Shown here: in pieces, positions 1 to 64,000 of the stretch | Position numbering within the stretch: the first letter of the stretch is position 1 | Layout: each line of letters starts with the position of its first letter | DNA from: Ignavibacteria bacterium | GTDB taxonomy: Bacteria > Bacteroidota > Ignavibacteria > SZUA-365 | Direction of reading: 5' to 3' | Assembly (NCBI GenBank): GCA_002869275.1 | Contig: PKTF01000078.1 | Location: 1,839-65,838, forward strand | DNA: 64,000 nt | The notes under the pieces: generated by a model | Told to the model about the DNA's origin: nothing | Seen by the model: the letters and a program-made list of their open reading frames with translations, nothing else | The model's database searches: none | Made by a program: the position numbers and the translations under genes

Positions 1-8750: not shown

Positions 8751-11309
8751 ATGAAGCGCTATCTCTTTGCCACCCTATTCCTCGTGATGTTTCCGACGCT
8801 CATGTTCGCGCAGCGGGACATTGTGGAACTTTCAAATGCGGACCCGACAACGTGCTGCTTCGAAATGCTGCTCGCCAATGAGCACGCACCGGAGTCTTCC
8901 CTTGACCGGGTGCGCCTGGTGTCTTTGACTCCGGGGGTACAGTTTACACCCGACGCCAATGGTCCCTGGCCGGAGCATCTGGTCAGCGAAACGGTGCTGG
9001 AATTCGGAGAGGAGGGAAATGAGCTGCCGACGGGAGAGCTGCTCGAGGGCTTCCTGCTGTGTATTGAGCGGCTTCCGGGAGCCCCCAGCAACTTTCGCGT
9101 CGCCTGGACGACGGAATTCGAGGGGAACCTCATGGACACCGATACGCTGGAATTGCAGTGCGAGTCGATGGAGAGCTACTGCGATTCCGTCAGCGTGCTC
9201 CCGTTCGCACCCCCGATCAAACCTGAGGGGAGCTGCTGTTTCGATATCACCCTGCATAACCTGCACGATCCGGAAGGTGCTCTGAACCGGTTCACCGTGC
9301 GCATGTTCGATCCGCGTGCAACGATCGTCAGCGTTTCGGGATCTCCCTGGCCGGTAGCTGATCAATCCGCCACAGAAGTGACATTCAAGGCTTCAGGCGA
9401 TTCCCTCGCGACAGGAATGTCTCTCGGCGGTTTCCGCATCTGCATATCTCCGCCGGATGGGCAATCCGCTTCCGTACCTCTGTTCTGGACCTCAGGCAAT
9501 GACGATATCGTGGTATGTGAAGGAGTCGCTTTCGCAGAATGCGACATCACGGAGAATCCGCGCTGTGATTCCATATTCCACCAGGAACAGCAGGACTGCA
9601 GCATCAGCGTCGGTTTCACCAACCTCCATATTCCTCGCGGCAACATCGACGGCTTCCGCGTCCGCGTGCTCACCACCGGCGGCGGTATCGATACCGCCAC
9701 TGCTCCGCAGGGATGGGATGTCGCGAGTCAATCCGCACTTACCGTGCGCTTCGCCAAACAGGACACACCCATTGGTTCCGGCGAAACAGCCGACGGTTTC
9801 ACCCTGCGCTTCAAAGCACCCACCGGCCGCTTTTTCGATGTCGCGATCTGTACGATGCTGGACGATGCGGTCATCTGCTGCGACACCATTCAACTGGAAT
9901 GCGATCCGCCGCCACCGACGTTCTGTTATTCACTGCTGATCGATGCCGTACCGAATACCTGTACCTACGACCTCGGTTTCGTGAATACGCATCAGCCGAC
10001 ATCGGCCGTGAACGATTTTCATGTTCGCCTGCAAACCGATGGTGCTTCCATCGCCGATGCTTCTCCGCCGGGAAACTGGTTCATCGCCAGCAACGACGGA
10101 CGAAACATCATTTTCCGCGATACCACGGGCATCGTGCTGCCGGACGAGGAGCAGAGCGGCTTCATGCTGTCGCTCGCACCGGGTGACGGAGACGGACGCA
10201 TCATTTTCGAATGGTGCACTTCACTCGACGGTACAGTCAATTGCTGCGATATCGCCTCTGTGTTCTGCGATCCCCCCGTCGATCGCTGCGATTCCCTGTA
10301 CGTACTTCCCGGTGAAGGGTACTGTCAGTACGAAGCGGGATTCGCAAATCTGCACGTCCCGGTTTCAGGAGTGGATGCTTTCCATGTCACATTGGACGAT
10401 GCCGAGACCATGCTGCTCGATGCGGAGGCGCCGGACGGCTGGACCATCGACGAGCTTTCTGAAGGTGGCGCGACGTTTGTGATAGATGGCGCCGCATTGT
10501 CCACCGGTGTCGCGCAGGAAGGCTTTATTCTGAAGCTCCTGCCCTCGGCACAGTCGAAACGGATTCCGCTCACTCTGTGTACTTCGCTGGACGACAGTAC
10601 ACTGTGCTGTGATACCGTCAGTGTGTTCTGCGAATTCGAGATCGTGCAATGTGACGTGATCGATGTCATCACGGACATTGACCAGGCCTGCTGTTTTGAG
10701 TTCGAATTGCAGAATGTGCACCTGCCTCGCAGCGGAATCGATGCCCTGAATGTGGAAATCCTCACCCCGGATGTCATTTTCTATACATCCACGGTCGAAG
10801 ACGCAGCCGGCTGGGAGCACCTGACGAATAGTCGCCGCATAGGCTGGCGCGCTCTCGACGCGGCTCTGCCATCGGGTGAAACGCTCGGCGGCTTCAAGGT
10901 GTGCTATGACAATGATGCGATCGGGAACGCCGATTTCCAGATTTCCGTGCAGACTCTCAGCAGCGGTCGCATTCTCTGCATCGACACGCTGACGATCAAA
11001 TGCGATCGTACGCTGAGTGTGGAGCGTCTCGAGGGCATGCTTCCATCGCGCTACGGGCTTCATCAGAACTATCCGAATCCCTTCAATCCCTCAACGACGA
11101 TTGAGTTCGACTTGCCCGTTCCGGCGGATGTCATACTCAGCCTGTATGATACCGAGGGAAGGCTATTGATGGATCTCGGATCAGGAAATTATCTGGCGGG
11201 TACATACCGCGTATCCCTCGATGCTTCATCACTCCCGAGCGGCGTGTACTTCTATCAGTTGCGGACATCGGAGTTCATACAGACACGCTCGCTGCTTCTG
11301 CTCAGGTAG
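8751..11309 (+). CDS. large secreted T9SS cargo protein built of six ~115-aa cysteine-rich repeats of an unrecognised domain
   Basis: Signal peptide MKRYLFATLFLVMFPTLMFA. Six repeats each carrying …C(D/Y)S…C…(F/L)xNxHxP…(V/I)(D/N)xFxV… and ending …CCD(T/I)xx(V/L)xC. C-terminal T9SS CTD YPNPFNPSTTIEFDLP…GVYFYQLR. Confidence 0.75.
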   Translation: MKRYLFATLFLVMFPTLMFAQRDIVELSNADPTTCCFEMLLANEHAPESSLDRVRLVSLTPGVQFTPDANGPWPEHLVSETVLEFGEEGNELPTGELLEGFLLCIERLPGAPSNFRVAWTTEFEGNLMDTDTLELQCESMESYCDSVSVLPFAPPIKPEGSCCFDITLHNLHDPEGALNRFTVRMFDPRATIVSVSGSPWPVADQSATEVTFKASGDSLATGMSLGGFRICISPPDGQSASVPLFWTSGNDDIVVCEGVAFAECDITENPRCDSIFHQEQQDCSISVGFTNLHIPRGNIDGFRVRVLTTGGGIDTATAPQGWDVASQSALTVRFAKQDTPIGSGETADGFTLRFKAPTGRFFDVAICTMLDDAVICCDTIQLECDPPPPTFCYSLLIDAVPNTCTYDLGFVNTHQPTSAVNDFHVRLQTDGASIADASPPGNWFIASNDGRNIIFRDTTGIVLPDEEQSGFMLSLAPGDGDGRIIFEWCTSLDGTVNCCDIASVFCDPPVDRCDSLYVLPGEGYCQYEAGFANLHVPVSGVDAFHVTLDDAETMLLDAEAPDGWTIDELSEGGATFVIDGAALSTGVAQEGFILKLLPSAQSKRIPLTLCTSLDDSTLCCDTVSVFCEFEIVQCDVIDVITDIDQACCFEFELQNVHLPRSGIDALNVEILTPDVIFYTSTVEDAAGWEHLTNSRRIGWRALDAALPSGETLGGFKVCYDNDAIGNADFQISVQTLSSGRILCIDTLTIKCDRTLSVERLEGMLPSRYGLHQNYPNPFNPSTTIEFDLPVPADVILSLYDTEGRLLMDLGSGNYLAGTYRVSLDASSLPSGVYFYQLRTSEFIQTRSLLLLR

Positions 11310-11333
11310 CGTCGCTCCAAGTTCTTGTTTTTT

Positions 11334-11365
11334 ATGCCCTTCTAAGCGGAAGGGCATTTTTTTTG
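11334..11365 (+). terminator. Rho-independent terminator after the Cys-repeat T9SS gene
   Basis: Hairpin gcccttctaagcggaagggc followed by T8. Confidence 0.7.
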
Positions 11366-11547
11366 GAAATTAATGAAGAAAATTTTGTCCACCAGAGCCG
11401 AATGATCGGTATATACTATCTGGAGGGTGGGGTGAATTCTGATGCAGGGGTGAAGGAAGACCGGCAAGGGATGGAAATGGTGGAAGGGATGGAAAGGTGT
11501 CTGCGACAGAATAGGGAGGTGGCTTTGATCTAAGATGTCTGAGCAAA

Positions 11548-11577
11548 ATGCCTGTCTGTCGCGGGCATTTTTTTTGA
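11548..11577 (+). terminator. possible second intrinsic terminator (3' end of a candidate small RNA) upstream of purE
   Basis: Short stem atgcc…ggcat around a tgtctgtcgcg loop, followed by T9. The stem is weak. Confidence 0.4.
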
Positions 11578-11648
11578 CACGGGATCAGAGCGGAGTTTCG
11601 TATATTTCTTTTTCCACGCAAACGTAACCAAGAACGGAGAAAGATTCC

Positions 11649-12137
11649 ATGGCCAATGAACATCCGAAAGTGATCGTGCTCATGGGCAGCAAATCGGATT
11701 GGGATGTGATGCAGCACGCCGATGAGATGCTCACACGTTTTGGCGTTCCGCATGAATGCCGCGCTCTCTCTGCCCACCGCACACCGTCTCATGTCGTCGA
11801 ACTGATTTCCGCTGCCGAAGCGAACGGTACGGAAGTGGTTATTGCCGCAGCCGGCGGCGCCGCACATCTCGCGGGCGTTGTCGCTGCACACACATTGCTG
11901 CCTGTTCTGGGTGTACCCATGAGCAGTGCGCTTAACGGGTTGGATTCATTGCTGTCAACGGTGCAGATGCCCGCAGGCATACCTGTTGGAACCCTGGCAA
12001 TCGGCAAGGCAGGTGCGGTAAACGCCGCTCTCCTCGCAGTGGCCATCCTGGCGCGTAAGGATACCGATCTGCGTGATCAGCTCCAGAAATTCAGGGATGA
12101 GCAGCAGGAAAAGGTGCTCAGCGTAACTCTGCCCTGA
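11649..12137 (+). CDS. purE: 5-(carboxyamino)imidazole ribonucleotide mutase
   Basis: [11 protein letters not shown]…[33 protein letters not shown] is a near-canonical PurE sequence. SD ggagaaag sits 8 nt upstream. Confidence 0.85.
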
Positions 12138-12146
12138 CGATACATT

Positions 12147-12180
12147 GCGGGCGGGAGTTTGCTCCCGCCTGCTGTTTTTT
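12147..12180. terminator. bidirectional hairpin terminator between purE and the convergent tautomerase gene
   Basis: gcgggagtttgctcccgc hairpin followed by T6. Confidence 0.55.
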
Positions 12181-12370
12181 AACGACCCAGTTCTTTCGCC
12201 GTCTTCCCCCCGATACCGTACTCATCCTTCTTCATTTCCGTGAGGATGATGCGTACCGATTCAGCAGGTACGTGCAGCGTCTTCACTACGACATCCGTCA
12301 TGCCGCGGATCAGCGCCGACTTTTGCTCACTGCTTCTGCCTTCCAGAATATGTGCTGTAATGATGGGCAT
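12179..12370 (-). CDS. 4-oxalocrotonate tautomerase family protein
   Basis: 63 aa with N-terminal MPIITAHILEGRS, giving the catalytic Pro1 after Met removal. Typical tautomerase length. Confidence 0.6.
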   Translation of the reverse strand: MPIITAHILEGRSSEQKSALIRGMTDVVVKTLHVPAESVRIILTEMKKDEYGIGGKTAKELGR

Positions 12371-12520
12371 GACGTCCTCCTGCTCGATGACAACCGCCCA
12401 GAGAGGCAGCTGCGTGATTTTTCCGGGTTGAAATCTCGCTTACCTGTTGAATATAGGGAATTTGTGTTGTACAATTGAAGTGCAGCTTGAAACACTGTCT
12501 CCACCAGCTCCGATACCATC

Positions 12521-15500
12521 ATGAGATCCTTTCTGCTGTCCTGCGCGTTCCTTTTTGTCATGCTTCCCGCTTCTCTGTTTTCCCAGGCACAACTCAGTAT
12601 GAGCATTCATCTGCCCGATGTGCAGGTGAACGTGGCTGCGGAGTCGTATGAACCGAATCCGCTGCCGGTGACGGCAACCATTTATAATACAGGAAATGCT
12701 GCCTCGGACTCACTGATGGCGCGTATCAGCCTGGTGACCGGGCTCGCTCTTGACAGCAGCGAACAGTCGGTGATGATCAAGCGACCCGCTTCCGCTGTTG
12801 TGCCGCCCGGCGACTCGGCTACCGTCGTGTGGCAGATCGTCGTTCCTCCCGCTTTTTCCATGAAGAATTATCGCGTCTATGTCTGGCTGAAATACGGTGC
12901 AAGTGATTCGCTTTCAACGAATTATCTGTTCACCGTTCCGGCGATGACAGCCCCGGATCTCGTGATGACACCCAACGGACTGCCGGATCTCGCCGTACGG
13001 CCTGATTCACTGGGATATCAGGGGAATCCGTTTGCGGTGAACTTCCGTTTCACCAACGCCGGCGGAACCACGGCCGACAGTGTGTCCGTATTCCTGGAAC
13101 TGCCCGTGGATTACGAGTTGGATCCCCCGACACAGGACAATCCCATGGTATTTCCGGGACTGATGAAACCGCAGGCCGCCGGGGGACCCCGCTACTACGA
13201 GACCTGGACGGTGCGATACGTGGGTGCCGCGCGCGCGCAGCGTACCGACACCCTGCGGCTGCACGCGCGTGCGAAGGATATTACCGGCGGACTTGTCACA
13301 TCATCCGAGGAGCTTCCGATCAATGTGGCAGGAATGAATCCCGCCCTGGACATCTCATTCATAGATCCGGGTTCGCTGCAGTTCGACAGCGCGAATATTT
13401 ATACGCCTCAGCCCTATCCTCTCATCGTTCGGCTGACAAACAATAGTGAACAGTGGACGGTGCTCAAGGACATGGATTTTACACTACTTGGAGTAGGTGT
13501 CTCCACACAGGATCCGCTCAATCGTCTGCTGCCCGCGCTGTCGCCGGGGAGCCATCTCGACCTGACCTGGCGCATCGCAGTCGAACGACGGAATTTTGCC
13601 AGACAGTTTGTCGGACGCGCCGCAGTAAGGGATTTCGAGCTTTACGAGAAAGGAGACCAGCGCATCGTATCGGTTCCCGGTCAGCCATACGCCCTCACTG
13701 TTCAGGATCCCAACGTACCAGATTCCCTTTCACGCAACGCGGCTGGAAGCAATCTGCTTACACGCACCATACCATTGTCGTATCGTCTGTTGAATGAGAC
13801 CTGGTACAACAATACCGTCGTGTATGTCAAGGTTCAGTCGATGGGACAGGACATTGACGGACCGCCGTTCAGGGAACATCAGCCTATGCTCGCACTGCGT
13901 CCGGGTGAGAAAAGCGCCGCCCTGCAAGACACGTTCACCGTGCAGCCCGCGCTGAAAGACCGCGTGGTATCGTTTTCCGTGCTGGCCTACACCGATCTGG
14001 GAGACACGGCTAAGGCCGTCTACCCGGTACGTATTCCCGGCGTGATGCCTGTGTTCAGCCTGACGCGCAGGGGTCCCGAAGCACTTGCCTATCTGCCCGG
14101 CGGCACGTATACGCCTAATCCCTTCTCCCAGGAATATACCCTGCGCAATGAAGGACATGTGGCAGTACGGATTGACTCGATCGTACTTCGTTATCAGATG
14201 GATGGCGTCACATCCGCGCAGCCACTGCGTCGCGACATCGGCTGGATGCTCCAGCCCGGCGACAGCATGTTGACGCGATGGGATTTCTCCGCCTACGTGC
14301 GGGATACGCTGCGGCGACTGCCGATGCAGGTCACGGCCTATATGTCGGGTGAGTATGCCGCATCAGTGGGACATGTGCTTGAAATCCCGGCACTCTTCCC
14401 TGTGCTGACCACATCGGTGAGCGGACCGGATACACTGAGCTATGACCCGATAACCACGTACACTCCGAATCCGTTTACCAAGACTCTTCTTCTGCGCAAT
14501 ACCGGCACAGCCGATCTTCATCTGGACAGTGTTACACTCGAGTTCTCGGATGCCCTGGTGACGCTGGAGAGTCCGCGTACCTGGTCTGACGGACACATCA
14601 TCCAGCCCGACAGTGCGCTGTCACTTTCGTGGACGCTGAGTGCGGGCGAGCGGGATTCTGAAGTGCAGCTGCCGATGGATTTCCGGATTCACCACTCTGC
14701 AGGCAAAACCGATGTGCAGCAGACAACAGTGTATATTCCCGCTCTGAGGCCGGGTCTCGATGCTTCGATTCTTGGTAACGCGCAGCTGGTGATCGACGAA
14801 GAGGATATCTACCGCCCTGATCCCTTCACCAAAACCGTTCGTATTTACAACTCAGGTACGGCCGATCTTTTCATCGACAGCATGTCCGTTTCCTTTACTG
14901 ATCCCGGACTGCAGCTCATTGAGGAGCCGTCTCGCGTGATCAACGCGACCGTCAGTGCCGGAGACGAGCTGCTGGAGGACTGGAATTTCAATGCGGCACC
15001 GCACGCCTCAGCCGGGTACGTGAGTATCAACTTCATCGTCTACCACAGTGGCGGGGAGTCTCTACCCCTGCGAGGTGAGATTTACATCCCGGGAGAGCCC
15101 TTCGCGTTCTCGCTTGCGGATACGAACCTTCCGGACAGGCTGTTCGCGCGTCCCGACGGCCAGGGATACGAAGGCAATCCCGTGGTGCTGTCCTACACCG
15201 CGCACAACGACGCATGGTTTGCCACGACGCTTTCGCGCGTCAATGTCGAACTCGAGGGAAACGGGGTACAGATGCTGACACCGCAGCCCTGGATTCCGGC
15301 GGTTACGCTGGGTGCTCATCAGAAAACAGACGTGCTGAAAGACTCGTTCTTTGTCTTTCCCGCCCAGATCGATCGCACCATCCGTGTGCGCATAAGTATC
15401 GAGGGCAGCCGCGGACTCGGAGACAGCCAGGAGTTTCTACTCTTTGTTCCGCGTATTATTTCCACCGCGGCGGAGAACGTGGACGCGCCTGCGGATTTTG

Positions 15501-15760
15501 CCATCCAGGCCCTGTACCCGAATCCTGTCTCAAGCAGGCTGGGCGGAATGCTGACTTTCCGCATACGCAGCAAGGCAGCATTTCAGTGGGATATCACGGA
15601 CATTCTTGGACGTCGTGTCCGCAGGTCCACCGTGGAGGACGAAGCCCCCGGGTCAGTCCTCCGGAATGTGACGCTTGATGGCCTGCCACAGGGCAGTTAC
15701 CTTCTACGCGTACAGAGCGGAAAGAAGATATTGACGCGGAGCTTCCTCATTCTTGAATAA
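12521..15760 (+). CDS. giant secreted T9SS cargo protein with ~7 CARDB-like repeats
   Basis: Signal peptide. Repeats with (Y/F)xPNPFxxxxxxxNxGxxxxxxxxV, for example YTPNPFSQEYTLRNEGHVAVRIDSIVL and YRPDPFTKTVRIYNSGTADLFIDSMSV. C-terminal T9SS CTD LYPNPVSSRLGGMLTFRI…GSYLLRVQ. Confidence 0.75.
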   Translation: MRSFLLSCAFLFVMLPASLFSQAQLSMSIHLPDVQVNVAAESYEPNPLPVTATIYNTGNAASDSLMARISLVTGLALDSSEQSVMIKRPASAVVPPGDSATVVWQIVVPPAFSMKNYRVYVWLKYGASDSLSTNYLFTVPAMTAPDLVMTPNGLPDLAVRPDSLGYQGNPFAVNFRFTNAGGTTADSVSVFLELPVDYELDPPTQDNPMVFPGLMKPQAAGGPRYYETWTVRYVGAARAQRTDTLRLHARAKDITGGLVTSSEELPINVAGMNPALDISFIDPGSLQFDSANIYTPQPYPLIVRLTNNSEQWTVLKDMDFTLLGVGVSTQDPLNRLLPALSPGSHLDLTWRIAVERRNFARQFVGRAAVRDFELYEKGDQRIVSVPGQPYALTVQDPNVPDSLSRNAAGSNLLTRTIPLSYRLLNETWYNNTVVYVKVQSMGQDIDGPPFREHQPMLALRPGEKSAALQDTFTVQPALKDRVVSFSVLAYTDLGDTAKAVYPVRIPGVMPVFSLTRRGPEALAYLPGGTYTPNPFSQEYTLRNEGHVAVRIDSIVLRYQMDGVTSAQPLRRDIGWMLQPGDSMLTRWDFSAYVRDTLRRLPMQVTAYMSGEYAASVGHVLEIPALFPVLTTSVSGPDTLSYDPITTYTPNPFTKTLLLRNTGTADLHLDSVTLEFSDALVTLESPRTWSDGHIIQPDSALSLSWTLSAGERDSEVQLPMDFRIHHSAGKTDVQQTTVYIPALRPGLDASILGNAQLVIDEEDIYRPDPFTKTVRIYNSGTADLFIDSMSVSFTDPGLQLIEEPSRVINATVSAGDELLEDWNFNAAPHASAGYVSINFIVYHSGGESLPLRGEIYIPGEPFAFSLADTNLPDRLFARPDGQGYEGNPVVLSYTAHNDAWFATTLSRVNVELEGNGVQMLTPQPWIPAVTLGAHQKTDVLKDSFFVFPAQIDRTIRVRISIEGSRGLGDSQEFLLFVPRIISTAAENVDAPADFAIQALYPNPVSSRLGGMLTFRIRSKAAFQWDITDILGRRVRRSTVEDEAPGSVLRNVTLDGLPQGSYLLRVQSGKKILTRSFLILE

Positions 15761-15785
15761 ACTGAACGCCTTTCCACACAAAGCG

Positions 15786-18731
15786 ATGCATCGACGCTGT
15801 TTCCGATCCTTCGCACCCTTCCTGCTTCCACTGCTGCTCGCCGTGCAGGGCGGGTGTGCGTATCTGCCCTTCACAGGAGATGACAAGGATGCGGGAGAAC
15901 AAGGTGAAGCACGACCTGAAATTGCCGCGGTGTCGGTGCAGCCCCCTGCGATCACATTTCCTGCCGATTCCATTCCATTGATACAGGAGGAAGAAGCGTC
16001 CCTGCCTCTTGTCACTCCATGGATCGACAGTCTCCTTGCAGGTATGACAGACCGGCAGCGTATTGCACAACTTCTCGTGCCGTTCAGTTTCAGCGATCTG
16101 GCCGAAAAAACGCTCGACCAGCTGCGTATCGCCGTCAAGGACCAGCAGGTCGGAGCGGTTTTGCTCTCACGTGGTACGCTCGGGGAGGCGCGACAGCTGC
16201 TCGACTCGCTGCAAAGCTGGGCACGTGTGCCCCTTCTGGTGTCGGCGGATTTTGAAACAGGTCCGGGCCGACGGTTTGTCGGGGCGCTTGAACTTCCTTC
16301 GATGATGGCGCTCGGAGCTACGCGTGACCCACAGCTGGCGTATCGCGCAGGACGCGCGGTGGCAGAAGAATCGCGCGATATCGGCGTGCATGTCAACTTT
16401 GCGCCGGTCGCGGATATCAACAGCAATCCGCGTAATCCCATCATCAACACACGCTCCTTCGGAGAAGACCGCGGCCTGGTCGCCAGAATGACCGAGGCGT
16501 TCACGCGCGGTCTGCAGGACGGAGGGATGATCGCCACACCGAAGCATTTTCCGGGACACGGTGATACGGAAACCGACTCGCATTCCGGTTTACCGGTCAT
16601 TCATGCGACGCGGGAAAGAATGGACAGCCTCGAGCTGTATCCATTCCGCCGTCTGGTCCGCGCGCGAGCTATGGCGATGATGACGGCGCATATCGCCGTG
16701 CCTTCCCTGACGGGCGACAGTGCGCTGCCCGCGACGTTTTCCCGGGTCATTCTGGATTCACTGCTGCGGGGAGAGATGGGATTTTCGGGATTGATCGTCA
16801 CCGATGCCCTCAACATGAAGGCCTTGAGCAGGGGAAAAACGGAGAACATTCCCGCAGCTGCGCTGGCCGCAGGAGCAGACCTGCTTCTGATTCCCGCTGA
16901 TATCGATGCGACGATCGATTCCGTGACTGCAGCGCGCGCGCGCGGCGAAATCGACAGTGTACGGCTGCTCGGCTCGGTACGTCGTGTGCTCGCATTGAAA
17001 GAGTGGGTTGAGGCACAGAGCAGTCCGGTGGACTCCACTCTCACGCGGCTCGAACGCGCCGGACGCCATCGCAGGCTGGCAGACCATATCGCCGAGCGCG
17101 CCGTGACGCAGCTGCGCAATGTGAACGAGACACTGCCTATCGAACTCGATGGTAAAACGATCGGTATTGTGAATCTGGTACGACGATCACAGCCGGGTGC
17201 AGCTGTTCAGCTGGCACGGGAGCTGGAGAAGCGCGGTGCTGCAGTGCACATGCTCACGCTTTCCAAAACCATGAAATCACGAGATTGGGAGAAATGGAAA
17301 TCCGAGCAGATCGAGAAGCTGGATGTCCTGCTCATATCATCTTTCATCACGATTGCCGACGGCAGCGGAAACATCGCGTATTCCGATGCACAGAATGAAA
17401 CCCTGGAAGAAATCGCTGCACTCGAACTTCCACGCGTTCTGCTTGCGATGGGAAGTCCATATGTCGCATCGTCCATAGGCGGCATCCCCGCGGTACTGCT
17501 GGCTTATGGACGACAGGCCCCTTCCGTTCGTGCGGTCGCCCGCATCCTCGCCGGAGAAATCGAAGCTTCGGGTACGCTGCCGGTCAGCATTCCCGGGTTG
17601 GAGCAAACCGCCGATATGAAGCCGCGTGTTTCAGAAGCGGAGAGACGACAGCTGTTCTCGGAGGTCGACAACCTGGTGATGGAACAGATCAAACGCGCGT
17701 CATTTCCCGGCGGACAGCTGCTTGTGCTGCGCTGCGACCGCGTGGTCTACGACCGCTGTTACGGAGCGTTCACCTATGACAGTAACGCCAGTCCTGTGAC
17801 CGCCGGAACCCTGTATGACCTGGCTTCACTCACGAAGGTCGTGGCGACTACTCCGGCGGCCATGCGACTGGTCGACGAAGGCCGGCTGCACCTCGACAGC
17901 ACGGTGGCGTTTTATCTCCCGAAATTCGCGGCCAACGGTAAGGAGCACATCACGATCCGCAACCTGCTGATGCATAACAGCGGACTCGAAGCATACCGGC
18001 TGTTCTATCTTTCCCTTGACAACGAACAGGACGTCATCGACAACATTTTCAGCAGTGAACTGGCGTATGCGACCGGCAGTAAAACTGTATACTCAGATCT
18101 TGGAATGATTACCCTCGGGAAGGTGATCGAACGCATAACCGGCATGACGCTGGACAGTTACGTGCGCTCAGAATTTTATGATCCGCTCGGGATGCATGAA
18201 ACGATGTTCAATCCACCGGACTCGCTTCGCACGCGTATTGCTCCCACGGAAGTAGACGGTACCTGGCGAAAGCGGCTGATACACGGTACGGTGCACGATC
18301 CTGCCTCGGCCCTGCTCGGTGGTGTTGCCGGACATGCCGGACTCTTCTCCTCCGCACGCAGCCTGCTTCCCTTTGTGCGCATGATGCTGCACGAAGGAAC
18401 GCTGGACAGCGTGCGCTATATCGATGATGCGACACTGCGTTTGTTCACCACGCGGCAGTCCGGCGGCAGCACGCGCGCGCTCGGCTGGGATACGCGCTCG
18501 ACAACCGGGTCATCGTCCGGCAGGTATTTCTCGATGAAGTCGTACGGCCACACCGGATTCACCGGCACATCGATCTGGATCGATCCTGTCGCGAGCGTTG
18601 CCGTAATTTTTCTGACAAACCGCGTGCATCCGACTGCGGCGAACAGGCAGCAGGCACGCTTCCGCTCGGTTTTGCACGACGCCGTGCGCGAGGTACTGAC
18701 CGACATGGATCTCCTTACCCCGCGTCGATGA
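15786..18731 (+). CDS. bifunctional glycoside hydrolase family 3 (NagZ-like beta-N-acetylhexosaminidase) / serine beta-lactamase-like (AmpH/PBP4-like) fusion protein
   Basis: GH3 N-domain motif KHFPGHGDTETDSHSGLPV. C-terminal serine hydrolase motifs SLTK (SxxK), YSD and HTGFTGT (KTG-like). Signal peptide present. The ORF-track alternative start at 15753 overlaps the upstream stop. Confidence 0.8.
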   Translation: MHRRCFRSFAPFLLPLLLAVQGGCAYLPFTGDDKDAGEQGEARPEIAAVSVQPPAITFPADSIPLIQEEEASLPLVTPWIDSLLAGMTDRQRIAQLLVPFSFSDLAEKTLDQLRIAVKDQQVGAVLLSRGTLGEARQLLDSLQSWARVPLLVSADFETGPGRRFVGALELPSMMALGATRDPQLAYRAGRAVAEESRDIGVHVNFAPVADINSNPRNPIINTRSFGEDRGLVARMTEAFTRGLQDGGMIATPKHFPGHGDTETDSHSGLPVIHATRERMDSLELYPFRRLVRARAMAMMTAHIAVPSLTGDSALPATFSRVILDSLLRGEMGFSGLIVTDALNMKALSRGKTENIPAAALAAGADLLLIPADIDATIDSVTAARARGEIDSVRLLGSVRRVLALKEWVEAQSSPVDSTLTRLERAGRHRRLADHIAERAVTQLRNVNETLPIELDGKTIGIVNLVRRSQPGAAVQLARELEKRGAAVHMLTLSKTMKSRDWEKWKSEQIEKLDVLLISSFITIADGSGNIAYSDAQNETLEEIAALELPRVLLAMGSPYVASSIGGIPAVLLAYGRQAPSVRAVARILAGEIEASGTLPVSIPGLEQTADMKPRVSEAERRQLFSEVDNLVMEQIKRASFPGGQLLVLRCDRVVYDRCYGAFTYDSNASPVTAGTLYDLASLTKVVATTPAAMRLVDEGRLHLDSTVAFYLPKFAANGKEHITIRNLLMHNSGLEAYRLFYLSLDNEQDVIDNIFSSELAYATGSKTVYSDLGMITLGKVIERITGMTLDSYVRSEFYDPLGMHETMFNPPDSLRTRIAPTEVDGTWRKRLIHGTVHDPASALLGGVAGHAGLFSSARSLLPFVRMMLHEGTLDSVRYIDDATLRLFTTRQSGGSTRALGWDTRSTTGSSSGRYFSMKSYGHTGFTGTSIWIDPVASVAVIFLTNRVHPTAANRQQARFRSVLHDAVREVLTDMDLLTPRR

Positions 18732-18825
18732 CCGGGTCTGATTGACTTTTCTTTCTGATTGCCTTACTCTGAGTGCATTCGAATCAGAGAAAAATCTCCT
18801 CAAATACTGTCTCGGAGGATATATC

Positions 18826-20196
18826 ATGCAGCGTTCCCGCATCATGTTCATGATCATCGTGTGCTGCGCATGTGCCATCCAACTCAACGGACAGGTGTAT
18901 TTCGAGACCAGTCTGCACGCGACACGCCAGGGGAAGGTACACTGGTACGAGAGTGGATTCTACCTTCTCACGAGCGTGGATATCAAGGACCTGGGATGTA
19001 CCTCCTGCCACGGACCGACCGATGCCGACGGTAATGCCTATACCGGCGAGTACAAGCCAGGATGCGTGGACTGTCACCCCACCGGCGACTTTTCGCGCGA
19101 AGCGCTCACCGAGCAGCAGTGTCTCGGTTGCCACGGAAGGCAGAATGCGGAAATCAATTCGCTGGGATTGAAGGACGTGCACCGCGACGAAGGGGTGGAA
19201 TGCTGGGACTGTCACAAGGCCACCGAAATCCACGGCGAGGAAACCGGTCATGTCTCAATGTGGGAGGCGGGAGCCATCACGGCCTACTGCACGGACTGTC
19301 ACAGCCGCTTGCCCGAAGGACACGACCAGTATGACCCCCATGCGGGCAAGCTGCATTGCAGCGCCTGCCATACCTCCACGGTGATTACCTGCTACAACTG
19401 TCATTTCGAAAGCCAGGTGCAGAGTCACGTCAAACGCGCGAAGCAGACGCTGTCGGGTTTCGTCATGCTGGTCAACCGCGAGAAGGACGGGAAAGTGGGG
19501 ACGGCGTCGTTTCAATCCCTGACCTGGCAGGGCAAATCGTTCGTCGCCTTTGCGCCCTATCACGCGCACGCCATCGAGGAGGAAGGTCGACGCTGCGGCG
19601 CCTGCCACCTGAATCTCGGAGGCAGCAATACCGCGATAGAGGAATACAACAGCACGGGCAGAATTCAATTCGCATCCTGGAATGTCTCAGACAGCACGCT
19701 CAGCTGGCTGCGCGGCGTCGTACCGATTCCATCGGACTACACGCAGAGCCTGAAAATGGATTTTATCACGTATAACGGCAGCACCGCGGATCCGGCGGGT
19801 CCGAGCGCGAACTGGTCGCTCATCGGAGCCGAATGGACGGCGCAGCACATGCTTTATGCCACACCACTGACAACAGCACAGATGGCAAAGCTGGGTATGA
19901 CTGCGACGGATGTCGATCGCGTAGGTCCAGCTGAGAGTTTCGCCCTGCAGCAGAACTATCCGAATCCGTTCAATCCCTCGACGACCATCGTATACAGCGT
20001 CGGACGGGCCGGAAATGTGATGCTCACCGTGAGTGATACACAGGGCCGTATCGTGAGAACGCTTGTCGCTCAGCATCAGGACGCCGGACGCTACTCCGTT
20101 GTTCTCAACGCCGATGATTTGCGCAGCGGTGTATACCTGCTGCATCTGGAAGCGGGCAGTTTCCGCAGTACGAAGAAAATGCTATTGCTGCGGTAG
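18826..20196 (+). CDS. octaheme c-type cytochrome with T9SS C-terminal sorting domain (predicted cell-surface cytochrome)
   Basis: Eight CxxCH motifs: CTSCH, CVDCH, CLGCH, CWDCH, CTDCH, CSACH, CYNCH, CGACH. Signal peptide MQRSRIMFMIIVCCACAIQLNGQ. SD ggagg 8 nt upstream. C-terminal QNYPNPFNPSTTIVYSV…GVYLLHLEAGSF CTD, homologous to the CTDs of the other cargo in this window. Confidence 0.8.
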   Translation: MQRSRIMFMIIVCCACAIQLNGQVYFETSLHATRQGKVHWYESGFYLLTSVDIKDLGCTSCHGPTDADGNAYTGEYKPGCVDCHPTGDFSREALTEQQCLGCHGRQNAEINSLGLKDVHRDEGVECWDCHKATEIHGEETGHVSMWEAGAITAYCTDCHSRLPEGHDQYDPHAGKLHCSACHTSTVITCYNCHFESQVQSHVKRAKQTLSGFVMLVNREKDGKVGTASFQSLTWQGKSFVAFAPYHAHAIEEEGRRCGACHLNLGGSNTAIEEYNSTGRIQFASWNVSDSTLSWLRGVVPIPSDYTQSLKMDFITYNGSTADPAGPSANWSLIGAEWTAQHMLYATPLTTAQMAKLGMTATDVDRVGPAESFALQQNYPNPFNPSTTIVYSVGRAGNVMLTVSDTQGRIVRTLVAQHQDAGRYSVVLNADDLRSGVYLLHLEAGSFRSTKKMLLLR

Positions 20197-20210
20197 GACC
20201 GGATTCACAG

Positions 20211-20254
20211 GAAAACGCGCGCACTGTCCGCTCGGCCGGGCAGTGCGTTTTTTT
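20211..20254. terminator. bidirectional Rho-independent terminator after the cytochrome gene
   Basis: aaaacgcgcgcactg…cagtgcgttttttt: GC-rich hairpin flanked by an A-run and a T-run. Confidence 0.7.
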
Positions 20255-20380
20255 CTGGAATTTCACCTCCCGGTGGTATTACTTTTCCTCTGTATTACAT
20301 CATGTACAATACATACCAATAACAGGGACAGCTCCGCAGCACAGCGACGTTGTGGTGCCGTCCGCATACAGGAGTTTGAG

Positions 20381-20950
20381 ATGAAAAAATTGATTCTCTT
20401 CGCATTGCTGCTTTTCGGCGGAAGCGCCGTGATACAGGCGCAGGAAGGAATGGAAGAAGCGATGGCGCTGATGCAGCCCGGCCCCGAGCATGAGCTGCTC
20501 AAGGAGTTTGTCGGCAGCTGGGACATGCAGGTGAAAATCTGGCAGGCTCCCGGACAGGATCCCATGACCACTACCGGCACCTGTGAAAACCGCATGATCC
20601 TGGGCGACCGGTTTCTCATTACGGAAACAGTTTCCGGTGAAGGTCAGATGCACACGGAAACCATGGGAATCATGGGGTATGACCGTCGACACAAGAAGTT
20701 CACGAATGTCGGATTTGATACCTGGGGTACGTATTACGTGACGGCCAGCGGCGATTACGATGAAGAAAAGCGGCAGTATACGCTCTACGGTGAGGATACT
20801 GATCCCGTTATGGGCATCGACCAGAAATACAATTTCATCATCACCTGGATCAATGATGACGCATGGAAGGTGGAAGTTGTGTTTCTCGACTTCCCCATGG
20901 TCGAGGAAAAGGAATTCAAAATGGTGGAAATCACCTATGTGCGTCCGTAG
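20381..20950 (+). CDS. secreted DUF1579-like hypothetical protein
   Basis: Signal peptide MKKLILFALLLFGGSAVIQA. SD aggag upstream. Trp/Gly-rich ~170-aa mature protein. Family assignment is from memory only. Confidence 0.45.
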   Translation: MKKLILFALLLFGGSAVIQAQEGMEEAMALMQPGPEHELLKEFVGSWDMQVKIWQAPGQDPMTTTGTCENRMILGDRFLITETVSGEGQMHTETMGIMGYDRRHKKFTNVGFDTWGTYYVTASGDYDEEKRQYTLYGEDTDPVMGIDQKYNFIITWINDDAWKVEVVFLDFPMVEEKEFKMVEITYVRP

Positions 20951-21013
20951 GAAACAGAAACGCGCTCATTTTCGTTAAATAAGTATATGCACTTCCATAC
21001 AAGGGGTTTCGTC

Positions 21014-21826
21014 ATGAAACGCACAAGGTATTTTGCATCGCTCACATTGGTCGTAGCCGCGGCGATGTTTGTGGTCAGCTGCGGTACGGTTCCGGTGACA
21101 GGACGCAGCCAGCTCAATCTGATTCCCGCATCGACCATGATGTCGATGAGCTATCAGCAGTACGGGGATTTCCTCAAATCAAATCGGCTCAGCAGCGACC
21201 AGAACAAAGTAATGATGGTACGCAGCGTCGGCATGAAGATCAAAGGCGCGGTTGAACGTTATTTCGCGCAGAAAGGAATCTCCGGCGAACTCGAGGGCTA
21301 TAAATGGGAATTCAACCTCGTGGAGAGCAAAGATGTGAATGCCTGGTGCATGCCCGGCGGTAAGGTGGTTATTTACACCGGCATTCTGCCGATCACGCGA
21401 GATGAAACAGGGCTGGCGGTCGTCATGGGACATGAGGTCGCGCATGCCATCGCCGAACACGGAAACGAGCGTATGAGCCAGGGCTTGCTGACACAGTTGG
21501 GCGGCGTCGCGCTATCGGAAGCCATCAAAGACAAGCCCGCGCAGACGCAGCAGTTGTGGATGACAGCTTTCGGTGTGGGCGCCCAGGTTGGGGTGCTGCT
21601 GCCCTTCAGCCGTCTGCATGAGAGTGAAGCCGATCATCTCGGACTCATTTTCATGGCTATGGCGGGGTTCAATCCCAACGAAGCCGTGAACTTCTGGCAG
21701 CGCATGGCCGCGCTGAAAGGAGGACAGTCGCCGCCTGAGTTTCTCAGCACACATCCATCCGACGAGACGCGCATCGCAGATATCAGGAAGCATCTTCCAG
21801 ACGCGATGAAGTATTACAAAAAATGA
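21014..21826 (+). CDS. M48-family zinc metallopeptidase lipoprotein
   Basis: Lipobox LTLVVAAAMFVVSC. HExxH motif HEVAHAIAEH with a downstream Glu (…HESEADHLG). Confidence 0.7.
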   Translation: MKRTRYFASLTLVVAAAMFVVSCGTVPVTGRSQLNLIPASTMMSMSYQQYGDFLKSNRLSSDQNKVMMVRSVGMKIKGAVERYFAQKGISGELEGYKWEFNLVESKDVNAWCMPGGKVVIYTGILPITRDETGLAVVMGHEVAHAIAEHGNERMSQGLLTQLGGVALSEAIKDKPAQTQQLWMTAFGVGAQVGVLLPFSRLHESEADHLGLIFMAMAGFNPNEAVNFWQRMAALKGGQSPPEFLSTHPSDETRIADIRKHLPDAMKYYKK

Positions 21827-22146
21827 TGAGAATCTCGATTCCCTCGGTCTCGACTGAAATGCAGGGCGTGTTGTGCGCCCTGCTTCTTTTCGCTGCTGCA
21901 AGCACAATCGCGATCGCGCAGGAAACCGCTGGAGGAAATGCAGACAGGGGAGCGTCGTCTGATTCACAGAGCTGGACGATGCATTCGTCCGCTTCGAAAA
22001 TTCTGCGCACGACTTTCCGCAGCGCATCGAATACCAACGCACGGGTGACGACGAGCTGACTGCGCGTATCGCCGGTGTTTCTATTCCCGCACAACTGCGT
22101 ATTTTACGTACCATGCATTTTCTGTCCATGAAACAGGACATCGACT

Positions 22147-24279
22147 ATGATGAACCTCCGTTCCGTAATCACTCTTTCCGTTCTTTTTCTCATCACGGTA
22201 TGCACATCGCATGCCCAGCAATCGGAGCACGCCGTACTGGAAAACGGTACGATGTGGACCTTCGATAATCCCCCGGTGGAGTATTTTTCCGAGACCTATG
22301 ATTTTTCGCCTGACGGCGAGTGGTTCGATGACGTACGCATGTCGGCGCTGCGCTTCGCCAACCACTGCTCGGCATCATTCATCAGTGCCGAGGGACTCGT
22401 GATGACCAATTTCCATTGCGGTATCGACGCCGTGCAGGAAGTCACACGCGAGGGCGAGGATTTGCGTCGAGATGGTTTCTATGCAGCGACCGCCGCGGAT
22501 GAGCGCCGTGTGCCCGATCTGTTTGTCGAGCAACTCGTCGGCATCGAGGATGTGACCGAGGAGGTCATCGGTGCGATGGCTTCGGCTGAAGATGCTTCCG
22601 CCGCGATGGAACTGCGGGCGAAGGCCATCGCTGAAATTGAAACACGCATGAGCGAGGCTCCCGTCCGCTGCCAGGTGGTGACGTTTTACAACGGCGCGCG
22701 CTTCTCCGCGTATCTTTACAAACGATATGATGATGTCCGCCTCGTGTTTTCGAGCGAACTCGGCTTCGCGTTCTTCGGTGGCATCTATGACTTCTGGGCC
22801 TACCCGCGCTACTCCTTCGACTGCGATCTGTTTCGTGTCTACGAAAACGGTGAGCCGATGAAGCCCGAGCATTATTTCCACTGGAGCGAAAAGGGCGCGG
22901 CTCCGGGTGAAGCGATCTTCGTCGTGGGCAACCCCGGTCGCACCGGCAGGCTCGTCACGGCCGACATACTGGAATTCGAACGTGATCATCGCGTACCCTT
23001 TGTAGTCGATCTGCTGACGGACGCGATGGAAGAGATGAAGGAACAGATCCGTTCGAATCCGGAAAGCGCCGGCGAGAAGTTCGACCAGTATTTCGGTATC
23101 GTCAATTCGCAGGAAGCCTATGCGGGACGGTTGATTGGTCTGCGCGACAACGAGTTGATCGAACGCCGCCGGGCCTTCGACGAGCGCTCCCGCGAGGCGG
23201 TGCGCAGCGATCCGGATCTTGAAAAGAAATATGGTACGCTGTGGGACGATATTCGTGCGCTGACGACGAAGCAGAAGGCCCTGGCGCCGGATCTGTACGC
23301 GCTGCGCACGAGCGGGCTCGGAAACAGTGCCTACATCGTCCGTGCCAGCGCGATCGTTACCTGGATCGAGCAAACGGCTCTTCCCGAAGAACAGCGAAGC
23401 AAGAGCTACCGGGGTGAAGCGGCTGAGCTGCAGCGCAGGCAGCTGCTGCGTCCGCTGGAGAGTGATCCTGTGACGGACGAGCGCGGCTTCACTCAGCAGC
23501 TGCAGCGGATGCAGAACATCCTCGGCGCGAACGATCCGCTCATGCAGCAAGCGCTGCAGGGATCGGATCCCGCAACTGCGGCGAAGCGCATGCTCTCGGA
23601 GACGAAGCTGACGGATACGGAGGCGATCAAGTCACTCCTGGATAACGGTGATCTGGAAGCATGTGCGGATCCCTTCATTCGCCTCGCGCGAGTTATGAAT
23701 ACGCGTGGAGCGAAAGCCGCGACGGCGAATGCTCCGCTGGCCGCGGAGCTGGAGCACAAGCGTCAGATGCTTGGATCCGCGCTGTACGCGATCTATGGCA
23801 ACGCCATTCCACCAGACGCCACATTCACCCTGCGTATCTCCGACGGCATTGTCGACGGGTATGAATACAACGGGACGGTTGCCCCATCGTACACGACCTT
23901 CTATGGCATGTACGACCGCTACCACTCCTTCGATGATGATCCCGGCCGTTCCTGGGATGCCATGATGAACGGCAATGCCTGGGAGCTGCCGCCGCGCTGG
24001 AAGAATCCGCCGGCATCCTTTGATCTTTCGACGCCGATCAACTTCGTGTCCACCTGCGACATCATCGGAGGAAATTCAGGGAGCCCGGTGATCAACAAGA
24101 ACAAGGAAATTATCGGACTGGCTTTCGACGGCAATATCGAAAGCCTGCCCGGCGAATTCATCTTCGCACCCGACAAGGCCAACCGCACCATCTCTGTGCA
24201 TTCACAGGGCATCATCGAATCGCTGCGCCATATCTATAACGCCACGCGTATCGTAGAGGAAATTGAGCGCAGCCGTTAG
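22147..24279 (+). CDS. S46-family dipeptidyl-peptidase (DPP7/DPP11-like)
   Basis: N-terminal MWTFDNPPVEYFSETYDFSPDGEWFDDVRMSALRF…GLVMTNFHCG (catalytic His region). C-terminal IGGNSGSPVINKNKEIIGLAFDGN (catalytic Ser). Length 710 aa, with signal peptide. Confidence 0.8.
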   Translation: MMNLRSVITLSVLFLITVCTSHAQQSEHAVLENGTMWTFDNPPVEYFSETYDFSPDGEWFDDVRMSALRFANHCSASFISAEGLVMTNFHCGIDAVQEVTREGEDLRRDGFYAATAADERRVPDLFVEQLVGIEDVTEEVIGAMASAEDASAAMELRAKAIAEIETRMSEAPVRCQVVTFYNGARFSAYLYKRYDDVRLVFSSELGFAFFGGIYDFWAYPRYSFDCDLFRVYENGEPMKPEHYFHWSEKGAAPGEAIFVVGNPGRTGRLVTADILEFERDHRVPFVVDLLTDAMEEMKEQIRSNPESAGEKFDQYFGIVNSQEAYAGRLIGLRDNELIERRRAFDERSREAVRSDPDLEKKYGTLWDDIRALTTKQKALAPDLYALRTSGLGNSAYIVRASAIVTWIEQTALPEEQRSKSYRGEAAELQRRQLLRPLESDPVTDERGFTQQLQRMQNILGANDPLMQQALQGSDPATAAKRMLSETKLTDTEAIKSLLDNGDLEACADPFIRLARVMNTRGAKAATANAPLAAELEHKRQMLGSALYAIYGNAIPPDATFTLRISDGIVDGYEYNGTVAPSYTTFYGMYDRYHSFDDDPGRSWDAMMNGNAWELPPRWKNPPASFDLSTPINFVSTCDIIGGNSGSPVINKNKEIIGLAFDGNIESLPGEFIFAPDKANRTISVHSQGIIESLRHIYNATRIVEEIERSR

Positions 24280-24303
24280 CAGCTTCACAACACAGGAGCA
24301 CAC

Positions 24304-24840
24304 ATGCGCCATCACATACAGCTTTCTGTCGTCCTGGTCCTGCTCGTGTTTGCCGGCAGTCTGCCGCTGTCGGCTCAGGAACTGGACGAACACCTCGCCA
24401 TGTTCACCCCGCTTGTCGGCAAGACCTGGAAAGGTCGTCTCAGTGCAGAAGGAGCGGAAAAGGAATCCTGGGATGTTTCCCGCTGGGAGCGCGCGCTCAA
24501 CGGCAAAGCCGTGCGCATTATGCATTCCGTCAACGATGGAGAATACGGCGGAGAGACGCTGATTGTCTGGAACCGTGAAGAAGAACGTGTGGAATTCTAC
24601 TACTTCACAACAGCCGGCTTTTTCACCCAGGGAACGATCACGGGCGAATTCGGAAATTTCACCGCGCATGAGTACGTCACCGGGAATGCCAATGGCATTA
24701 CTGAAGTACGCTCTTCGAGTACGGTGCTCGAGGACGGTTCCCTGAAGGGCAGTTCAGAGTACCTGAAGGACGACGAGTGGGTACCAGGACACGAAATCAT
24801 TTACAAGGAAGCACCCGACGCGGAAGTCACGTTCAAATAA
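24304..24840 (+). CDS. secreted hypothetical protein
   Basis: Signal peptide MRHHIQLSVVLVLLVFAGSLPLSAQ. No recognisable motif. Confidence 0.5.
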   Translation: MRHHIQLSVVLVLLVFAGSLPLSAQELDEHLAMFTPLVGKTWKGRLSAEGAEKESWDVSRWERALNGKAVRIMHSVNDGEYGGETLIVWNREEERVEFYYFTTAGFFTQGTITGEFGNFTAHEYVTGNANGITEVRSSSTVLEDGSLKGSSEYLKDDEWVPGHEIIYKEAPDAEVTFK

Positions 24841-24874
24841 CCGGCTCGCACCGGTATCGCTCATCGCGGCGACG

Positions 24875-26086
24875 GTGTTGTTTGTCCTTACCCTGCGGCA
24901 CGAAGGCGTGTTCGCTCTCGGACTGCTGCACGCCTTTGCCGAAGCGGCCATGATCGGCGGACTGGCGGACTGGTTCGCCGTTGTCGCATTGTTCCGTCAT
25001 CCGTTCGGACTGCGCATCCCGCACACCGCCATCATCCCGAAGCATCGAGAGAAACTCACACGCGGTATCATCGACATGGTGCAGAACCGCTGGCTGACGA
25101 AAGACACCATCCTCGAACGACTCTCGTCGTGGCAGCTGTCGTCGGCCTTGCTCTCCACGCTGGGCGACGCCGAAAGCCGGGCGGGGATTCTGCGCCTCAT
25201 GCGCGGGGCGCTTGCCGAGGCCGTGCGTGAAATCGACGATGAACGCTTCGCGCGCAAGGCACTGGATGTACTGCGCCGGCAGGTCGGCACCGACGACCTC
25301 CTTCGGTGGATACGTGCGGCGGGAGAACGCGGAATGGCCGGGGGTTGGCATCGACTGTTGTTTACGCAGGCCATCGGTCAGGCGGCTGACTGGCTTTCCA
25401 CACCGGGTGTACGCCGCACGATCGTCACGCAGCTGCAGCGTATCGCCGAACAGTATGCCGACAGTCCCTTTCGCAAGCTTGGCAAATGGATGGCCGAGAG
25501 TGTGAACGCCCTCAACTATGATGACCTGGCCGTGTCCATCGTGGATACGCTGACGGCGGAACTGCGCAACATGCAGGAGCAACCCGAGCATCCGGCCCGG
25601 GCGGATTTCGAAGCCTGGTTGGCGGAACTTCTGTCAGGTCTGGAACAGCACGAAGACATCCGCGCGCATATCGAAGCCTGGCGCACTGAGTTTCTCGATG
25701 GCGAGAACACACCCGAGCTCCTGCGCAAGCCGATCGAACGCACGCGCGAGTGGATACTGAAGGATCTGGCCGTAGAGGATTCAGCGATCATGCAGCAGCT
25801 CGGGACAGCACTCTTCCGCGCGCTCGATCGTTTCGCGGCTGATGCGGATGCACAGCGACGCGTCGATGACTGGCTCAAAGAGCGCATCGCAGGCTTCGTC
25901 GAACGCCACCACGGCGAGATCGGCGCCATTGTCGAGAGGAATCTCGAGAAGCTCGATGATGAACAGCTCGTGGGGCAGATCGAGGAGAAGGTGGGTTCGG
26001 ACCTGCAGTATATTCGTGTCAATGGCGCCGTGGTGGGCGGACTTGTGGGAGCGGCAATCTTCCTCCTCAAATATTTTGTACTGTGA
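24875..26086 (+). CDS. DUF445-family membrane-associated protein
   Basis: N-terminal GGLADWFAVVALFRHPFGLRIPHTAIIP resembles the conserved DUF445 N-terminal block. C-terminal …VNGAVVGGLVGAAIF. Confidence 0.55.
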   Translation: MLFVLTLRHEGVFALGLLHAFAEAAMIGGLADWFAVVALFRHPFGLRIPHTAIIPKHREKLTRGIIDMVQNRWLTKDTILERLSSWQLSSALLSTLGDAESRAGILRLMRGALAEAVREIDDERFARKALDVLRRQVGTDDLLRWIRAAGERGMAGGWHRLLFTQAIGQAADWLSTPGVRRTIVTQLQRIAEQYADSPFRKLGKWMAESVNALNYDDLAVSIVDTLTAELRNMQEQPEHPARADFEAWLAELLSGLEQHEDIRAHIEAWRTEFLDGENTPELLRKPIERTREWILKDLAVEDSAIMQQLGTALFRALDRFAADADAQRRVDDWLKERIAGFVERHHGEIGAIVERNLEKLDDEQLVGQIEEKVGSDLQYIRVNGAVVGGLVGAAIFLLKYFVL

Positions 26087-26094
26087 GAACGCGC

Positions 26095-26910
26095 ATGCGT
26101 CGCATCGACATCCAATCACTGGATCACCCGGAACTCGAACCCTATCGCACATTGCGCGAACACACCCGCCACTGGCAGGGCGATCATGTTGTAGCTGAAG
26201 GAGAGAAGACCGTGCGCGCCCTTCTGGCATCACAGCTCGATGTGCTTTCCGTACTGCTTGACGAACACTGGCTTGGCCGGCTTCGCGAGGATCTCGAGAA
26301 TCCTCGCTTCGACAACACGGACGTGTATGTCGCACAGGAACAGCTGCTCGAAGGCATTGTCGGTTTTAACATGCATCAGAACCTGATGGCGATAGCGCGG
26401 GTGCCGGAGAGTGCTGCGCTCGAATCCATGCACACTGAAGCACCCGGACGTCATGTGCATGTCGCTCTCGAAGGCATCGCGGATGCAGAAAACATGGGAA
26501 TGATTCTGCGAAACTGCGCGGCCTTTGGTGTGCGCAGCCTCATCGTTGGTTCGGACAGCAGTAATCCCTGGCTGCGAAGGAGCGTGCGTGTCTCGCTCGG
26601 CAACGTCTTTGGTCTGCGCATCCACCGCTGTGATGACCTTCATGTCACACTGCAGGAGTGCCGCGAGCGCTTCGGATGGAAAGTGGTGGGAACGACGCCA
26701 CGGGGTGGCTCATCGGTGATCGAACGCGACATCGGTGCAGAGAGCGAGCATATCTGCCTGCTCGTGGGCAGCGAGGCATACGGACTTTCAGAACAGGCAT
26801 TCGATCTCTGCAATGCGCTGTTCACCATTCCCATGAGCGGGGATGTCGATTCGATCAATGTCGCGAATGCCACGGCAGTTGCGCTCTTTGAGGCGACACG
26901 CTACGAGTAG
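26095..26910 (+). CDS. TrmH/SpoU-family RNA 2'-O-methyltransferase
   Basis: SpoU motifs VALEGIADAENMGMILRNCAAFG and IPMSGDVDSINVANATAVALFE. The ORF-track GTG start at 26083 overlaps the upstream stop; the ATG at 26095 is preferred. Confidence 0.7.
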   Translation: MRRIDIQSLDHPELEPYRTLREHTRHWQGDHVVAEGEKTVRALLASQLDVLSVLLDEHWLGRLREDLENPRFDNTDVYVAQEQLLEGIVGFNMHQNLMAIARVPESAALESMHTEAPGRHVHVALEGIADAENMGMILRNCAAFGVRSLIVGSDSSNPWLRRSVRVSLGNVFGLRIHRCDDLHVTLQECRERFGWKVVGTTPRGGSSVIERDIGAESEHICLLVGSEAYGLSEQAFDLCNALFTIPMSGDVDSINVANATAVALFEATRYE

Positions 26911-26940
26911 GAACCGGATTTCGAATGGCATGAATACAAA

Positions 26941-26964
26941 ACGGGCGGCCATGGGCCGCCCGTT
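26941..26964. terminator. perfect palindromic hairpin between convergent genes (bidirectional terminator candidate)
   Basis: acgggcggcccatgggccgcccgt, a 24-nt perfect inverted repeat, with no strong U-tract. Confidence 0.45.
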
Positions 26965-26988
26965 AACTTATCGGAATAAGGTGCGAAC

Positions 26989-28065
26989 TCAGAGATGAAG
27001 CTTCGCGGCCTGCAGCACGTGTTTCGAGCCCTGGCTCTGCAGGAAAACCACTGCTTCGAGATGATCACCATTCCATGTAGGATCGATTTCGATCGTACGG
27101 GAGAATTGTGCGGTTTGCTTGTTGTCAAGGGTGACTTTCTCACCCGATGCACTGGGATACATGCGGCGAAGGACTTCATAATGAATGTTTTCTGAGTTGC
27201 CGTCATTGTACTCGATATCGGATTCGGTCACAACCGTATGGAGATGCAGGTCATTATAATCAGACGTAGTAATGCCGGTCACTTTGATACTCAGCTCGAT
27301 GCTGCTTCCGTTGCGCGTGCGCTCCAGCTCGATCTTCGCACCAGCGGCAAGCTGCATGTCGGCATCGGCGGCGGCAATCCAGTCCACGCCTTTGTTGTTG
27401 ATCAATTCACCGCCTACCCAACCCTTGGGAGCGCTGATTTGCTCAATAGAAATGGGGGAAAGAACGTATTCCACACGAGGGCGGATCCATTCCTGTGCAT
27501 GGATCCAGAGTTTGTCGGTCGGACGCGGAAACCAGACATGATACTTGATCGTAGCGACGCGCTGCTTGTAGTGGTCAGACTGCGTACCGGTGTGATAGGC
27601 CTCGTTTTGCGGACCGCAGGGGGAGCAGTTTGCGCTGGTCACGATTTCCACCAGTGACATGCGCAGGACTTCCTCAACCTGCACGATGCCCTTGCGCAGC
27701 GTCACTTTGGCCGAGGCGCTGTTTCCTTCCGGATCATAGGCGACGGCACGCAGCGTGTGCGTCCCTTCGGCGAGCTCTGAAGCGTCGAAACTCGATTCCC
27801 ACGGTTCCGTCGTGAGCACGGCGAAGGGCTCAGCGGCATTCGACAGGAACAGCTCGATGCGCGAGACCATATGATTGTCCGACGCGGTGAGAAGCACCGG
27901 TACGACATCATCGCCGAGCGAATCGACTGCTGTAGGCGAGGTGATGGAGATCGTGGGTGCCTGGATGTCGACTCCCGGTTCGTTCACGGCACTCGTGTCG
28001 CAGCCGGTGAAGGCAGATACGAGCACGAAGAGGGCTATCAGGGATAGGGTCAGAGATTTCATCAT
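26989..28065 (-). CDS. hypothetical lipoprotein (Ig-like N-terminal region), last gene of the TPR-DUF58 cassette
   Basis: Lipobox MMKSLTLSLIALFVLVSAFTGC. No catalytic motif recognised. Confidence 0.5.
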   Translation of the reverse strand: MMKSLTLSLIALFVLVSAFTGCDTSAVNEPGVDIQAPTISITSPTAVDSLGDDVVPVLLTASDNHMVSRIELFLSNAAEPFAVLTTEPWESSFDASELAEGTHTLRAVAYDPEGNSASAKVTLRKGIVQVEEVLRMSLVEIVTSANCSPCGPQNEAYHTGTQSDHYKQRVATIKYHVWFPRPTDKLWIHAQEWIRPRVEYVLSPISIEQISAPKGWVGGELINNKGVDWIAAADADMQLAAGAKIELERTRNGSSIELSIKVTGITTSDYNDLHLHTVVTESDIEYNDGNSENIHYEVLRRMYPSASGEKVTLDNKQTAQFSRTIEIDPTWNGDHLEAVVFLQSQGSKHVLQAAKLHL

Positions 28066-28096
28066 ACTTATCCTTCTGGGAAACATGGGAACGGGA

Positions 28097-29002
28097 TCAT
28101 CCCCCAATTTTTTTTCGCTTGTTGAGGTATTCGAACAATGCCGTATCGAACGGCATCGCAGTATCCAGGAGCACGTAATCGATACGCTGCTCGCGGCACT
28201 CTTTCTTGTACCGCGCAATGAAATCGCGCATGGCTTCCTGGTAGGCGCGCTGTATCTGATGCGGCTGCGTCATCATCTCTTCGTTGCTCTCCATGTCCCG
28301 GAAAATCGCGTCCCGGCCGAAGGCGAAATTTCGCTCGCGGGGATCAAGAATATGGAACAGCAGAACCTCATGCTGGTTGTAGCGGAAATGCTTCAGCGCA
28401 CTGAGCACCGCATCGGGATCGTCGAAGAGGTCGCTGAAAATCATGACCAGTCCACGGCGGTTCAGCCTCTCGGCGGCCATGTTCAGCGCCCGGCCCGTGC
28501 CGGTTGCATTGGCAGCCTCCAGCTGCTCGAGTTCCTTGAGAATGGACTGCAGATACACTTTCGTCGAATGCGGGGGCATGTATGTCCGCAGCTCTTCGTC
28601 GTAGGTGAGCAGTCCTACGGCATCCTGCTGGCGCATGAGTAGATAGGCCAGCGCCGCGGCAAGATACGAAGCGTACTGCAGCTTCGTGACCTCACCCTCG
28701 GATTTGAACTGCATCGACCGGCTGGTGTCGAGGACGAGGTAGCTCTTGAGGTTGGTCTCTTCCTCGAACTGCTTGATGTAGTAGCGGTCGGTGCGGCCGA
28801 GCACTTTCCAGTCGATGCGGCGGATCTCGTCCCCCGGCATGTACTGGCGATGTTCGGCGAATTCCACGCTGAAGCCGTGGTACGGACTCTTGTGCAGTCC
28901 GGTAATGAACCCTTCAACGACCAGGCGCGCGCGCATCTCCATCGTCGAGAGCCGCGAGACAACATCGGGACGCAGATATGTGCTTCTGTTGTCCTGTCTC
29001 AT
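28097..29002 (-). CDS. DUF58 domain protein (vWA-like, MoxR-associated family)
   Basis: HGFSVEFAEHRQYMPGDEIRRIDWKVLGRTDRYYIKQFEEETNL is the hallmark DUF58 block. Confidence 0.75.
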   Translation of the reverse strand: MRQDNRSTYLRPDVVSRLSTMEMRARLVVEGFITGLHKSPYHGFSVEFAEHRQYMPGDEIRRIDWKVLGRTDRYYIKQFEEETNLKSYLVLDTSRSMQFKSEGEVTKLQYASYLAAALAYLLMRQQDAVGLLTYDEELRTYMPPHSTKVYLQSILKELEQLEAANATGTGRALNMAAERLNRRGLVMIFSDLFDDPDAVLSALKHFRYNQHEVLLFHILDPRERNFAFGRDAIFRDMESNEEMMTQPHQIQRAYQEAMRDFIARYKKECREQRIDYVLLDTAMPFDTALFEYLNKRKKIGG

Positions 29003-29009
29003 GAATTGC

Positions 29010-29516
29010 TCAATCCGTGACCGGAGCTTCCTCCGCCGTCGGCTGCTGCAGCGATTCAAGCAGTTCTTCGGGGGTTTTACCGAGATTCTCGAGTTCGAAC
29101 CTCACCGTCTCCGTCATGGAGCTGTCAGGATATGCGGAAAGGTATTTCTCATACGCCGTACGAGCGCGTTCGTAGTTCGCGAGTTCGTTTGCATAGGTGA
29201 ATGCGGCGATAAACAGGCCCTTGTGGCCGTATTCGCTGTCGGGATACTTTTCGCTCACCAGTTCGTATGTCGTTGCTGCCTTCAGAATATCCTTCTGTGT
29301 GTTGTAATAGATGGCCGCGCAGCGGAATAGCGCTTCCGGCGCGTTATCGTCGTCGGCATGTTCCTGGTAGAGCTTCTCGTAGAGCGGGAGAGCTTCTTCG
29401 GGGTTGTCAGCCTTCTCGAGGCCGCGGGCCTTGTCCATCAGATCGGACGCGCCCTCGCTGGAGCAGGCGGCGGCAAACAGTGCCGCAGCAAGAAAGAATA
29501 AGGATATCCTGGTCAT
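29010..29516 (-). CDS. TPR-repeat lipoprotein
   Basis: Lipobox LFFLAAALFAAAC. Three TPR-like helical repeats (…ALPLYEKLYQEHADDDNAPEALFRCAAIYY…). Confidence 0.6.
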   Translation of the reverse strand: MTRISLFFLAAALFAAACSSEGASDLMDKARGLEKADNPEEALPLYEKLYQEHADDDNAPEALFRCAAIYYNTQKDILKAATTYELVSEKYPDSEYGHKGLFIAAFTYANELANYERARTAYEKYLSAYPDSSMTETVRFELENLGKTPEELLESLQQPTAEEAPVTD

Positions 29517-29606
29517 GGTCCTGCCACAGGTTGTTGGAAAAAATAACTTATCACTTGATGCCGCCAGAAACAAGACAGGTACGACTGACCGAACCGGGAT
29601 CGGGTG

Positions 29607-30296
29607 TCAGGGGAAAAATATGAGTTTGATGAGCAGCCCCGCCAAAACGAAGCCGAACACAGGTTTAATGACTTTCGCACCGCCCTTGATGGCCAGGCCG
29701 GCGCCGGTCCAGGCCCCGGTGATGTTGGCCAGCCCCATCGGCAGCGCGATGGTCCAGTATACCTCTCCTCCCAGCACGAAGGCGATGATCGCGGCGTAGT
29801 TGCTGCCAAGATTGAGCAGCTTGGCGTGCGCGGTGGCACGCAGGAAACCAAAACCGAACATGAGGACGAAACCGAATGCGAGAAAGCTGCCGGTGCCGGG
29901 CCCAAAGAAACCGTCATAGAAGCCGATACCGAAGGCAAACAGGGCTGCGATCGCGAGCTGCCGTGTTGACAACGAGTTGACATTGTCTTTGATGCCGAAG
30001 TCTTTTCGCAGGAAGGTGACCGCCGCCACGATGATAATCAGCACAGGAATAATGGCCTCGAGTGAGGAATCGGGAATCTGCAGCACCGTCCATGCGCCGG
30101 TATAGGATCCGGCGAATGCGGAGATAAAGCCGACGATTCCAAGTTTCAGCAGCACATGTCCGCTGCGGATATAGCGCAGGGTGCTGAAGGATGTGCCGAT
30201 GGCGCTCTGCACCTTGTTTGTAGCCAATGCCACATGCGGAGGTACTCCAACTGCCAGGAGGGAAGGCAGGGAAATCAGTCCGCCCCCGCCGGCCAT
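29607..30296 (-). CDS. TauE/SafE-family sulfite/anion exporter
   Basis: Gly-rich TM helices MAGGGGLISLP…GPGTGSFLAFGFVLMFG are typical of TauE. The conserved N-terminal helix continues upstream in frame with no canonical start; see findings. Confidence 0.7.
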   Translation of the reverse strand: MAGGGGLISLPSLLAVGVPPHVALATNKVQSAIGTSFSTLRYIRSGHVLLKLGIVGFISAFAGSYTGAWTVLQIPDSSLEAIIPVLIIIVAAVTFLRKDFGIKDNVNSLSTRQLAIAALFAFGIGFYDGFFGPGTGSFLAFGFVLMFGFGFLRATAHAKLLNLGSNYAAIIAFVLGGEVYWTIALPMGLANITGAWTGAGLAIKGGAKVIKPVFGFVLAGLLIKLIFFP

Positions 30297-30383
30297 GGAA
30301 TCGACGAGTCCGCCAAGAAATCCGGCGGCCAGGAGAAAGACATATGTCAGTGGATCGGCAGTCGTAGGTTCCTCCTCGAGCTG

Positions 30384-31274
30384 TTAGCGCAGAAACAGCA
30401 CCGACACCCCGAGAACGGCGATGACGGCGCCGGCGACCGCGCGCCAGCTGAGTGTTTCCTTGTAATAATAATAGACCATCGGCAGCATGATGATCGGCGG
30501 TAGCGACATGATGGTGGTCGCGACGGCGACCTCCGTATGCGCGATGGCGACAAGGCTGAATGTGATGCCAAGGTACGGTCCGAGAACTGCACCCGTCATC
30601 GTGAATCCGAGGGCTGCGCGGTTGTTCCGGTACACCTTGAAGGGATTGGGATACCAGCGGAGCAGAACGGCGATGGGCACGAAGAGGATCACCGCGCTTG
30701 CAATGCGTACCGTCGTGGCCACCATGCCATGGATGGGTGCTTCATTGAAGGCCAGTTTCGCGAAAATGAGTCCAGCCGCCTGTCCGAGGGCTCCGATGAT
30801 CGCGTAGATCAATCCCCGCGGGGAGATCGCGTGCTTGTCCGTCGCCAGTCTCCGCCGTTCGAGTACCACGAACGTAATACCACCAATGGTGATCACCATG
30901 CCGAGGACGGCTTCAGTGGACAGGTGTTCGTCGAGGAACATCAATCCCATCACGGCGGTCATTGCGGGTACCAGCGACATGATCAGCATGGAAACGCGCG
31001 CGCCGATATCCTTGAAGGCACGAAAAAGGAAACTGTCACCGATGACAAGCCCGACCACACCGCTCCATGTGAGGTTGACGATCTGCGATGTGGACATGGT
31101 GAGATCGAGTCCGAAAATCCATATCGTCAGACCCAGCATCAGCAGCGCGAGAAGCATACGCGTAATGTTGACCTGGATCGATCCAACGCGCTTCGTAGCC
31201 TCGGTAAAGACGATGGACGTTCCAGACCAGAGGAATGCGGTGAGCAGGGCGCTCAGTTCACCTAGGAAGGGCAT
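30384..31274 (-). CDS. EamA/DMT-family transporter
   Basis: 10-TM protein of 296 aa with duplicated EamA halves. Confidence 0.7.
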   Translation of the reverse strand: MPFLGELSALLTAFLWSGTSIVFTEATKRVGSIQVNITRMLLALLMLGLTIWIFGLDLTMSTSQIVNLTWSGVVGLVIGDSFLFRAFKDIGARVSMLIMSLVPAMTAVMGLMFLDEHLSTEAVLGMVITIGGITFVVLERRRLATDKHAISPRGLIYAIIGALGQAAGLIFAKLAFNEAPIHGMVATTVRIASAVILFVPIAVLLRWYPNPFKVYRNNRAALGFTMTGAVLGPYLGITFSLVAIAHTEVAVATTIMSLPPIIMLPMVYYYYKETLSWRAVAGAVIAVLGVSVLFLR

Positions 31275-31283
31275 GTATGCGGC

Positions 31284-31655
31284 TCAGCGCTTGGAATGCA
31301 ACGCAATGCGGTTGCCTTCGCAGTCGCGGAAAATGGCCATATAGCCGACCTCTTCCGAGATCTGCTGTTTGGGCACCAGGATCGTGCCTCCTGCGATCTC
31401 GACGCGCGTGAGCCAGGGCTGCAGATCATCGCCCGCGTTAAGATACACGAGTACGCCGTGTTCCGAAGGCTGATACCATTCATGCTGCATGATGGCTCCC
31501 GTCACACCTTCGCTCTGCATGTCACCGAGAAATCCCATACGTCCGCCGCCGACCTCCATTTCTTCTATCGTGGTCTCGAGCACGATTTCGTAGAATCGCT
31601 TCGCACGTTCGAAACCCACGACCGGAATTTCGAACCAGTTGATGAGGTTGTTCAT
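31284..31655 (-). CDS. VOC (glyoxalase/bleomycin-resistance) family protein
   Basis: 123 aa; beta-alpha-beta(3)-type composition. Weak assignment. Confidence 0.45.
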   Translation of the reverse strand: MNNLINWFEIPVVGFERAKRFYEIVLETTIEEMEVGGGRMGFLGDMQSEGVTGAIMQHEWYQPSEHGVLVYLNAGDDLQPWLTRVEIAGGTILVPKQQISEEVGYMAIFRDCEGNRIALHSKR

Positions 31656-31718
31656 GATGGCTCCGTCTGTGATGTCTGAGTGTGAAATTTGTCTGCCTGC
31701 GCGGAGGACATGCCGGAT

Positions 31719-34541
31719 TTACAGCATGTCTTTGAGGAACTGTCCGGTGTAGCTGTCGCCGGCTTTCGCCACCTTTTCGGGTGTGCCCTGCGCTACGATG
31801 CTGCCGCCCTCATCGCCACCTTCCGGACCGAGGTCGATGATCCAGTCAGCGCATTTGATCACATCGAGGTTGTGCTCGATGATGATCACGCTGTGACCGG
31901 CCTCAATCAGCGCATTGAAGCAGCTGAGCAATTTACTGACGTCATGGAGATGCAGTCCGGTTGTCGGTTCGTCAAAGATGAACAGCGTATGGCCGTCACT
32001 GCGCGACGACAGGTGCAGCGCCAGTTTCAACCGTTGGGCTTCACCGCCCGAGAGCGTCGTGGCCGACTGACCAAGCCGCATGTAGCCGAGACCGACGTCA
32101 TCGAGTACCCGCAGTTTATTGGCTATGCGCGGGACGTGCTCAAAAAAGACGAGGGCTTCTGTCACGGTCATGTTGAGAACATCCACGATGTTCTTGCCGT
32201 TGTAACGGATATCGAGGATTTCCTTCTTATAGCGGCTGCCCTTGCAGGACTCGCATTCCAGGTACAGGTCGGCCATGAACTGCATTTCAACCTTGATGTG
32301 GCCGTCCCCCTCGCAGACGTCGCAGCGTCCGCCAGGAACATTGAAGGAAAAAGCTCCGGGAGTGTAGCCACGCAGTTTCGAAGCTGCTGTGGAGGCAAAG
32401 ATATCGCGGATGCCGTCGAACGCTTTGAGGTAGGTAACCGGGTTGGAGCGGGGCGTGCGGCCGATAGGCGACTGGTCCACCATTTCCACATGCTTGATAC
32501 TCGAAGCGCCGGTGAATCCTGAGAAGGTACCGACCTCCTCTTCATAGGCGCCGTCGATTTCTTTTTTCAATCCGCCGTAGAGGACGTCGTGCACGAGCGT
32601 ACTTTTTCCAGATCCGCTGACGCCGGTGACGCAGGTAAACACGCCGAGCGGAAAGTTCACGTCCATGCCCTTCAGGTTGTTCTGCCTGACCTGCTTGACG
32701 ACGAGTTTCGTTTTCGACTTACGGCGGGACTTCGGTACTGCGATGCTGAGTTTGCCGCTGAGGTATTGCCCGGTGAGGGACTGCTTGTTCTTTTTGATGC
32801 CGGCCAGGGGGGCAACACCGATGATCTCTCCACCCGCCTCTCCTGCTGCCGGACCGATATCCACGATCAGATCGGCCACCTGCATCATTTCCGCGTCATG
32901 TTCCACCACAAGCACGGTATTGCCGCTGTCGCGCAAAGACTCGAGGATGCTGATAAGGCGAGTGTTGTCACGAGGGTGCAGTCCGATCGTCGGCTCATCC
33001 AGTACGTACAGAGATCCCACGAGTGCCGAGCCAAGGGATGTGGCGATATTGATGCGCTGCGACTCTCCGCCGGAGAGTGTATGCGAAAGTCTGTCGAGCG
33101 TCAGGTAACCGAGACCGATTTCCGTGAGGATGCGCAAACGTTTGCGGATCTCCGCGAGTATGCGGCCGGCAACATCCATATCGAAATCGGAAAAGGTCGC
33201 CGCATCGAAGAATTCATGCAGCCTGTCGATAGGCAGACGAACAAGCGTGCCAAGGTTCTCACCCGCCACGCGTACTGCAAGCGCTCCGGGCTGCAGGCGT
33301 GCTCCGCCGCAGGTCTCGCAGGTCGTGTACCCGCGGTAACGCGCCATGAGAATTCGGTAGTGGATCTTGTAATTCTTTGATTCCACCATTTTGAAGAAGC
33401 CGCGAATACCCTTGAAGCCTTTCGTGCCATTCCACACGAACTCGCGTTCTTCCTCACTTAAATCCTGATACGGCACGTTCAAACGTATCCCGTGATCTCG
33501 TGCGGTGCGTTCGAGATCGCGTTGATGTTTACTGTGCTTTGGCGTGCTCCAGGGCTGTATGGCTCCCTCTGCCAGTGTCTTGCCGACATTCGGCACCACG
33601 AGATTTGGATCGATACCAGTCGTGCGTCCGAATCCCTGGCATATCGGACAGGCGCCGGCCGGGCTATTAAAGGAGAACAGCTGTGGCTCGGGTTCGGTAT
33701 ACTCCGTGCCGCAGCTTCCGCACTCGAAGCGTGAACTGAACGACCATTCTTCTTCGTTTTCCAGAAGGCGAATGCGTAGATAGCCGTCGCCCTCCACGAA
33801 CGCTGTCTGCAGCGAGTCGGTTAAGCGGGCAGTATCCTTGCCGGTCTTCCAGACCAGGCGGTCTACCAGTACAAGGACGTCGTCCTTCGCCGCATCGAGT
33901 GTGTCAGTGTCCTCGAGATTGATCAGTTCGTCTCCCACGACGACACGCACGAAACCTTGCTTGCGCAGGTTTTCGAGTTCCTCGTCCATGCTGTGTCCTT
34001 CATGCGCGTGCATGGGAAACATCACATAAAGCTTGCTTCCGTCCGGCAGGGTGGAGATGCGTTCCATGGCGGTGCGCACCGAATCGCGCTGCACTGCTTC
34101 GCCGTCATTGATGCACCAAGTCTTGCCGATCCGGGCGAAAAGCAGCCTAAGGTAGTCGTATACTTCGGTGGTCGTGCCGACAGTGGAGCGTGGATTGCGG
34201 CTCGTGGTTTTCTGTTCGATGGCGATGGCGGGCGCGATGCCCTGGATGAAGTCCACATCGGGTTTGTCCATCCGCTCAAGGAATTGTCGCGCGTAGGCAG
34301 AAAGACTTTCGACGTAGCGCCGCTGTCCCTCTGCATATATGGTGTCAAAGGCCAGGCTCGATTTCCCCGAACCGCTCACGCCGGTGATCACGATCAGCTT
34401 GTTGTGCGGAAGCTCGAGAGAAATATTTTTCAGGTTGTGCACACGGGCACCTTTGATGACCAGCGACGCATTATTCGTTGCCGCCGCTGCGGAAGCGCGC
34501 TTTTTCCCTTTTGATGCTGATGTGCGTTTTGTTGTCGGCAT
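31719..34541 (-). CDS. uvrA: excinuclease ABC subunit A
   Basis: KGARVHNLKNISLELPHNKLIVITGVSGSGKSSLAFDTIYAEGQRRYVESLSAYARQFL. Two ABC modules and Zn-finger CxxC pairs. Start trimmed to the internal ATG (MPTTKR…); the ORF-track start is an upstream GTG. Confidence 0.9.
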   Translation of the reverse strand: MPTTKRTSASKGKKRASAAAATNNASLVIKGARVHNLKNISLELPHNKLIVITGVSGSGKSSLAFDTIYAEGQRRYVESLSAYARQFLERMDKPDVDFIQGIAPAIAIEQKTTSRNPRSTVGTTTEVYDYLRLLFARIGKTWCINDGEAVQRDSVRTAMERISTLPDGSKLYVMFPMHAHEGHSMDEELENLRKQGFVRVVVGDELINLEDTDTLDAAKDDVLVLVDRLVWKTGKDTARLTDSLQTAFVEGDGYLRIRLLENEEEWSFSSRFECGSCGTEYTEPEPQLFSFNSPAGACPICQGFGRTTGIDPNLVVPNVGKTLAEGAIQPWSTPKHSKHQRDLERTARDHGIRLNVPYQDLSEEEREFVWNGTKGFKGIRGFFKMVESKNYKIHYRILMARYRGYTTCETCGGARLQPGALAVRVAGENLGTLVRLPIDRLHEFFDAATFSDFDMDVAGRILAEIRKRLRILTEIGLGYLTLDRLSHTLSGGESQRINIATSLGSALVGSLYVLDEPTIGLHPRDNTRLISILESLRDSGNTVLVVEHDAEMMQVADLIVDIGPAAGEAGGEIIGVAPLAGIKKNKQSLTGQYLSGKLSIAVPKSRRKSKTKLVVKQVRQNNLKGMDVNFPLGVFTCVTGVSGSGKSTLVHDVLYGGLKKEIDGAYEEEVGTFSGFTGASSIKHVEMVDQSPIGRTPRSNPVTYLKAFDGIRDIFASTAASKLRGYTPGAFSFNVPGGRCDVCEGDGHIKVEMQFMADLYLECESCKGSRYKKEILDIRYNGKNIVDVLNMTVTEALVFFEHVPRIANKLRVLDDVGLGYMRLGQSATTLSGGEAQRLKLALHLSSRSDGHTLFIFDEPTTGLHLHDVSKLLSCFNALIEAGHSVIIIEHNLDVIKCADWIIDLGPEGGDEGGSIVAQGTPEKVAKAGDSYTGQFLKDML

Positions 34542-34646
34542 GTACTCTTTTTCGGATCGTGTCTGTATAAACACAGGATCAACCTCAAAAATTACCAGCG
34601 GGCGAAGGGAAATGCAAAATCTGTTTTCACACACTATATTTCCCCT

Positions 34647-35891
34647 ATGCCCAAACACGTTCTTCTCGCCATATCGATCCTCACCGTTTTACTGAGTATG
34701 TACTCCGGCGCGCAGACGCGGAATATCACAAATGAGGTGGTGCGCGTGGACGCAGATTCCCTCCGCGACAGTTGGCACGCGGTACTGGCTGATGATGACG
34801 CCGCGCGGGTCTACTGTGCCTGGTCGCAACGCGAAGCGCATCGCGCTGTGATCCGCGTGGCGCTGCTCTCTCCCGGTAAAGAACATACCATTCGTCACAT
34901 CACCATTCCGCAGCCCGGCAATTGCGAAGATGTGCGTCCCGCCCTGGCATGTCTCGGGAGCGGAGTGCTGCTGGTCGCCTGGCAGCGAGGCTGTGCGGGG
35001 AGTCGCAGAATCGTGTCGCTGCTGCTCGACTCACTGCTGCAGCCCCTCGGCGAGGTCACGACGGTCGCGGGTAAAATGAACCCGGTCATGCCTTCCGCGG
35101 GATCAAACCATCGGGGCGAAGCCCTTCTCGCCTGGCAGGATTTCCGTAACGGCAATTTCGACGTGTATGCACGACGCTACGATCGAGAAGGCACACCGAT
35201 GAACAGGGATCTGCGTGTCAACAATGACGACGGCGCTGCCCTGCAGGGTCCGCCACGAGTTGCACGCGATAACAGGGATGATTTCATCGTGCTCTGGCCC
35301 GACAACCGGGAAGACGGCAAGTGGAAATTTTACGCGCAGCGTATCGAAGACGATCTTGTGGGAACGAACATGCTGGTGGATTCCGCACAACGCAAAGCGA
35401 TGACGACGCTCGCATCGGCAGTACGATTGACGCAAGACAGCGCCGTGTTCGCCTGGAAAGATTATCGCGAAGACCACAGCAATATCTATCGTCGACGAGC
35501 AGACGTTCGTATAGGCGAGTGCTCGCTGGCCGAGCGCATCAACGATGACAGCACTGCGCGGTGGCAGCGTCTCGTGGTGATCGACAGCGATGGCAGGGGG
35601 AATGCCGTGTCGTGCTGGGAGGATTACCGCAACACCGAAATCAACCAGCGTGGTGACATTTATCTGCAGCCCTTTGCCCGCGATGGCAGTTTCCTCGGTG
35701 TGAACCAGAAGGTGAACACGCGCAACGACCGCATCGCCCGAAAGATGCCGGGCATCACGATGCTGTCCGACGGCAGTTTCCTTGTGATCTGGCATCAGGG
35801 AGAGGTTGGAGCATTCAACCTTTACGGCCAGTGGTACCGGTATCCTGCCGTGCGCATCGGAGGAAATTTTTGTCTTACCTGTAACGAATGA
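34647..35891 (+). CDS. secreted hypothetical protein with ~6 tandem W-x-D-(Y/F)-R…(D/N)(I/V)Y-x-(R/Q)R repeats (beta-propeller-like)
   Basis: Signal peptide MPKHVLLAISILTVLLSMYSGAQ. Repeats LLAWQDFRNGNFDVYARRY / VLWPDNREDGKWKFYAQRI / FAWKDYREDHSNIYRRR / SCWEDYRNTEINQRGDIYLQPF. Confidence 0.55.
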   Translation: MPKHVLLAISILTVLLSMYSGAQTRNITNEVVRVDADSLRDSWHAVLADDDAARVYCAWSQREAHRAVIRVALLSPGKEHTIRHITIPQPGNCEDVRPALACLGSGVLLVAWQRGCAGSRRIVSLLLDSLLQPLGEVTTVAGKMNPVMPSAGSNHRGEALLAWQDFRNGNFDVYARRYDREGTPMNRDLRVNNDDGAALQGPPRVARDNRDDFIVLWPDNREDGKWKFYAQRIEDDLVGTNMLVDSAQRKAMTTLASAVRLTQDSAVFAWKDYREDHSNIYRRRADVRIGECSLAERINDDSTARWQRLVVIDSDGRGNAVSCWEDYRNTEINQRGDIYLQPFARDGSFLGVNQKVNTRNDRIARKMPGITMLSDGSFLVIWHQGEVGAFNLYGQWYRYPAVRIGGNFCLTCNE

Positions 35892-35903
35892 CGGTCGTGC
35901 CGA

Positions 35904-36533
35904 ATGGATAGAAGAGGATTTTTTAAACTCGGTTTTCGCCAGCTCAAGGACCAGGCTCGGAAGTCCGCTCCCGAGATCGTGCGCAAGGAGATCACACCCA
36001 CGTTGATCGATGTCACCCTGCTCACCGAACATGTGGACAAGGCCGAACGTCTCGCGGACGAACTCCTCGCAGAACATTTTGGAGAACGTTTTCTCCGTCT
36101 GAAGCAGAGCCGGTTTGAGGGGCAGCACAACGGGGGTATCGTGCTGTTCGAAGGCAGTCTGTATCGTGATTACCATGACGGTGCGTCGCTGCTGTACGCC
36201 GCACTGAGAGAAATGGAAGATGAATTACGCATACACGAAGTGCAGAACGATCCCGTCCTGTTGCGCTATGTCAACCTTCTTCCGGCATTCAGCCGTACAG
36301 CCGACGTGTATCGCAAAGGGAAGTTGGTTCAGGCTTTCCCGCTGTATGAGGACGGTGAATTTGATATCGAGGGAGAGCATGGAAGCATGCGCGTCGGCGT
36401 CAAGGACAAACGCCTGATGGTGGTGCATTCCTCCTGCCCTAACGCAACCTGTGTGGCGCACCCGCCTATCGTTACCCCTGGCCAGCGCATCACCTGCGTT
36501 CCCAATGACATTTCCATCGTGATCGGGATGTAA
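35904..36533 (+). CDS. hypothetical protein with Tat-like N-terminal motif
   Basis: MDRRGFFKLGF resembles a twin-arginine (RRxFxK) signal. No recognised domain. Confidence 0.4.
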   Translation: MDRRGFFKLGFRQLKDQARKSAPEIVRKEITPTLIDVTLLTEHVDKAERLADELLAEHFGERFLRLKQSRFEGQHNGGIVLFEGSLYRDYHDGASLLYAALREMEDELRIHEVQNDPVLLRYVNLLPAFSRTADVYRKGKLVQAFPLYEDGEFDIEGEHGSMRVGVKDKRLMVVHSSCPNATCVAHPPIVTPGQRITCVPNDISIVIGM

Positions 36534-36570
36534 AAAAAACCGGAGAGCAGTTCTCCGGTTTTTCTTTTCG
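36533..36570. terminator. bidirectional Rho-independent terminator
   Basis: A7-ccggagagcagttctccgg-T5cT4. Confidence 0.7.
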
Positions 36571-36580
36571 TTTCAGCAAA

Positions 36581-36967
36581 TCACTTGATCACCTTCTTGA
36601 TCGCATCTTCATCGAAGCCGATTGTGACTCCGTTCGGACCGCGGACAATGGGGCGTTTTATGAGCATGGGATCTGCAGAGAGCGCTGAAAGGGCTGCTGC
36701 CTTGTTCAGTCCATCGACCTTTACCTTCCAATTGCCATCCTTGTAGGCTGCACCAGAAGTGTTGAACGCCTTGCGGTAACGATCAACACTCCCAAGTGCC
36801 TGGTTGATAAGCGTCTTGGGAGGAGTTTCTTCACGGACATCGCGGAAGACGCATGCCACGCTCTTGCTCTCGAGAAACTTCAAGGCCTTCCGTGTGGTAC
36901 CGCAGGTTTTCAGTCCCCACACTTCTACAGCGTTCCCAGCTGGTGCCGGTTTCTTCACCTTGCTCAT
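36581..36967 (-). CDS. ArsC/Spx/YffB-family protein (thioredoxin-fold)
   Basis: [16 protein letters not shown]-terminal redox-motif region typical of the ArsC_YffB family. 128 aa. Confidence 0.65.
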
Positions 36968-37434
36968 TTCTTTGTCGTGCGCTTCCTTGCTGCGGGTTTC
37001 TTGACGGCCGGCTTCTTGGCGACAGCCTTCTTCGCTACGGGCTTTTTCGCGGCGGCTTTCTTGACGGCCGGCTTCTTGGCGACAGTCTTTTTCGCTGCCG
37101 GTTTCTTCGCAGCGGCTTTCTTGACGGCCGGCTTCTTGGCGACAGTCTTCTTCGCTACCGGTTTCTTCGCAGCGGCTTTCTTGACGGCCGGCTTCTTGGC
37201 GACAGTCTTCTTCGCTACCGGTTTCTTCGCAGCAGCTTTCTTGACGGCCGGCTTGCGGGCTACGGTCTTCTTTGCTGCGGCTTTCTTGACGGCAGGTTTC
37301 TTAGCAACAGCTTTTTTCACTGCCGGCTTCTTTGCCGCGGGCTTTTTCGCGGCGGGCTTTTTCGCGGCGGGCTTTCTGGCCGCCGGCTTTTTGGCCGCCG
37401 GCTTTTTCGCAGCAGTCGTTTTTGCCATGGTCAT
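36964..37434 (-). CDS. histone H1-like Lys/Ala-rich repeat nucleoid protein
   Basis: 156 aa, almost entirely (A/V/P/T)KK repeats: [20 protein letters not shown] x4-5. Stop overlaps the ArsC-family start (ATGA). Confidence 0.75.
36985..37400. repeat. 60-bp tandem DNA repeats (~5-6 copies plus degenerate flanking copies) encoding the KAP-rich repeats
   Basis: Repeating unit ttcttgacggccggcttcttggcgacagtcttcttcgctaccggtttcttcgcagcggct read directly. Confidence 0.8.
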
Positions 37435-37498
37435 TCCTCCTTGATATGAGAAGTGGGTGAATGTGACTCTGTGTCACGCTTTCATTTCTCTGATGCAA

Positions 37499-38389
37499 TC
37501 AGGATAGCGGTCGGTCCGGAGTGTATTCCTCCAGTGCCTTGCGAATCACCGCCTTTGTGGACGGATGGAAATTTCCATCAAGGATCCACTGAATATAATC
37601 GCGGTCGCGTTCGATGATTTTGGATAGAGATGTGCCACGGTGTTTGCCAAACGTTATAATAACATTATTTCCGTCTCGCACAAGTTTCCCTTCCTCGTCC
37701 AGCCACGAAGGGTCTTTCGGATGCACGACGGATTCGAGTTCGGCAATTGTATGCGGCAAATCTTCGTATCGTTCGAGCTGTGCGAACAAGACGTCGGCTG
37801 TCGCCTGCACGTCGGCCATCGCACCGTGTGCGCCGCTATGTTCGCGCGCGCAGTAGAACTGCAGTGCAGCTGAGAGGTCCCGTGGTTCACGTGAATGAAA
37901 AATCGTTTGCACGTCGATGATGTGTCGTCCTTCCAACAAGAACTTTTCGCCGCAGCGCTGAAACTCCTGCAGCAGCAGCGGCAGGTCGAAGCGTCGCAGG
38001 TTGAAACCGGAAAGGTCGCAGTTGTCGAGAAACTCGATCAGACGCGTTGCGAGTTGCTGGAAGGTGGGGGCGAGTGCAACATCGGCATCGGTAATGCCAT
38101 GCACCGCTGTGGCCTGTTCGGGAATGAGAATGGTGGGGTTGATGCGATGTTCAAAGCTGCGCGTCGTTCGATTCGGGAGATACTTCAGCACTGCGATCTC
38201 TACGATACGATCACTTTGCGTGTTGATACCGGTCGTCTCCAGATCGAAGAAGGCCAGTGGCCGCTTGAGTTCCAAAGCGTGTTGCGTCGGTGTCGACGTC
38301 ACGATGCTGAAGATACCTCCATGAGCACATGGATGGAAAAAGATGCAGCGCGGCGGGTATGAGATGTTGTCCGCCTGTTTTCTTTCCAA
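37499..38389 (-). CDS. DEDDh 3'-5' exonuclease (DnaQ/epsilon-like) with C-terminal DUF3820-like domain
   Basis: Exo I FFDLETTG, Exo II HGITDAD…, Exo III HGAMADVQATADVL. C-terminal FGKHRGTSLSKIIERDRDYIQWIL. Start uncertain. Confidence 0.7.
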   Translation of the reverse strand: MERKQADNISYPPRCIFFHPCAHGGIFSIVTSTPTQHALELKRPLAFFDLETTGINTQSDRIVEIAVLKYLPNRTTRSFEHRINPTILIPEQATAVHGITDADVALAPTFQQLATRLIEFLDNCDLSGFNLRRFDLPLLLQEFQRCGEKFLLEGRHIIDVQTIFHSREPRDLSAALQFYCAREHSGAHGAMADVQATADVLFAQLERYEDLPHTIAELESVVHPKDPSWLDEEGKLVRDGNNVIITFGKHRGTSLSKIIERDRDYIQWILDGNFHPSTKAVIRKALEEYTPDRPLS

Positions 38390-38480
38390 AACAATTTACG
38401 TAATAATGCAGGAAAGCGAAATACGTTTTAATGAAGCGAAGCTGTGCGCAACGGCTTCAACGCAGCACGAGGAGAGCAGC

Positions 38481-39551
38481 ATGATCAGATTACCTCAGCG
38501 CAGAGCGAAACGGAAATTCAAGGATGCGGGGCTTCCGCCCGGCACAGTCATATACACCGGTGAAGCGGAGGCGCAGACGGCGCAGCTGCGCGAACTCCAG
38601 TACACACGTGACGACGTTACCGACGAAGAAGTGGCGATCGAGGATCTTCAGCGTCCGCCTGAAGACAGCGGTGTCTGGTGGCTGAGCGTGCAGGGTGTCT
38701 CGGATGTCACGAGCGTGCAGCACATCGGTGAGTTGTTCGGCTTGCACATCCTCACCCAGGAGGATATTGTCAACGCGGCTCACCGACCGAAGCTGGAGCG
38801 CTTCGACAACTATCTCGTCGTCATACTGCGAGCCGTGCGTCCGGATGACAGCGGACTCCTCCATGAAGAGAATATGACCCTGGTGCTCACCGACCACAGC
38901 GTGCTGTCATTCAGTGAAACCATGCAGGACATCTTCTATCCCAACCGGGAGCGTATCAAGGCGACCAACGGAAGATTTCGCGCACGTGGCGCAGACTACC
39001 TTCTCTACACGCTGATCGATTCCGTTGTCGATCACTATGTGAATACACTTGAACAGATCGACGATCAGATTGCACTGCTTGAAGAAGAGGTTGTGCAGCA
39101 GGCCGATGGCGAGACCGTCGGAAAGCTCCACGATCAGAGACGCAATCTTATGCAGCTGCGTAAAGCAGTCTTGCCCCTGCGCGAAATCTTGCTCCGGCTG
39201 CAGAGAGATGAGACCGACATGATCGGTGAGGACATCAGCATGTTCCTCCACGACGTGGAGGACCATCTCCTGCATGTTCTCGACAGCATCGAGAGCGGTC
39301 GCGAGAACATCAGCGGATTGCTCGACCTCTACATGTCCTTCGAAAGCAATCGCATGAACGAGGTGATGAAAGTACTCACGATCATCGCGACGGTATTCAT
39401 TCCGCTTACCTTCATCGCCGGGGTGTATGGAATGAACTTCGACGTCATGCCGGAACTGCGCATCCCCTGGGCCTACCCCGCCGTACTCTCACTGATGGCT
39501 GCCGTCGGTGTCGTCATGTTTCTTTTCTTCCGGCGCAAACACTGGTTGTGA
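38481..39551 (+). CDS. corA: magnesium/cobalt transporter CorA
   Basis: C-terminal two TM helices with the YGMNF (GMN) motif. Start trimmed to MIRLPQRR…. Confidence 0.85.
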   Translation: MIRLPQRRAKRKFKDAGLPPGTVIYTGEAEAQTAQLRELQYTRDDVTDEEVAIEDLQRPPEDSGVWWLSVQGVSDVTSVQHIGELFGLHILTQEDIVNAAHRPKLERFDNYLVVILRAVRPDDSGLLHEENMTLVLTDHSVLSFSETMQDIFYPNRERIKATNGRFRARGADYLLYTLIDSVVDHYVNTLEQIDDQIALLEEEVVQQADGETVGKLHDQRRNLMQLRKAVLPLREILLRLQRDETDMIGEDISMFLHDVEDHLLHVLDSIESGRENISGLLDLYMSFESNRMNEVMKVLTIIATVFIPLTFIAGVYGMNFDVMPELRIPWAYPAVLSLMAAVGVVMFLFFRRKHWL

Positions 39552-39636
39552 GTCGGGTGTGTTTCTCATTTCAATTCTGATTATTTTGCGTTTGTTCAAC
39601 TCACACATCCTTATGCAACGGACTGACTGATAAATC

Positions 39637-39933
39637 ATGCAGAAGAAAAGTTATACACGGACGGGTCGTTCCTGCCGCGTCACGTTTTACCTGCCCGCCG
39701 ATGTGAAGGCTTCGCGCGCATCGCTTTGCGGCGAATTCAACGACTGGAATCCTGATGCACATGTCATGGCAAAGAGGAAAGATGGTACGTTTTATGTTTC
39801 GCTGTATCTCGATGCAGGGAAGTCGTACCGCTATCGGTTTCTGCTTGATGATACGCGCTGGGAAAACGACTGGGAAGCAGAATCCTACATCCCCAATGAT
39901 CACGGTTCCGATGATTCATTGATCACTCTGTAA
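39637..39933 (+). CDS. stand-alone CBM48/AMPK-beta-like glycogen-binding (isoamylase N-terminal) domain protein
   Basis: VTFYLPADVKASRASLCGEFNDWNPDAHVMAKRKDGTFYVSLYLDAGKSYRYRFLLDDTRWENDW matches the CBM48 pattern. Confidence 0.6.
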   Translation: MQKKSYTRTGRSCRVTFYLPADVKASRASLCGEFNDWNPDAHVMAKRKDGTFYVSLYLDAGKSYRYRFLLDDTRWENDWEAESYIPNDHGSDDSLITL

Positions 39934-40130
39934 CAGCATCGACATCGGCGTTTGACACGGTGCCTCGCGAGGCACCGTTCGTATTATTCGTGAATCCACC
40001 GCCGCGCATCGGCATCATTCAGGAAAATAATGGGAATTTCTCCTCGAGTACGGTTGAGATAGAGTTGTTCAACGCCTACATTTCTTCTGATCGGTATGAT
40101 CATACATCACCCTCACAGAGAAGGCATCTC

Positions 40131-41519
40131 ATGCGCAGCATTTATTTCCTTGCGTTGATCGCGTGCGCCACATCGATTCTGCATGCACAGGAACATGATT
40201 TTATCGAAGGACCATTTGCATCTCCACAGGAACTGACGGAAACCTGCCTTGGCTGTCACGAAGAAGTCGGTGACGCCGTCATGGCAACGCGGCATTGGAA
40301 TTGGCTTGGAAAAGAATTCGAATCCGGTGAACGGGGCGTGATTCGCCTCGGGAAGCAGAACTTCATCAACAACTTCTGCATCGGGGTCACATCGAACTGG
40401 CCGCGCTGTACCAGCTGTCATATCAGCTACGGCTGGAAGGATGGCAGTTTTGATCACAGCGATCCGAACAACATCGACTGCCTCGTCTGCCATGACCAGA
40501 CAGGGACGTACAAAAAGACACCCACCGGAGCAGGCATGCCCGCAGAGGACGTCGATCTCGTTACCGTGGCGCAGAGCGTCGGTACGCCAACACGCGGCAA
40601 CTGCGGCGTCTGTCACTTTGACGGTGGCGGCGGGAGCGGTGTCAAGCATGGCGACATGGACGATAGCATGTATGAGCCATCGGCCGAACTTGATGTGCAC
40701 ATGGGCGGACTGGATTTCGAATGTACGGAATGCCACACAACAGAAGACCACATGATCGCAGGCGCGGGACACGGTTCGATGGCTGAGGATATCAACCATA
40801 TTTCCTGCATGGACTGTCACGACGACGAAGTGCATGAGAAGTCCATCCTGAACAACCACATCTCATCAGTCGCCTGTGAAACCTGTCACGTTCCCGCCTT
40901 CGCACGACAGGAAGCGACCAAGACCTGGTGGGACTGGTCCGCCGCGGGTGAAGACCGAGAGGCGGAAAAAGACAAGTATGGAAAGGAAACCTACAGCAAG
41001 AAAAAGGGCGAGTTTCGCTGGGAGAAAAACGTCGTTCCCACCTACAAGTGGACGCGCGGCAAGGCCGAGTATTACGTGCAGGGTGATCCGGTGAAGGCGG
41101 GCGCGGTTGTGGAGCTCAATCGTATCATCGGCGGTATCGACGATGCCGAAGCTAAAATCGCACCGTTCAAGGTGATGCGTGGCAAGCAGCCGTATGACAA
41201 GGAACACGGCATCCTGATCGTGCCGCATCTCTTCGGGAAAGACGGATACTGGAACACATATGACTGGGATTCCGCGTCACGTATCGGAATGACGGCCGCA
41301 GGACTCGACTATTCAGGATCGTACGGCTTTATCGAAACGGAGATGTCGTGGCCGATCAATCACATGGTGGCACCTGCGAAACAGGCACTGCGCTGTACGA
41401 GCTGTCACGGAAAGCGCGGAGAGCGCCGCCTGGATTGGAAGGCGCTCGGATACCGGAAGGATCCCATCACCCGCGGGACGCGTTTCGAGCAGGGATTGGC
41501 CAAAGCTCCCGAAGAATAG
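40131..41519 (+). CDS. octaheme c-type cytochrome, tetrathionate-reductase (OTR) family-like, periplasmic
   Basis: Signal peptide MRSIYFLALIACATSILHA. Eight CxxCH motifs: CLGCH, CTSCH, CLVCH, CGVCH, CTECH, CMDCH, CETCH, CTSCH. No T9SS tail. Gly-rich CHFDGGGGSGVKHG segment as in OTR-type proteins. Confidence 0.7.
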   Translation: MRSIYFLALIACATSILHAQEHDFIEGPFASPQELTETCLGCHEEVGDAVMATRHWNWLGKEFESGERGVIRLGKQNFINNFCIGVTSNWPRCTSCHISYGWKDGSFDHSDPNNIDCLVCHDQTGTYKKTPTGAGMPAEDVDLVTVAQSVGTPTRGNCGVCHFDGGGGSGVKHGDMDDSMYEPSAELDVHMGGLDFECTECHTTEDHMIAGAGHGSMAEDINHISCMDCHDDEVHEKSILNNHISSVACETCHVPAFARQEATKTWWDWSAAGEDREAEKDKYGKETYSKKKGEFRWEKNVVPTYKWTRGKAEYYVQGDPVKAGAVVELNRIIGGIDDAEAKIAPFKVMRGKQPYDKEHGILIVPHLFGKDGYWNTYDWDSASRIGMTAAGLDYSGSYGFIETEMSWPINHMVAPAKQALRCTSCHGKRGERRLDWKALGYRKDPITRGTRFEQGLAKAPEE

Positions 41520-41555
41520 TCCGCACAGCGCACAATCAATTTATGGGTGTAGGAT

Positions 41556-41600
41556 AAAAGAAAAGAGGTTGTCGTGAGACAACCTCTTTTTCCTCTCTTC
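41556..41600. terminator. bidirectional Rho-independent terminator between the cytochrome and ahpC
   Basis: aaaagaaaa-gaggttgtcgtgagacaacctc-tttttcctc. Confidence 0.65.
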
Positions 41601-41626
41601 ATCTTCTTTTCCTGCGTTGGAGGGGA

Positions 41627-42178
41627 TCAGACTGTTCCGGTCGGATCCGTCAGATAGTCGCTGCCGGCTTCCCAGTTGCACGGGGTGAGTTCACCAGACT
41701 GCAGAGCCTCGAGCACCCGAAGAGTCTCAGGGATATTGCGGCCTACGTCGAGTCCGTGTACCGTCGTCCACTGGATGATACCATCGGGATCGACGATAAA
41801 CGTGGCACGCAGCGCGACGCCGTCTTCCTTGTGCAGTACGCCAAGCGCTGACGCCAGTTCACGCTTCGCATCGGCGAGCATGGGGAACGGAAGGTCTTTC
41901 AGATCAGGATGGCTGTTGCGCCATGCCAGGTGGACATAATGTCCATCGGTGCTTGCACCGAGAACCTGTGCGCCCTTCGCTTCGAAATCCGCATTCAGTT
42001 TTCCGAACTCGGCGATCTCGGTCGGACACACAAACGTGAAGTCACGCGGCCAGAAAAAAACCACCTGCCACTTACCGGCATAGGTCTTGTCGGTGAGATC
42101 GGCAAATTCTTTTCCAGGCTCCGTGTTCACCACTGCTTTCAGAGAAAACTCAGGAAACGTATCTCCTACGGTAAGCAT
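41627..42178 (-). CDS. ahpC: 2-Cys peroxiredoxin (AhpC/Prx1 family)
   Basis: FTFVCPTE peroxidatic Cys motif and a resolving Cys near the C-terminus (TPCNW). Confidence 0.9.
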   Translation of the reverse strand: MLTVGDTFPEFSLKAVVNTEPGKEFADLTDKTYAGKWQVVFFWPRDFTFVCPTEIAEFGKLNADFEAKGAQVLGASTDGHYVHLAWRNSHPDLKDLPFPMLADAKRELASALGVLHKEDGVALRATFIVDPDGIIQWTTVHGLDVGRNIPETLRVLEALQSGELTPCNWEAGSDYLTDPTGTV

Positions 42179-42474
42179 TACTGTTCTCCTGTCACTAAAA
42201 ATATTGTAGATGTATATGTTTGATGTTTATCGGCGAATGTGGTGAAAAGGCATCACATATATCCGATGTTGGTATAACGTCGGTGGTACAAAAACAATTC
42301 CTGAGGAAGCGAATTTCTTCACGACTCGGTGCATCATACGTATGTGGCGGTGAGGTCCGAAGCAGGATCTTCGTGCGTGCCGCTACAGGGGGATTTACCA
42401 GGTATTGAACGATATTACACAGGCTGTTTACATTTGTAGCTGCAGAAACAGAACACGAACAGGAGTTGATCATC

Positions 42475-44349
42475 ATGGCTGAAGAACAACACAGCAAGGC
42501 ACAGGAATTCGAATACAAAGCTGAGATGAAGCAGCTGCTTCACCTCATTATCCATTCTCTTTATACCCACCCCGAGGTGTTTCTCCGGGAATTGATTTCG
42601 AACGCCTCGGACGCATTGAACAAAGTACGTTTCATGCAGGTCACCGACGCCCAGGTGCATCAGCCGGATGCGGAGCTGGGTATCAGTATCGACATCGACG
42701 AGAAGAATCATAACCTCTCGATAGAGGACAGCGGTATCGGCATGACGCGCGACGATCTGATCGGACGAATCGGAACGGTCGCCAGTTCGGGTACCCTGGA
42801 ATTCCTTTCGGCGACGAAGGGTGGTGAAAAGAAAATGGATGGCAGCGAACTGATCGGACAGTTCGGCGTGGGTTTCTATTCCGTGTTCATGGTCACCGAC
42901 GAAGTCACGATCGAAACCCGACATGCAGATCCGGACGCAAAGGCCTGGCGGTGGACATCGAAAGGCGAAGGCACATATACCATCGAGGAAATCGACCGCA
43001 AGGAACGTGGTACGCGTATCTTTTTCAAGCTGAAGGAAGAGGCGAAAGAGCTGGCGAGCGAGTACCGCATCAAGGACATCATCAAGAAGTATTCCAACTT
43101 TGTCGATTTTCCGATCCATGTCGGCAAGGACAAGGTCAACAGCGTTGCAGCGCTGTGGCAGCGTAAGAAAGAGGACTTGAAGAAGGAGGAACTGGACGAA
43201 TTCTACAAGTTCGTCGCAGCCGACTTCCGCGAACCGCTCGACCATCTGCACCTGCACATCGAAGGCCGCGTCAACTTCAAAGCGCTGATCTTTATTCCGG
43301 GCGAAGCCCCGATGGGCTATTTCGATCCGCGTGAAGAGAAGTCGCTGCACCTGTACGTGAACCGCGTCTTCATCCAGGACGACTGCAAGGATCTTGTGCC
43401 GGAGTATCTTCGCTTCGTGAAAGGCGTCGTCGATACCGAGGACCTGCCGCTGAACGTTTCACGCGAGGTGACGCAGTCGAGCCCGGTTACAGCGAAAATG
43501 CGTGAGATCATCACCAATCGCGTTCTCGGATTACTCGAGGATTGGGCCAAGTCGGATATCGACCGATACAACGACTTCTTCCGGAAGTTCGGTAACTACC
43601 TCAAGCTCGGCATTACAACGGAATTTGCGAGCAAGGATCGCATCGTGGACCTCCTTCGATTCGAAACCAGCAAGCTTGAAGCAGGGAAGGTCACTTCACT
43701 CAAGGACTATGTCGCGAACATGGGTGAGGAGCAGAAGGAAATCTACTACATCACCGGCGAAGGCCGCGACGTGGTGGAGAAACATCCGAATCTGGAATAC
43801 TTCCGGAAAAATGCCGTGGAAGTGCTGTTCCTCACCGATCCGGTGGATCTTTTCACCGTGACCTCACTGCCAGAGTATGATGGCAAAAAGATGGTCTCCA
43901 TTGAGAAAGCCGATATCGATCTCGGAAGTACGCAGACGGAGGGGGATGAAGCGGAAGCATTGAAGGGCAAGGAAGCCAAGGATATCCTCACACGTATCAA
44001 GGAAATCCTCGGTGATCGCGTAGAAGATGTGATCGAATCGAAACGACTCGTTGACAGTGTCGCCACACTCGTGGTGGGTGACCAGGGTATGGATGCGCAG
44101 ATGGAGCGCATGATGAAAATGATGGACAAGAATTTCAGCGGGGCGAAGAAAATCCTCGAAGTGAACCTGAAGCATCCGCTGGTGAAGAATCTCGCTGCGA
44201 TCAACGAGCGCGATCACGAAAGCCCGGTACTCAAGGATTCAGTGGAGCAGATTTACGACGGCGCGCTGCTGGTGGAAGATAACCTGCAGAATCCGATGGA
44301 TTTCGTACGCCGGGCGATGGAGTTTATGGAGAAGGCAACGAGGGGGTAA
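42475..44349 (+). CDS. htpG: molecular chaperone HtpG (Hsp90)
   Basis: Bergerat ATPase fold motifs: LRELISNASDALNKVRF, GQFGVGFYS. SD aggag 9 nt upstream of ATG (MAEEQ). Confidence 0.9.
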   Translation: MAEEQHSKAQEFEYKAEMKQLLHLIIHSLYTHPEVFLRELISNASDALNKVRFMQVTDAQVHQPDAELGISIDIDEKNHNLSIEDSGIGMTRDDLIGRIGTVASSGTLEFLSATKGGEKKMDGSELIGQFGVGFYSVFMVTDEVTIETRHADPDAKAWRWTSKGEGTYTIEEIDRKERGTRIFFKLKEEAKELASEYRIKDIIKKYSNFVDFPIHVGKDKVNSVAALWQRKKEDLKKEELDEFYKFVAADFREPLDHLHLHIEGRVNFKALIFIPGEAPMGYFDPREEKSLHLYVNRVFIQDDCKDLVPEYLRFVKGVVDTEDLPLNVSREVTQSSPVTAKMREIITNRVLGLLEDWAKSDIDRYNDFFRKFGNYLKLGITTEFASKDRIVDLLRFETSKLEAGKVTSLKDYVANMGEEQKEIYYITGEGRDVVEKHPNLEYFRKNAVEVLFLTDPVDLFTVTSLPEYDGKKMVSIEKADIDLGSTQTEGDEAEALKGKEAKDILTRIKEILGDRVEDVIESKRLVDSVATLVVGDQGMDAQMERMMKMMDKNFSGAKKILEVNLKHPLVKNLAAINERDHESPVLKDSVEQIYDGALLVEDNLQNPMDFVRRAMEFMEKATRG

Positions 44350-44388
44350 GCCGAGTTAAGCGGACGCTGCGCGACTACTCTAATCGAC

Positions 44389-45141
44389 TTAGGGAGCGCG
44401 CAGCTGTGCGGCAATGGCTTTCATGATGCCGTTCAGCTGGGCAAGACTTGGCTGAGGGTAATGGCGACCGCCAGTGCCCAGTGCGATGTTGCGAAGGCTC
44501 AGCTCGTGGCTTCCTCCGCGCATTGAAATAGTGAACACCTTGATGTCGCTTCTGACACCGAGATCGATGATGGCACTGGGAGTGCCCTGATCGCTCGCAT
44601 TGTCGTCGCTGTCTGTGATGACAACCACCGCCTTTCGTACATGCGTTGATTTGCTCTGAAGCTCGAGGGTGGCGAGGTAAATGCCGTCCCACATCGCCGT
44701 AGCTCCGGTAGGAGTGAGGCTGTTCACCGCAGTACGGAGAGACTGGACGTCCGTGGTCGTATGCTGGTACACCGTGGCGTCCTGGGTAAAGAACACGACC
44801 GTTCCCTCATCGGCCATTCCATCCAGCGAATCCAGGAACGTATTGCCGGCGCTGATGAAATACTCTTTCATCTGTGTCGAGATACTACCGCTTGCATCGA
44901 ACACCAGCGCCATGGAAAAATGCGCGGGTGTCCACGAGCTGTCGCCTCCGGTCGTGTCGACAGGGAAGACGACAGAGACAGCCGTTCCGATATCCTTGCC
45001 GGGCAGAACGGATACCTGCTCAACGTACTGGTTGCGAGGTGTCTCGATATCAAGCGGTGAGTCACAGGCCGAAAACACGATTCCCGTGATCAGCAGGACC
45101 CCGAGCAAACAGGCGATATATTGCGGCCGATCAGAATTCAT
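44389..45141 (-). CDS. VWA-domain lipoprotein (third gene of the ECF sigma cassette)
   Basis: Lipobox LLGVLLITGIVFSAC. MIDAS-like DASGS motif in ALVFDASGSIS. Confidence 0.65.
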   Translation of the reverse strand: MNSDRPQYIACLLGVLLITGIVFSACDSPLDIETPRNQYVEQVSVLPGKDIGTAVSVVFPVDTTGGDSSWTPAHFSMALVFDASGSISTQMKEYFISAGNTFLDSLDGMADEGTVVFFTQDATVYQHTTTDVQSLRTAVNSLTPTGATAMWDGIYLATLELQSKSTHVRKAVVVITDSDDNASDQGTPSAIIDLGVRSDIKVFTISMRGGSHELSLRNIALGTGGRHYPQPSLAQLNGIMKAIAAQLRAP

Positions 45142-46315
45142 AGGCGAGACCGTAGGTCATACCAAGCTTGTTGGTCTGGAACCAGCTGTCCTGGAAGCGG
45201 TACATGAGCATGCTGCCCTCTGCACCCACGACAATGGCGATTCGTTCCACGGGTCTGAACTTGAGTCCGACAGAAGCGCGGCCAAGTCCGCCGAGACGGA
45301 ATGCTCCGCCGACCTGAAGCTGAAGGAAGGGGTGCACGTGCGGGAGCAGGGCATCTCCGTTGAACTGGTATACGGCCGTCGCCCAGTATGCCAGTGGATT
45401 TTGCTCGATCCGCACGGGCATACCACCTTCTGTTCCTGTCAGCAGTTGTGAGGAACTGCGCGTCCCTGTTTCAGTAATGCCGGTGAATGTTTGCGGGAAT
45501 GCTTCCTGCCCTGCTTCGAGTCCGATCGAATGGTGCTCGGACAGTGCGTACATGACTCCGAGGTTTACATTGCGGAACCAGGATTCCCGTTGTGATGGAA
45601 CTTCAGGTGCAGGATCGGATTGCAGTGCCACGTTGCGCGCGTACAGCGTCACGCCATCTGGTGTGGGAATGAGGTCGTAGAAGTAGACCTGCCGTTCGCG
45701 GATACGTTCGGGCTCGACAGCCGCCAGGCCCTTCGATGAGAGAGAGGCCACGGGATGGAAGCCCAGAGATGCCATGTTCACATCACGCATCACTGCGTCG
45801 TTCTCCACGGGAGCCGATGGAGCAGCAGCAGCGGGCGCAGCAGAATAGCGTGCGAAAGGTGCCGTGATGGGAATATCCGCCAGTGCGGGTGTTTCCTCGA
45901 TGGTCAGTACCGTCGAGGGGCTGGAAACCACGCGTTCGGGGATGGTGCTTTCTTCGAAAGCAGTGAACGGGAACTGCGTGTACAGCAGCAGAACCGCGAC
46001 CATGGCCGTGACGATCGATGCGCCTGTGATCCACCTGCGTTGCACAGCGCTGAGCCCCGCGGCCGCAGCCGCGCTGGAGGGAATACTGAATCCCAGAGCG
46101 CCGAACACGGCGGCCGTTGCGGCCGCTGGTGGATTGAAGGCATCTGTGTCATGCTGGATCGCCGTCCGTATGGCCAGTTGATCCTGCATTTCAGCCCGGA
46201 GGTCGCTGCTGGAGGCAAGTTTGCCGAACAGCACCTCTTCATGTGCGCTGTCGAGCTCACCGTCGAGGAAAGCATGCAGCATGCGGGCGTCCATATAATC
46301 CTGATGTTCATTCAT
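45131..46315 (-). CDS. anti-sigma factor (single TM) with extended C-terminal periplasmic domain
   Basis: N-terminal anti-sigma domain MLHAFLDGELDSAHEEVLFGKLASSSDLRAEMQDQ. TM helix ITGASIVTAMVAVLLLY. Sits directly downstream of the ECF sigma gene. Confidence 0.6.
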   Translation of the reverse strand: MNEHQDYMDARMLHAFLDGELDSAHEEVLFGKLASSSDLRAEMQDQLAIRTAIQHDTDAFNPPAAATAAVFGALGFSIPSSAAAAAGLSAVQRRWITGASIVTAMVAVLLLYTQFPFTAFEESTIPERVVSSPSTVLTIEETPALADIPITAPFARYSAAPAAAAPSAPVENDAVMRDVNMASLGFHPVASLSSKGLAAVEPERIRERQVYFYDLIPTPDGVTLYARNVALQSDPAPEVPSQRESWFRNVNLGVMYALSEHHSIGLEAGQEAFPQTFTGITETGTRSSSQLLTGTEGGMPVRIEQNPLAYWATAVYQFNGDALLPHVHPFLQLQVGGAFRLGGLGRASVGLKFRPVERIAIVVGAEGSMLMYRFQDSWFQTNKLGMTYGLAYEF

Positions 46316-46336
46316 CGTACTGTCATGTTCTATGTA

Positions 46337-46900
46337 TTACTCACTAATTTCCTGGATATAGGGAGCAAGAATGCTCCGGATCTTCTGCTTGGCGCGGAAG
46401 ATGCGCACTTTCACATTGGAAAGGCTGGAATCAACGACTTCTGCGATTTCCGCATAACTCAGGCCCTGGTATTCGCGCAGCACGAAGACTTCGCGGTATT
46501 CGGAGGGAATCATATCCAGTGCCGTGGTGATCAAGTTCAGCAACTCCGTTTTTTCCTGTGAGGACGGCTGTACCGATGTCAGATAATCCTCATACTCAAC
46601 CGTCCGTTTCTTGTTCCGTCGCGTGTTCAGGCAAAGATTTCTTGCGATTTTGAGCAGGAATCCAGGAACATTCGTCATTTCCCGTTCCTGCTTCGCACAC
46701 TCGTAAAAGCGAATGAAGGTCTCCTGATACACGTCCTGCGCTTCATCTCTGTTTCCAAGGAAGCGCAGACAGTAGGCATAGACGCGCCCCCCGTACCGTG
46801 CGTACAGCTCGGAAAATGCAGCCTCGGCGACCTCTTTTTCACCATCAAGGCGATAAAAAAGTTCGTCGTCCGGCATGGGATGTGTCGCGTTTCCGGACAT
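46337..46900 (-). CDS. RNA polymerase ECF-type sigma-70 factor
   Basis: Region 2 (YARYGGRVYAYCLRFLGNRDEAQDVYQETFIRFY) and region 4 (GLSYAEIAEVVDSSLSNVKVRIFRAKQKIR). Confidence 0.8.
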   Translation of the reverse strand: MSGNATHPMPDDELFYRLDGEKEVAEAAFSELYARYGGRVYAYCLRFLGNRDEAQDVYQETFIRFYECAKQEREMTNVPGFLLKIARNLCLNTRRNKKRTVEYEDYLTSVQPSSQEKTELLNLITTALDMIPSEYREVFVLREYQGLSYAEIAEVVDSSLSNVKVRIFRAKQKIRSILAPYIQEISE

Positions 46901-47191
46901 TGGCGACGGCTATGACCTTCTCATTGACAAATATTCATTCGCATATTTTGCGATTGAACCGCGTGCAAGAACAATAACACATGAATATTTCGAATGTTAC
47001 AGGGAATTGCAATACGAATGTGAATCCGGGAATTTCTCCGGCAGCACCGCATCGGGGCCAGGATCGCGCTGGAAAGGAGGCCAGGGCGATCGGATTGCTG
47101 CGATGCTGTGTGACTGAAATCGGATTTCACTGCGGGGCGTCGTATTTTTATCCGGCACTATTCAATCCAGAAGCTGTAATGTGGAGGATTC

Positions 47192-48880
47192 ATGAAAGTA
47201 TTTCCCATGCTCGTGCTTTGCACGATGACGGTCGGATTCATCGCCGGCTGTGGAACGACAGAGAAGGAACAAATGACACAGGAATTCAAAACCTTTCTTA
47301 CGGAATTCGAAGCCCGGGTGAAACCCCTGAGCAAGGAAGCCGCAATCGCGTATTTCGATGCCACGATCTCGGGCGAGGAAGCCGCGTATCAGAAAGCCGC
47401 GGATATCGAAATCGAATTCAGCAAGCTGTTCGCCAGCAAGGAGGACTTCGCGAAGCTCACAAAATTCCGCGATGCGAAGGCCATTTCCGATCCGCTTCTT
47501 GCCCGGCAGCTGGAAGTGCTTTATTCGGCTTTCCTCGCCAAACAGATCGACGAAGCCAAGCTCGAACAGATGATCCGCCTGCAAAATGAGAATGAAAAGA
47601 AATTCTCGACCTTCCGTGCGGTGGTAAACGGCAAGCAGTATACCGACAACGAAATCGAGGACATCCTCCGCAGCAGCACCGACAACGCGGAGCTCGAAGC
47701 CGCCTGGCGCGCAAGCAAGGAAATTGGTCCGGTCGTGGCCGACGACGTGCTGCGCCTCGTACGCATGCGCAACGATGCCGCCCGCGAGCTCGGTTTCGAC
47801 AACTACCACGCCATGCAGCTGCAGCTCAGCGAACAGGATCCGGAAGCAATCGCCCTGCTCTTCGACGAACTGGACGAACTGACGCGCAACACCTTCACTG
47901 AATTGAAGACCCAGATAGATACATTTCTCGCCGCACGCAACGGCGTCGCTGTCGAGGACCTCATGCCCTGGCACTATCAGAATCGATTTTTCCAGGAAGC
48001 ACCGAAGATCTTTGCCAACGACCTCGACATGCTGTATAAGGACAAGGACATTGCCGCGCTCGCAACGACGTATTTCGCCGGACTCAATCTTCCGATCGAC
48101 GACCTCGTGGCGAACAGCGATCTCTATGAGAAGGAAGGCAAATACCAGCATGCCTACTGCACCGATATTGACCGCGAGGGTGATGTGCGCGTGGTCTGCA
48201 ACATCAAGCCGACCTACAATTGGATGAACACCACATTGCATGAATACGGGCATGCCGTGTATGACAAGTTCAACGACCCCGATGTGCCGTGGCTGCTGCG
48301 CGAACCGGCGCATACGTTCTGTACCGAGGCCATTGCCATGCTCTTCGGTCGTCTGGCCAGCAATCCCACCTGGCTCACTGAAGTCGCTGGTGTACCCGCA
48401 GAGCAGGTCGACGCCGTGGCCGAAGACGCCTTCAACTCCCTGCGTCTCGAACAGCTCGTCTTCAGCCGCTGGGCACAGGTCATGTATCGCTTCGAGAAAT
48501 CCATGTATGAGAATCCCGAACAGGATCTGAACGCCCTGTGGTGGGAGCTGGTTGAGCGCTACCAGATGGTTCGCAAACCCGAAGGACGCAACGAACCCGA
48601 CTGGGCGACGAAGATCCATGTTGCCCTCTACCCCGCGTACTACCACAATTATCTCATGGGTGAACTGCTCGCCTCCCAGCTGCACGCCAAGATCTGCAGC
48701 GATATCACCAAAACCGGCAACAGCCGGGGCGAGGCCTATGTCGCAAATTCCGCCGTGGGTACGTATCTGATCGACAACGTGTTCAAGCCCGGAAATCTCG
48801 AGCACTGGAACACCATGATCGAGAACGCCACCGGTGAAAAACTCACAGCACGCCACTACGCGGCACAGTTTGTGAACTGA
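47192..48880 (+). CDS. zinc metallopeptidase lipoprotein, probably M2 (peptidyl-dipeptidase A/ACE-like) family
   Basis: Lipobox LVLCTMTVGFIAGC. HExxH in TTLHEYGHAVY and a third ligand region …HTFCTEAIAMLFG resembling ACE HEAIGD. M3/M32 not excluded. Confidence 0.5.
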   Translation: MKVFPMLVLCTMTVGFIAGCGTTEKEQMTQEFKTFLTEFEARVKPLSKEAAIAYFDATISGEEAAYQKAADIEIEFSKLFASKEDFAKLTKFRDAKAISDPLLARQLEVLYSAFLAKQIDEAKLEQMIRLQNENEKKFSTFRAVVNGKQYTDNEIEDILRSSTDNAELEAAWRASKEIGPVVADDVLRLVRMRNDAARELGFDNYHAMQLQLSEQDPEAIALLFDELDELTRNTFTELKTQIDTFLAARNGVAVEDLMPWHYQNRFFQEAPKIFANDLDMLYKDKDIAALATTYFAGLNLPIDDLVANSDLYEKEGKYQHAYCTDIDREGDVRVVCNIKPTYNWMNTTLHEYGHAVYDKFNDPDVPWLLREPAHTFCTEAIAMLFGRLASNPTWLTEVAGVPAEQVDAVAEDAFNSLRLEQLVFSRWAQVMYRFEKSMYENPEQDLNALWWELVERYQMVRKPEGRNEPDWATKIHVALYPAYYHNYLMGELLASQLHAKICSDITKTGNSRGEAYVANSAVGTYLIDNVFKPGNLEHWNTMIENATGEKLTARHYAAQFVN

Positions 48881-48962
48881 TCCCGCGCAAAAAGCGTATA
48901 ATAAGAATGGGCCTGTCTCGCTTCGTGCGGGACGGGCCCATGTTTTTCAGTGGCAGGTAATC

Positions 48963-50765
48963 CTAGCGGACGAGCAGCATGCTCCGCCGAATCGTCTGTT
49001 CTTCGCCGCGCAGAACTGCGATGTACATCCCTGCCGGAAGATTTCCGGACAGGAAGTGCGCGGTGTAGCGGCCTCCGGCAAGATCTCCGTCATGAAGCAC
49101 GGCCACCTCGCGTCCGCGGGTGTCGTAGACGGACAGGCGGCAGTATCCGGCTTGCGCCAGGGAGAATGGCAGTGTCGTAGAAGGGGTGAAGGGATTGGGA
49201 TAATTCTGCGCGAGGTCCATTGAAAGAGGCTGCGAATCCTCCCGGACTCCGACCGGTGTGTCACCGAGCACGCGCAGTGTGATAGCACTTTCGGTGTCGC
49301 CGCCGAAAGAAATACTGTTCACGGAATTATCCACCGGACCCATCACATAATTCCCGAAATCCCTGTCCTGGTTAGGCAGCAGCGCCATGCCGCCGTGGAC
49401 CTGCGCTTCGATCACATGTCCGGCGCGCACGGTATGCACCGTGGTATTCAGTTCGAACGTCGCAGTGACACCAGTTCCGCCTTCCTGCTGCAGGTGTCCG
49501 CGGGTGATCGGTACACGCGTATTCGCAGTCGGATCCACATCGAACAGCAGCACGTTGGTCTGTAATTGTGAACCTGTGCCGCTCAGCTGCAGGCGCACGC
49601 TGCCGGTGACGGCTGAAATGGTCATGTCCTTTGGCAGCGGCTCGCTGCTGAACAGCTGTGCCTGTGAACCGATCAGATTCACATAGGTGATCACCCTCTG
49701 ACTGCGCGTGACCTGTGGCCTCACACGAAGCCCTTCATCAGTGAAATACAATGGGAGCTCTTCAACCTCCTCCGGCAGCGGTAGGGCCGACATCAGCCAG
49801 TACTCCGGTTCGTCCTCTGCGTACACATGCATTTCACCATTACCGGCATCGAACATCACTACGGCGCTGTCGGGAGAAGCCACGCTCGCGAGCGACTCGT
49901 CGCCTTTCAACCAGTAATCCATCCAACGCGCCACGACGTCGTTGACGAAGGTCGCCTGCGCTGGATCCGACGGCATGCTGTGTCCTGCCGGATAGAGCAC
50001 GATGCGCTTGGGTCCGGCAACATTCGCGAACTGCCTGAGAGCGGCGCTGGGATCGAAGAAACCGTCGTAATAACTCACGAAAATCGCCACAGGTGTGGTG
50101 ACGCCGCTTTCACGCGATTTCGTGGAGGCGTTTTCCAGGTAGCTGCGCATGTAGGTGAAGTCGCCGCTTTCGCGGGCGCGCGTGATCGAGTCGAGTACCG
50201 CGGGATCGAAATTCACGCTGGACGAAAGGGTTGCGGCGGCAAAGGTCCAGTTCAGTGCATTGTCTTCCAGCCAGTTTTCCCGGAAGCGCCCGTTCGCCAC
50301 GACCGACACCACGGCCTGCACGCCCATGTCGTAGGCGGCGGCGTTCCAGGCGTGGATGCCGCCCTGCGATCCGCCCATGACGCCCACACGGTCGGCACGC
50401 ACATCGGGCAGCGCCTTCGTGAAGTTGATCATGGTCTGCAGATCCGACAGCAGGTTCTCGGAAGTGAAGAAGTCGAACATGCCTCCGGAAGCACCCTGTC
50501 CTCGCACGCTGTACGCGGTGGCGACGTAGCCCGCATCGTTGAAGCCGCGCGCCAGTGAGGCGTTGTTGTTCTTGCTTCCACCGAAGCCGTGCACGAGAAG
50601 GACGGCAGGATAGCCGCCCGGCGGAGCCGGAGTGGAGGGATAGATGTAGAACGCGTCGAGAACGACATCGTCCGCCGCGATGATCGTGGTATCCTGTCGT
50701 GTCTGTGCTTCTGCGGACAGTGCCAGCGAGGCAATCATGCAAAGGAGGAAAAACTGCTTCATCAT
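48963..50765 (-). CDS. secreted alpha/beta-hydrolase (GGSQGG nucleophile elbow; S9/CE7/CocE-like) with T9SS C-terminal sorting domain
   Basis: Signal peptide MMKQFFLLCMIASLALSAEA. VLLVHGFGGS…VGVMGGSQGG. C-terminal QNYPNPFTPSTTLPFSL…GMYIAVLRGEE CTD. Confidence 0.7.
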   Translation of the reverse strand: MMKQFFLLCMIASLALSAEAQTRQDTTIIAADDVVLDAFYIYPSTPAPPGGYPAVLLVHGFGGSKNNNASLARGFNDAGYVATAYSVRGQGASGGMFDFFTSENLLSDLQTMINFTKALPDVRADRVGVMGGSQGGIHAWNAAAYDMGVQAVVSVVANGRFRENWLEDNALNWTFAAATLSSSVNFDPAVLDSITRARESGDFTYMRSYLENASTKSRESGVTTPVAIFVSYYDGFFDPSAALRQFANVAGPKRIVLYPAGHSMPSDPAQATFVNDVVARWMDYWLKGDESLASVASPDSAVVMFDAGNGEMHVYAEDEPEYWLMSALPLPEEVEELPLYFTDEGLRVRPQVTRSQRVITYVNLIGSQAQLFSSEPLPKDMTISAVTGSVRLQLSGTGSQLQTNVLLFDVDPTANTRVPITRGHLQQEGGTGVTATFELNTTVHTVRAGHVIEAQVHGGMALLPNQDRDFGNYVMGPVDNSVNSISFGGDTESAITLRVLGDTPVGVREDSQPLSMDLAQNYPNPFTPSTTLPFSLAQAGYCRLSVYDTRGREVAVLHDGDLAGGRYTAHFLSGNLPAGMYIAVLRGEEQTIRRSMLLVR

Positions 50766-50947
50766 TCGCCCGAAAAAGGTGCTACCTGTAGTGTAATGCA
50801 CACAGTATACGAAAATCCTTTAATTGAGAATACATGCTGCGGAGAGGGAAGGACTGCTGCATTGTCCGCCCCTGTGAATTTTCCGTATCTTTGACGATCT
50901 ACGCTTCGGCGTTGCGCACAGTCCTTGCACCATTTCAGGTTGACACC

Positions 50948-53077
50948 ATGTTACGTCGTGTACACTTTGTCATCACCACCGTGATCGTTTTCTTCGCCGT
51001 TTCGCTGACAGCGGACGAAGGCATGTATCCCCTCAGTGAGATTTCGCGTCTTGATCTGCAGTCCAAGGGACTCGAGATCCCCGTTTCCGAGCTGTACAAT
51101 CCCGACGGCATCAGCCTCGTGGATGCCATCTGCCAGGTGGGAGGTGGGACAGGTGAATTCGTTTCCGAAGACGGACTGATCCTCACCAACCACCATATCG
51201 CGTTTTCCGGTGTCACCACCGCCAGCACACCCGAGCATGATTATCTTCGTGAGGGTTTCACGGCGCGAGCACGGAACGAGGAAATTCCCGCGGAAGGCTA
51301 CATCTGCCGCATTACCGAAGCATATCGTGACGTGTCGGAGGAAGTGCTCAGCGTGGTCACTCCTTCCATGACGCCTGCCGAGCGCAGTGACGCCATTCGA
51401 GACAGGATGAGGACGTTGGCGAAGAAAGAAGAAGGAGACCGGGAAAACATCTCCTGCGATGTCTCGGAGATGTTCCCGGGTAAAACCTACGTCCTGTTCA
51501 CATACCGCATCATCAGCGATGTGCGCCTCGTGTACGTGCCGCCTCTGAGCATCGGGAATTATGGCGGTGAAACCGACAACTGGATCTGGCCTCGCCACAC
51601 GGGCGACTTCTCTTTCCTGCGTGCTTACGTGGCTCCCGACGGTTCGACTGCCGCCTACGCGGAAGAGAACGTTCCCTACAAGCCCAAGCGCTTCATCAAG
51701 GTTGCGCCTGAGGGCGTCAGCGAAGGCGACTTCGTGTTCATTCTCGGTTATCCCGGCCGCACGTACCGACATAAGACTGCGGATTATATCACGCTCTACG
51801 AACGCACCATTCTTCCGTACCTGACCAGCCGATATGATTACATGATCGAGTCGATGGAAGAACTGTCGAAAAACGATCGTGCCCTCCAGCTCGAATTTGC
51901 GAACATGATCAAGGGACTGGCCAACGCGACGAAAAACTACAAGGGAAAGATTCAGGGACTGCGTCGTCTCGGACTGGCCGGGAAACGCAGCGCCATCGAA
52001 GCGGAACTGCAGCAATTCATTTCAAACGACCCCGATCTGCAGAAGAAGTATGGAGAGACGCTCACACAGCTGCATGACGTGTACACCGCCTATGAAAATA
52101 CGGCCATGCAGGAGATCGTGATCACGTTGCTGCGCCGAAACGGCTACTTCAACCTGCTGTCGTCGGTGACGAACGCGGTGGATAAGGGTGAGCTCAACGA
52201 TGAAAAACGTGAACGCATGAACAAGTTGATCGAACGGCAGTATGCCGATCTGCACTCCGATGCGGAACTCGATTTCCTTGCAACGCTGATTCGTGATTTC
52301 AAAAAGGTACCCCGGCATCTGCAGCCGGCGTCGGTCGAAACGCTGATCGGTGCGCATGCAGACGACGACGCTGCTGCCGTCAATGCGGTCAAGGAGGCAT
52401 TCCGGAAGAGCGCCCTCGCTACGGCAGACGGAATGCAAACTGTCACCAGCTGGGACCGCGACCAGCTTGCCCTGTCAAAGGACCCTTTCATCGCGCTTGC
52501 ACTCGAAGTCAACCTGCTGAACCAGGAAATCGTGGAACGGCGTCGTACGCGCGACGGTGAACTCAAACGTCTCGAGGCGGAGTTTATCGATGCGAAAATG
52601 GCGTGGCAGCAAAAGGACTTCATTCCCGACGCCAACAGTACCCTGCGCTTGACATACGGCTATATCCGCGGTTATGCTCCGGCTGACGCCACGTATTATT
52701 CGCCGCTGACAACCCTGTCTGGTGCTATCGAAAAACACACCGGTGAGGAGCCCTTCAATCTCCCCGAGCAGCTTATCGAGTTGTACAACAAGGGTGAGTA
52801 TGACAAGAAATTCGAAGATAAGCTGCTCAAGGACGTACCCGTAGCCATGCTGTATAACATGGACACGACTGGGGGTAACTCCGGAAGTCCGGTACTCAAC
52901 GCCAGGGGCGAACTCGTCGGAGTCAACTTTGACCGTGCGTTCGAGGCGACCGTGAACGACTATCAGTGGAGCGAGGATTACAGCCGCTCAATCGGCGTCG
53001 ATATCCGTTACGTGCTCTTCGTGGCGAAATACCTGGGCAAGGCCGACTTCCTGCTCGGCGAACTCGGCGTAGAATAA
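50948..53077 (+). CDS. S46-family dipeptidyl-peptidase (second paralogue)
   Basis: GLILTNHHIAFSGV (His region) and TGGNSGSPVLNARGELVGVNFDRA (Ser region). Signal/TM at the N-terminus. Confidence 0.8.
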   Translation: MLRRVHFVITTVIVFFAVSLTADEGMYPLSEISRLDLQSKGLEIPVSELYNPDGISLVDAICQVGGGTGEFVSEDGLILTNHHIAFSGVTTASTPEHDYLREGFTARARNEEIPAEGYICRITEAYRDVSEEVLSVVTPSMTPAERSDAIRDRMRTLAKKEEGDRENISCDVSEMFPGKTYVLFTYRIISDVRLVYVPPLSIGNYGGETDNWIWPRHTGDFSFLRAYVAPDGSTAAYAEENVPYKPKRFIKVAPEGVSEGDFVFILGYPGRTYRHKTADYITLYERTILPYLTSRYDYMIESMEELSKNDRALQLEFANMIKGLANATKNYKGKIQGLRRLGLAGKRSAIEAELQQFISNDPDLQKKYGETLTQLHDVYTAYENTAMQEIVITLLRRNGYFNLLSSVTNAVDKGELNDEKRERMNKLIERQYADLHSDAELDFLATLIRDFKKVPRHLQPASVETLIGAHADDDAAAVNAVKEAFRKSALATADGMQTVTSWDRDQLALSKDPFIALALEVNLLNQEIVERRRTRDGELKRLEAEFIDAKMAWQQKDFIPDANSTLRLTYGYIRGYAPADATYYSPLTTLSGAIEKHTGEEPFNLPEQLIELYNKGEYDKKFEDKLLKDVPVAMLYNMDTTGGNSGSPVLNARGELVGVNFDRAFEATVNDYQWSEDYSRSIGVDIRYVLFVAKYLGKADFLLGELGVE

Positions 53078-53096
53078 TTCTCACGGGCGGCGCACG

Positions 53097-53876
53097 ATGA
53101 ACATTATCGTCCTCAACTCCGGCAGCAACGGCAACGCCGTCTATGTGGAATCCCCGCATACCGGCGCTGCCGTGCTGCTGGATTGCGGCATCTCGCGCCG
53201 TCAGATCGAACTGCGCCTCAAGGTGCACGGCAGGCATCTGCAGAGCGTACGTGGAATTTTTGTCACGCATGAGCATGGCGACCACGTGCGCGGCGTGCCC
53301 GTCACAACGAAGCTGTACCGCATTCCGACCTACCTGACCGAAGCGACCTTCCGCGGGATGTGGCGGAACAAACCGCACAAGGGACATCGCTTCATGGGAA
53401 ACACCGAAGCGGTGACCATCGAAGACATTGAAGTTCGCGCATACCCGAAATCCCATGACGCGGCAGATCCGGTATTTTTCGTGGTGACGATTGACGGCCG
53501 CCGTTTCCTTTATGCAACAGACCTCGGGATGCATGACGCCACGGTCGCCGGGCTTCTCGGAGAGGTCGATGCCGCGCTCGTCGAAAGCAATTACGACGAA
53601 CACATGCTGGAGACAGGGTCCTATCCGCAGTACCTGAAAGACCGCATCCGTTCAGAGCACGGGCATCTTTCCAACCATCAAGCCATGTCTCTCATCCGTG
53701 AGCATGCCAACGGCCGACTGCGCATGCTCATCCTCGGCCATTTAAGCGAGAACAACAACACGCCGGAAATAGTACAGCGTGAAGCGGACGCGTTATTCGA
53801 TGGGATTCGGGGCAGTACGCCGCGCGTGGTTGTCGCATCGCGCTACGAGGTGGGGGACGTTCTTACCCTGATGTAA
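53097..53876 (+). CDS. MBL-fold metallo-hydrolase (YycJ/WalJ-like)
   Basis: VTHEHGDH metal-binding motif; 259 aa. Confidence 0.75.
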   Translation: MNIIVLNSGSNGNAVYVESPHTGAAVLLDCGISRRQIELRLKVHGRHLQSVRGIFVTHEHGDHVRGVPVTTKLYRIPTYLTEATFRGMWRNKPHKGHRFMGNTEAVTIEDIEVRAYPKSHDAADPVFFVVTIDGRRFLYATDLGMHDATVAGLLGEVDAALVESNYDEHMLETGSYPQYLKDRIRSEHGHLSNHQAMSLIREHANGRLRMLILGHLSENNNTPEIVQREADALFDGIRGSTPRVVVASRYEVGDVLTLM

Positions 53877-53905
53877 AAAAAATCCCGCGCGAGGCGGGAT
53901 TCAAT
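53874..53905 (+). terminator. Rho-independent terminator after the MBL hydrolase gene
   Basis: A8-atcccgcgcgaggcgggat-tcaatttcttc. Confidence 0.55.
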
Positions 53906-53942
53906 TTCTTCTTCAGTGAAACGCAGTGCCGGGGAGGGCTGC

Positions 53943-54779
53943 TCAGAGATAGGATTTTTTCATTTCCAATTCCTGTGTAAGGCGCTCGACGCCTTTGCCC
54001 GAAAGCCTGCGCTCGTTTATCACGCCGCTTCCGGCAGATCCGGCCTGTACGCGAGCGTGGGAGCGGTCCTGAAAACCTTTTCTCCACGATGCGTCATCGG
54101 CATCAGTGATCGTAACTTCTCCGGCCTTGTTCGCATCGATCTGCTGGCGAATACGGAGAATCGCATGCTCCTTTTTCTCAGCGAGGAGGCGGTGGATGTT
54201 CTTTGCCGCCGCGACCTTGTCTTCCATCTGGCGTTTGATTTCCCGGATTTTGCTGTCTGATGCCGCGGTGCGAGTCATGACGATGTCTTCAAACTTCTGC
54301 ATGACGACTTCGTATTCCTGCTGGACGCGAGCCAGCTCCAGGCGTGAGTGCCAGTAGCTTTCGGGGTCCGAAGAGAGAAGGAAGTAAAAGGGAATGCAGA
54401 CGCGGAAATCACGCGGGAGTCCGCGCACCGTCGCGTAGCCGGCGGGGTAGGTCGCTTTCATCGCGCTTTTCAATGCCGCCTGATCGAGATCGTCACGTCC
54501 CGAACTGACAGAAATCTCACTGTATACCACCGTACCTTCCGACGTGACGTAGGCGACGATTTCGCATACGCCTTCAATACCGGCGTTGAAGGCTTCCTGC
54601 GGATAATCCGGAAGCATGAAGCTCGGCTGTGACGCGGAAGTGAAACGCAGATCCTCGCCGTCCTCTGGAAGAGTGAACAGTGGTGGAATGAAGCCACGTG
54701 CTTTCGTGCTCGGCGCCTGGCCGAAGGAATGGGCCGTCAGTGCACAGAGGACGAATATGATAAGTGCAATACGCTGCAT
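53943..54779 (-). CDS. TonB C-terminal domain protein with coiled-coil extension
   Basis: PDYPQEAFNAGIEGVCEIVAYVTSEGTVVYSEISVSSG matches the TonB_C fold. Signal/TM MQRIALIIFVLCALTAHSFG. Confidence 0.6.
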   Translation of the reverse strand: MQRIALIIFVLCALTAHSFGQAPSTKARGFIPPLFTLPEDGEDLRFTSASQPSFMLPDYPQEAFNAGIEGVCEIVAYVTSEGTVVYSEISVSSGRDDLDQAALKSAMKATYPAGYATVRGLPRDFRVCIPFYFLLSSDPESYWHSRLELARVQQEYEVVMQKFEDIVMTRTAASDSKIREIKRQMEDKVAAAKNIHRLLAEKKEHAILRIRQQIDANKAGEVTITDADDASWRKGFQDRSHARVQAGSAGSGVINERRLSGKGVERLTQELEMKKSYL

Positions 54780-54917
54780 GGAGTGTCTCCGATGTCGGCT
54801 AAGTATGTGCAGCAAAAGGCAGGCTGCATCACCAGGTCCTCACACATTACGAGGAAAATTAGAAAAATGCAATGTTCTGATAAGAAAGCGTTAATTAAGG
54901 CCGTATTTGAGCAGCAG

Positions 54918-54947
54918 CAAAAAAAATCCGGCAAAGTTGCCGGATCC
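54918..54947 (-). terminator. Rho-independent terminator after lgt (minus strand)
   Basis: Hairpin atccggcaaagttgccggat, followed on the minus strand by T8. Confidence 0.6.
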
Positions 54948-54987
54948 TAAAAGACAGATATTTCACGAAATTATCAGTGGCGGATGA

Positions 54988-55776
54988 TCACGCAGTGGTG
55001 TTTCCCTGCGTGTTGCCGTGCTTGCGCAGAATCAGCCACAGACCGAACGCGACCAGGGGAACACTCAGCAGCTGCCCCATCGTGATCGGCATCGAAGGAT
55101 CGAGGGTGGACTGCCCGGTCTTGAAGAACTCCAGAATGAAGCGCATTGCGAACAGCATCGTGAGCATGCTGCCGGTGAGACGTCCGGTAATCGCTCCCAG
55201 CTGCCGACGATAGAGATACATCATGACCAGGAAAATGGCCAGATACGCGAGAGCTTCATAGAGCTGCACGGGGTGTCGCGGCACATTGTCGATGCGCGTG
55301 AAAATGACAGACCATGCCACGTCGCTGGGGAGGCCGAGGATTTCAGAATTCACGAAATTGCCGAGGCGTACAAATATTGCTGCCAGGGGGATGACGAGCG
55401 ATACGCGGTCGGCGGCCCAGAAAAAACTCATTTCCGTCGTCCGGCGTGCGTAGAGCAGTAAAGCGACGATGATTCCGATGGCGGCGCCATGACTTGCCAG
55501 TCCGCCTTTGGTGATCTTGAGGATTTCAATGGGATTCGAGAGATAATACTCTGGTCCATAAAACAGGCAATGCCCCAGACGAGCTCCGACTACAACGGCG
55601 ATGAACACGTAGAGAAAGAGCTTGTTCAGCTGCTCGTCACTTCTGTTTTCGCGGCGAAAAACCCAGACCATGATGGAAAAACTGGAGATGAAGGCCAGGG
55701 CGAAAAGCAATCCGTACCAGCGGACAGTAATCCCGCCAATCGAAAACAGTTCGGGATCAACATTCCATTCGAACAT
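54988..55776 (-). CDS. lgt: prolipoprotein diacylglyceryl transferase
   Basis: Seven TM helices and the Lgt signature region …HPVQLYEALAYL…; 262 aa. Confidence 0.85.
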   Translation of the reverse strand: MFEWNVDPELFSIGGITVRWYGLLFALAFISSFSIMVWVFRRENRSDEQLNKLFLYVFIAVVVGARLGHCLFYGPEYYLSNPIEILKITKGGLASHGAAIGIIVALLLYARRTTEMSFFWAADRVSLVIPLAAIFVRLGNFVNSEILGLPSDVAWSVIFTRIDNVPRHPVQLYEALAYLAIFLVMMYLYRRQLGAITGRLTGSMLTMLFAMRFILEFFKTGQSTLDPSMPITMGQLLSVPLVAFGLWLILRKHGNTQGNTTA

Positions 55777-55943
55777 ATATCAACATCTGATTGTCGTGAG
55801 TGCTCAGTTGCTGCGCCAGTGCGCAGTTCAAGTATAAGAAAAATTCCCCGGAATCGAGGATTGCCATGTGCGCAATAACATCGCCCCGTTTCAGACGCCA
55901 TGGCAGCTGAAACGGGGCGGGTTATGCTGTCAGGTCATCAGTA

Positions 55944-58900
55944 TCAGTGAATCACGAGCAGGTTCGTGGTCTGAACCTGTGCGCCGGACTGCACGCGCAC
56001 CCGGTAATTGCCCGTAGGCAGGCTGCCGGTGTCGAGATTAACTGTATGCGAACCGGCGGTCAGCTCTGCACGCATGCTCTGCAGCACGAGACGTCCGAGG
56101 TTGTCAAAAACATCGATCTGTGTACCTGCACGCGATTCCAGCGTCAGTCCGAGTGTGAGTCCGCGGCTGGAGCTGGTCGAAATCGGATTCGGGTACATGT
56201 AATCGATATGGAATCCATTCGCTGCCACGGGACGTTCCACCGAGGTGGTGCCGTAGGGATCGAAGTTCGAACGGAACTTGAAAATGTCGATGCCCGCGGT
56301 GTAGACGTCCGAAAGAGATGTATTGGAGAATGACGTCGATGTGGAGACGTTGGCGAAGTTGCTGGGTACGGCCTGCACCGTCCAGCTTTGAGCCATGTCG
56401 TCGGATACCCAGGCATTTGTCCCCTGGATGAACCAGATACGACGCCCGTTTTCTTCCATCTCAACGGTACCGCCAGTGCTGACCTGAATGGTATTGCGCT
56501 GCAGCCACGTGTCACCACCATCTTCGGTGACAGCAAGCATGTTGGTGCCGCCCAGGTTGGTTTGTGTGGTGAAACGGATGATGCCCCGCTTGCTGTCGGC
56601 GAATGCCATGTCCACCGAATGCTTGCTCGGCGTGGTGATACTCGTCCAGCTCTGACCGCGGTCAGTCGAGCGGTAGATCTTGCTGTTGTTCGTACCGAAC
56701 CACAGCGTGTCGCCCGCGGCGTCGTATGCATTGTTCCATCCGGCTTCACCCGTTGGGGCATTTACCGGATTCGCGAGCGGTGTCCATGTAGCACCTCCGT
56801 CGTCGGTAGTCGCGATACCCCACACACCGTCCTTCGGATCGCCCTGCAGAATACCGTTATTGATGTCGTACATGTGTATCCAGTTTACGAAACCGGTGAA
56901 ACCGGCCACGGAAGTACCGCTCCAGGTCGAACCGCTGTTGACAGTACGGAAAACTTCCGCTGCGCCGGTGCTCGGACCTGTACCCACCAGGGCGACGTTA
57001 TTCGTTACGGCGTCGATGCAGTAGACACCCTTGCCCGAGGGGAAGCCCGAACTGTTGCCGACGCTCCACGAGCCGCCGCCGTTGAGACTGCGAACGAAAT
57101 AATCACGGCTGGAGACATTTGCGGTTCCCCAGACGGAAGTGACCGAAGCGGCGTCGATGGACGTGAAGTAGGGTGCGCCGAAATTCATCGAGGTGTGCCA
57201 GGCATCGTTGAGGAATATGCTGGCACGGCCCATGAAGTAGTCCACATATTCACCATCGATGATTTCCATGCGCACGGGAATGTACCCTTCCGAGGTTTCC
57301 GGTTCATCGGAGAGCGCAATGTCGAATTCCACCGTTTTGGTTCCGAAGGTCTCGATGACACCGAGAGGAAAATCGTTTGCATCGGTGGAGATCGAAGGAT
57401 CATCGAGATTGACGCGCAGGATGGCATTCTCCGAGGTGGGAGCGAGAACATTTTCCACCACGACTGTGACGTGTGCCGTCTGTCCCGGTTCGGAAAAGCG
57501 CGAACCGCTTTCGTAAGAGATGGCGAAGCTTTTCATGCGGACGCCGGGGATGTCGGTCAGATTTTCATTGAGAGATACAGCTTTGAATGCGTTGATGCGT
57601 CCGTAGCGCTTGCTTGCCGGCGAGGCACCGAAGCGATCAGACGTCACGCGGATCTGCGCGGCAACCTGGTCGGGTGTCCAATCCGGATGTACAGACATGA
57701 CCAGCGCGGCGACACCGGCCGCCAGCGGGGCGGAGAAGGATGTACCGGTCGGGCTCGTGTAGCTGCCGCCCTTGCGCGTCGTGGTGATGCCGTTGCCGGG
57801 TGAGTAGACGTGGACGGAAGTGCCGTAAGTGCACCACTGTGAGGCGTTACCGTTGGATTCCACCGAACCCACGTTCAGCACGTGGTCGAGTGCCGATGGT
57901 GTGTGCGGGATATAGTCGTTATCCAGCGGATCGTTGCCTGAGGAACCGACCACGAGTGAACCCATGGCGGTGACGTCATCGACGATATCCTGAAGGGCCT
58001 TGACGATCGGACCAGTGCCTCCCCAGCTGCAGTTGATGATGTGGGCACCCATCTGCGCTGCATAGAGAATTCCGTCATAACCCGCGGCAATGCCTGTCGA
58101 ACTGTTGGCCGCGGCCTTGATGGCGAGGATTTTGGAGCTGAACGAACTGCCCGCGACACCCGTTGCGTTGTCGGTGCGTGCTGCGGCACAGCCCGATGTG
58201 TTGGTGCCATGGCCGATCGCGCCGTCCATGGGGTTGTTATCGGGTATGGGACTCTGTGAACTGCCGTCACCGATGAAATCCCAGCCGTGCCAGTCGTCGA
58301 CCTTACCGTTATTGTCATCGTCGATGCCGTTGTCCTTCAACTCCCCGTTCGTACCCCATTCACCGGGATTGGTCCAGATGTTTTCCGCGAGGTCGGGGTG
58401 CGTCCAGTCCACGCCCGAATCCACGTCGCCGATGATGATTGTGGAATCGCCTTTCGTGATGTCCCAGGCTTCCTTGAGCTTCATCACATCAATAGCCCAC
58501 TGCTGTGCGAGCCGCGTGTCGTTGGGAGTGTAATGGAAGGGGAAGATGTAGTACGGTTCGGCGTATTCCACGCTCGGATCGTTGCTGACTTCCATGGCCA
58601 GCAGCGAGGGATTGTCGCCTGATGTATAGCGTACTTTCACCATGCGGTCGACGTTGTACCGCGGTCGCGCGGCTTTCTGCAGAGCGGTTTCTTTGTTCGT
58701 GTTGAAGGGCTCGACCTTTTCCGCGCCAATGCGTTCCAGCAGCTGATCGAGGCTTTGTATTCCGAGGCGCGCGCCGTCCGTCGTAAAGGATTGCTGTTCG
58801 CGCAGCTTGATAATCAGAAGGTTGGGAACGGTCTGCAGACGGCCTTTCTCCGCGGAAGCGGTACGCGGTGCATCGCGTTCGGGACTATCTGCCTGCAATT

Positions 58901-58952
58901 CGACAGTGCACAACAGCAACGCTGCCGCGCAAATAAGGGAAAGAATTTTCAT
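55944..58952 (-). CDS. S8 subtilisin-family peptidase fused to BNR/Asp-box beta-propeller and T9SS C-terminal sorting domain
   Basis: Catalytic Asp (GDVDSGVDWTHPDL), His (HGTNTSG) and Ser (GTSFSAPLAAG). Asp-box repeats SxDxGxTW x6 (NSGSTWS, TDDGGATWT, TDRGQSWT, TEDGGDTWL…). CTD YMYPNPISTSS…GNYRVRVQ. Confidence 0.85.
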   Translation of the reverse strand: MKILSLICAAALLLCTVELQADSPERDAPRTASAEKGRLQTVPNLLIIKLREQQSFTTDGARLGIQSLDQLLERIGAEKVEPFNTNKETALQKAARPRYNVDRMVKVRYTSGDNPSLLAMEVSNDPSVEYAEPYYIFPFHYTPNDTRLAQQWAIDVMKLKEAWDITKGDSTIIIGDVDSGVDWTHPDLAENIWTNPGEWGTNGELKDNGIDDDNNGKVDDWHGWDFIGDGSSQSPIPDNNPMDGAIGHGTNTSGCAAARTDNATGVAGSSFSSKILAIKAAANSSTGIAAGYDGILYAAQMGAHIINCSWGGTGPIVKALQDIVDDVTAMGSLVVGSSGNDPLDNDYIPHTPSALDHVLNVGSVESNGNASQWCTYGTSVHVYSPGNGITTTRKGGSYTSPTGTSFSAPLAAGVAALVMSVHPDWTPDQVAAQIRVTSDRFGASPASKRYGRINAFKAVSLNENLTDIPGVRMKSFAISYESGSRFSEPGQTAHVTVVVENVLAPTSENAILRVNLDDPSISTDANDFPLGVIETFGTKTVEFDIALSDEPETSEGYIPVRMEIIDGEYVDYFMGRASIFLNDAWHTSMNFGAPYFTSIDAASVTSVWGTANVSSRDYFVRSLNGGGSWSVGNSSGFPSGKGVYCIDAVTNNVALVGTGPSTGAAEVFRTVNSGSTWSGTSVAGFTGFVNWIHMYDINNGILQGDPKDGVWGIATTDDGGATWTPLANPVNAPTGEAGWNNAYDAAGDTLWFGTNNSKIYRSTDRGQSWTSITTPSKHSVDMAFADSKRGIIRFTTQTNLGGTNMLAVTEDGGDTWLQRNTIQVSTGGTVEMEENGRRIWFIQGTNAWVSDDMAQSWTVQAVPSNFANVSTSTSFSNTSLSDVYTAGIDIFKFRSNFDPYGTTSVERPVAANGFHIDYMYPNPISTSSSRGLTLGLTLESRAGTQIDVFDNLGRLVLQSMRAELTAGSHTVNLDTGSLPTGNYRVRVQSGAQVQTTNLLVIH

Positions 58953-59156
58953 GCATCACCTTGCGAGAGTGGGTGGGTGGCAAAAGATCCTTAAAAGATA
59001 GGGAAAAATAGCCGTAGGAATAAAGGCAGCTCGCTGCCTCCAACGCAGGAAGCCCCGGACTCGCGTCCGGGGCTTCTCCTGAGTCCCCGCGAACGCGGGG
59101 ACGGCATGTTCATCACATCGGACGTAAGTCCGATGTTGTGTATCTACTCGGAAGAC

Positions 59157-62147
59157 TTAGTTAATCACCATCACGTTACGTGCCACCGTCTGTTTCGGCG
59201 TCGTCATACGCAGCACATAACTGCCAGCCGCGAGGTTTCCGATCGACACGCTGGCGCTGTGCGTTCCGATGCCCAGCGTTGCGTTCACGACTTCGCGTAC
59301 CTTGCGTCCGCTCATGTCGTACAGCGCGAGCACGACAGGTTCGGCCTGCGTAAGCGAGATTTCCGCCGTGAGGCTGCCCTGATAAGCGGAAGCCGGCTGC
59401 GGGTACACGGAGAGAATGCGCGGCGATTCCGGCTGTGAAATCGGGTTCTGCACGGAGACGACGGCTTTGTGCGGACTCTCGTACTTGAAGATTTCGATAC
59501 CGGCAGCGAAGACCTTGCTGACGAAACCGTCATTCCATTCCGCCGCGTCGTTGACGAAGTCAAACGACAGCGGAGTGGCCTGCACGTTCCATGTCACACC
59601 GAGGTCTGTTGACGCATAAGCATTTCCAGAAGTCATGAACCAGAGACGTTCGCCTCCACGTTCGAAGACTACCGAACCATACGGCGCGGCGATGGTGGAA
59701 ATAAGGCTCCAGGTGAGACCGCCGTCAGTGGTGACCGCCAGTGTATCGGTGCCCTGGCTGTTCTGTTCGGAGAAACGCGCCACACCCGTCATCTGGTCGC
59801 GGAAGGTGATATCCGTGGCATTCTTGCTCGGTACCGGATAGGACTGCCAGTTCTGGCCACGGTCCGTCGTCCGGTAGATGATGCTGCTGTTTGTACCGAA
59901 CCAGCCATGATCGCCGATAAAGTCGTAACTGTTGTTCCACCCGGCTTCGCCCGTGGCGGCGGAAAGCGGATTGCTGATTGGTGTCCAATTGTATCCGCCA
60001 TCCGATGTCGTCGCGATACCCCAGATGTTGCTGTTGGGATCGCCCTGCAAAATGCCTTCGTTGTCGTCGAACATGTGAATCCAGTTGACGAATGGCGTCA
60101 TGGAGGCGACGCTGGTACCGGACCAGCTCTGACCACCGTCATTCGTGCGATACACTTCGGCGGCACCGGTTGTCGGACCCGTTCCAACGAGCGCGCTGAA
60201 TTCGTCGATACCGTCGATGCAGTAGACGCCTTTTCCGTCGGGATAGCCGGTACCGAAGGCAAAGACCCAGCTGTCGCCGGCGTCGGTGCTGCGGATGGCG
60301 ATATCCTGCGTAGGTACGCCATTCTCAGTGAAATCACCACTGACCCACACGTTCCAGCGATCAGGAATATCGATGGAGTTATAGGGATAGCGCAGATCGA
60401 GTGAGGTGTGCCAGCCGTCGGTCAGGTTCAGTTCGATACGAACAAGATCGAAGTCCAGGTATTGGCCGTCTGTGAATTTGAGAATGACAGGAATGTAGCC
60501 TTCCGACATGGTCGGATTCTCGGTCAGTGTCAGCGTGAACGAAATCGTCATTGATTCCATGGTATTCATGGCACCCAGCGTTGCGCTGGTCGTGTTGAGC
60601 GTGCCATAGGCCGGATCAACTTCGAGTTCCACCATGGCGTTGCTCGTCGGGGCGAGCAGGTTTTCGATCACGACCTGTACCGACGCTTCCTGTCCGGCTT
60701 CGGTGAACTGGCTGCCGGCCGAAGTCATCACGTCGTAGGATTTCACTTCGAGTCCGGGAATCTCATCGAGCGAAGCGTTCATGGAAAGCGCCTTGTAGGC
60801 ATTGGCGCGACCGTAGTGCAGCGCTTCATACTCGGTACCGAACTTGTCCGAGGTAACGCGGATCTGCTTCAGCACCTGGTCGGGAGTCCAGTCCGGGTGA
60901 ATCGCGAAAATCAGTGCGGCAAGTCCCGACATCATCGGCGCTGAGAAGGACGTACCGGTCACATTCTGGTAGCCGAAACTCATGCGCGGTGCAAGCACGT
61001 CGGTACCCGGAGCATACACATGCACCGAACTGCCGAATGCCGCCCATGGCGAGGCTGAGCCGTCCTGTTCGATGGAGCTGACCGAGAGTACGTGGTTGAG
61101 AGATGCAGGGATGAAGGGATCGAGATCATTGTTGATGACGGCATTGCCCGCGCCGCCTACCATGAGCGCACCCTTCGACCATGCGTAGTCAATTTCGTCC
61201 TGCAGTACCTGGCTGATCAGTGCATTGCTGCCCCAGCTGGCGTTGATGACCTTGCAGCCCATGTCGGCGGCGTAGCGCACGGCCCAGTAACCGGCCATGC
61301 CGGTGGTGTTGGCATCATCCTGCACCTTGATCGGAAGGATCTTGGTGTGGTAGCCGATACCGGCGATACCCTTGCCGTTGTTCGTGCGAGCAGCGGCAAC
61401 ACCGGCACCGTTTGTGCCGTGTCCGTTGAAGTCCATCGGGTCATTGTCGGGATTCGGCGCCTGCAGCGTGCCGTTGCCGATGAAATCCCAGCCGCGCCAG
61501 TCATCGGTGTAACCGTTGCCGTCGTCATCGACGCCGTTGTCCTTGAGTTCACCGTTGGTGCCCCATTCACCCGGATTGACCCAGATGCTGCCGGCGAGGT
61601 CTTCGTGGTTGTAGTTCACGCCCGAATCGATGTATCCGATCACGATGGTCGAATCGCCCATGGTGATATCCCAGGCTTCTTCCATCTTCAGAGAAGCGAT
61701 GGCCCACTGGGTGGAGAGGCGCGGATCGTCCGGGGTGTGGGTGGGACGCAAGTTGATGAACGGTTCGGCGTATTCCACGGCGGGATCGGCCGAAATCTCC
61801 TCTGCGAGGGCGAGGGCGTCCACCGGAGCGCTGTAGCGCACGAGCATGATGCGCGCGAGGCTTTCTTCTTCAGGTGAAGTATAGCCCTTACGCAGCGAAA
61901 GCGACGGGTGCAGCGCTTCGACCGATGTGGTCATGATGCGATGCAGCACCTTGTCGATGTTCTGAAGGCCGAAGCTCTTTGCTCCGGGTGCGACAGACTG
62001 CACATTTTTCAGTTTGATGAACATCATGCCGGGCACGAAATCGGCCTGCGACAGGGAAGTGTTCTTCCCCGGACGCTCGACTTTCTCGGCACCGGCTACG
62101 CTGCAGAGCAGCAGCAGCAATGCGATAACGGGTACGGCTGTACGCAT
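59157..62147 (-). CDS. S8 subtilisin-family peptidase with BNR/Asp-box propeller and T9SS CTD (tandem paralogue)
   Basis: Same architecture as the upstream gene: GYIDSGVNYNHEDL, HGTNGAG, GTSFSAPMMSG. Asp-boxes TNDGGQSWS, TSDGGYNWT, TDRGQNWQ, TDGGLTWS. CTD …SVYPQPASAYQGSL…GSYVLRMT. Confidence 0.85.
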   Translation of the reverse strand: MRTAVPVIALLLLLCSVAGAEKVERPGKNTSLSQADFVPGMMFIKLKNVQSVAPGAKSFGLQNIDKVLHRIMTTSVEALHPSLSLRKGYTSPEEESLARIMLVRYSAPVDALALAEEISADPAVEYAEPFINLRPTHTPDDPRLSTQWAIASLKMEEAWDITMGDSTIVIGYIDSGVNYNHEDLAGSIWVNPGEWGTNGELKDNGVDDDGNGYTDDWRGWDFIGNGTLQAPNPDNDPMDFNGHGTNGAGVAAARTNNGKGIAGIGYHTKILPIKVQDDANTTGMAGYWAVRYAADMGCKVINASWGSNALISQVLQDEIDYAWSKGALMVGGAGNAVINNDLDPFIPASLNHVLSVSSIEQDGSASPWAAFGSSVHVYAPGTDVLAPRMSFGYQNVTGTSFSAPMMSGLAALIFAIHPDWTPDQVLKQIRVTSDKFGTEYEALHYGRANAYKALSMNASLDEIPGLEVKSYDVMTSAGSQFTEAGQEASVQVVIENLLAPTSNAMVELEVDPAYGTLNTTSATLGAMNTMESMTISFTLTLTENPTMSEGYIPVILKFTDGQYLDFDLVRIELNLTDGWHTSLDLRYPYNSIDIPDRWNVWVSGDFTENGVPTQDIAIRSTDAGDSWVFAFGTGYPDGKGVYCIDGIDEFSALVGTGPTTGAAEVYRTNDGGQSWSGTSVASMTPFVNWIHMFDDNEGILQGDPNSNIWGIATTSDGGYNWTPISNPLSAATGEAGWNNSYDFIGDHGWFGTNSSIIYRTTDRGQNWQSYPVPSKNATDITFRDQMTGVARFSEQNSQGTDTLAVTTDGGLTWSLISTIAAPYGSVVFERGGERLWFMTSGNAYASTDLGVTWNVQATPLSFDFVNDAAEWNDGFVSKVFAAGIEIFKYESPHKAVVSVQNPISQPESPRILSVYPQPASAYQGSLTAEISLTQAEPVVLALYDMSGRKVREVVNATLGIGTHSASVSIGNLAAGSYVLRMTTPKQTVARNVMVIN

Positions 62148-62358
62148 AAGCAATCCAATAGCTATGTGTAAAAATCGGTTGGCTAAAGTGACGTAATATA
62201 CGCTTTGCGTCCGCCAAACGTAAGGGAGTTGTCCGTACCCGTTTACAGCTCGAATGCCTGGTCTCCAGGAACCGGCAATATCCGGCCATCTGCATTTCCT
62301 CACATCCCGATTCTCCGTACTTTTATGGATTCATGTTACCCGATGACAAGGAACCGTC

Positions 62359-64000
62359 ATGCCGTATCGTCACATCGTTTTCATCCTCCTTCTAATTACC
62401 ATCGCTGCTGCGCCGGTCACAGCGCAGAACGGACAAAAGCGTCCGCTGCCGGCGAAGCTGGAGCAAAAGCTCAAATCCGCCATGGAGCAGCAGCAGTCCC
62501 TGGACAGACACCTCATTACCGCCGAAGAGATGATGGCACTCAAGCGTGTGTATGCGCCGAAAATCTCGCCAGATGGCAAGTGGGTGATGTACGGTATGAC
62601 CGCCCTCGACATCGAGGAAAACCGTGGGAATGCAGATCTGTATTTGGTGTCGACGGACGGACTCCGACGCAAGCAGCTCACCGCTTCTCCCGGAGGTGAT
62701 TTCAACGGCGTCTGGTCACCCGATGGAAAGGACATCGCCTTTCTCTCTTCCCGTGACGGCGCACCGCAGATCTACCGCATCGCGATCAGCGGCGGCGAGG
62801 CGCGCAAGATCAGCGACGTGGAAGAAGGCGTCAGCAACCTCAGCTGGTCGCCCGACGGTCGCTACTTTGCTTATACCTCCGATGTGAAACTCGATTCCAC
62901 CGAACAGGAAGTGCATGCGAAGTACGACAAGGCCAACGTGCGCATTTACGACCGCATCCATGTACGGCACTGGGACGAATGGAACGACGAAAAGTACCGC
63001 CACCTTTTCATCATGCCTGTCGACGGTGGTGAGCCGCGCGACCTGATGGAAGGTGAACGCTGGGAAACGCCGATGAAGCCTTTCGGCGGTGCCGAGCAAA
63101 TCGCCTGGTCGCCCGACGGCAAGGAAATCGCCTATGTCTCGAAGAAAGTCGATGACTATGCCGAAAGCACGAATTCCGATATCTACGTGGTCGACATCGC
63201 GAGCGGGAAGGTGCAGAACATCACCGACGGCATGCCGGGCTTCGACCGCGATCCGCTGTATTCACCAGACGGCAAATGGATCGCTTTCCATTCCATGGCA
63301 ACGCCGGGACACGAGGCCGATCGCAACCGCCTGATGCTGTATGACCGCTCCTCGGGTGAAGTGACCGAATTATCCCGCACGCTCGACCAGTGGGTGGGCA
63401 ATACAGTATGGGCGCCGAACAGCGAGGAACTCTATTTCTCTGCCGAGGATGGAGCCACGGTGCAGGTTTACCGCATCGCGGTGGACGACGGTGCTTGGGA
63501 AATTCTCACCGGCGGCGTGTACAACCATGATGCCGGTCTCGATATCTCCCCCGATGGCGAAACGCTCGTGTACGGCCGTCGCAACTTCAACGCTCCGACA
63601 GAACTCTTTGCGCAGGAGGCCGAAAAGGACGCTCGTCCGCTGCCGCTGACGCAGGAGAATACGGCATTCATGTCCACCGTGAAGCCGGTGACCATCGAGG
63701 AGCGCTGGATTCCCAGTACCGATGGCAAGAAGGTGCAGACCTGGGTGGTCTATCCGCCGGACTTCGATCCTTCGAAGAAATACCCGATGATCACCTACTG
63801 TCAGGGCGGACCCCAGGCCACGGTGAGCCAGTTCTTCAGCTTCGCGTGGAATTTCCTGCTGATGGCCTCGGAGGGCTATGTTGTCGTGGCGCCGAATCGC
63901 CGCGGACTGCCGGGCTTCGGTCAGGAATGGAACGACGCCATCAGCAAGGACTGGGGCGGCATGCCGATGCAGGACATCCTCGCCGCTACCGATGCGCTGC
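62359..64000 (+). CDS. S9-family serine peptidase (TolB/PD40 propeller + prolyl-oligopeptidase/acylaminoacyl-peptidase fold), 3'-truncated by the window end
   Basis: Not in the ORF track because there is no stop. Hand translation from the ATG at 62359 gives a signal peptide MPYRHIVFILLLITIAAAPVTAQ and PD40 repeats (WSPDGKDIAFLSSRDG, WSPDGKEIAYVSKK, YSPDGKWIAFHS). Confidence 0.75.
   Translation, partial: MPYRHIVFILLLITIAAAPVTAQNGQKRPLPAKLEQKLKSAMEQQQSLDRHLITAEEMMALKRVYAPKISPDGKWVMYGMTALDIEENRGNADLYLVSTDGLRRKQLTASPGGDFNGVWSPDGKDIAFLSSRDGAPQIYRIAISGGEARKISDVEEGVSNLSWSPDGRYFAYTSDVKLDSTEQEVHAKYDKANVRIYDRIHVRHWDEWNDEKYRHLFIMPVDGGEPRDLMEGERWETPMKPFGGAEQIAWSPDGKEIAYVSKKVDDYAESTNSDIYVVDIASGKVQNITDGMPGFDRDPLYSPDGKWIAFHSMATPGHEADRNRLMLYDRSSGEVTELSRTLDQWVGNTVWAPNSEELYFSAEDGATVQVYRIAVDDGAWEILTGGVYNHDAGLDISPDGETLVYGRRNFNAPTELFAQEAEKDARPLPLTQENTAFMSTVKPVTIEERWIPSTDGKKVQTWVVYPPDFDPSKKYPMITYCQGGPQATVSQFFSFAWNFLLMASEGYVVVAPNRRGLPGFGQEWNDAISKDWGGMPMQDILAATDAL

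Follow-up and report, generated by a model that had tools for sequence, protein, structure and literature searches.

An Ignavibacteria octahaem c-type cytochrome bearing a type IX secretion tail, a candidate cell-surface electron carrier

[quoted passage not shown] We analysed a gene of this kind in a 64-kb window, by which we mean the whole stretch of DNA under study. The preliminary description had called the product an octahaem c-type cytochrome with a T9SS tail, and this was borne out: eight CxxCH motifs are in frame, and the C-terminus passes the TIGR04183 and PF18962 models. In the reading that we favour, to which we give slightly better than an even chance, the protein is a cell-surface electron-transfer cytochrome that is exported via T9SS and fed by a separate outer-membrane conduit.

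The gene (18826-20196, + strand) starts at an ATG (18826) inside a longer ORF (18742..20196, + strand), and its product is 456 amino acids in length. A Shine-Dalgarno sequence, GGAGGA, is located at 18814-18819, seven bases 5' of the ATG. The locus is composed as follows, in positions of the window.

18742..18825, + strand: 5' region with a weak sigma-70-like site, an imperfect hairpin and the Shine-Dalgarno sequence, assigned from the sequence
18742-18747 (TTGACT) and 18765-18770 (TACTCT), 17-nt spacer, + strand: weak sigma-70-like site, from the sequence
18767-18789, + strand: imperfect hairpin with no T-run, read from the sequence
18826..18891, + strand: predicted Sec signal peptide, residues 1-22, from sequence features; the predicted cleavage exposes Gln23
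18892..19425, + strand: mainly helical haem domain, residues 23-200, with CxxCH motifs 1-7 (sequence, conservation and AlphaFold2 model)
18997-19011, 19063-19077, 19120-19134 and 19201-19215, + strand: CxxCH motifs 1-4 (sequence)
19288-19302, 19357-19371 and 19390-19404, + strand: CxxCH motifs 5-7 (sequence)
19426..19860, + strand: beta-strand-rich domain, residues 201-345 (AlphaFold2 secondary structure, block pLDDT 90-97)
19594-19608, + strand: eighth CxxCH motif, residue 257, in the beta-strand-rich domain together with the invariant His248
19861..19956, + strand: linker, residues 346-377, with the conserved Met353 (conservation and AlphaFold2 model)
19957..20196, + strand: type A T9SS C-terminal sorting domain, residues 378-456, ending in KKMLLLR, and the stop codon
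20219..20254, + strand: intrinsic terminator, 12-bp stem with eight G-C pairs followed by a T7 run

The sigma-70-like site was not reported in the promoter scan because its -10 hexamer, TACTCT, matches the consensus at only three of six positions. Two strong terminators had been described around the gene. The downstream one (20219-20254) stands, with a folding energy of -32.9 kcal/mol and a z value of -5.05 relative to shuffled sequences, whereas the upstream intergenic region contains no hairpin followed by a T-run and folds no better than its shuffles (z -0.47). The gene stands alone, and its neighbours (a GH3/beta-lactamase fusion, a DUF1579 protein and peptidases) say nothing on redox function. 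Neither a cytochrome-maturation gene nor a porin-cytochrome cluster is present in the 64-kb window, and no porin or periplasmic multihaem cytochrome adjoins the gene.

The eight CxxCH motifs, which agree in number with the earlier count, are all in frame at residues 58, 80, 99, 126, 155, 178, 189 and 257. Among the window ORFs of at least 80 aa (stop to stop), just one other contains two or more of these motifs, namely the unrelated octahaem gene at 39960-41519; therefore, a chance origin is excluded. All eight sites are kept in approximately 120 homologues, the fifth sometimes as CxxxCH or CxxxxCH, and the haem domain shows weak matches to the c7/c3 models of Pfam. The AlphaFold2 model is haem-free, and candidate ligands were taken from conservation. 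In the family alignment, His31, His119, His136, His172 and His248 are invariant, His166 and His177 are conserved at 94-97%, and Met145 and Met353 at 89% and 95%, respectively. Each of the eight haems could find a ligand among these seven histidines and two methionines. In distant tail-less relatives, five of the seven histidines are invariant and one more is conserved at 90% or above. His31 belongs to a conserved motif at the N-terminus of the haem domain, F-x-T-S-L-H31-x-T-R34-x-G-K37-x-x-W-Y41, which is situated ahead of the first haem site; Arg34 and Tyr41 beside it are invariant and Lys37 is near-invariant across the family. The eight CxxCH motifs, the predicted export and the conserved candidate distal ligands together point to a multihaem c-type cytochrome.

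The N-terminus (MQRSRIMFMIIVCCACAIQLNG, directly followed by Gln23) has, as judged by eye, the charged n-region and hydrophobic core of a Sec signal peptide. At least 90% of 65 family members share Gln23, in keeping with the 'Q-rule' of signal-peptidase-I substrates, which was reported to be frequent in Ignavibacterium (PMC5837995). The charge and hydrophobic layout and the conserved Gln at position +1 thus agree with the Sec signal peptide that had been predicted earlier. The family alignment has no conserved lipobox, and inspection of the window protein revealed neither a lipobox nor any other anchor.

At the other end of the protein, residues 378-453 of 456 scored 40.6 bits with TIGR04183 (cut-off 23) and 38.8 bits with PF18962 (cut-off 27), surpassing the curated T9SS thresholds by 12-18 bits. 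In the AlphaFold model (pLDDT 90.1), the tail forms a compact Ig-like beta-sandwich that matches the solved T9SS tails of a protease and a nuclease, and a Foldseek search against the PDB gave Ig-like matches to the tail only. FlgD_ig-like and generic Ig folds also match this segment in Pfam and in the structure comparison. The chain terminates in a K-x-hydrophobic-K/R pattern that is typical of the family and present in nearly all homologues. The model scores and the predicted fold support a genuine type A T9SS C-terminal domain, as had been proposed.

The preliminary description had also noted homologous tails in five other proteins of the window. A search of the window ORFs with an HMM of the family tail recovered five other ORFs, each at its C-terminal end, with E values from 1e-8 to 8e-29, so that six tail-bearing proteins, including the octahaem cytochrome, are encoded within 64 kb. 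All five match PF18962, two above 27 bits, two at 26.9 and 26.3 bits and one at 20.2 bits.

8718..11309, + strand: 863-aa secreted protein of unassigned function with the same T9SS tail (family-tail HMM, Pfam)
12521..15760, + strand: 1079-aa repeat protein ending in a T9SS-like tail (PF18962 26.9 bits, just below the 27-bit cut-off)
48963..50801, - strand: S15/alpha-beta-hydrolase peptidase ending in a T9SS-like tail (PF18962 20.2 bits; family-tail HMM E 1.5e-24)
55944..58952, - strand: S8 subtilase with a sortilin/BNR domain and a T9SS tail (family-tail HMM, Pfam)
59157..62303, - strand: second S8 subtilase, ending in a T9SS-like tail (PF18962 26.3 bits, just below the cut-off)

No T9SS core gene (SprA, PorV, PorU or GldK-N) was detected among the window proteins scanned with Pfam and NCBIfam. 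Indirect support for the machinery comes from the six tail-bearing proteins in the window and from a 2024 study that counts Ignavibacteriota among the FCB phyla, other than Bacteroidota, in which T9SSs 'may also be present' (PMC11285876). For the source genome, we assume both the T9SS export machinery and an electron donor.

Relatives of the window protein were sought, and hundreds were found in Ignavibacteria, Calditrichia, KSB1, Latescibacteria and Bacteroidota; the named hosts of the tail-bearing family are all in FCB-group phyla. At E<=1e-3, 400 representative clusters are related to the octahaem module, which has no name in the current curated models (Pfam, NCBIfam). The 80 loci returned by a genome scan based on full-length alignments (L005-L084) were rejected; they are generic tail-bearing proteins and none is the cytochrome, because the patterns were dominated by the tail motif NYPNPFNP. 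The T9SS tail is kept in 72 of the 75 complete metagenomic family genes (96%), from several phyla. The C-termini of the remaining three (L097, L103 and L135) match no tail model of Pfam; by eye, those of L103 and L135 are dockerin-like and that of L097 differs. In other phyla, the module occurs without the T9SS tail and carries other sorting devices, namely a lipobox with a Thr/Pro linker, an N-terminal dockerin, or the GC_trans_RRR tail of Myxococcales. Tandem repeats of the whole module, twofold or threefold, place 16 or 24 haems on one tail. In five or six related loci, a porin-cytochrome-like cluster is found next to the octahaem gene. In L085, L096, L098, L112 and L137, it is located downstream of such a candidate cluster, which consists of genes for a 4-haem protein, a non-haem protein of ~426 aa with a signal peptide, a 14-haem protein and a 7-haem protein, and in which the porin is putative, assigned from sequence features.

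The module is also found in an Fe(III)-respiring archaeon. BLASTP aligned the window protein with AKG91392.1 of Geoglobus ahangari at 41% identity over 345 aa (E 5e-88). By its product name, its eight haems and its calculated mass of 46.3 kDa, AKG91392.1 is GAH_01306, which was singled out because its size matches that of an outer-surface haem protein needed to reduce insoluble Fe(III) oxides (PMC4600277, PMC8280799). GAH_01306 is therefore a published candidate for an outer-surface Fe(III)-oxide reductase, proposed by size matching only. It shares with the window protein the octahaem module, the eight haem sites and the conserved histidines, whereas the archaeal protein is anchored by a lipobox and a Thr/Pro-rich linker and is devoid of a T9SS tail.

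We favour surface electron transfer because the module carries other surface-sorting devices in other phyla, because the 41%-identical GAH_01306 is a candidate Fe(III)-oxide reductase of the outer surface, because concatenation of the module yields 16 and 24 haems, and because some related loci adjoin porin-cytochrome-like clusters. The sequence features suggest that Sec would export the precursor and that signal peptidase I would cut before Gln23. In the periplasm, eight haems would then be bound covalently to the CxxCH motifs, as is established for c-type maturation, and with His/Met sixth ligands all eight could be six-coordinate electron carriers. The folded protein, ~53 kDa with haems and tail, would be recognized by its type A C-terminal domain and passed through the T9SS translocon, and removal of the tail would leave ~43 kDa, to be anchored on the outer membrane or released. 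Electrons would arrive from a conduit that spans the outer membrane and has its genes elsewhere, probably a porin-cytochrome complex, and could be delivered to acceptors that are insoluble or large, for example Fe(III)/Mn(IV) oxides, humics, partner cells or electrodes; the reverse flow is also possible. The statement in the preliminary description that the Mtr/Omc porin-cytochrome paradigm does not apply in this lineage has to be withdrawn: OmbB-like and MtrB-like porin-cytochrome clusters have been reported in Ignavibacteria (PMC7399161), and the five or six related loci mentioned above adjoin one. Since a protein placed outside by T9SS still needs an outer-membrane conduit, the exported cytochrome more likely works with a porin-cytochrome complex than replaces one.

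A different function on the same side of the membrane would be that of a surface or secreted enzyme of the OTR/NrfA/MccA lineage, which reduces soluble nitrite, hydroxylamine, tetrathionate or sulfite outside the cell and might reduce minerals as well, like the 'Swiss-army-knife' OcwA of Thermincola. In solved folds and in profiles, the window protein matches OTR, NrfB and MccA most closely (family profile, 3.4e-5, 1.9e-5 and 2e-3, respectively); OTR and MccA are enzymes that act on soluble substrates, whereas NrfB, the best match, is a pure electron carrier. Arg34, Tyr41 and Lys37 next to His31, within the invariant motif SLH31-x-T-R34-x-G-K37-x-x-W-Y41, could form an active site, and the lysine ligand of OTR is presumably also situated ahead of the first haem site. 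Against the enzymatic reading, there are nine conserved His/Met residues to serve eight haems, the CxxCK motif is absent from the window protein, and the twofold and threefold concatenation of whole modules was judged typical of electron conduits rather than enzymes. The window protein also differs from the octahaem tetrathionate reductase family (Shewanella SO4144, PDB 1sp3) in that it has no match at E<=1 to TIGR04315 (cut-off 375 bits), whereas the gene at 39960-41519 is a true member of that family with 583 bits, and hhalign aligned just 36 columns between the two products. OcwA of Thermincola potens lends the enzymatic reading some weight as a surface terminal reductase with a haem core related to NrfA, OTR and MccA and with weak nitrite activity (PMC6703420). 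On this evidence, we consider an extracellular enzyme unlikely.

A type A tail does not guarantee anchoring, and therefore the protein could be exported by T9SS and released, to serve in biofilms as an electron shuttle or capacitor, either soluble or matrix-bound. Some cargos with type A tails are released in other bacteria, the window protein has no lipobox or other anchor, and its mature form is acidic, with a calculated pI of ~5.6. A capacitor role has been proposed in Bacteroidota for multihaem proteins that are large and extracellular (PMC11495043). The lipobox or C-terminal membrane tail of relatives in other phyla suggests, on the contrary, that the module works attached to the cell, and Geoglobus requires direct mineral contact and makes no shuttle (PMC8280799). 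Release as a shuttle or capacitor thus appears quite improbable. That the protein is an ordinary periplasmic cytochrome, with a beta-sandwich that is a vestige or has some role other than secretion, is very doubtful: generic Ig folds do match the tail and the T9SS machinery is an assumption, but the tail clears the curated thresholds, keeps its terminal pattern, persists across several phyla and, outside the FCB group, is replaced by other sorting signals and not simply lost.

The surface cytochrome that we favour can be compared with known systems. MtrC and OmcA of Shewanella and the porin-cytochrome complexes of Geobacter have the same proposed job, with the outermost haem protein of an extracellular chain, whereas MtrC, OmcA and MtrF form a decahaem family and the window protein has eight haems, with no porin or periplasmic cytochrome beside its gene. 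MtrC and OmcA are decahaem lipoproteins exported in Shewanella by type II secretion, a role that our reading gives to T9SS in FCB-group bacteria; T9SS would likewise parallel the lipid anchors of archaea and monoderms. The MtrC/MtrF pentahaem domain PF22113 is absent among the matches of the window protein at E<=1, and some homologues have only 'faint' precomputed matches to it. OcwA also is a surface multihaem cytochrome whose core is akin to NrfA, OTR and MccA and not to MtrC, and the window protein shows a similar ancestry; OcwA differs in its nine haems, two of them with open coordination, in its C-terminal three-helix bundle and in its Gram-positive wall, and no sequence match between the two proteins was found. 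Compared with the type A T9SS cargos mirolase of Tannerella forsythia, NucA of Flavobacterium johnsoniae and the gingipains of Porphyromonas gingivalis, the passenger here is an octahaem cytochrome. Other known T9SS cargos are hydrolases, adhesins and motility proteins.

In the literature searched, we found no paper that combines T9SS with multihaem cytochromes and no experimentally demonstrated T9SS-dependent cytochrome, and the papers on Melioribacter roseus do not mention a tail-bearing one. A T9SS route for surface electron-carrying proteins was thus not found there, and a large octahaem family probably uses such a route. Somewhat below an even chance, in our estimation, is the broader proposal that T9SS is a general route of the FCB group (Ignavibacteria, Calditrichia, KSB1, Latescibacteria and some Bacteroidota) for surface haem-loaded cytochromes and that the octahaem module is an ancient and portable terminal reductase that Fe(III)-respiring archaea also possess. 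If true, extracellular electron transfer would have a third means of export, in addition to type II secretion, used in Proteobacteria, and to the lipid or wall anchors of archaea and monoderms. On anode biofilms and at sites of iron cycling, Ignavibacteria and their relatives are reported to be relatively abundant, and their extracellular electron transfer has so far been inferred only from porin-cytochrome homologues. The tail-bearing octahaem family is a concrete candidate for the outermost electron carrier and a marker gene as yet unnamed in Pfam and NCBIfam, and it predicts that T9SS mutants should lose extracellular reduction. The family would also extend the T9SS cargos by a redox cofactor protein, and through one octahaem module it connects the surface cytochromes of bacteria and archaea.

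The related loci also have a recurrent regulatory context. A sigma-54 promoter and a pair of activator and TPR genes were sought in the window and are both absent, with no -24/-12 element in the 5' region searched (18742..18825). A context that we count in favour of surface electron transfer recurs in 37 of 70 loci, where the octahaem gene comes after a PAS sigma-54 activator and a small TPR gene; a sigma-54 promoter element was seen in 23 of 38 of these loci.

The window cytochrome is encoded within the following open reading frame (ORF).
18742..20196, forward strand: cytochrome ORF in the ORF listing
The start codon, ATG 18826, is located seven bases 3' of GGAGGA (18814-18819), agrees with the aligned N-termini of homologues and gives a product of 456 aa. 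The N-terminus consists of a basic n-region and a hydrophobic core, with a likely cleavage site before Gln23, which is conserved in at least 90% of the family alignment; this arrangement (Gln at +1, the 'Q-rule') is frequent in Ignavibacterium (PMC5837995). The eight CxxCH motifs counted in the preliminary description are all in frame, at residues 58, 80, 99, 126, 155, 178, 189, and 257. Residues 378-453 scored 40.6 bits with TIGR04183 (cut-off 23) and 38.8 bits with PF18962 (cut-off 27). Since both curated models were passed, the assignment of the tail to type IX secretion (T9SS) in that description stands, and the contrary outcome that it had named, a tail failing T9SS models, did not occur. 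The AlphaFold2 model, computed from an alignment of 65 family members, has a mean pLDDT of 90.1. An export signal, eight haem sites, and a bona fide type A tail are either seen in or directly implied by the sequence of this protein, whose 100% identical GenBank twin is annotated as 'MAG: hypothetical protein C0600_03150 [Ignavibacteria bacterium]'.

An HMM of the family tail matched five further ORFs in the window, all at the C-terminal end. Three are peptidases (two S8 subtilases and one of S15 type), and the other two are large proteins in which no catalytic domain is named. All five match PF18962, but only two of them exceed its cut-off. No T9SS core genes were found within the 64-kb window. 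Exported peptidases crowd positions 20987-24279 and 47192-62303 (an M48, two S46/Dpp7-like, an M3, an S15, and two S8 subtilases with sortilin/BNR domains), and three of these have T9SS-type tails. The density of peptidases suggests a protein-degrading lifestyle.

Among the matches listed, more than 100 full-length homologues show 46-77% identity, and nearly all contain PF18962. Their named hosts are Ignavibacteria, Ignavibacteriales, Bacteroidetes, Calditrichia, KSB1, and Latescibacteria MAGs, and many are already labelled 'T9SS type A sorting domain-containing protein' in the databases. For the haem-binding body, neither Pfam nor NCBIfam offers a covering model, and only weak c7/c3 matches were obtained. 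An exhaustive search with the body only gave 400 representative clusters at E ≤ 1e-3 (169 at E ≤ 1e-30), and a body-only metagenome scan gave 79 loci. When these loci were combined with those fetched earlier, the T9SS tail was present in 72 of the 75 family genes complete at the 3' end. Tail-less family genes are as follows (L-numbers designate loci with related sequences).
L103 7608-9077: C-terminus with Asp/Gly-rich repeats, dockerin-like in appearance
L135 2645-5020: C-terminus of the same appearance
L097 8818-10476: a different tail
None of these tails matched a Pfam model. All eight haem sites are kept in all family members, the fifth being at times CxxxCH or CxxxxCH. His31, His119, His136, His172, and His248 are invariant outside the motifs, and His166 and His177 (94-97%), Met145 (89%), and Met353 (95%) are highly conserved in the family alignment; the seven histidines and two methionines therefore provide nine candidate sixth ligands for the eight haems. 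In versions of 700-1150 aa, the whole module is present in two or three tandem copies, amounting to 14-16 or 24 haems; the T9SS tail is single where present and absent in some.
P0121 (1150 aa), P0123 (978 aa), P0003/P0004 (798 aa): homologous proteins with tandem modules (16 or 24 CxxCH)

More distant family relatives, at 33-45% identity and with lengths of about 340-400 aa, stop at the end of the body, and many of these tail-less proteins start with lipoprotein-like signals. One has an N-terminal dockerin, and one ends in a Myxococcales GC_trans_RRR tail. In a 31-member profile of these relatives, the eight sites are kept, five histidines are invariant, and a sixth is conserved in at least 90%. 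The profile matches proteins named from Blastocatellia, Armatimonadota, Chthonomonadetes, Bipolaricaulota, Phycisphaerae, Anaerolineae, Eisenbacteria, and an archaeon, Geoglobus ahangari. In the latter, AKG91392.1 combines a lipobox and a Thr/Pro-rich linker with eight CxxCH motifs, and is 41% identical to the window cytochrome over 345 residues (E 5e-88). It was identified as GAH_01306 (genome paper, Table 6) from its product name, its number of haems, and the mass calculated for the mature protein (46.3 kDa). GAH_01306 is one of four proposed candidate terminal carriers in this archaeon; its candidacy rests on a size match to an outer-surface haem protein required to reduce insoluble Fe(III) oxide (PMC4600277, PMC8280799), and the review itself calls the proposal unverified (PMC8280799). 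Because the sorting or anchoring device changes rather than disappears, the octahaem module is most simply regarded as one that would work at the cell surface.

When compared with PDB sequences, the family profile matched NrfB (1.9e-5), octahaem tetrathionate reductase (OTR, 3.4e-5), and MccA (2e-3). Membership of the OTR family was rejected for the window cytochrome, which TIGR04315 missed entirely. Among ORFs of at least 80 aa in six frames, a single other one has more than one CxxCH.
39960-41519, forward strand: second octahaem cytochrome, 519 aa, no T9SS tail (TIGR04315 583 bits, cut-off 375; PF11783)
The predicted product is a true OTR-family member, and its alignment with the window cytochrome, to which it is unrelated, spans 36 columns. 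Its gene is flanked by CorA transporter and peroxiredoxin genes. The published analogue of the window cytochrome is OcwA of Thermincola, a surface terminal reductase of NrfA/MccA-like ancestry; two of its haems have open coordination, and its nitrite activity is weak (PMC6703420). The window cytochrome could itself be an enzyme, since Arg34, Lys37, and Tyr41 are conserved beside His31 and enzymes are among the nearest folds; however, this is less likely than a role in electron transfer at the surface, given the number of conserved ligands, a core resembling NrfB, and the concatenation of modules.

For such a surface cytochrome, the haems would be attached in the periplasm and the folded protein exported through the T9SS. 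The tail would then be removed, leaving the cytochrome on the surface, where a separate outer-membrane conduit would supply electrons for extracellular acceptors, or the flow could be reversed. The preliminary description held that the Mtr/Omc porin-cytochrome paradigm does not apply in this lineage. In Ignavibacteria, Arbour et al. reported porin-cytochrome clusters of OmbB-like and MtrB-like kinds, citing previous reports on Melioribacter and Ignavibacterium (PMC7399161), which contradicts that statement; the paradigm therefore applies, and the T9SS cytochrome is more aptly viewed as the outermost partner of a porin-cytochrome system. Extra multihaem ORFs occur in 15 of 85 loci, and L085, L096, L098, L112, and L137 share an upstream cluster of 4-haem, ~426-aa non-haem, 14-haem, and 7-haem genes.
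L085 1380-5345: candidate porin-cytochrome cluster, directly upstream of the activator-TPR-cytochrome unit
The 4-haem protein is Cyt554-like. The ~426-aa protein matches no family; its signal peptide and alternating segments rich in aromatic residues would fit a beta-barrel. The cluster looks like a Geobacter-type porin-cytochrome cluster. Surface multihaem cytochromes are already known, and it is the export route that would differ here. A secreted-proteome survey described extracellular multihaem proteins in Bacteroidota and did not mention the T9SS (PMC11495043). Pairing of the T9SS with multihaem cytochromes or CXXCH was not found in the open-access full-text literature, and an earlier report elsewhere is possible; where open-access papers mention type IX secretion together with extracellular electron transfer, their titles and abstracts draw no connection between the two.

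In about half of the related loci, an activator, a sigma-54 element, and a TPR gene form a unit upstream of the cytochrome.
L003 6012-7980, L004 6017-7987, L085 5377-8004, and about 35 more loci: activator, sigma-54 element, and TPR gene, in this order
The small cytoplasmic TPR gene, with a conserved DDCPCPEL motif, precedes the cytochrome in 37 of the 70 loci with enough upstream sequence. Where more than 2.5 kb of upstream sequence is available (47 loci), a PAS sigma-54 activator is located within 1.5 kb upstream in 26 and accompanied by the TPR gene in 21. In 23 of 38 loci, the element TGGCA-N6-TTGC (sigma-54 -24/-12) lies 17-39 nt 5' of the TPR gene, at a score that ~10% of random windows also reach. 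Activator, TPR gene, and element are all absent from the window.

The window gene, described earlier as lying between two strong terminators, has a strong one downstream (20219-20254, −32.9 kcal/mol, z −5.05); the upstream spacer lacks a T-run hairpin, and its folding resembles that of shuffled sequence (z −0.47). Transcription of the gene is probably monocistronic. Its neighbours encode a GH3/beta-lactamase fusion, DUF1579, and M48 and S46 peptidases, with no redox partner among them.
15753-18731, forward strand: upstream neighbour, 992-aa fusion of glycoside hydrolase family 3 (N- and C-terminal domains) and a beta-lactamase fold
An upstream ORF of ~1,000 aa homologous to this fusion is common to five related loci, one of which (L001) is from the same genome. 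The window has one 1079-aa ORF at 12521-15760, whereas the other assembly has two abutting calls of 548 and 504 aa (L001 1134-4295), which may reflect a difference in gene calling or in sequence between the assemblies. At 5869-6438 (forward strand), the window encodes a 189-aa membrane protein like the archaeal carotenoid hydratase CruF (TIGR03460, E 1.9e-15, below the cut-off).

Follow-up and report, generated by a model that had tools for sequence, protein, structure and literature searches.

Overlapping genes for a lysine/alanine-rich polycationic protein and an ArsC/YffB-like protein in Ignavibacteria: a probable split form of a two-module protein

Organization of the Locus

The genes considered here lie on the minus strand of a 64,000-nucleotide stretch of DNA from an Ignavibacteria bacterium, which was analyzed as a whole and is called the window. 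The first of them encodes a DEDDh 3'-5' exonuclease (37499..38302, minus strand), recognized by the Pfam domains RNase_T (91.9 bits) and ExoX-like_C (26.9 bits). Its mechanical open reading frame (ORF) extends to 38389, and comparison with the L004 orthologue makes the GTG at 38302 (VTSTPTQ...) the probable start. The gene is followed by an inverted repeat, GTGAC-N5-GTCAC (37463..37477, minus strand), found by pattern search and orthologue comparison. Next comes a C/U-rich leader, aTTCACCCACtTCTCAtaTC, which runs into the Shine-Dalgarno (SD) sequence AAGGAGG at 37436-37442; an alignment of five leaders places this segment at 37429..37462 (minus strand). The leader opens an ORF for a lysine/alanine-rich (KA) protein of 154 aa, which is of the Hc2/BpH1 type according to Pfam HC2 and its composition (36964..37428, minus strand) and contains a 60-bp tandem repeat (36992..37287). 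The KA stop codon TGA and the start codon ATG of the next gene share the bases ATGA (36964..36967, minus strand), as read from the sequence. This next gene encodes a monothiol protein of 128 aa with an ArsC/YffB/Spx fold (36581..36967, minus strand), assigned using Pfam ArsC, AF2 and Foldseek. The row ends at an intrinsic terminator hairpin, CCGGAGA-ACTGC-TCTCCGG (36532..36566), which is bidirectional, with a T-run on the minus strand and a T-rich tail on the plus strand, and is shared with a convergent gene for a NusG_II-domain protein. Judged from this arrangement, transcription would proceed on the minus strand from the exonuclease gene through the KA and ArsC-like genes to the terminator.

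The repeat ORF, its 60-bp units, the four-base overlap, the ArsC/Spx/YffB-family gene downstream and the perfect palindrome some 30 bp upstream had been described in an earlier note on this DNA, and all of them were recovered. No other KA ORF was found in the remainder of the 64-kb window. The sequences with which the locus was compared come from metagenome-assembled genomes (MAGs) or metagenomes throughout.

The KA Protein and Its Repeat

When read from its first ATG, the KA ORF (36964..37434, minus strand) encodes 156 aa, the length given earlier. The start that is conserved among orthologues is the second ATG, at 37428, which is preceded by GGAGG at a distance of 7 nt and gives a protein of 154 aa with the N-terminus MAKT. 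The protein consists mainly of lysine (38%), alanine (33%), proline (11%) and valine (10%) and contains neither acidic nor aromatic residues; its pI is 12 and its net charge approximately +62. In an AF2 model made from the single sequence, no secondary structure appeared (pTM 0.12), and the chain is predicted to lack a globular fold.

The protein matches Pfam HC2 (PF07382) over residues 7-152 and scores 87.4 bits there, where the gathering score is 40, a match that is driven by low-complexity composition. Curated NCBIfam models remain below their cutoffs, both for Hc2 (NF038052, 63.3 vs 135) and for the H1-like proteins of Burkholderiales (NF038053, 57.9 vs 80), so the likeness to Hc2 and H1-like proteins is mainly compositional. 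Neither Hc1 (PF07432) nor the globular domain of linker histone H1 (PF00538) gave a Pfam match at E ≤ 0.1. The histone-like kinship that had been suggested thus stands for the pentamer repeats of the Hc2/BpH1 type but not for Hc1.

Tandem Repeats Finder reported a period of 60 bp with 4.9 copies and 91% matches at 36992-37287. Each unit encodes 20 aa, that is, four pentamers of Lys, Ala, Pro and Val. In Hc2 (hctB) and BpH1, pentamers of two basic residues and three of A/V/T/P are arranged in longer repeats that are present in different numbers in different strains (PMC2848022). The KA repeat has the same features: consecutive pentamers of this composition, longer units and variation in copy number. 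The strain-to-strain length variation predicted from the repeats was indeed seen in an orthologue; the loci L045 and L009/L046, whose flanks are 99.5% identical, have coding sequences that differ by one 18-bp KKKAAP unit alone. Hc2 and BpH1 differ from the KA protein in being encoded by stand-alone genes, neither paired nor fused with a gene for an ArsC fold.

All frames across the 60-bp repeat are open, and the repeat also gives rise, as a by-product, to the long open frames of the opposite strand. At least 12 loci preserve the KA frame, and wherever a locus spans the full ORF, this frame is unbroken between the conserved SD and ATG and the junction. The conservation of AAGGAGG and ATG, together with the frame kept in these loci, rules out a frame artefact, a possibility that the earlier note had itself raised. 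The exact KA sequence of the window is missing from the protein collection, so the ORF has apparently never been called as a gene. Short-read assemblies of the same organism break within the 60-bp repeat. Searches with the KA protein did not return orthologues; they returned compositionally similar tails on many unrelated domains. KA/HC2-like tails were found on DksA, CarD, RsfS, HU, SWIB, RHH and HTH domains, and the best matches to the window protein include HC2 tails linked to CarD and DksA. Tails of this kind are a promiscuous module. By analogy, the KA chain would bind polyanions non-specifically, with DNA as its most likely partner.

The ArsC-like Domain

The downstream ORF (36581..36967) matches Pfam ArsC (PF03960) with 56.7 bits against a cutoff of 24, and its product is identical to PLX32259.1, which is named a ‘transcriptional regulator’ in the database. 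The AF2 model has a mean pLDDT of 88.7. Foldseek matched it to 3FZ4, 1RW1, 3GKX, 1S3C and 1Z3E (E 5e-8 to 1e-5), and it superposes on the Spx-alphaCTD complex structures 1Z3E and 7F75. The protein is thus predicted to have the thioredoxin-like ArsC fold of the PF03960 superfamily. The structure search did not separate Spx, ArsC and YffB, whose scores were about equal.

The assignment within the superfamily depends on individual residues. The protein contains the motif G18-x3-C22-x3-R26, in which C22 is the single conserved cysteine. Cys13 of Spx aligns to T25 in the segment C22-G-T-T25, and threonine occupies this position in at least 90% of 28 relatives, which means that CXXC is lacking. Two other residues of Spx, Gly52 at the alpha-CTD interface and Arg60 (B. 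subtilis numbering), align to R63 in a variable column and to an invariant N-T-S segment, respectively, in an approximate alignment at 22% identity. The equivalents of Cys12 and Arg16 of E. coli ArsC are present as C22 and R26. The remaining ArsC residues correspond to G18 (H8), N69 (R60), R105 (R94) and F118 (R107), so that one arginine of the triad, R105, is kept. Glutaredoxin-coupled ArsC has a catalytic Cys12 in H-x3-C-x3-R and the triad Arg60/Arg94/Arg107, and YffB has a single cysteine in G-x3-C-x3-K/R and one arginine of the triad (PMC3169414). Both of these YffB traits are found in the window protein.

The domain misses the trusted cutoffs of all curated subfamily models. The best NCBIfam match, TIGR01617, is a narrow miss (69.3 vs 75.05). 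Spx-specific models reach 17-25 bits where their cutoffs require 123-159 (NF002459, 25.1 vs 123; NF009210, 18.1 vs 159), the arsenate reductase model TIGR00014 scores 31 against 106, and the YffB equivalog model NF008107 scores 45.1 against 121. The nearest relatives in sequence are CXXC-type ‘ArsC_like’ proteins such as 2M46, and the NCBI name for relatives is ‘Spx/MgsR family RNA polymerase-binding regulatory protein’. Because of the single cysteine, the lack of CXXC and the one ArsC arginine kept out of three, the domain appears to be YffB-like, neither a redox-switch Spx nor an arsenate reductase. The link to redox-sensing Spx regulators that had been drawn for this gene is not supported by the comparison.

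Fused and Split Relatives

The relatives, which are Ignavibacteria/Bacteroidota MAGs, share a common slot, in which the variable element lies between CorA and the exonuclease on one side and, on the other, the convergent NusG_II gene, a gene for a 414-aa protein and UvrA. In several of them, one fused gene occupies this slot and encodes the KA tail in front of the ArsC-like domain, at the N-terminus (L002, 207 aa; L008/L044, 239 aa; L009/L046, 240 aa; L045, 234 aa; L007, partial; and P0007). The tail is covalently joined to the small folded domain in P0007, P0008, P0149, L008, L044, L045 and L046, whereas the window has separate ORFs. Split orthologues join the ORFs by ATGA (the window, L001 and L041), by GTGA (L042 and L043) or by TAA-tc-TTG (L004/L005). 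The window pair can be regarded as the split form of a two-module protein because the same syntenic slot in relatives holds one fused gene. P0027/L003 is an independent fusion on a distant branch with different neighbours.

In a neighbour-joining (NJ) tree of 116 columns, the KA-associated clade is monophyletic with a bootstrap value of 94. The fused L002/L009/P0007 group has the split L043 as its sister (95); fused and split states are therefore interleaved, and at least two fusion or fission events must have occurred. The direction of change rests on this 116-column tree, whose internal supports are 52-64, and on the shared R-T-[T/S]-K-K-stop/NTGA junction. The pair is kept throughout this one clade and is not general to FCB genomes. 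The KA ORF is absent from tail-less relatives and from Myxococcota homologues, and in a representative search, N-terminal extensions on ArsC-like proteins outside the KA clade and P0027 were not Lys/Ala-rich. Since sister lineages fuse both parts, the KA and ArsC-like proteins probably work together on nucleic acid.

The split state is maintained. The four-base overlap recurs identically in three other assemblies of this organism (four in all), so the junction is not an assembly error. An NTGA junction is also present in L001, L041, L042, L043 and L047-L049, and the split junction is kept in lineages at 62-82% protein identity. Among split forms, dN/dS of the ArsC ORF is 0.11-0.13 at dS 0.5-0.85, and the window protein keeps all family-invariant residues. 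Within the split lineage, the ArsC ORF evolves under purifying selection. A reading of the locus as a pseudogene or assembly error was rejected on dN/dS and the replicate assemblies.

Among the ways in which genes of bacterial operons are coupled, a four-base NTGA overlap is the most frequent. The strong conserved SD would drive translation of the KA ORF. The ArsC-like ORF has no well-placed SD of its own and would most likely be translated via termination-reinitiation at the overlapping AUGA, which would couple its output to the tail's.

The exonuclease gene lies directly upstream, on the same strand, in nine loci of the KA clade, which are all those that reach far enough. It also adjoins the ArsC-like gene in six tail-less relatives (L010, L011, L013, L015, L017 and L021), with an ATGA overlap between the two genes in L015 and L017. 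From this distribution, the DnaQ/ExoX-type exonuclease would be the older and more widely conserved partner, and the KA tail would have been added within one clade. Because the older partner is an exonuclease of this type, the ArsC-like protein probably acts in a DNA-linked process. Synteny with the exonuclease is restricted to one FCB-related group and may in part be due to common descent.

The Palindrome and the Leader

The palindrome GTGACTCTGTGTCAC at 37463-37477, which reads GTGACACAGAGTCAC on the coding strand, lies 28 nt from the first KA ATG; its distance to the conserved ATG is 34 nt. The window holds one match vs 0.13 expected, and at least one match was found in 12 of 100 shuffles; taken alone, its occurrence is weak evidence. 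The comparison of orthologues is more informative on position. The palindrome occurs at the same place in nine other loci (L002, L004, L005, L008, L009, L042, L044, L045 and L046), and L043 keeps the arms with a 7-nt spacer, where most loci have 5 nt. Five orthologous leaders are near-invariant from palindrome to ATG, whereas the neighbouring coding DNA diverges. The arms never vary across orthologues, which makes it impossible to score covariation.

The element had been proposed as an operator in the promoter of the pair, and this proposal is weakened. The palindrome sits in a gap of 64 nt (71 nt to the conserved ATG) within the conserved row of exonuclease, KA (where present) and ArsC-like genes. 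A sigma-70 promoter scan of the coding strand upstream of the KA ORF found nothing, with a tool that leaves out FCB-type promoters, and no TTTG/TAnnTTTG pair was seen there by eye. No further exact copies of the palindrome were found in the 64-kb window, the flanks of 49 loci gave orthologous copies only, and the one site with a single mismatch in the window is within chance expectation. Since further copies were not found, no regulon is suggested. As RNA, the palindrome would form a hairpin with a stem of 5 bp and a loop of 5 nt. Folding of the leader RNA was no better than that of shuffles (z = -0.18), and an Rfam scan of 36400-37700 at E ≤ 1 left the leader without matches and gave weak ones on the terminator hairpin only. 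An RNA hairpin fits better than an operator because the spacer is 5 or 7 nt, which is at odds with a dimer site of fixed spacing, and because the element is inside the operon.

Comparison with Known Systems

By analogy, DdbA and CarD-type proteins are the closest counterparts of the fused layout. DdbA (SCO2075) of Streptomyces coelicolor has an N-terminal H1-like Lys/Ala-rich region of variable length and a small C-terminal DksA-like domain, which belongs to a family acting on RNA polymerase, and its tail by itself binds DNA in EMSA (PMC3643593). The same layout of N-terminal tail and small domain is found in the fused P0008, P0149 and L008. The differences are that DdbA is always one protein, whereas the locus type seen in the window is either fused or two overlapping ORFs; that the partner there is DksA-like and here has an ArsC/YffB/Spx fold; and that DdbA belongs to Actinomycetota and the locus to Ignavibacteria/Bacteroidota. 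According to the account cited in PMC4374960 (PMID 19666574), myxobacterial CarD carries a histone H1-like C-terminal domain on an RNA-polymerase-binding protein. The KPAA tail of AlgP binds DNA and associates with polyphosphate (polyP) granules (PMC9239181), and the disordered KPAA region of PhaF binds RNA upstream of Shine-Dalgarno sequences (PMC12818456). In all three, a polycationic low-complexity tail gives a separate domain non-specific binding to nucleic acid or polyanions. Their tails are C-terminal and their partner domains are others, and a split overlapping form is not known for them. The partner domain in the window is PF03960 rather than DksA-like or CarD_CdnL_TRCF, which makes the locus an analogue of the DdbA/CarD-type H1-tail regulators and not a member.

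The ArsC-like protein shares with YffB (1RW1, 2KOK) the ArsC fold, the single-cysteine motif and one residue of the ArsC triad; it differs in scoring under the equivalog cutoff and in having CXXC-type ‘ArsC_like’ proteins as nearest relatives. To our knowledge, no glutathione binding is known for the clade of this ArsC-like protein. With Spx/MgsR it has in common the fold and the position of the N-terminal cysteine, but it is without CXXC, conservation of Gly52 and Arg60, and the C-terminal ClpXP degron region. The literature search yielded no relevant account of an H1-like tail combined with Spx or ArsC, nor of an operon of an ArsC-family gene and an exonuclease.

Alternative Explanations and Significance

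The explanation that we favour, and consider rather probable, is that the two ORFs represent a split two-module protein in a row of exonuclease, KA and ArsC-like genes and terminator. The first module would be a foldless polycationic chain of the Hc2/BpH1 type (154 aa, +62) and the second an ArsC/YffB-like domain of thioredoxin fold that has one conserved cysteine. As an N-terminal tail in sister lineages, the first module would hold the second on nucleic acid. In the window lineage, two separate polypeptides would be made from one mRNA. The tail would be a later addition that supplies affinity for nucleic acid in cis or in trans.

The reading put forward in the earlier note was that of a redox-linked nucleoid-remodelling pair, in which a Spx-type thiol switch either regulates an H1-like compaction protein or is regulated together with it, and the palindrome is the operator of their promoter. 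Part of it is borne out, as the pair is real and functionally linked; a clade with a bootstrap value of 94 and fused members speaks against an accidental pairing. The naming of NCBI relatives as Spx/MgsR, TIGR01617 as best NCBIfam match, the superposition on Spx-alphaCTD structures and the invariant palindrome arms are consistent with it, and DdbA and CarD show that an H1-like tail with an RNA-polymerase-binding domain is workable (PMC3643593; PMID 19666574 as cited in PMC4374960). The redox link to Spx is opposed by the single cysteine without CXXC, the lack of conservation at Gly52 and Arg60, and Spx models far under cutoffs; the operator is opposed by the missing sigma-70-like promoter, the position inside a conserved gene row, the 5- or 7-nt spacer and the lack of a second copy in the window and in the flanks of 49 loci. 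We regard this reading as unlikely. It is about equally improbable that the partner of the tail is RNA, the ribosome or polyphosphate instead of the nucleoid, as in PhaF, which binds mRNA leaders and activates translation, or in AlgP. KPAA regions do bind RNA in PhaF (PMC12818456) and locate to polyP granules in AlgP (PMC9239181), and the ribosome silencing factor RsfS often carries an HC2-like tail. Against this, the conserved partner gene encodes a DNA-type DEDDh exonuclease, UvrA is in the neighbourhood, and the KA repeat is a KK-containing Hc2 pentamer, not KPAA (PMC2848022).

The remaining explanations concern the junction. Programmed -1 frameshifting at AAG-AAR-UGA would yield a fused protein in split genomes too, so that both arrangements would have equivalent products. 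The ArsC frame is -1 relative to the KA frame in every split form, five of six junctions have AAG-AAR-TGA, with a Lys codon before the UGA stop, and fused products would clearly function in sister lineages. No conserved slippery site was found, however: A_AAG occurs in two of five NTGA junctions and the X_XXY_YYZ heptamer is absent. L004 has TAA in the ArsC frame two codons before TTG, so that there is hardly any space in which to shift, inspection of the junction sequences by eye showed no conserved structure downstream, and the NTGA overlap is an ordinary coupling arrangement. Frameshifting is thus very improbable. Hardly credible at all is that the split arose recently by an inactivating frameshift or stems from a sequencing error, or that the repeat created the KA frame as an artefact. 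Repeats are prone to indels, short-read assemblies break there and every frame of the repeat is open, but the junction is identical in four assemblies and conserved across lineages that share 62-82% protein identity, the ArsC ORF has a dN/dS of about 0.12 since the split, and the KA frame runs unbroken from the conserved SD and ATG in every fully covered locus.

Bacteria make repeated use of polycationic H1-like tails, as in DdbA, CarD, AlgP, PhaF and HupB. The ArsC/YffB/Spx fold is a new partner for tails of this kind, and its fused and split arrangements are both under selection in closely related genomes. In this MAG, the KA ORF escaped gene calling, and short-read assemblies break at its 60-bp repeat, so that KA-type genes are probably under-counted. 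As a tentative and rather doubtful proposal, the exonuclease and the monothiol ArsC-fold protein, together with the KA tail, may constitute a hitherto unrecognized DNA-linked module of Ignavibacteria and FCB relatives. The partner of the YffB/Spx-fold protein would be the exonuclease or, as in DdbA and CarD, RNA polymerase, and the histone-like tether, a recent acquisition of one clade, would toggle between cis (fused) and trans (overlapping ORF). If this is true, the module would be a natural experiment on the need for covalent attachment of a disordered polycationic tail. The contrast between fused and split forms offers a comparative system for asking whether such tails act in trans and what role the widespread ArsC_like subfamily plays, and the conserved operon with a 3'-5' exonuclease provides a first functional lead.

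A Lys/Ala-rich, Hc2-like protein

The Lys/Ala-rich (KA) ORF lies on the minus strand at 36964..37434 and encodes, from its first ATG, 156 aa that are nearly all K, A, P, V and T. Tandem Repeats Finder delimits a 60-bp unit at 36992-37287 (4.9 copies, 91% matches), and four pentamers (20 aa) are encoded per unit. The earlier note's description of a histone-like repeat protein holds, in the Hc2 sense: the Pfam HC2 score is 87.4 against a gathering score of 40. The Pfam search gave no match to the Hc1 and linker-histone models, and the protein stays under the cutoffs of the curated NCBIfam Hc2 and Burkholderiales H1-like models. Among aligned orthologous leaders, the second ATG (37428, MAKT...) is invariant, 7 nt past GGAGG, and the first (37434) is not conserved. 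From the conserved start, the protein has 154 aa, a mass of 15.8 kDa, a pI of 12 and a net charge of about +62. AlphaFold predicts no secondary structure (pTM 0.12, a weak result because of the single-sequence input). The exact ORF (36964-37428 (-)), from either start, is missing from a protein collection with about 15 billion entries, which does contain the neighbouring ArsC-like protein, PLX32259.1; the gene therefore seems never to have been called and to have been missed by annotation.

KA tails range from about 80 to 189 aa across lineages, and the recent repeat unit differs from lineage to lineage: the window and L004 have one of 60 bp, that of L008 measures about 63 bp and that of L009 18 bp (L numbers denote loci fetched from relatives). 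The anticipated strain-to-strain variation in repeat length is directly observed between L045 and L009/L046, the flanks of which are 99.5-100% identical and the coding sequences of which differ by one KKKAAP unit only. Strain-level copy-number variation of this kind is known for Hc2 and BpH1 (PMC2848022), which the KA orthologues resemble in this respect.

A monothiol ArsC/YffB-like domain

The 128-aa ORF downstream (36581..36967, -) belongs to the ArsC family (PF03960, 56.7 bits against 24), and its product is identical to PLX32259.1, "MAG: transcriptional regulator [Ignavibacteria bacterium]". The AF2 model, which is confident (mean pLDDT 88.7; residues 1-10 disordered), matches all three ArsC-family kinds about equally (3FZ4, 3RDW, YffB 1RW1, B. 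fragilis 3GKX, 2M46, E. coli ArsC and Spx), with a TM score of 0.78 to 3GKX. The closest solved relative by sequence is the CXXC-type 2M46 (E = 3e-13), with YffB at 1e-6 and Spx at 4e-3. An exhaustive search indicated that the wider family is of the CXXC type (CSTCRKA) and that the second Cys has been replaced in the window's clade.

The Spx-type redox switch that had been proposed is unsupported or wrong. Spx C10 pairs with C22, but C13 pairs with T25, Gly52 and Arg60 are not conserved, and the curated Spx model gives 25 against 123. Arsenate reductase was rejected as well: C12 and R16 of E. coli ArsC are matched by C22 and R26, only Arg94 of the Arg60/Arg94/Arg107 triad has a counterpart (R105), and the ArsC model gives 31 against 106. 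Retention of a single triad Arg is the pattern described for YffB (PMC3169414), and the window domain shows exactly this C/R pattern; it scores 45 against the YffB cutoff of 121. TIGR01617 gives 69.3 against 75.05, and none of the curated subfamily cutoffs is reached. The Cys/Arg pattern and the sub-cutoff scores thus point to a monothiol ArsC/YffB-like protein, neither a CXXC Spx nor an arsenate reductase.

Fused and split forms in one genomic slot

Used as the query of a protein search, the ArsC-like ORF retrieved only 28 relatives. In several of these, which are 183-211 aa long (P0004, P0007, P0008, P0027), a KA tail is fused to the N-terminal side of the ArsC-like domain. The neighbourhood is as in the window: multihaem cytochrome, CBM48, CorA and exonuclease genes precede the slot, which faces the genes for a NusG_II protein, a 414-aa protein and UvrA. 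The slot holds one fused gene in L002, L008/L044, L009/L046, L045, L007 and P0007, two ORFs overlapping by 4 nt (NTGA) in the window, L001 and L041 (ATGA) and in L042 and L043 (GTGA), and two ORFs set apart by TAA-tc-TTG in L004/L005.

When the ArsC-like domains were placed in a neighbour-joining tree, the KA-associated sequences formed one clade (bootstrap 94), and the suggested link between the KA and ArsC-family proteins is real. L043, which is split, groups as sister (95) to L002/L009/P0007, which are fused; L007/L008 (fused, 82) and the L004 group (split, 100) form separate branches. With the states interleaved in this way, fusion or fission must have occurred at least twice. Because the RT[T/S]KK-stop/NTGA junction is shared on both sides of the clade, the more parsimonious reading starts from split ORFs that were later fused; internal supports of only 52-64 make this direction tentative. 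P0027/L003 was fused independently; it sits on a remote branch, and its neighbour genes differ. In the distant relative L018 (2736-3056; MAG labelled Chromatiales), an Ala/Lys/Pro-rich ORF (MAAKPKAEKAVKPAAKP...) lies just upstream of the ArsC-like domain, and a run of N covers the junction, so that the two may be fused or split.

Translation of the split pair

The KA stop codon (TGA) and the ATG of the 128-aa ORF share ATGA, as first noticed in the window, and three further assemblies of the same organism (L047-L049), each broken inside the 60-bp repeat, reproduce this overlap. In every split form, the ArsC ORF is read in the -1 frame relative to the KA ORF, and the KA ORF ends in R-T-[T/S]-K-K in four NTGA forms. 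Comparison of the split forms gives a dN/dS of 0.11-0.13 at a dS of 0.5-0.85 for the ArsC ORF, which keeps all family-invariant residues. Wherever a locus covers the whole KA ORF, the frame of that ORF is unbroken between the conserved Shine-Dalgarno sequence and ATG and the junction. A pseudogene, an assembly error and a frame artefact were all rejected because the junction is replicated, the dN/dS is purifying and the KA frame is intact.

No well-placed Shine-Dalgarno sequence was found for the ArsC ORF in the junction sequences, and termination-reinitiation at AUGA/GUGA is thus its most likely route of translation. It is conceivable that a -1 frameshift at AAG-AAR-UGA recreates the fused protein, but the junctions share no conserved slippery site (A_AAG occurs in two of five), and at the L004 junction such an event is nearly excluded. 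Reinitiation would deliver the two modules in trans through the overlapping stop and start codons.

The exonuclease and the intergenic elements

The window's neighbour genes were compared with all fetched loci by tblastn. A DEDDh exonuclease of the DnaQ/ExoX type (37499-38389, -; RNase_T and an ExoX-like C-terminal domain) is directly upstream of the ArsC-like gene on the same strand, with the KA ORF or tail between, in all nine KA-clade loci reaching far enough upstream. It is also directly upstream in six tail-less relatives (L010, L011, L013, L015, L017, L021), the ArsC-like proteins of which share 48-58% identity with that of the window; two of them, L015 and L017, have an ATGA overlap between the stop codon of the exonuclease gene and the start codon of the ArsC-like gene. 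None of these tail-less loci still has the NusG_II gene beside the ArsC-like gene, and their fetched flanks contain neither the 414-aa protein nor UvrA; CorA is still upstream in L010 and L011. The fetched Myxococcota homologues do not have the exonuclease/ArsC-like adjacency. Since tail-bearing and tail-less loci share it, the conserved unit is the exonuclease with the ArsC-like gene, between which the KA ORF or tail was inserted in one clade. Such a DNA-related context would make the gain of a nucleic-acid-binding tail understandable. The gene pair seems undescribed; no paper on an exonuclease-ArsC-like operon was found in the literature.

The palindrome GTGACTCTGTGTCAC is indeed present upstream of the KA ORF, at 37463-37477. 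The stretch from it to the start, GTGAC-N5-GTCAC-TCTCACCCACGTCTCACTTCAAGGAGGAA, hardly varies in the leader alignment, even where the ArsC-like proteins share only about 60% identity and the adjacent exonuclease 3' end diverges. The arms never vary; the spacer varies in sequence and, in L043, in length (7 nt). The element had been interpreted as a promoter operator. The conserved exonuclease/ArsC-like unit argues instead that it lies inside an operon, and a promoter scan found no sigma-70-like site on the coding strand. The exonuclease/ArsC-like gap of a tail-less clade holds a different conserved GATATC-containing repeat, GGATGCGATATCGGAyyGTGATATCC (L011, about 2955-3015; L021, about 1027-1082). 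More than one lineage may have a structured element at this intergenic site.

A strong terminator hairpin at 36532-36566 (T-run on -, T-rich tail on +) ends the KA/ArsC-like unit and also serves the convergent gene (35904-36533, +) for a 209-aa protein, the sole match of which is the C-terminal NusG domain II (PF07009). Beside it, throughout the KA clade, lies the 414-aa ORF (34647-35891, +; 53-70% identity), which has no Pfam match and is repeat-like, with many W, D and R residues. Next to CorA are a multihaem cytochrome with several CxxCH motifs (39960-41519, +) and a small CBM48-like protein (39637-39933, +), whose genes are syntenic in L002 and L004.

Relation to known systems and significance

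In the KA-protein search, HC2-like tails were attached to many small domains (among them DksA, CarD, RsfS, HU, SWIB, RHH, HTH and phasin). The best-studied analogue is Streptomyces DdbA, in which an H1-like tail that binds DNA by itself precedes a small DksA-like domain (PMC3643593). Myxobacterial CarD variants are reported, as cited in PMC4374960, to have an H1-like domain in place of the HMGA domain (PMID 19666574). The KPAA tails of AlgP bind DNA and associate with polyP granules (PMC9239181), and those of PhaF bind mRNA leaders (PMC12818456). No paper joining an H1-like or KPAA-type tail to an ArsC/Spx-fold domain was found in the literature.

The locus is best read as a split two-module protein within an exonuclease operon, in which a polycationic tail would act with a monothiol ArsC/YffB-fold domain. 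This architecture and co-function are rather probable; any specific biochemical activity of the pair is far less so. From the earlier note, the Hc2-like protein, its ArsC-family link and the repeat polymorphism are retained, and the Spx redox switch and the promoter operator are not. The main value of the locus is a natural comparison of fused and split forms, and it gives a first functional lead for an uncharacterised ArsC_like subfamily.

Follow-up and report, generated by a model that had tools for sequence, protein, structure and literature searches.

A standard OTR-family octaheme cytochrome beside a stand-alone CBM48-fold protein in an Ignavibacteria-type genome: a probable case of inherited gene order

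Two neighbouring genes of a 64-kb window (the whole stretch of DNA that was analysed) encode a standard member of the OTR family of octaheme cytochromes and a small protein with the CBM48 fold, the latter most likely cytoplasmic. The two genes are, with high confidence, independent of each other, and their adjacency represents the gene order inherited within one Ignavibacteria-type lineage. The finding is an ordinary one, because the genes lie side by side only through this inherited order: the OTR is already known in kind, and its neighbour is coincidental.

RESULTS

Identification of the octaheme cytochrome

The features of the locus are listed in Table 1. Assignment of the cytochrome was made by NCBIfam profile scan against TIGR04315 ("tetrathionate reductase family octaheme c-type cytochrome"), a family of which membership is given by a whole-protein score above the curated cut-off. 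The protein scored 583.4 bits against the cut-off of 375 and covered model positions 4-440 of 440, and the gene is thus a standard member of the family, as judged from its sequence. Residues 22-447 matched the crystal structure 1SP3 with E = 1.6e-151, and the two proteins are 52% identical over 432 aa from end to end. Matches to other multiheme families all fell far short of the respective cut-offs.

Table 1. Features of the OTR-CBM48 locus and the second octaheme gene of the window
Feature	Position	Strand	Evidence and remarks
Octaheme cytochrome with T9SS tail	18742-20196		
CorA Mg2+/Co2+ transporter gene	38343..39551	+	PF01544 227.5 bits, TIGR00383 302.3 bits
Stand-alone CBM48-fold gene, 98 aa	39637..39933	+	PF02922 profile and predicted structure
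Intrinsic-terminator-like hairpin	39957..39978	+	Terminator scan; 9-bp stem with 6 G-C pairs, then TCGTATTATT
Promoter-like site TTGAGA-N17-TACATT	40054..40082	+	Promoter scan; about 50 nt upstream of the OTR start
OTR-family octaheme cytochrome gene	40131..41519	+	462 aa; TIGR04315, 1SP3, eight CxxCH
OTR signal peptide	about residues 1-19 (40131-40187)	+	By inspection
Lys75 codon	40353..40355	+	Equivalent of Lys56 of Shewanella OTR; translation-checked
Heme-2 motif C93-T-S-C-H97	40407..40421	+	Identical to C74TSCH78 of 1SP3; predicted active-site heme
Palindromic hairpin, A-run and T-run flanks	41561..41590	.	Terminator scan, 13 pairs; between convergent OTR and peroxiredoxin genes
AhpC/Prx-type peroxiredoxin gene	41627..42178	-	PF00578 130.4 bits; convergent downstream neighbour of OTR

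By direct count the protein contains exactly eight CxxCH motifs, CLGCH, CTSCH, CLVCH, CGVCH, CTECH, CMDCH, CETCH, and CTSCH, located at residues 39, 93, 117, 158, 198, 226, 249, and 422. All eight pair one-to-one with those of 1SP3 and are invariant in an alignment of 12 homologues, in which K75, N80, N81, and C83 are also invariant. The Gly-rich block CHFDGGGGSGVKHG, a signature of the family, corresponds to CHFYGGGGDAVKHGD in 1SP3, and within it F163, G165-168, G170, V171, K172, H173, G174, and D175 are invariant among the same homologues. In the Shewanella enzyme, Lys56 and the motif C74xxC77H78 have been described, Lys56 being the axial ligand of the active-site heme 2 (PMC3769277). The earlier note on this DNA had proposed comparison with this lysine, and K75 aligns with it, within GKQN here and GKKN in 1SP3.

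The N-terminus is signal-like, MRSIYFLALIACATSILHA followed by QE; the alignment with the crystallised 1SP3 chain pairs residue 22 with residue 5 of the latter. By inspection the protein is soluble, with a Sec-type signal peptide and no membrane anchor. A lipoprotein reading of this signal (L-I-A-C, residues 9-12) was rejected on the grounds that the Cys is too near the N-terminus and lacks conservation in the consensus of the homologues. Profile scans for a T9SS tail gave no match to TIGR04183 or PF18962. The signal peptide, the eight motifs, the lack of a T9SS tail, and the Gly-rich block were thus all present as the earlier note had described them, and the family profile that it had named was the one matched. 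Its wider placement in an OTR and HAO-like superfamily holds for the OTR part and is loose for the HAO-like part: in the Pfam and NCBIfam scans no HAO, NrfA, or ONR model matched at E ≤ 0.01, and OTR is a structural outlier to the HAO/NrfA/ONR/MccA group, without C-terminal oligomerisation helices (PMC9250108). The two octaheme proteins of the window are distinct, as had been claimed, that with the T9SS tail being unrelated to OTR by BLASTP.

The small CBM48 protein

The 98-aa protein matched PF02922 (CBM_48) with 29.1 bits, above the gathering cut-off of 22.4, and gave 23.8 bits with PF16561, below the cut-off of 26.8; most of its homologues bear both Pfam labels in precomputed annotation. 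A total of 161 homologous protein clusters were found, mostly of 97-101 aa, and the gene occurs at no fewer than 560 loci of GTDB species genomes, at least. The family spans Ignavibacteria/Bacteroidota, Chloroflexota, Desulfobacterales, Acidobacteriota, Actinomycetota, Zixibacteria, and others. In its alignment, with a mean column identity of 69%, a WENDW motif and 26 columns are invariant, and so are W37, W75, and W79. The AlphaFold model (pLDDT 89, pTM 0.79) gave the AMPK beta carbohydrate-binding modules 1Z0M, 4YEF, and 4YEE as top Foldseek matches, with target-normalised TM-scores of 0.80-0.89, the best being the glycogen-binding domain of AMPK beta1, 1Z0M (0.85-0.89, rmsd 1.4-1.7 Å); CBM48 domains of branching enzymes were matched as well. 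A profile built from the family matched starch- and glycogen-binding modules in PDB. The CBM48/AMPK-beta fold and the conservation of the ORF in related genomes, both raised in the earlier note, are borne out by these results.

The N-terminus, MQKKSYTRTGRSCRVTF, carries no signal peptide, and no hydrophobic segment was seen there in any of the 15 aligned homologues. The protein is predicted to be cytoplasmic, most likely binds a glycogen-like alpha-glucan, and belongs to a widespread stand-alone family. The fold is the beta-sandwich of the AMPK beta glycogen-binding domain and of the N-terminal CBM48 of GlgB and isoamylase, of similar size (about 85-98 aa) and with conserved FNxW and W-rich segments; these known modules, however, are attached to a kinase scaffold or to a catalytic domain of the GH13 type, whereas the 98-aa protein stands alone, shows an identity of only about 20% with known CBM48, and carries its own invariant WENDW motif.

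The intergenic region and the flanking genes

Both ORFs lie on the plus strand with the outer limits given in the earlier note, but the gap of 84 bp between them had to be amended. The mechanical ORF of the cytochrome begins at GTG 39960 (519 aa), a start that was rejected because it adds 57 residues without counterpart in the homologues of 454-465 aa and its codon falls inside the terminator hairpin. The gene really starts at ATG 40131, which makes the gap 197 bp; a value of about 84 bp fits instead the gap between corA and the CBM48 gene, which is 85 bp (39551 to 39637). The corA gene, which probably starts further downstream than 38343, is syntenic in the relatives L001, L004, L005, L008, L009, L010, and L013.

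The hairpin within the 197-bp gap begins 24 nt (23 intervening bases) past the CBM48 stop codon and folds with -16.6 kcal/mol (z = -3.0). Since G+C-rich hairpins of different sequence are located at the same place in L001, L004, L009, and L010, this terminator is conserved in structure but not in sequence. Further downstream, TTGAG...TACCTT/TACATT could be aligned in most of the intergenic regions of seven relatives, being degenerate in L010 and mis-registered in L004. The site may function as the promoter of the OTR gene; both this site and the terminator were predicted from consensus patterns, and promoters of the Bacteroidota-like kind are unlike those of sigma-70. An Rfam scan of 37400-42600 at permissive thresholds gave only two sub-threshold chance matches, BTnc231 (24.5 against 80.4 bits) and MIR5229, both on the hairpin at 41561-41590, and thus no known riboswitch or sRNA is indicated in the 197-bp gap. 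The hairpin at 41561-41590 folds with -21.5 kcal/mol (z = -4.75), has equivalents in L001 and L004, and is probably a bidirectional terminator. The peroxiredoxin gene on its other side is outside the OTR unit.

Survey of the neighbourhood in other genomes

For the synteny survey, 80 species-level GTDB loci with the small gene were sampled, of which 73 had 1.8 kb or more of sequence downstream. OTR adjoins the small gene in four of the 80, all of them close relatives that share the whole block exonuclease-CorA-CBM48-OTR-peroxiredoxin-HtpG. Five relatives (L005, L006, L007, L011, and L012) retain this block without OTR, and at about 70 loci from Chloroflexota, Desulfobacterales, Acidobacteriota, Actinomycetota, and others, OTR is never adjacent. 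Among 115 immediate neighbours counted in 71 other loci, with the CBM48 ORF forced in, no cytochrome was included in the 25 most frequent neighbour families, while glucokinase (four cases), glycogen debranching enzyme (two), and GH77 (two) were present; that some neighbours are alpha-glucan enzymes gives indirect support to glycan binding. The family gene is sometimes located directly before the glucokinase gene, or adjoins that of a debranching enzyme or GH77. In four other, more distant lineages the OTR homologues are encoded by lone genes with unrelated neighbours and no CBM48.

At one locus, L068, a 10-heme cytochrome 30% identical to OTR is encoded 3.7 kb from the CBM48 gene on the opposite strand; it is treated as a single chance case.

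Where the adjacency is kept, the OTR proteins of the relatives are 69-86% identical. Retention over this range is compatible with weak selection for linkage, as is that of all the housekeeping genes of the block.

DISCUSSION

Independence of the two genes

The reading held with high confidence is that the locus contains two independent genes, one for a standard OTR and one for a cytoplasmic CBM48 protein, brought next to each other by the gene order of their lineage. Three other explanations were weighed against it.

The first pairs OTR with the adjacent peroxiredoxin for stress defence, the role of OTR being not respiration but the detoxification of nitrite, hydroxylamine, or reactive species. 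The in vitro reduction of nitrite and hydroxylamine by OTR (PMC4484225), the unsettled physiological role of this enzyme, and the position of the peroxiredoxin gene directly downstream in every relative with OTR agree with such a pair. The two genes, however, are convergent with the probable bidirectional terminator between them, the peroxiredoxin gene keeps its place beside the CBM48 gene even where relatives have no OTR (L005, L006, and L011), and the four OTR loci of other lineages have no peroxiredoxin neighbour. The pairing is therefore improbable, although OTR may have a detoxifying role in itself.

A dedicated partnership of the CBM48 protein with OTR is less probable still, and would be surprising. 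According to this explanation the two genes form an operon, the small protein acting as an adaptor that, for instance, tethers OTR to a polysaccharide or couples glycogen status to respiration. The genes are adjacent on the same strand, and the arrangement is kept at seven loci (the window, L001, L004, L008, L009, L010, and L013), but all seven share the entire six-gene block, and the conservation is thus lineage synteny. The five relatives with CBM48 in place and OTR absent, the approximately 70 loci of other phyla without adjacent OTR, and the four OTR loci of other lineages without CBM48 all speak against a partnership, as do the hairpin terminator and the conserved promoter-like motif predicted in silico within the 197-bp gap. 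The predicted compartments also differ, the CBM48 protein being without export signal and OTR periplasmic. Read-through from the CBM48 gene into the OTR gene may occur, and a functional coupling restricted to this lineage is just as hard to credit as the general one. The earlier note had left the choice between a coincidental neighbour and an adaptor; on synteny, terminator, promoter, and compartments, the coincidental neighbour is favoured, and the adaptor with its co-transcription is not supported.

A spurious small ORF, or an artefact in the count of hemes or the family assignment, is next to inconceivable: the ORF is short, an opposite-strand ORF of 100 aa (39601-39903) overlaps it, and its PF16561 score is under the cut-off, but against these points stand the conserved length and column identity over 161 clusters, the hundreds of GTDB loci, the confident predicted fold, and the direct verification of eight heme motifs.

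Predicted action of the cytochrome and comparison with known systems

As an independent gene product, the OTR pre-protein would be exported by means of its N-terminal signal peptide and, in the periplasm, would receive eight covalently attached hemes, one at each CxxCH motif. Seven of the hemes would form a bis-His electron wire, while heme 2 at C93TSCH97 would be the catalytic centre, where Lys75, like its counterpart in the Shewanella enzyme, would replace the histidine of the motif as axial ligand. Candidate reactions are those on small S and N oxyanions, from tetrathionate to thiosulfate and from nitrite and hydroxylamine to ammonium. Both the heme ligation and the substrates suggested here for the window OTR rest on homology at 52% identity.

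The OTR of Shewanella oneidensis (SO_4144, 1SP3) is equal to the window OTR in mature length and in the order and spacing of CxxCH; the two share the heme-2 motif RCTSCH, Lys56/K75, the NNFC segment, and the CHFxGGGGxxVKHGD block, and both are soluble with a signal peptide. The window OTR differs in an indel near residue 390, where a six-residue loop is absent, in its longer C-terminal tail, and in its origin from an Ignavibacteria-type MAG, whereas Shewanella is a gammaproteobacterium. Electrons in Shewanella pass from CymA to STC and then to OTR. Unlike Shewanella, no CymA- or STC-type donor is visible near the window OTR, and the ORFs scanned in the window included no electron donor of the NapC/NrfH/CymA or cytochrome b561 type, no heme-maturation gene, and no further respiratory gene. 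Electrons would be supplied by a periplasmic or membrane donor encoded elsewhere.

Activity has been measured for only two enzymes of the family. That of Shewanella, which docks with STC, accepts nitrite, hydroxylamine, and tetrathionate as substrates for reduction (PMC4484225). The other, BOGUAY_2386 of the orange Guaymas Beggiatoaceae, showed tetrathionate reductase activity of up to 93 µmol/min/mg in addition to nitrite reductase activity (PMC6449678). The host of BOGUAY_2386 is a sulfur-oxidising gammaproteobacterium, and the genes on either side of the BOGUAY_2386 gene have no relation to nitrite reduction (PMC6449678), nor have those of the window OTR. Within the same phylum, the Otr of the Ignavibacteriae MAG Ch128a has been read as a terminal reductase that acts on tetrathionate or nitrite and is clustered with cytochrome b561 (PMC7509429), whereas the window OTR is a lone gene. 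HAO, NrfA, ONR, and MccA resemble OTR in being multiheme enzymes of the periplasm with N or S oxyanions as substrates, and a five-coordinate heme in the N-terminal module is shared by OTR, MccA, and cytochrome c554 (PMC9250108).

Significance of the locus

Any standard annotation pipeline would give the cytochrome its correct name, and OTR genes of Ignavibacteria-type genomes are already on record (PMC7509429). Being an isolated gene with no partner nearby, that of the window gives no new handle on the substrate or electron donor of OTR in vivo, and the outcomes of the analysis are negative or corrective, the ORF start and the gap size having been amended. One should not take the CBM48 neighbour for an accessory of OTR. 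The OTR gene would form a unit of its own, with a separate promoter and a terminator at either end; between the CBM48 and peroxiredoxin genes it is present in some relatives and absent in others, and it behaves as a self-contained gain-or-loss gene within a conserved housekeeping block.

The least understood part of the locus is the small CBM48 gene and not the cytochrome. Its family of about 98 aa is possibly, as a tentative suggestion, an uncharacterised cytoplasmic protein of the glycogen granule, for instance a scaffold or regulator resembling the glycogen-binding module of AMPK beta. This widespread stand-alone CBM48 family represents a modest lead by itself.

Identification of the octaheme cytochrome

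In the profile scans, the window cytochrome matched TIGR04315 (NCBIfam, tetrathionate reductase family octaheme c-type cytochrome) over about the whole model at 583.4 bits (curated cut-off 375), and eight CxxCH motifs were counted directly (residues 39, 93, 117, 158, 198, 226, 249 and 422). The only solved structure matching the protein was Shewanella oneidensis octaheme tetrathionate reductase, OTR (PDB 1SP3), with E = 1.6e-151 and 52% identity over 432 aligned residues. Shewanella OTR binds heme 2 at C74xxC77H78, with Lys56, a lysine remote from that motif, as ligand (PMC3769277), and counting along the 1SP3 chain bears out this numbering; the window protein carries the identical RCTSCH at residues 92-97, and its K75 (GKQN) aligns with Lys56 (GKKN). 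The eight CxxCH motifs are all invariant in an alignment with 11 homologues (60-86% identity), as are K75, the NNFC segment and the CHFxGGGGxxVKHGD block; the Gly-rich block pointed out in the earlier note is thus a family signature. No T9SS tail was found on this protein by Pfam and NCBIfam scans, in agreement with the same note.

The further label in that note, hydroxylamine-oxidoreductase-like, holds only loosely, because OTR is a structural outlier with respect to HAO, NrfA, ONR and MccA (PMC9250108); models of these four enzymes gave no match at E<=0.01 in the Pfam and NCBIfam scans. The OTR family is very large: more than 7,500 clusters scored E<=0.001, and many carry the label Ignavibacteria, Melioribacteraceae, Bacteroidales or Chlorobi. 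The window cytochrome is a routine member of this known and widely distributed family. OTR genes were already reported in this phylum: an Otr gene noted in an Ignavibacteriae MAG is clustered with cytochrome b561 (PMC7509429), whereas no gene for cytochrome b561, quinol dehydrogenase or heme maturation was present among the window ORFs scanned.

Translation start and transcription signals of the OTR gene

Two ORFs were listed on the forward strand, the 98-aa CBM48 gene and a long one whose end is at 41519. GTG 39960, the start assigned mechanically to the OTR gene, was rejected: it adds 57 N-terminal residues absent from the 454-465-aa homologues, and the codon lies within the terminator hairpin of the upstream CBM48 gene. 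The added segment (39960-40130) masks the signal peptide. The true start is ATG 40131, giving 462 aa and the N-terminus MRSIYFLALIACATSILHA|QE, a putative Sec signal of typical form; the alignment with the crystallised Shewanella protein pairs residue 22 with residue 5 and continues from there. With this start the CBM48-OTR gap is 197 bp, not the 84 bp given before, a figure that fits the 85-bp gap between CorA (stop at 39551) and CBM48.

The hairpin downstream of CBM48 (-16.6 kcal/mol, z = -3.0) recurs at the same position, with different sequence, in four related loci (L001, L004, L009 and L010), and has the look of a conserved terminator. The promoter-like pair is in register in most of seven CBM48-OTR intergenic regions, though L010 has a degenerate copy and that of L004 is mis-registered. 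From this pair and the hairpins on both sides, the OTR gene is apparently transcribed as a unit of its own. In the surrounding region (37400-42600), no Rfam family reached threshold. The region of the probable bidirectional terminator hairpin (41532-41656) gave a weak, sub-threshold match to BTnc231, a Bacteroides sRNA (24.5 bits, gathering score 80.4, E = 0.071), most likely a chance similarity of the terminator stem-loop.

Features of the window
Feature	Position	Strand	Remarks
T9SS-tailed protein	12521-15760		1079 aa; upstream of T9SS octaheme cytochrome
GH3 glycosidase + beta-lactamase-fold fusion	15753-18731		992 aa; directly precedes T9SS octaheme cytochrome
Second octaheme cytochrome	18742-20196	+	484 aa; eight CxxCH; T9SS C-terminal sorting domain TIGR04183, 40.3 bits
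S46 (DPP7/DPP11-type) peptidase	22147-24279	+	paralogue of the next S46 peptidase
TauE/SafE-family (sulfite exporter type) membrane protein	29607-30296	-	~10 kb from OTR
Lys/Ala/Pro-repeat protein	36964-37434	-	156 aa, nearly all Lys/Ala/Pro repeats; resembles histone H1-like DNA-binding protein
CBM48 gene	39637-39933	+	98 aa
Terminator-like hairpin	39957-39978	+	9-bp G+C-rich stem, then T-rich tract; starts 24 nt past CBM48 stop
Promoter-like site	40054-40082	+	TTGAG-N17-TAC(C/A)TT; upstream of OTR
OTR gene	40131-41519	+	462 aa; eight CxxCH
Palindromic hairpin	41561-41590		13 bp, flanking A and T runs, z = -4.75; between OTR and convergent peroxiredoxin gene
S46 (DPP7/DPP11-type) peptidase	50834-53077	+	paralogue of the preceding S46 peptidase
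Subtilase	55944-58952	-	~1,000 aa; S8, sortilin/BNR and T9SS-tail domains
Subtilase	59157-62303	-	as above, in tandem

The stand-alone CBM48 protein

The small ORF is real and its assignment to the CBM48/AMPK-beta fold is right: PF02922 (CBM_48) scored 29.1 bits (cut-off 22.4), and PF16561 (AMPK1_CBM) fell slightly under its own cut-off. A total of 161 homologous clusters, mostly of 97-101 aa, were identified, one of them an NCBI entry of identical sequence, from an Ignavibacteria MAG; scanning the GTDB species genomes gave at least 560 loci. In an alignment of fifteen members, 26 columns are invariant, a WENDW motif among them, and since none of the 15 has a hydrophobic N-terminal segment, the protein is cytoplasmic. 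The AlphaFold model built from this alignment (pLDDT 89) gave as best Foldseek matches the glycogen-binding domains of AMPK beta1/beta2 (target-normalised TM-score 0.80-0.89, rmsd 1.4-1.9 A), with branching-enzyme CBM48 domains ranking next, and a profile search of PDB sequences with the CBM48 family agreed.

Gene order around CBM48 and OTR

Both genes were thus correctly identified in the earlier note, which left open a coincidental neighbour or an adaptor. Six window proteins were compared by tblastn with 84 loci carrying the small gene. OTR adjoins it only in L001, L004, L008, L009, L010 and L013, all of which share the entire block of RNase T-like exonuclease, CorA, CBM48, OTR, peroxiredoxin and HtpG. 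Five more relatives have the block without OTR, CBM48 being followed directly by peroxiredoxin (L005, L006, L011) or by HtpG (L007, L012). HtpG identity to the window is 79-91% in the OTR-bearing loci against 75-78% in the OTR-less relatives; OTR is carried by those closest to the window, a distribution consistent with one gain or one loss. The site is fixed between CBM48 and the peroxiredoxin/HtpG genes (39934-41626). CorA and peroxiredoxin are likewise variable in the relatives' block. L005 and L011, MAG contigs titled 'uncultured Chromatiales bacterium', carry this Ignavibacteria-type block with exonuclease, CBM48, peroxiredoxin and HtpG 66-78% identical to those of the window; the Chromatiales title probably reflects an error of binning or naming.

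In 73 of 80 GTDB loci the sequence extends 1.8 kb or more past the small gene, and OTR was there in only four. In four other lineages, OTR homologues (61-66% identical) stand alone among unrelated neighbours, with no CBM48 gene found nearby. This pattern, OTR coming and going while the small gene stays, does not support the adaptor reading and favours the coincidental neighbour, as inherited gene order. CBM48 is a neighbour of OTR by descent, because the two products differ in cell compartment, the transcription signals are separate, the adjacency is limited to one syntenic lineage, and the small gene stays whether OTR is present or absent.

Outside the close relatives, 115 immediate neighbours at about 70 loci (Chloroflexota, Desulfobacterales, Acidobacteriota, Actinomycetota, Zixibacteria and others) were classified by Pfam, and no cytochrome family was among the 25 most frequent. 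The sole multiheme gene within 6 kb, 3.7 kb off on the opposite strand, encodes a 10-heme protein in Ardenticatenaceae, Chloroflexota (L068 10036-11331, minus strand; 572-aa ORF, ten CxxCH, 30% identical to OTR over 449 aa). The neighbours included glucokinase (4), MGH1-like hydrolase (3), glycogen debranching enzyme (2) and GH77 4-alpha-glucanotransferase (2). Glucokinase lies 3' of CBM48 in several Chloroflexota and Zixibacteria genomes (L014, L032, L061, L073, L084; for example L032 6301-7323), sometimes only a few bases away; elsewhere CBM48 adjoins the debranching enzyme or GH77.

Other genes of the window

A second, distinct octaheme protein is indeed present; it has no BLASTP relation to OTR and matched no octaheme family model. 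No link of the TauE/SafE gene to OTR was seen. Long ORFs in the other frames of the Lys/Ala/Pro-rich gene are spurious, a product of its repeats. The remaining genes are housekeeping, peptidases and T9SS cargo; the paired S46 peptidases and tandem T9SS-tailed subtilases suggest a proteolytic lifestyle with T9SS secretion.

Predicted roles of OTR and the CBM48 protein

In vitro, the substrates reduced by Shewanella OTR include tetrathionate, nitrite and hydroxylamine, and its docking partner is STC, a small tetraheme cytochrome, downstream of CymA (PMC4484225); a homologue from Beggiatoaceae acts as a tetrathionate reductase, at up to 93 umol/min/mg, and also as a nitrite reductase (PMC6449678). 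The window OTR would be a periplasmic reductase with lysine-ligated heme 2, receiving electrons from a donor encoded elsewhere and acting on tetrathionate, nitrite or hydroxylamine, our confidence in any single physiological substrate being much lower than in the overall picture. That picture, of a periplasmic OTR reductase beside an unrelated cytoplasmic neighbour that would bind alpha-glucan, is held with high confidence, and the glucokinase, debranching enzyme and GH77 neighbours hint at a role of the stand-alone CBM48 family in alpha-glucan metabolism.
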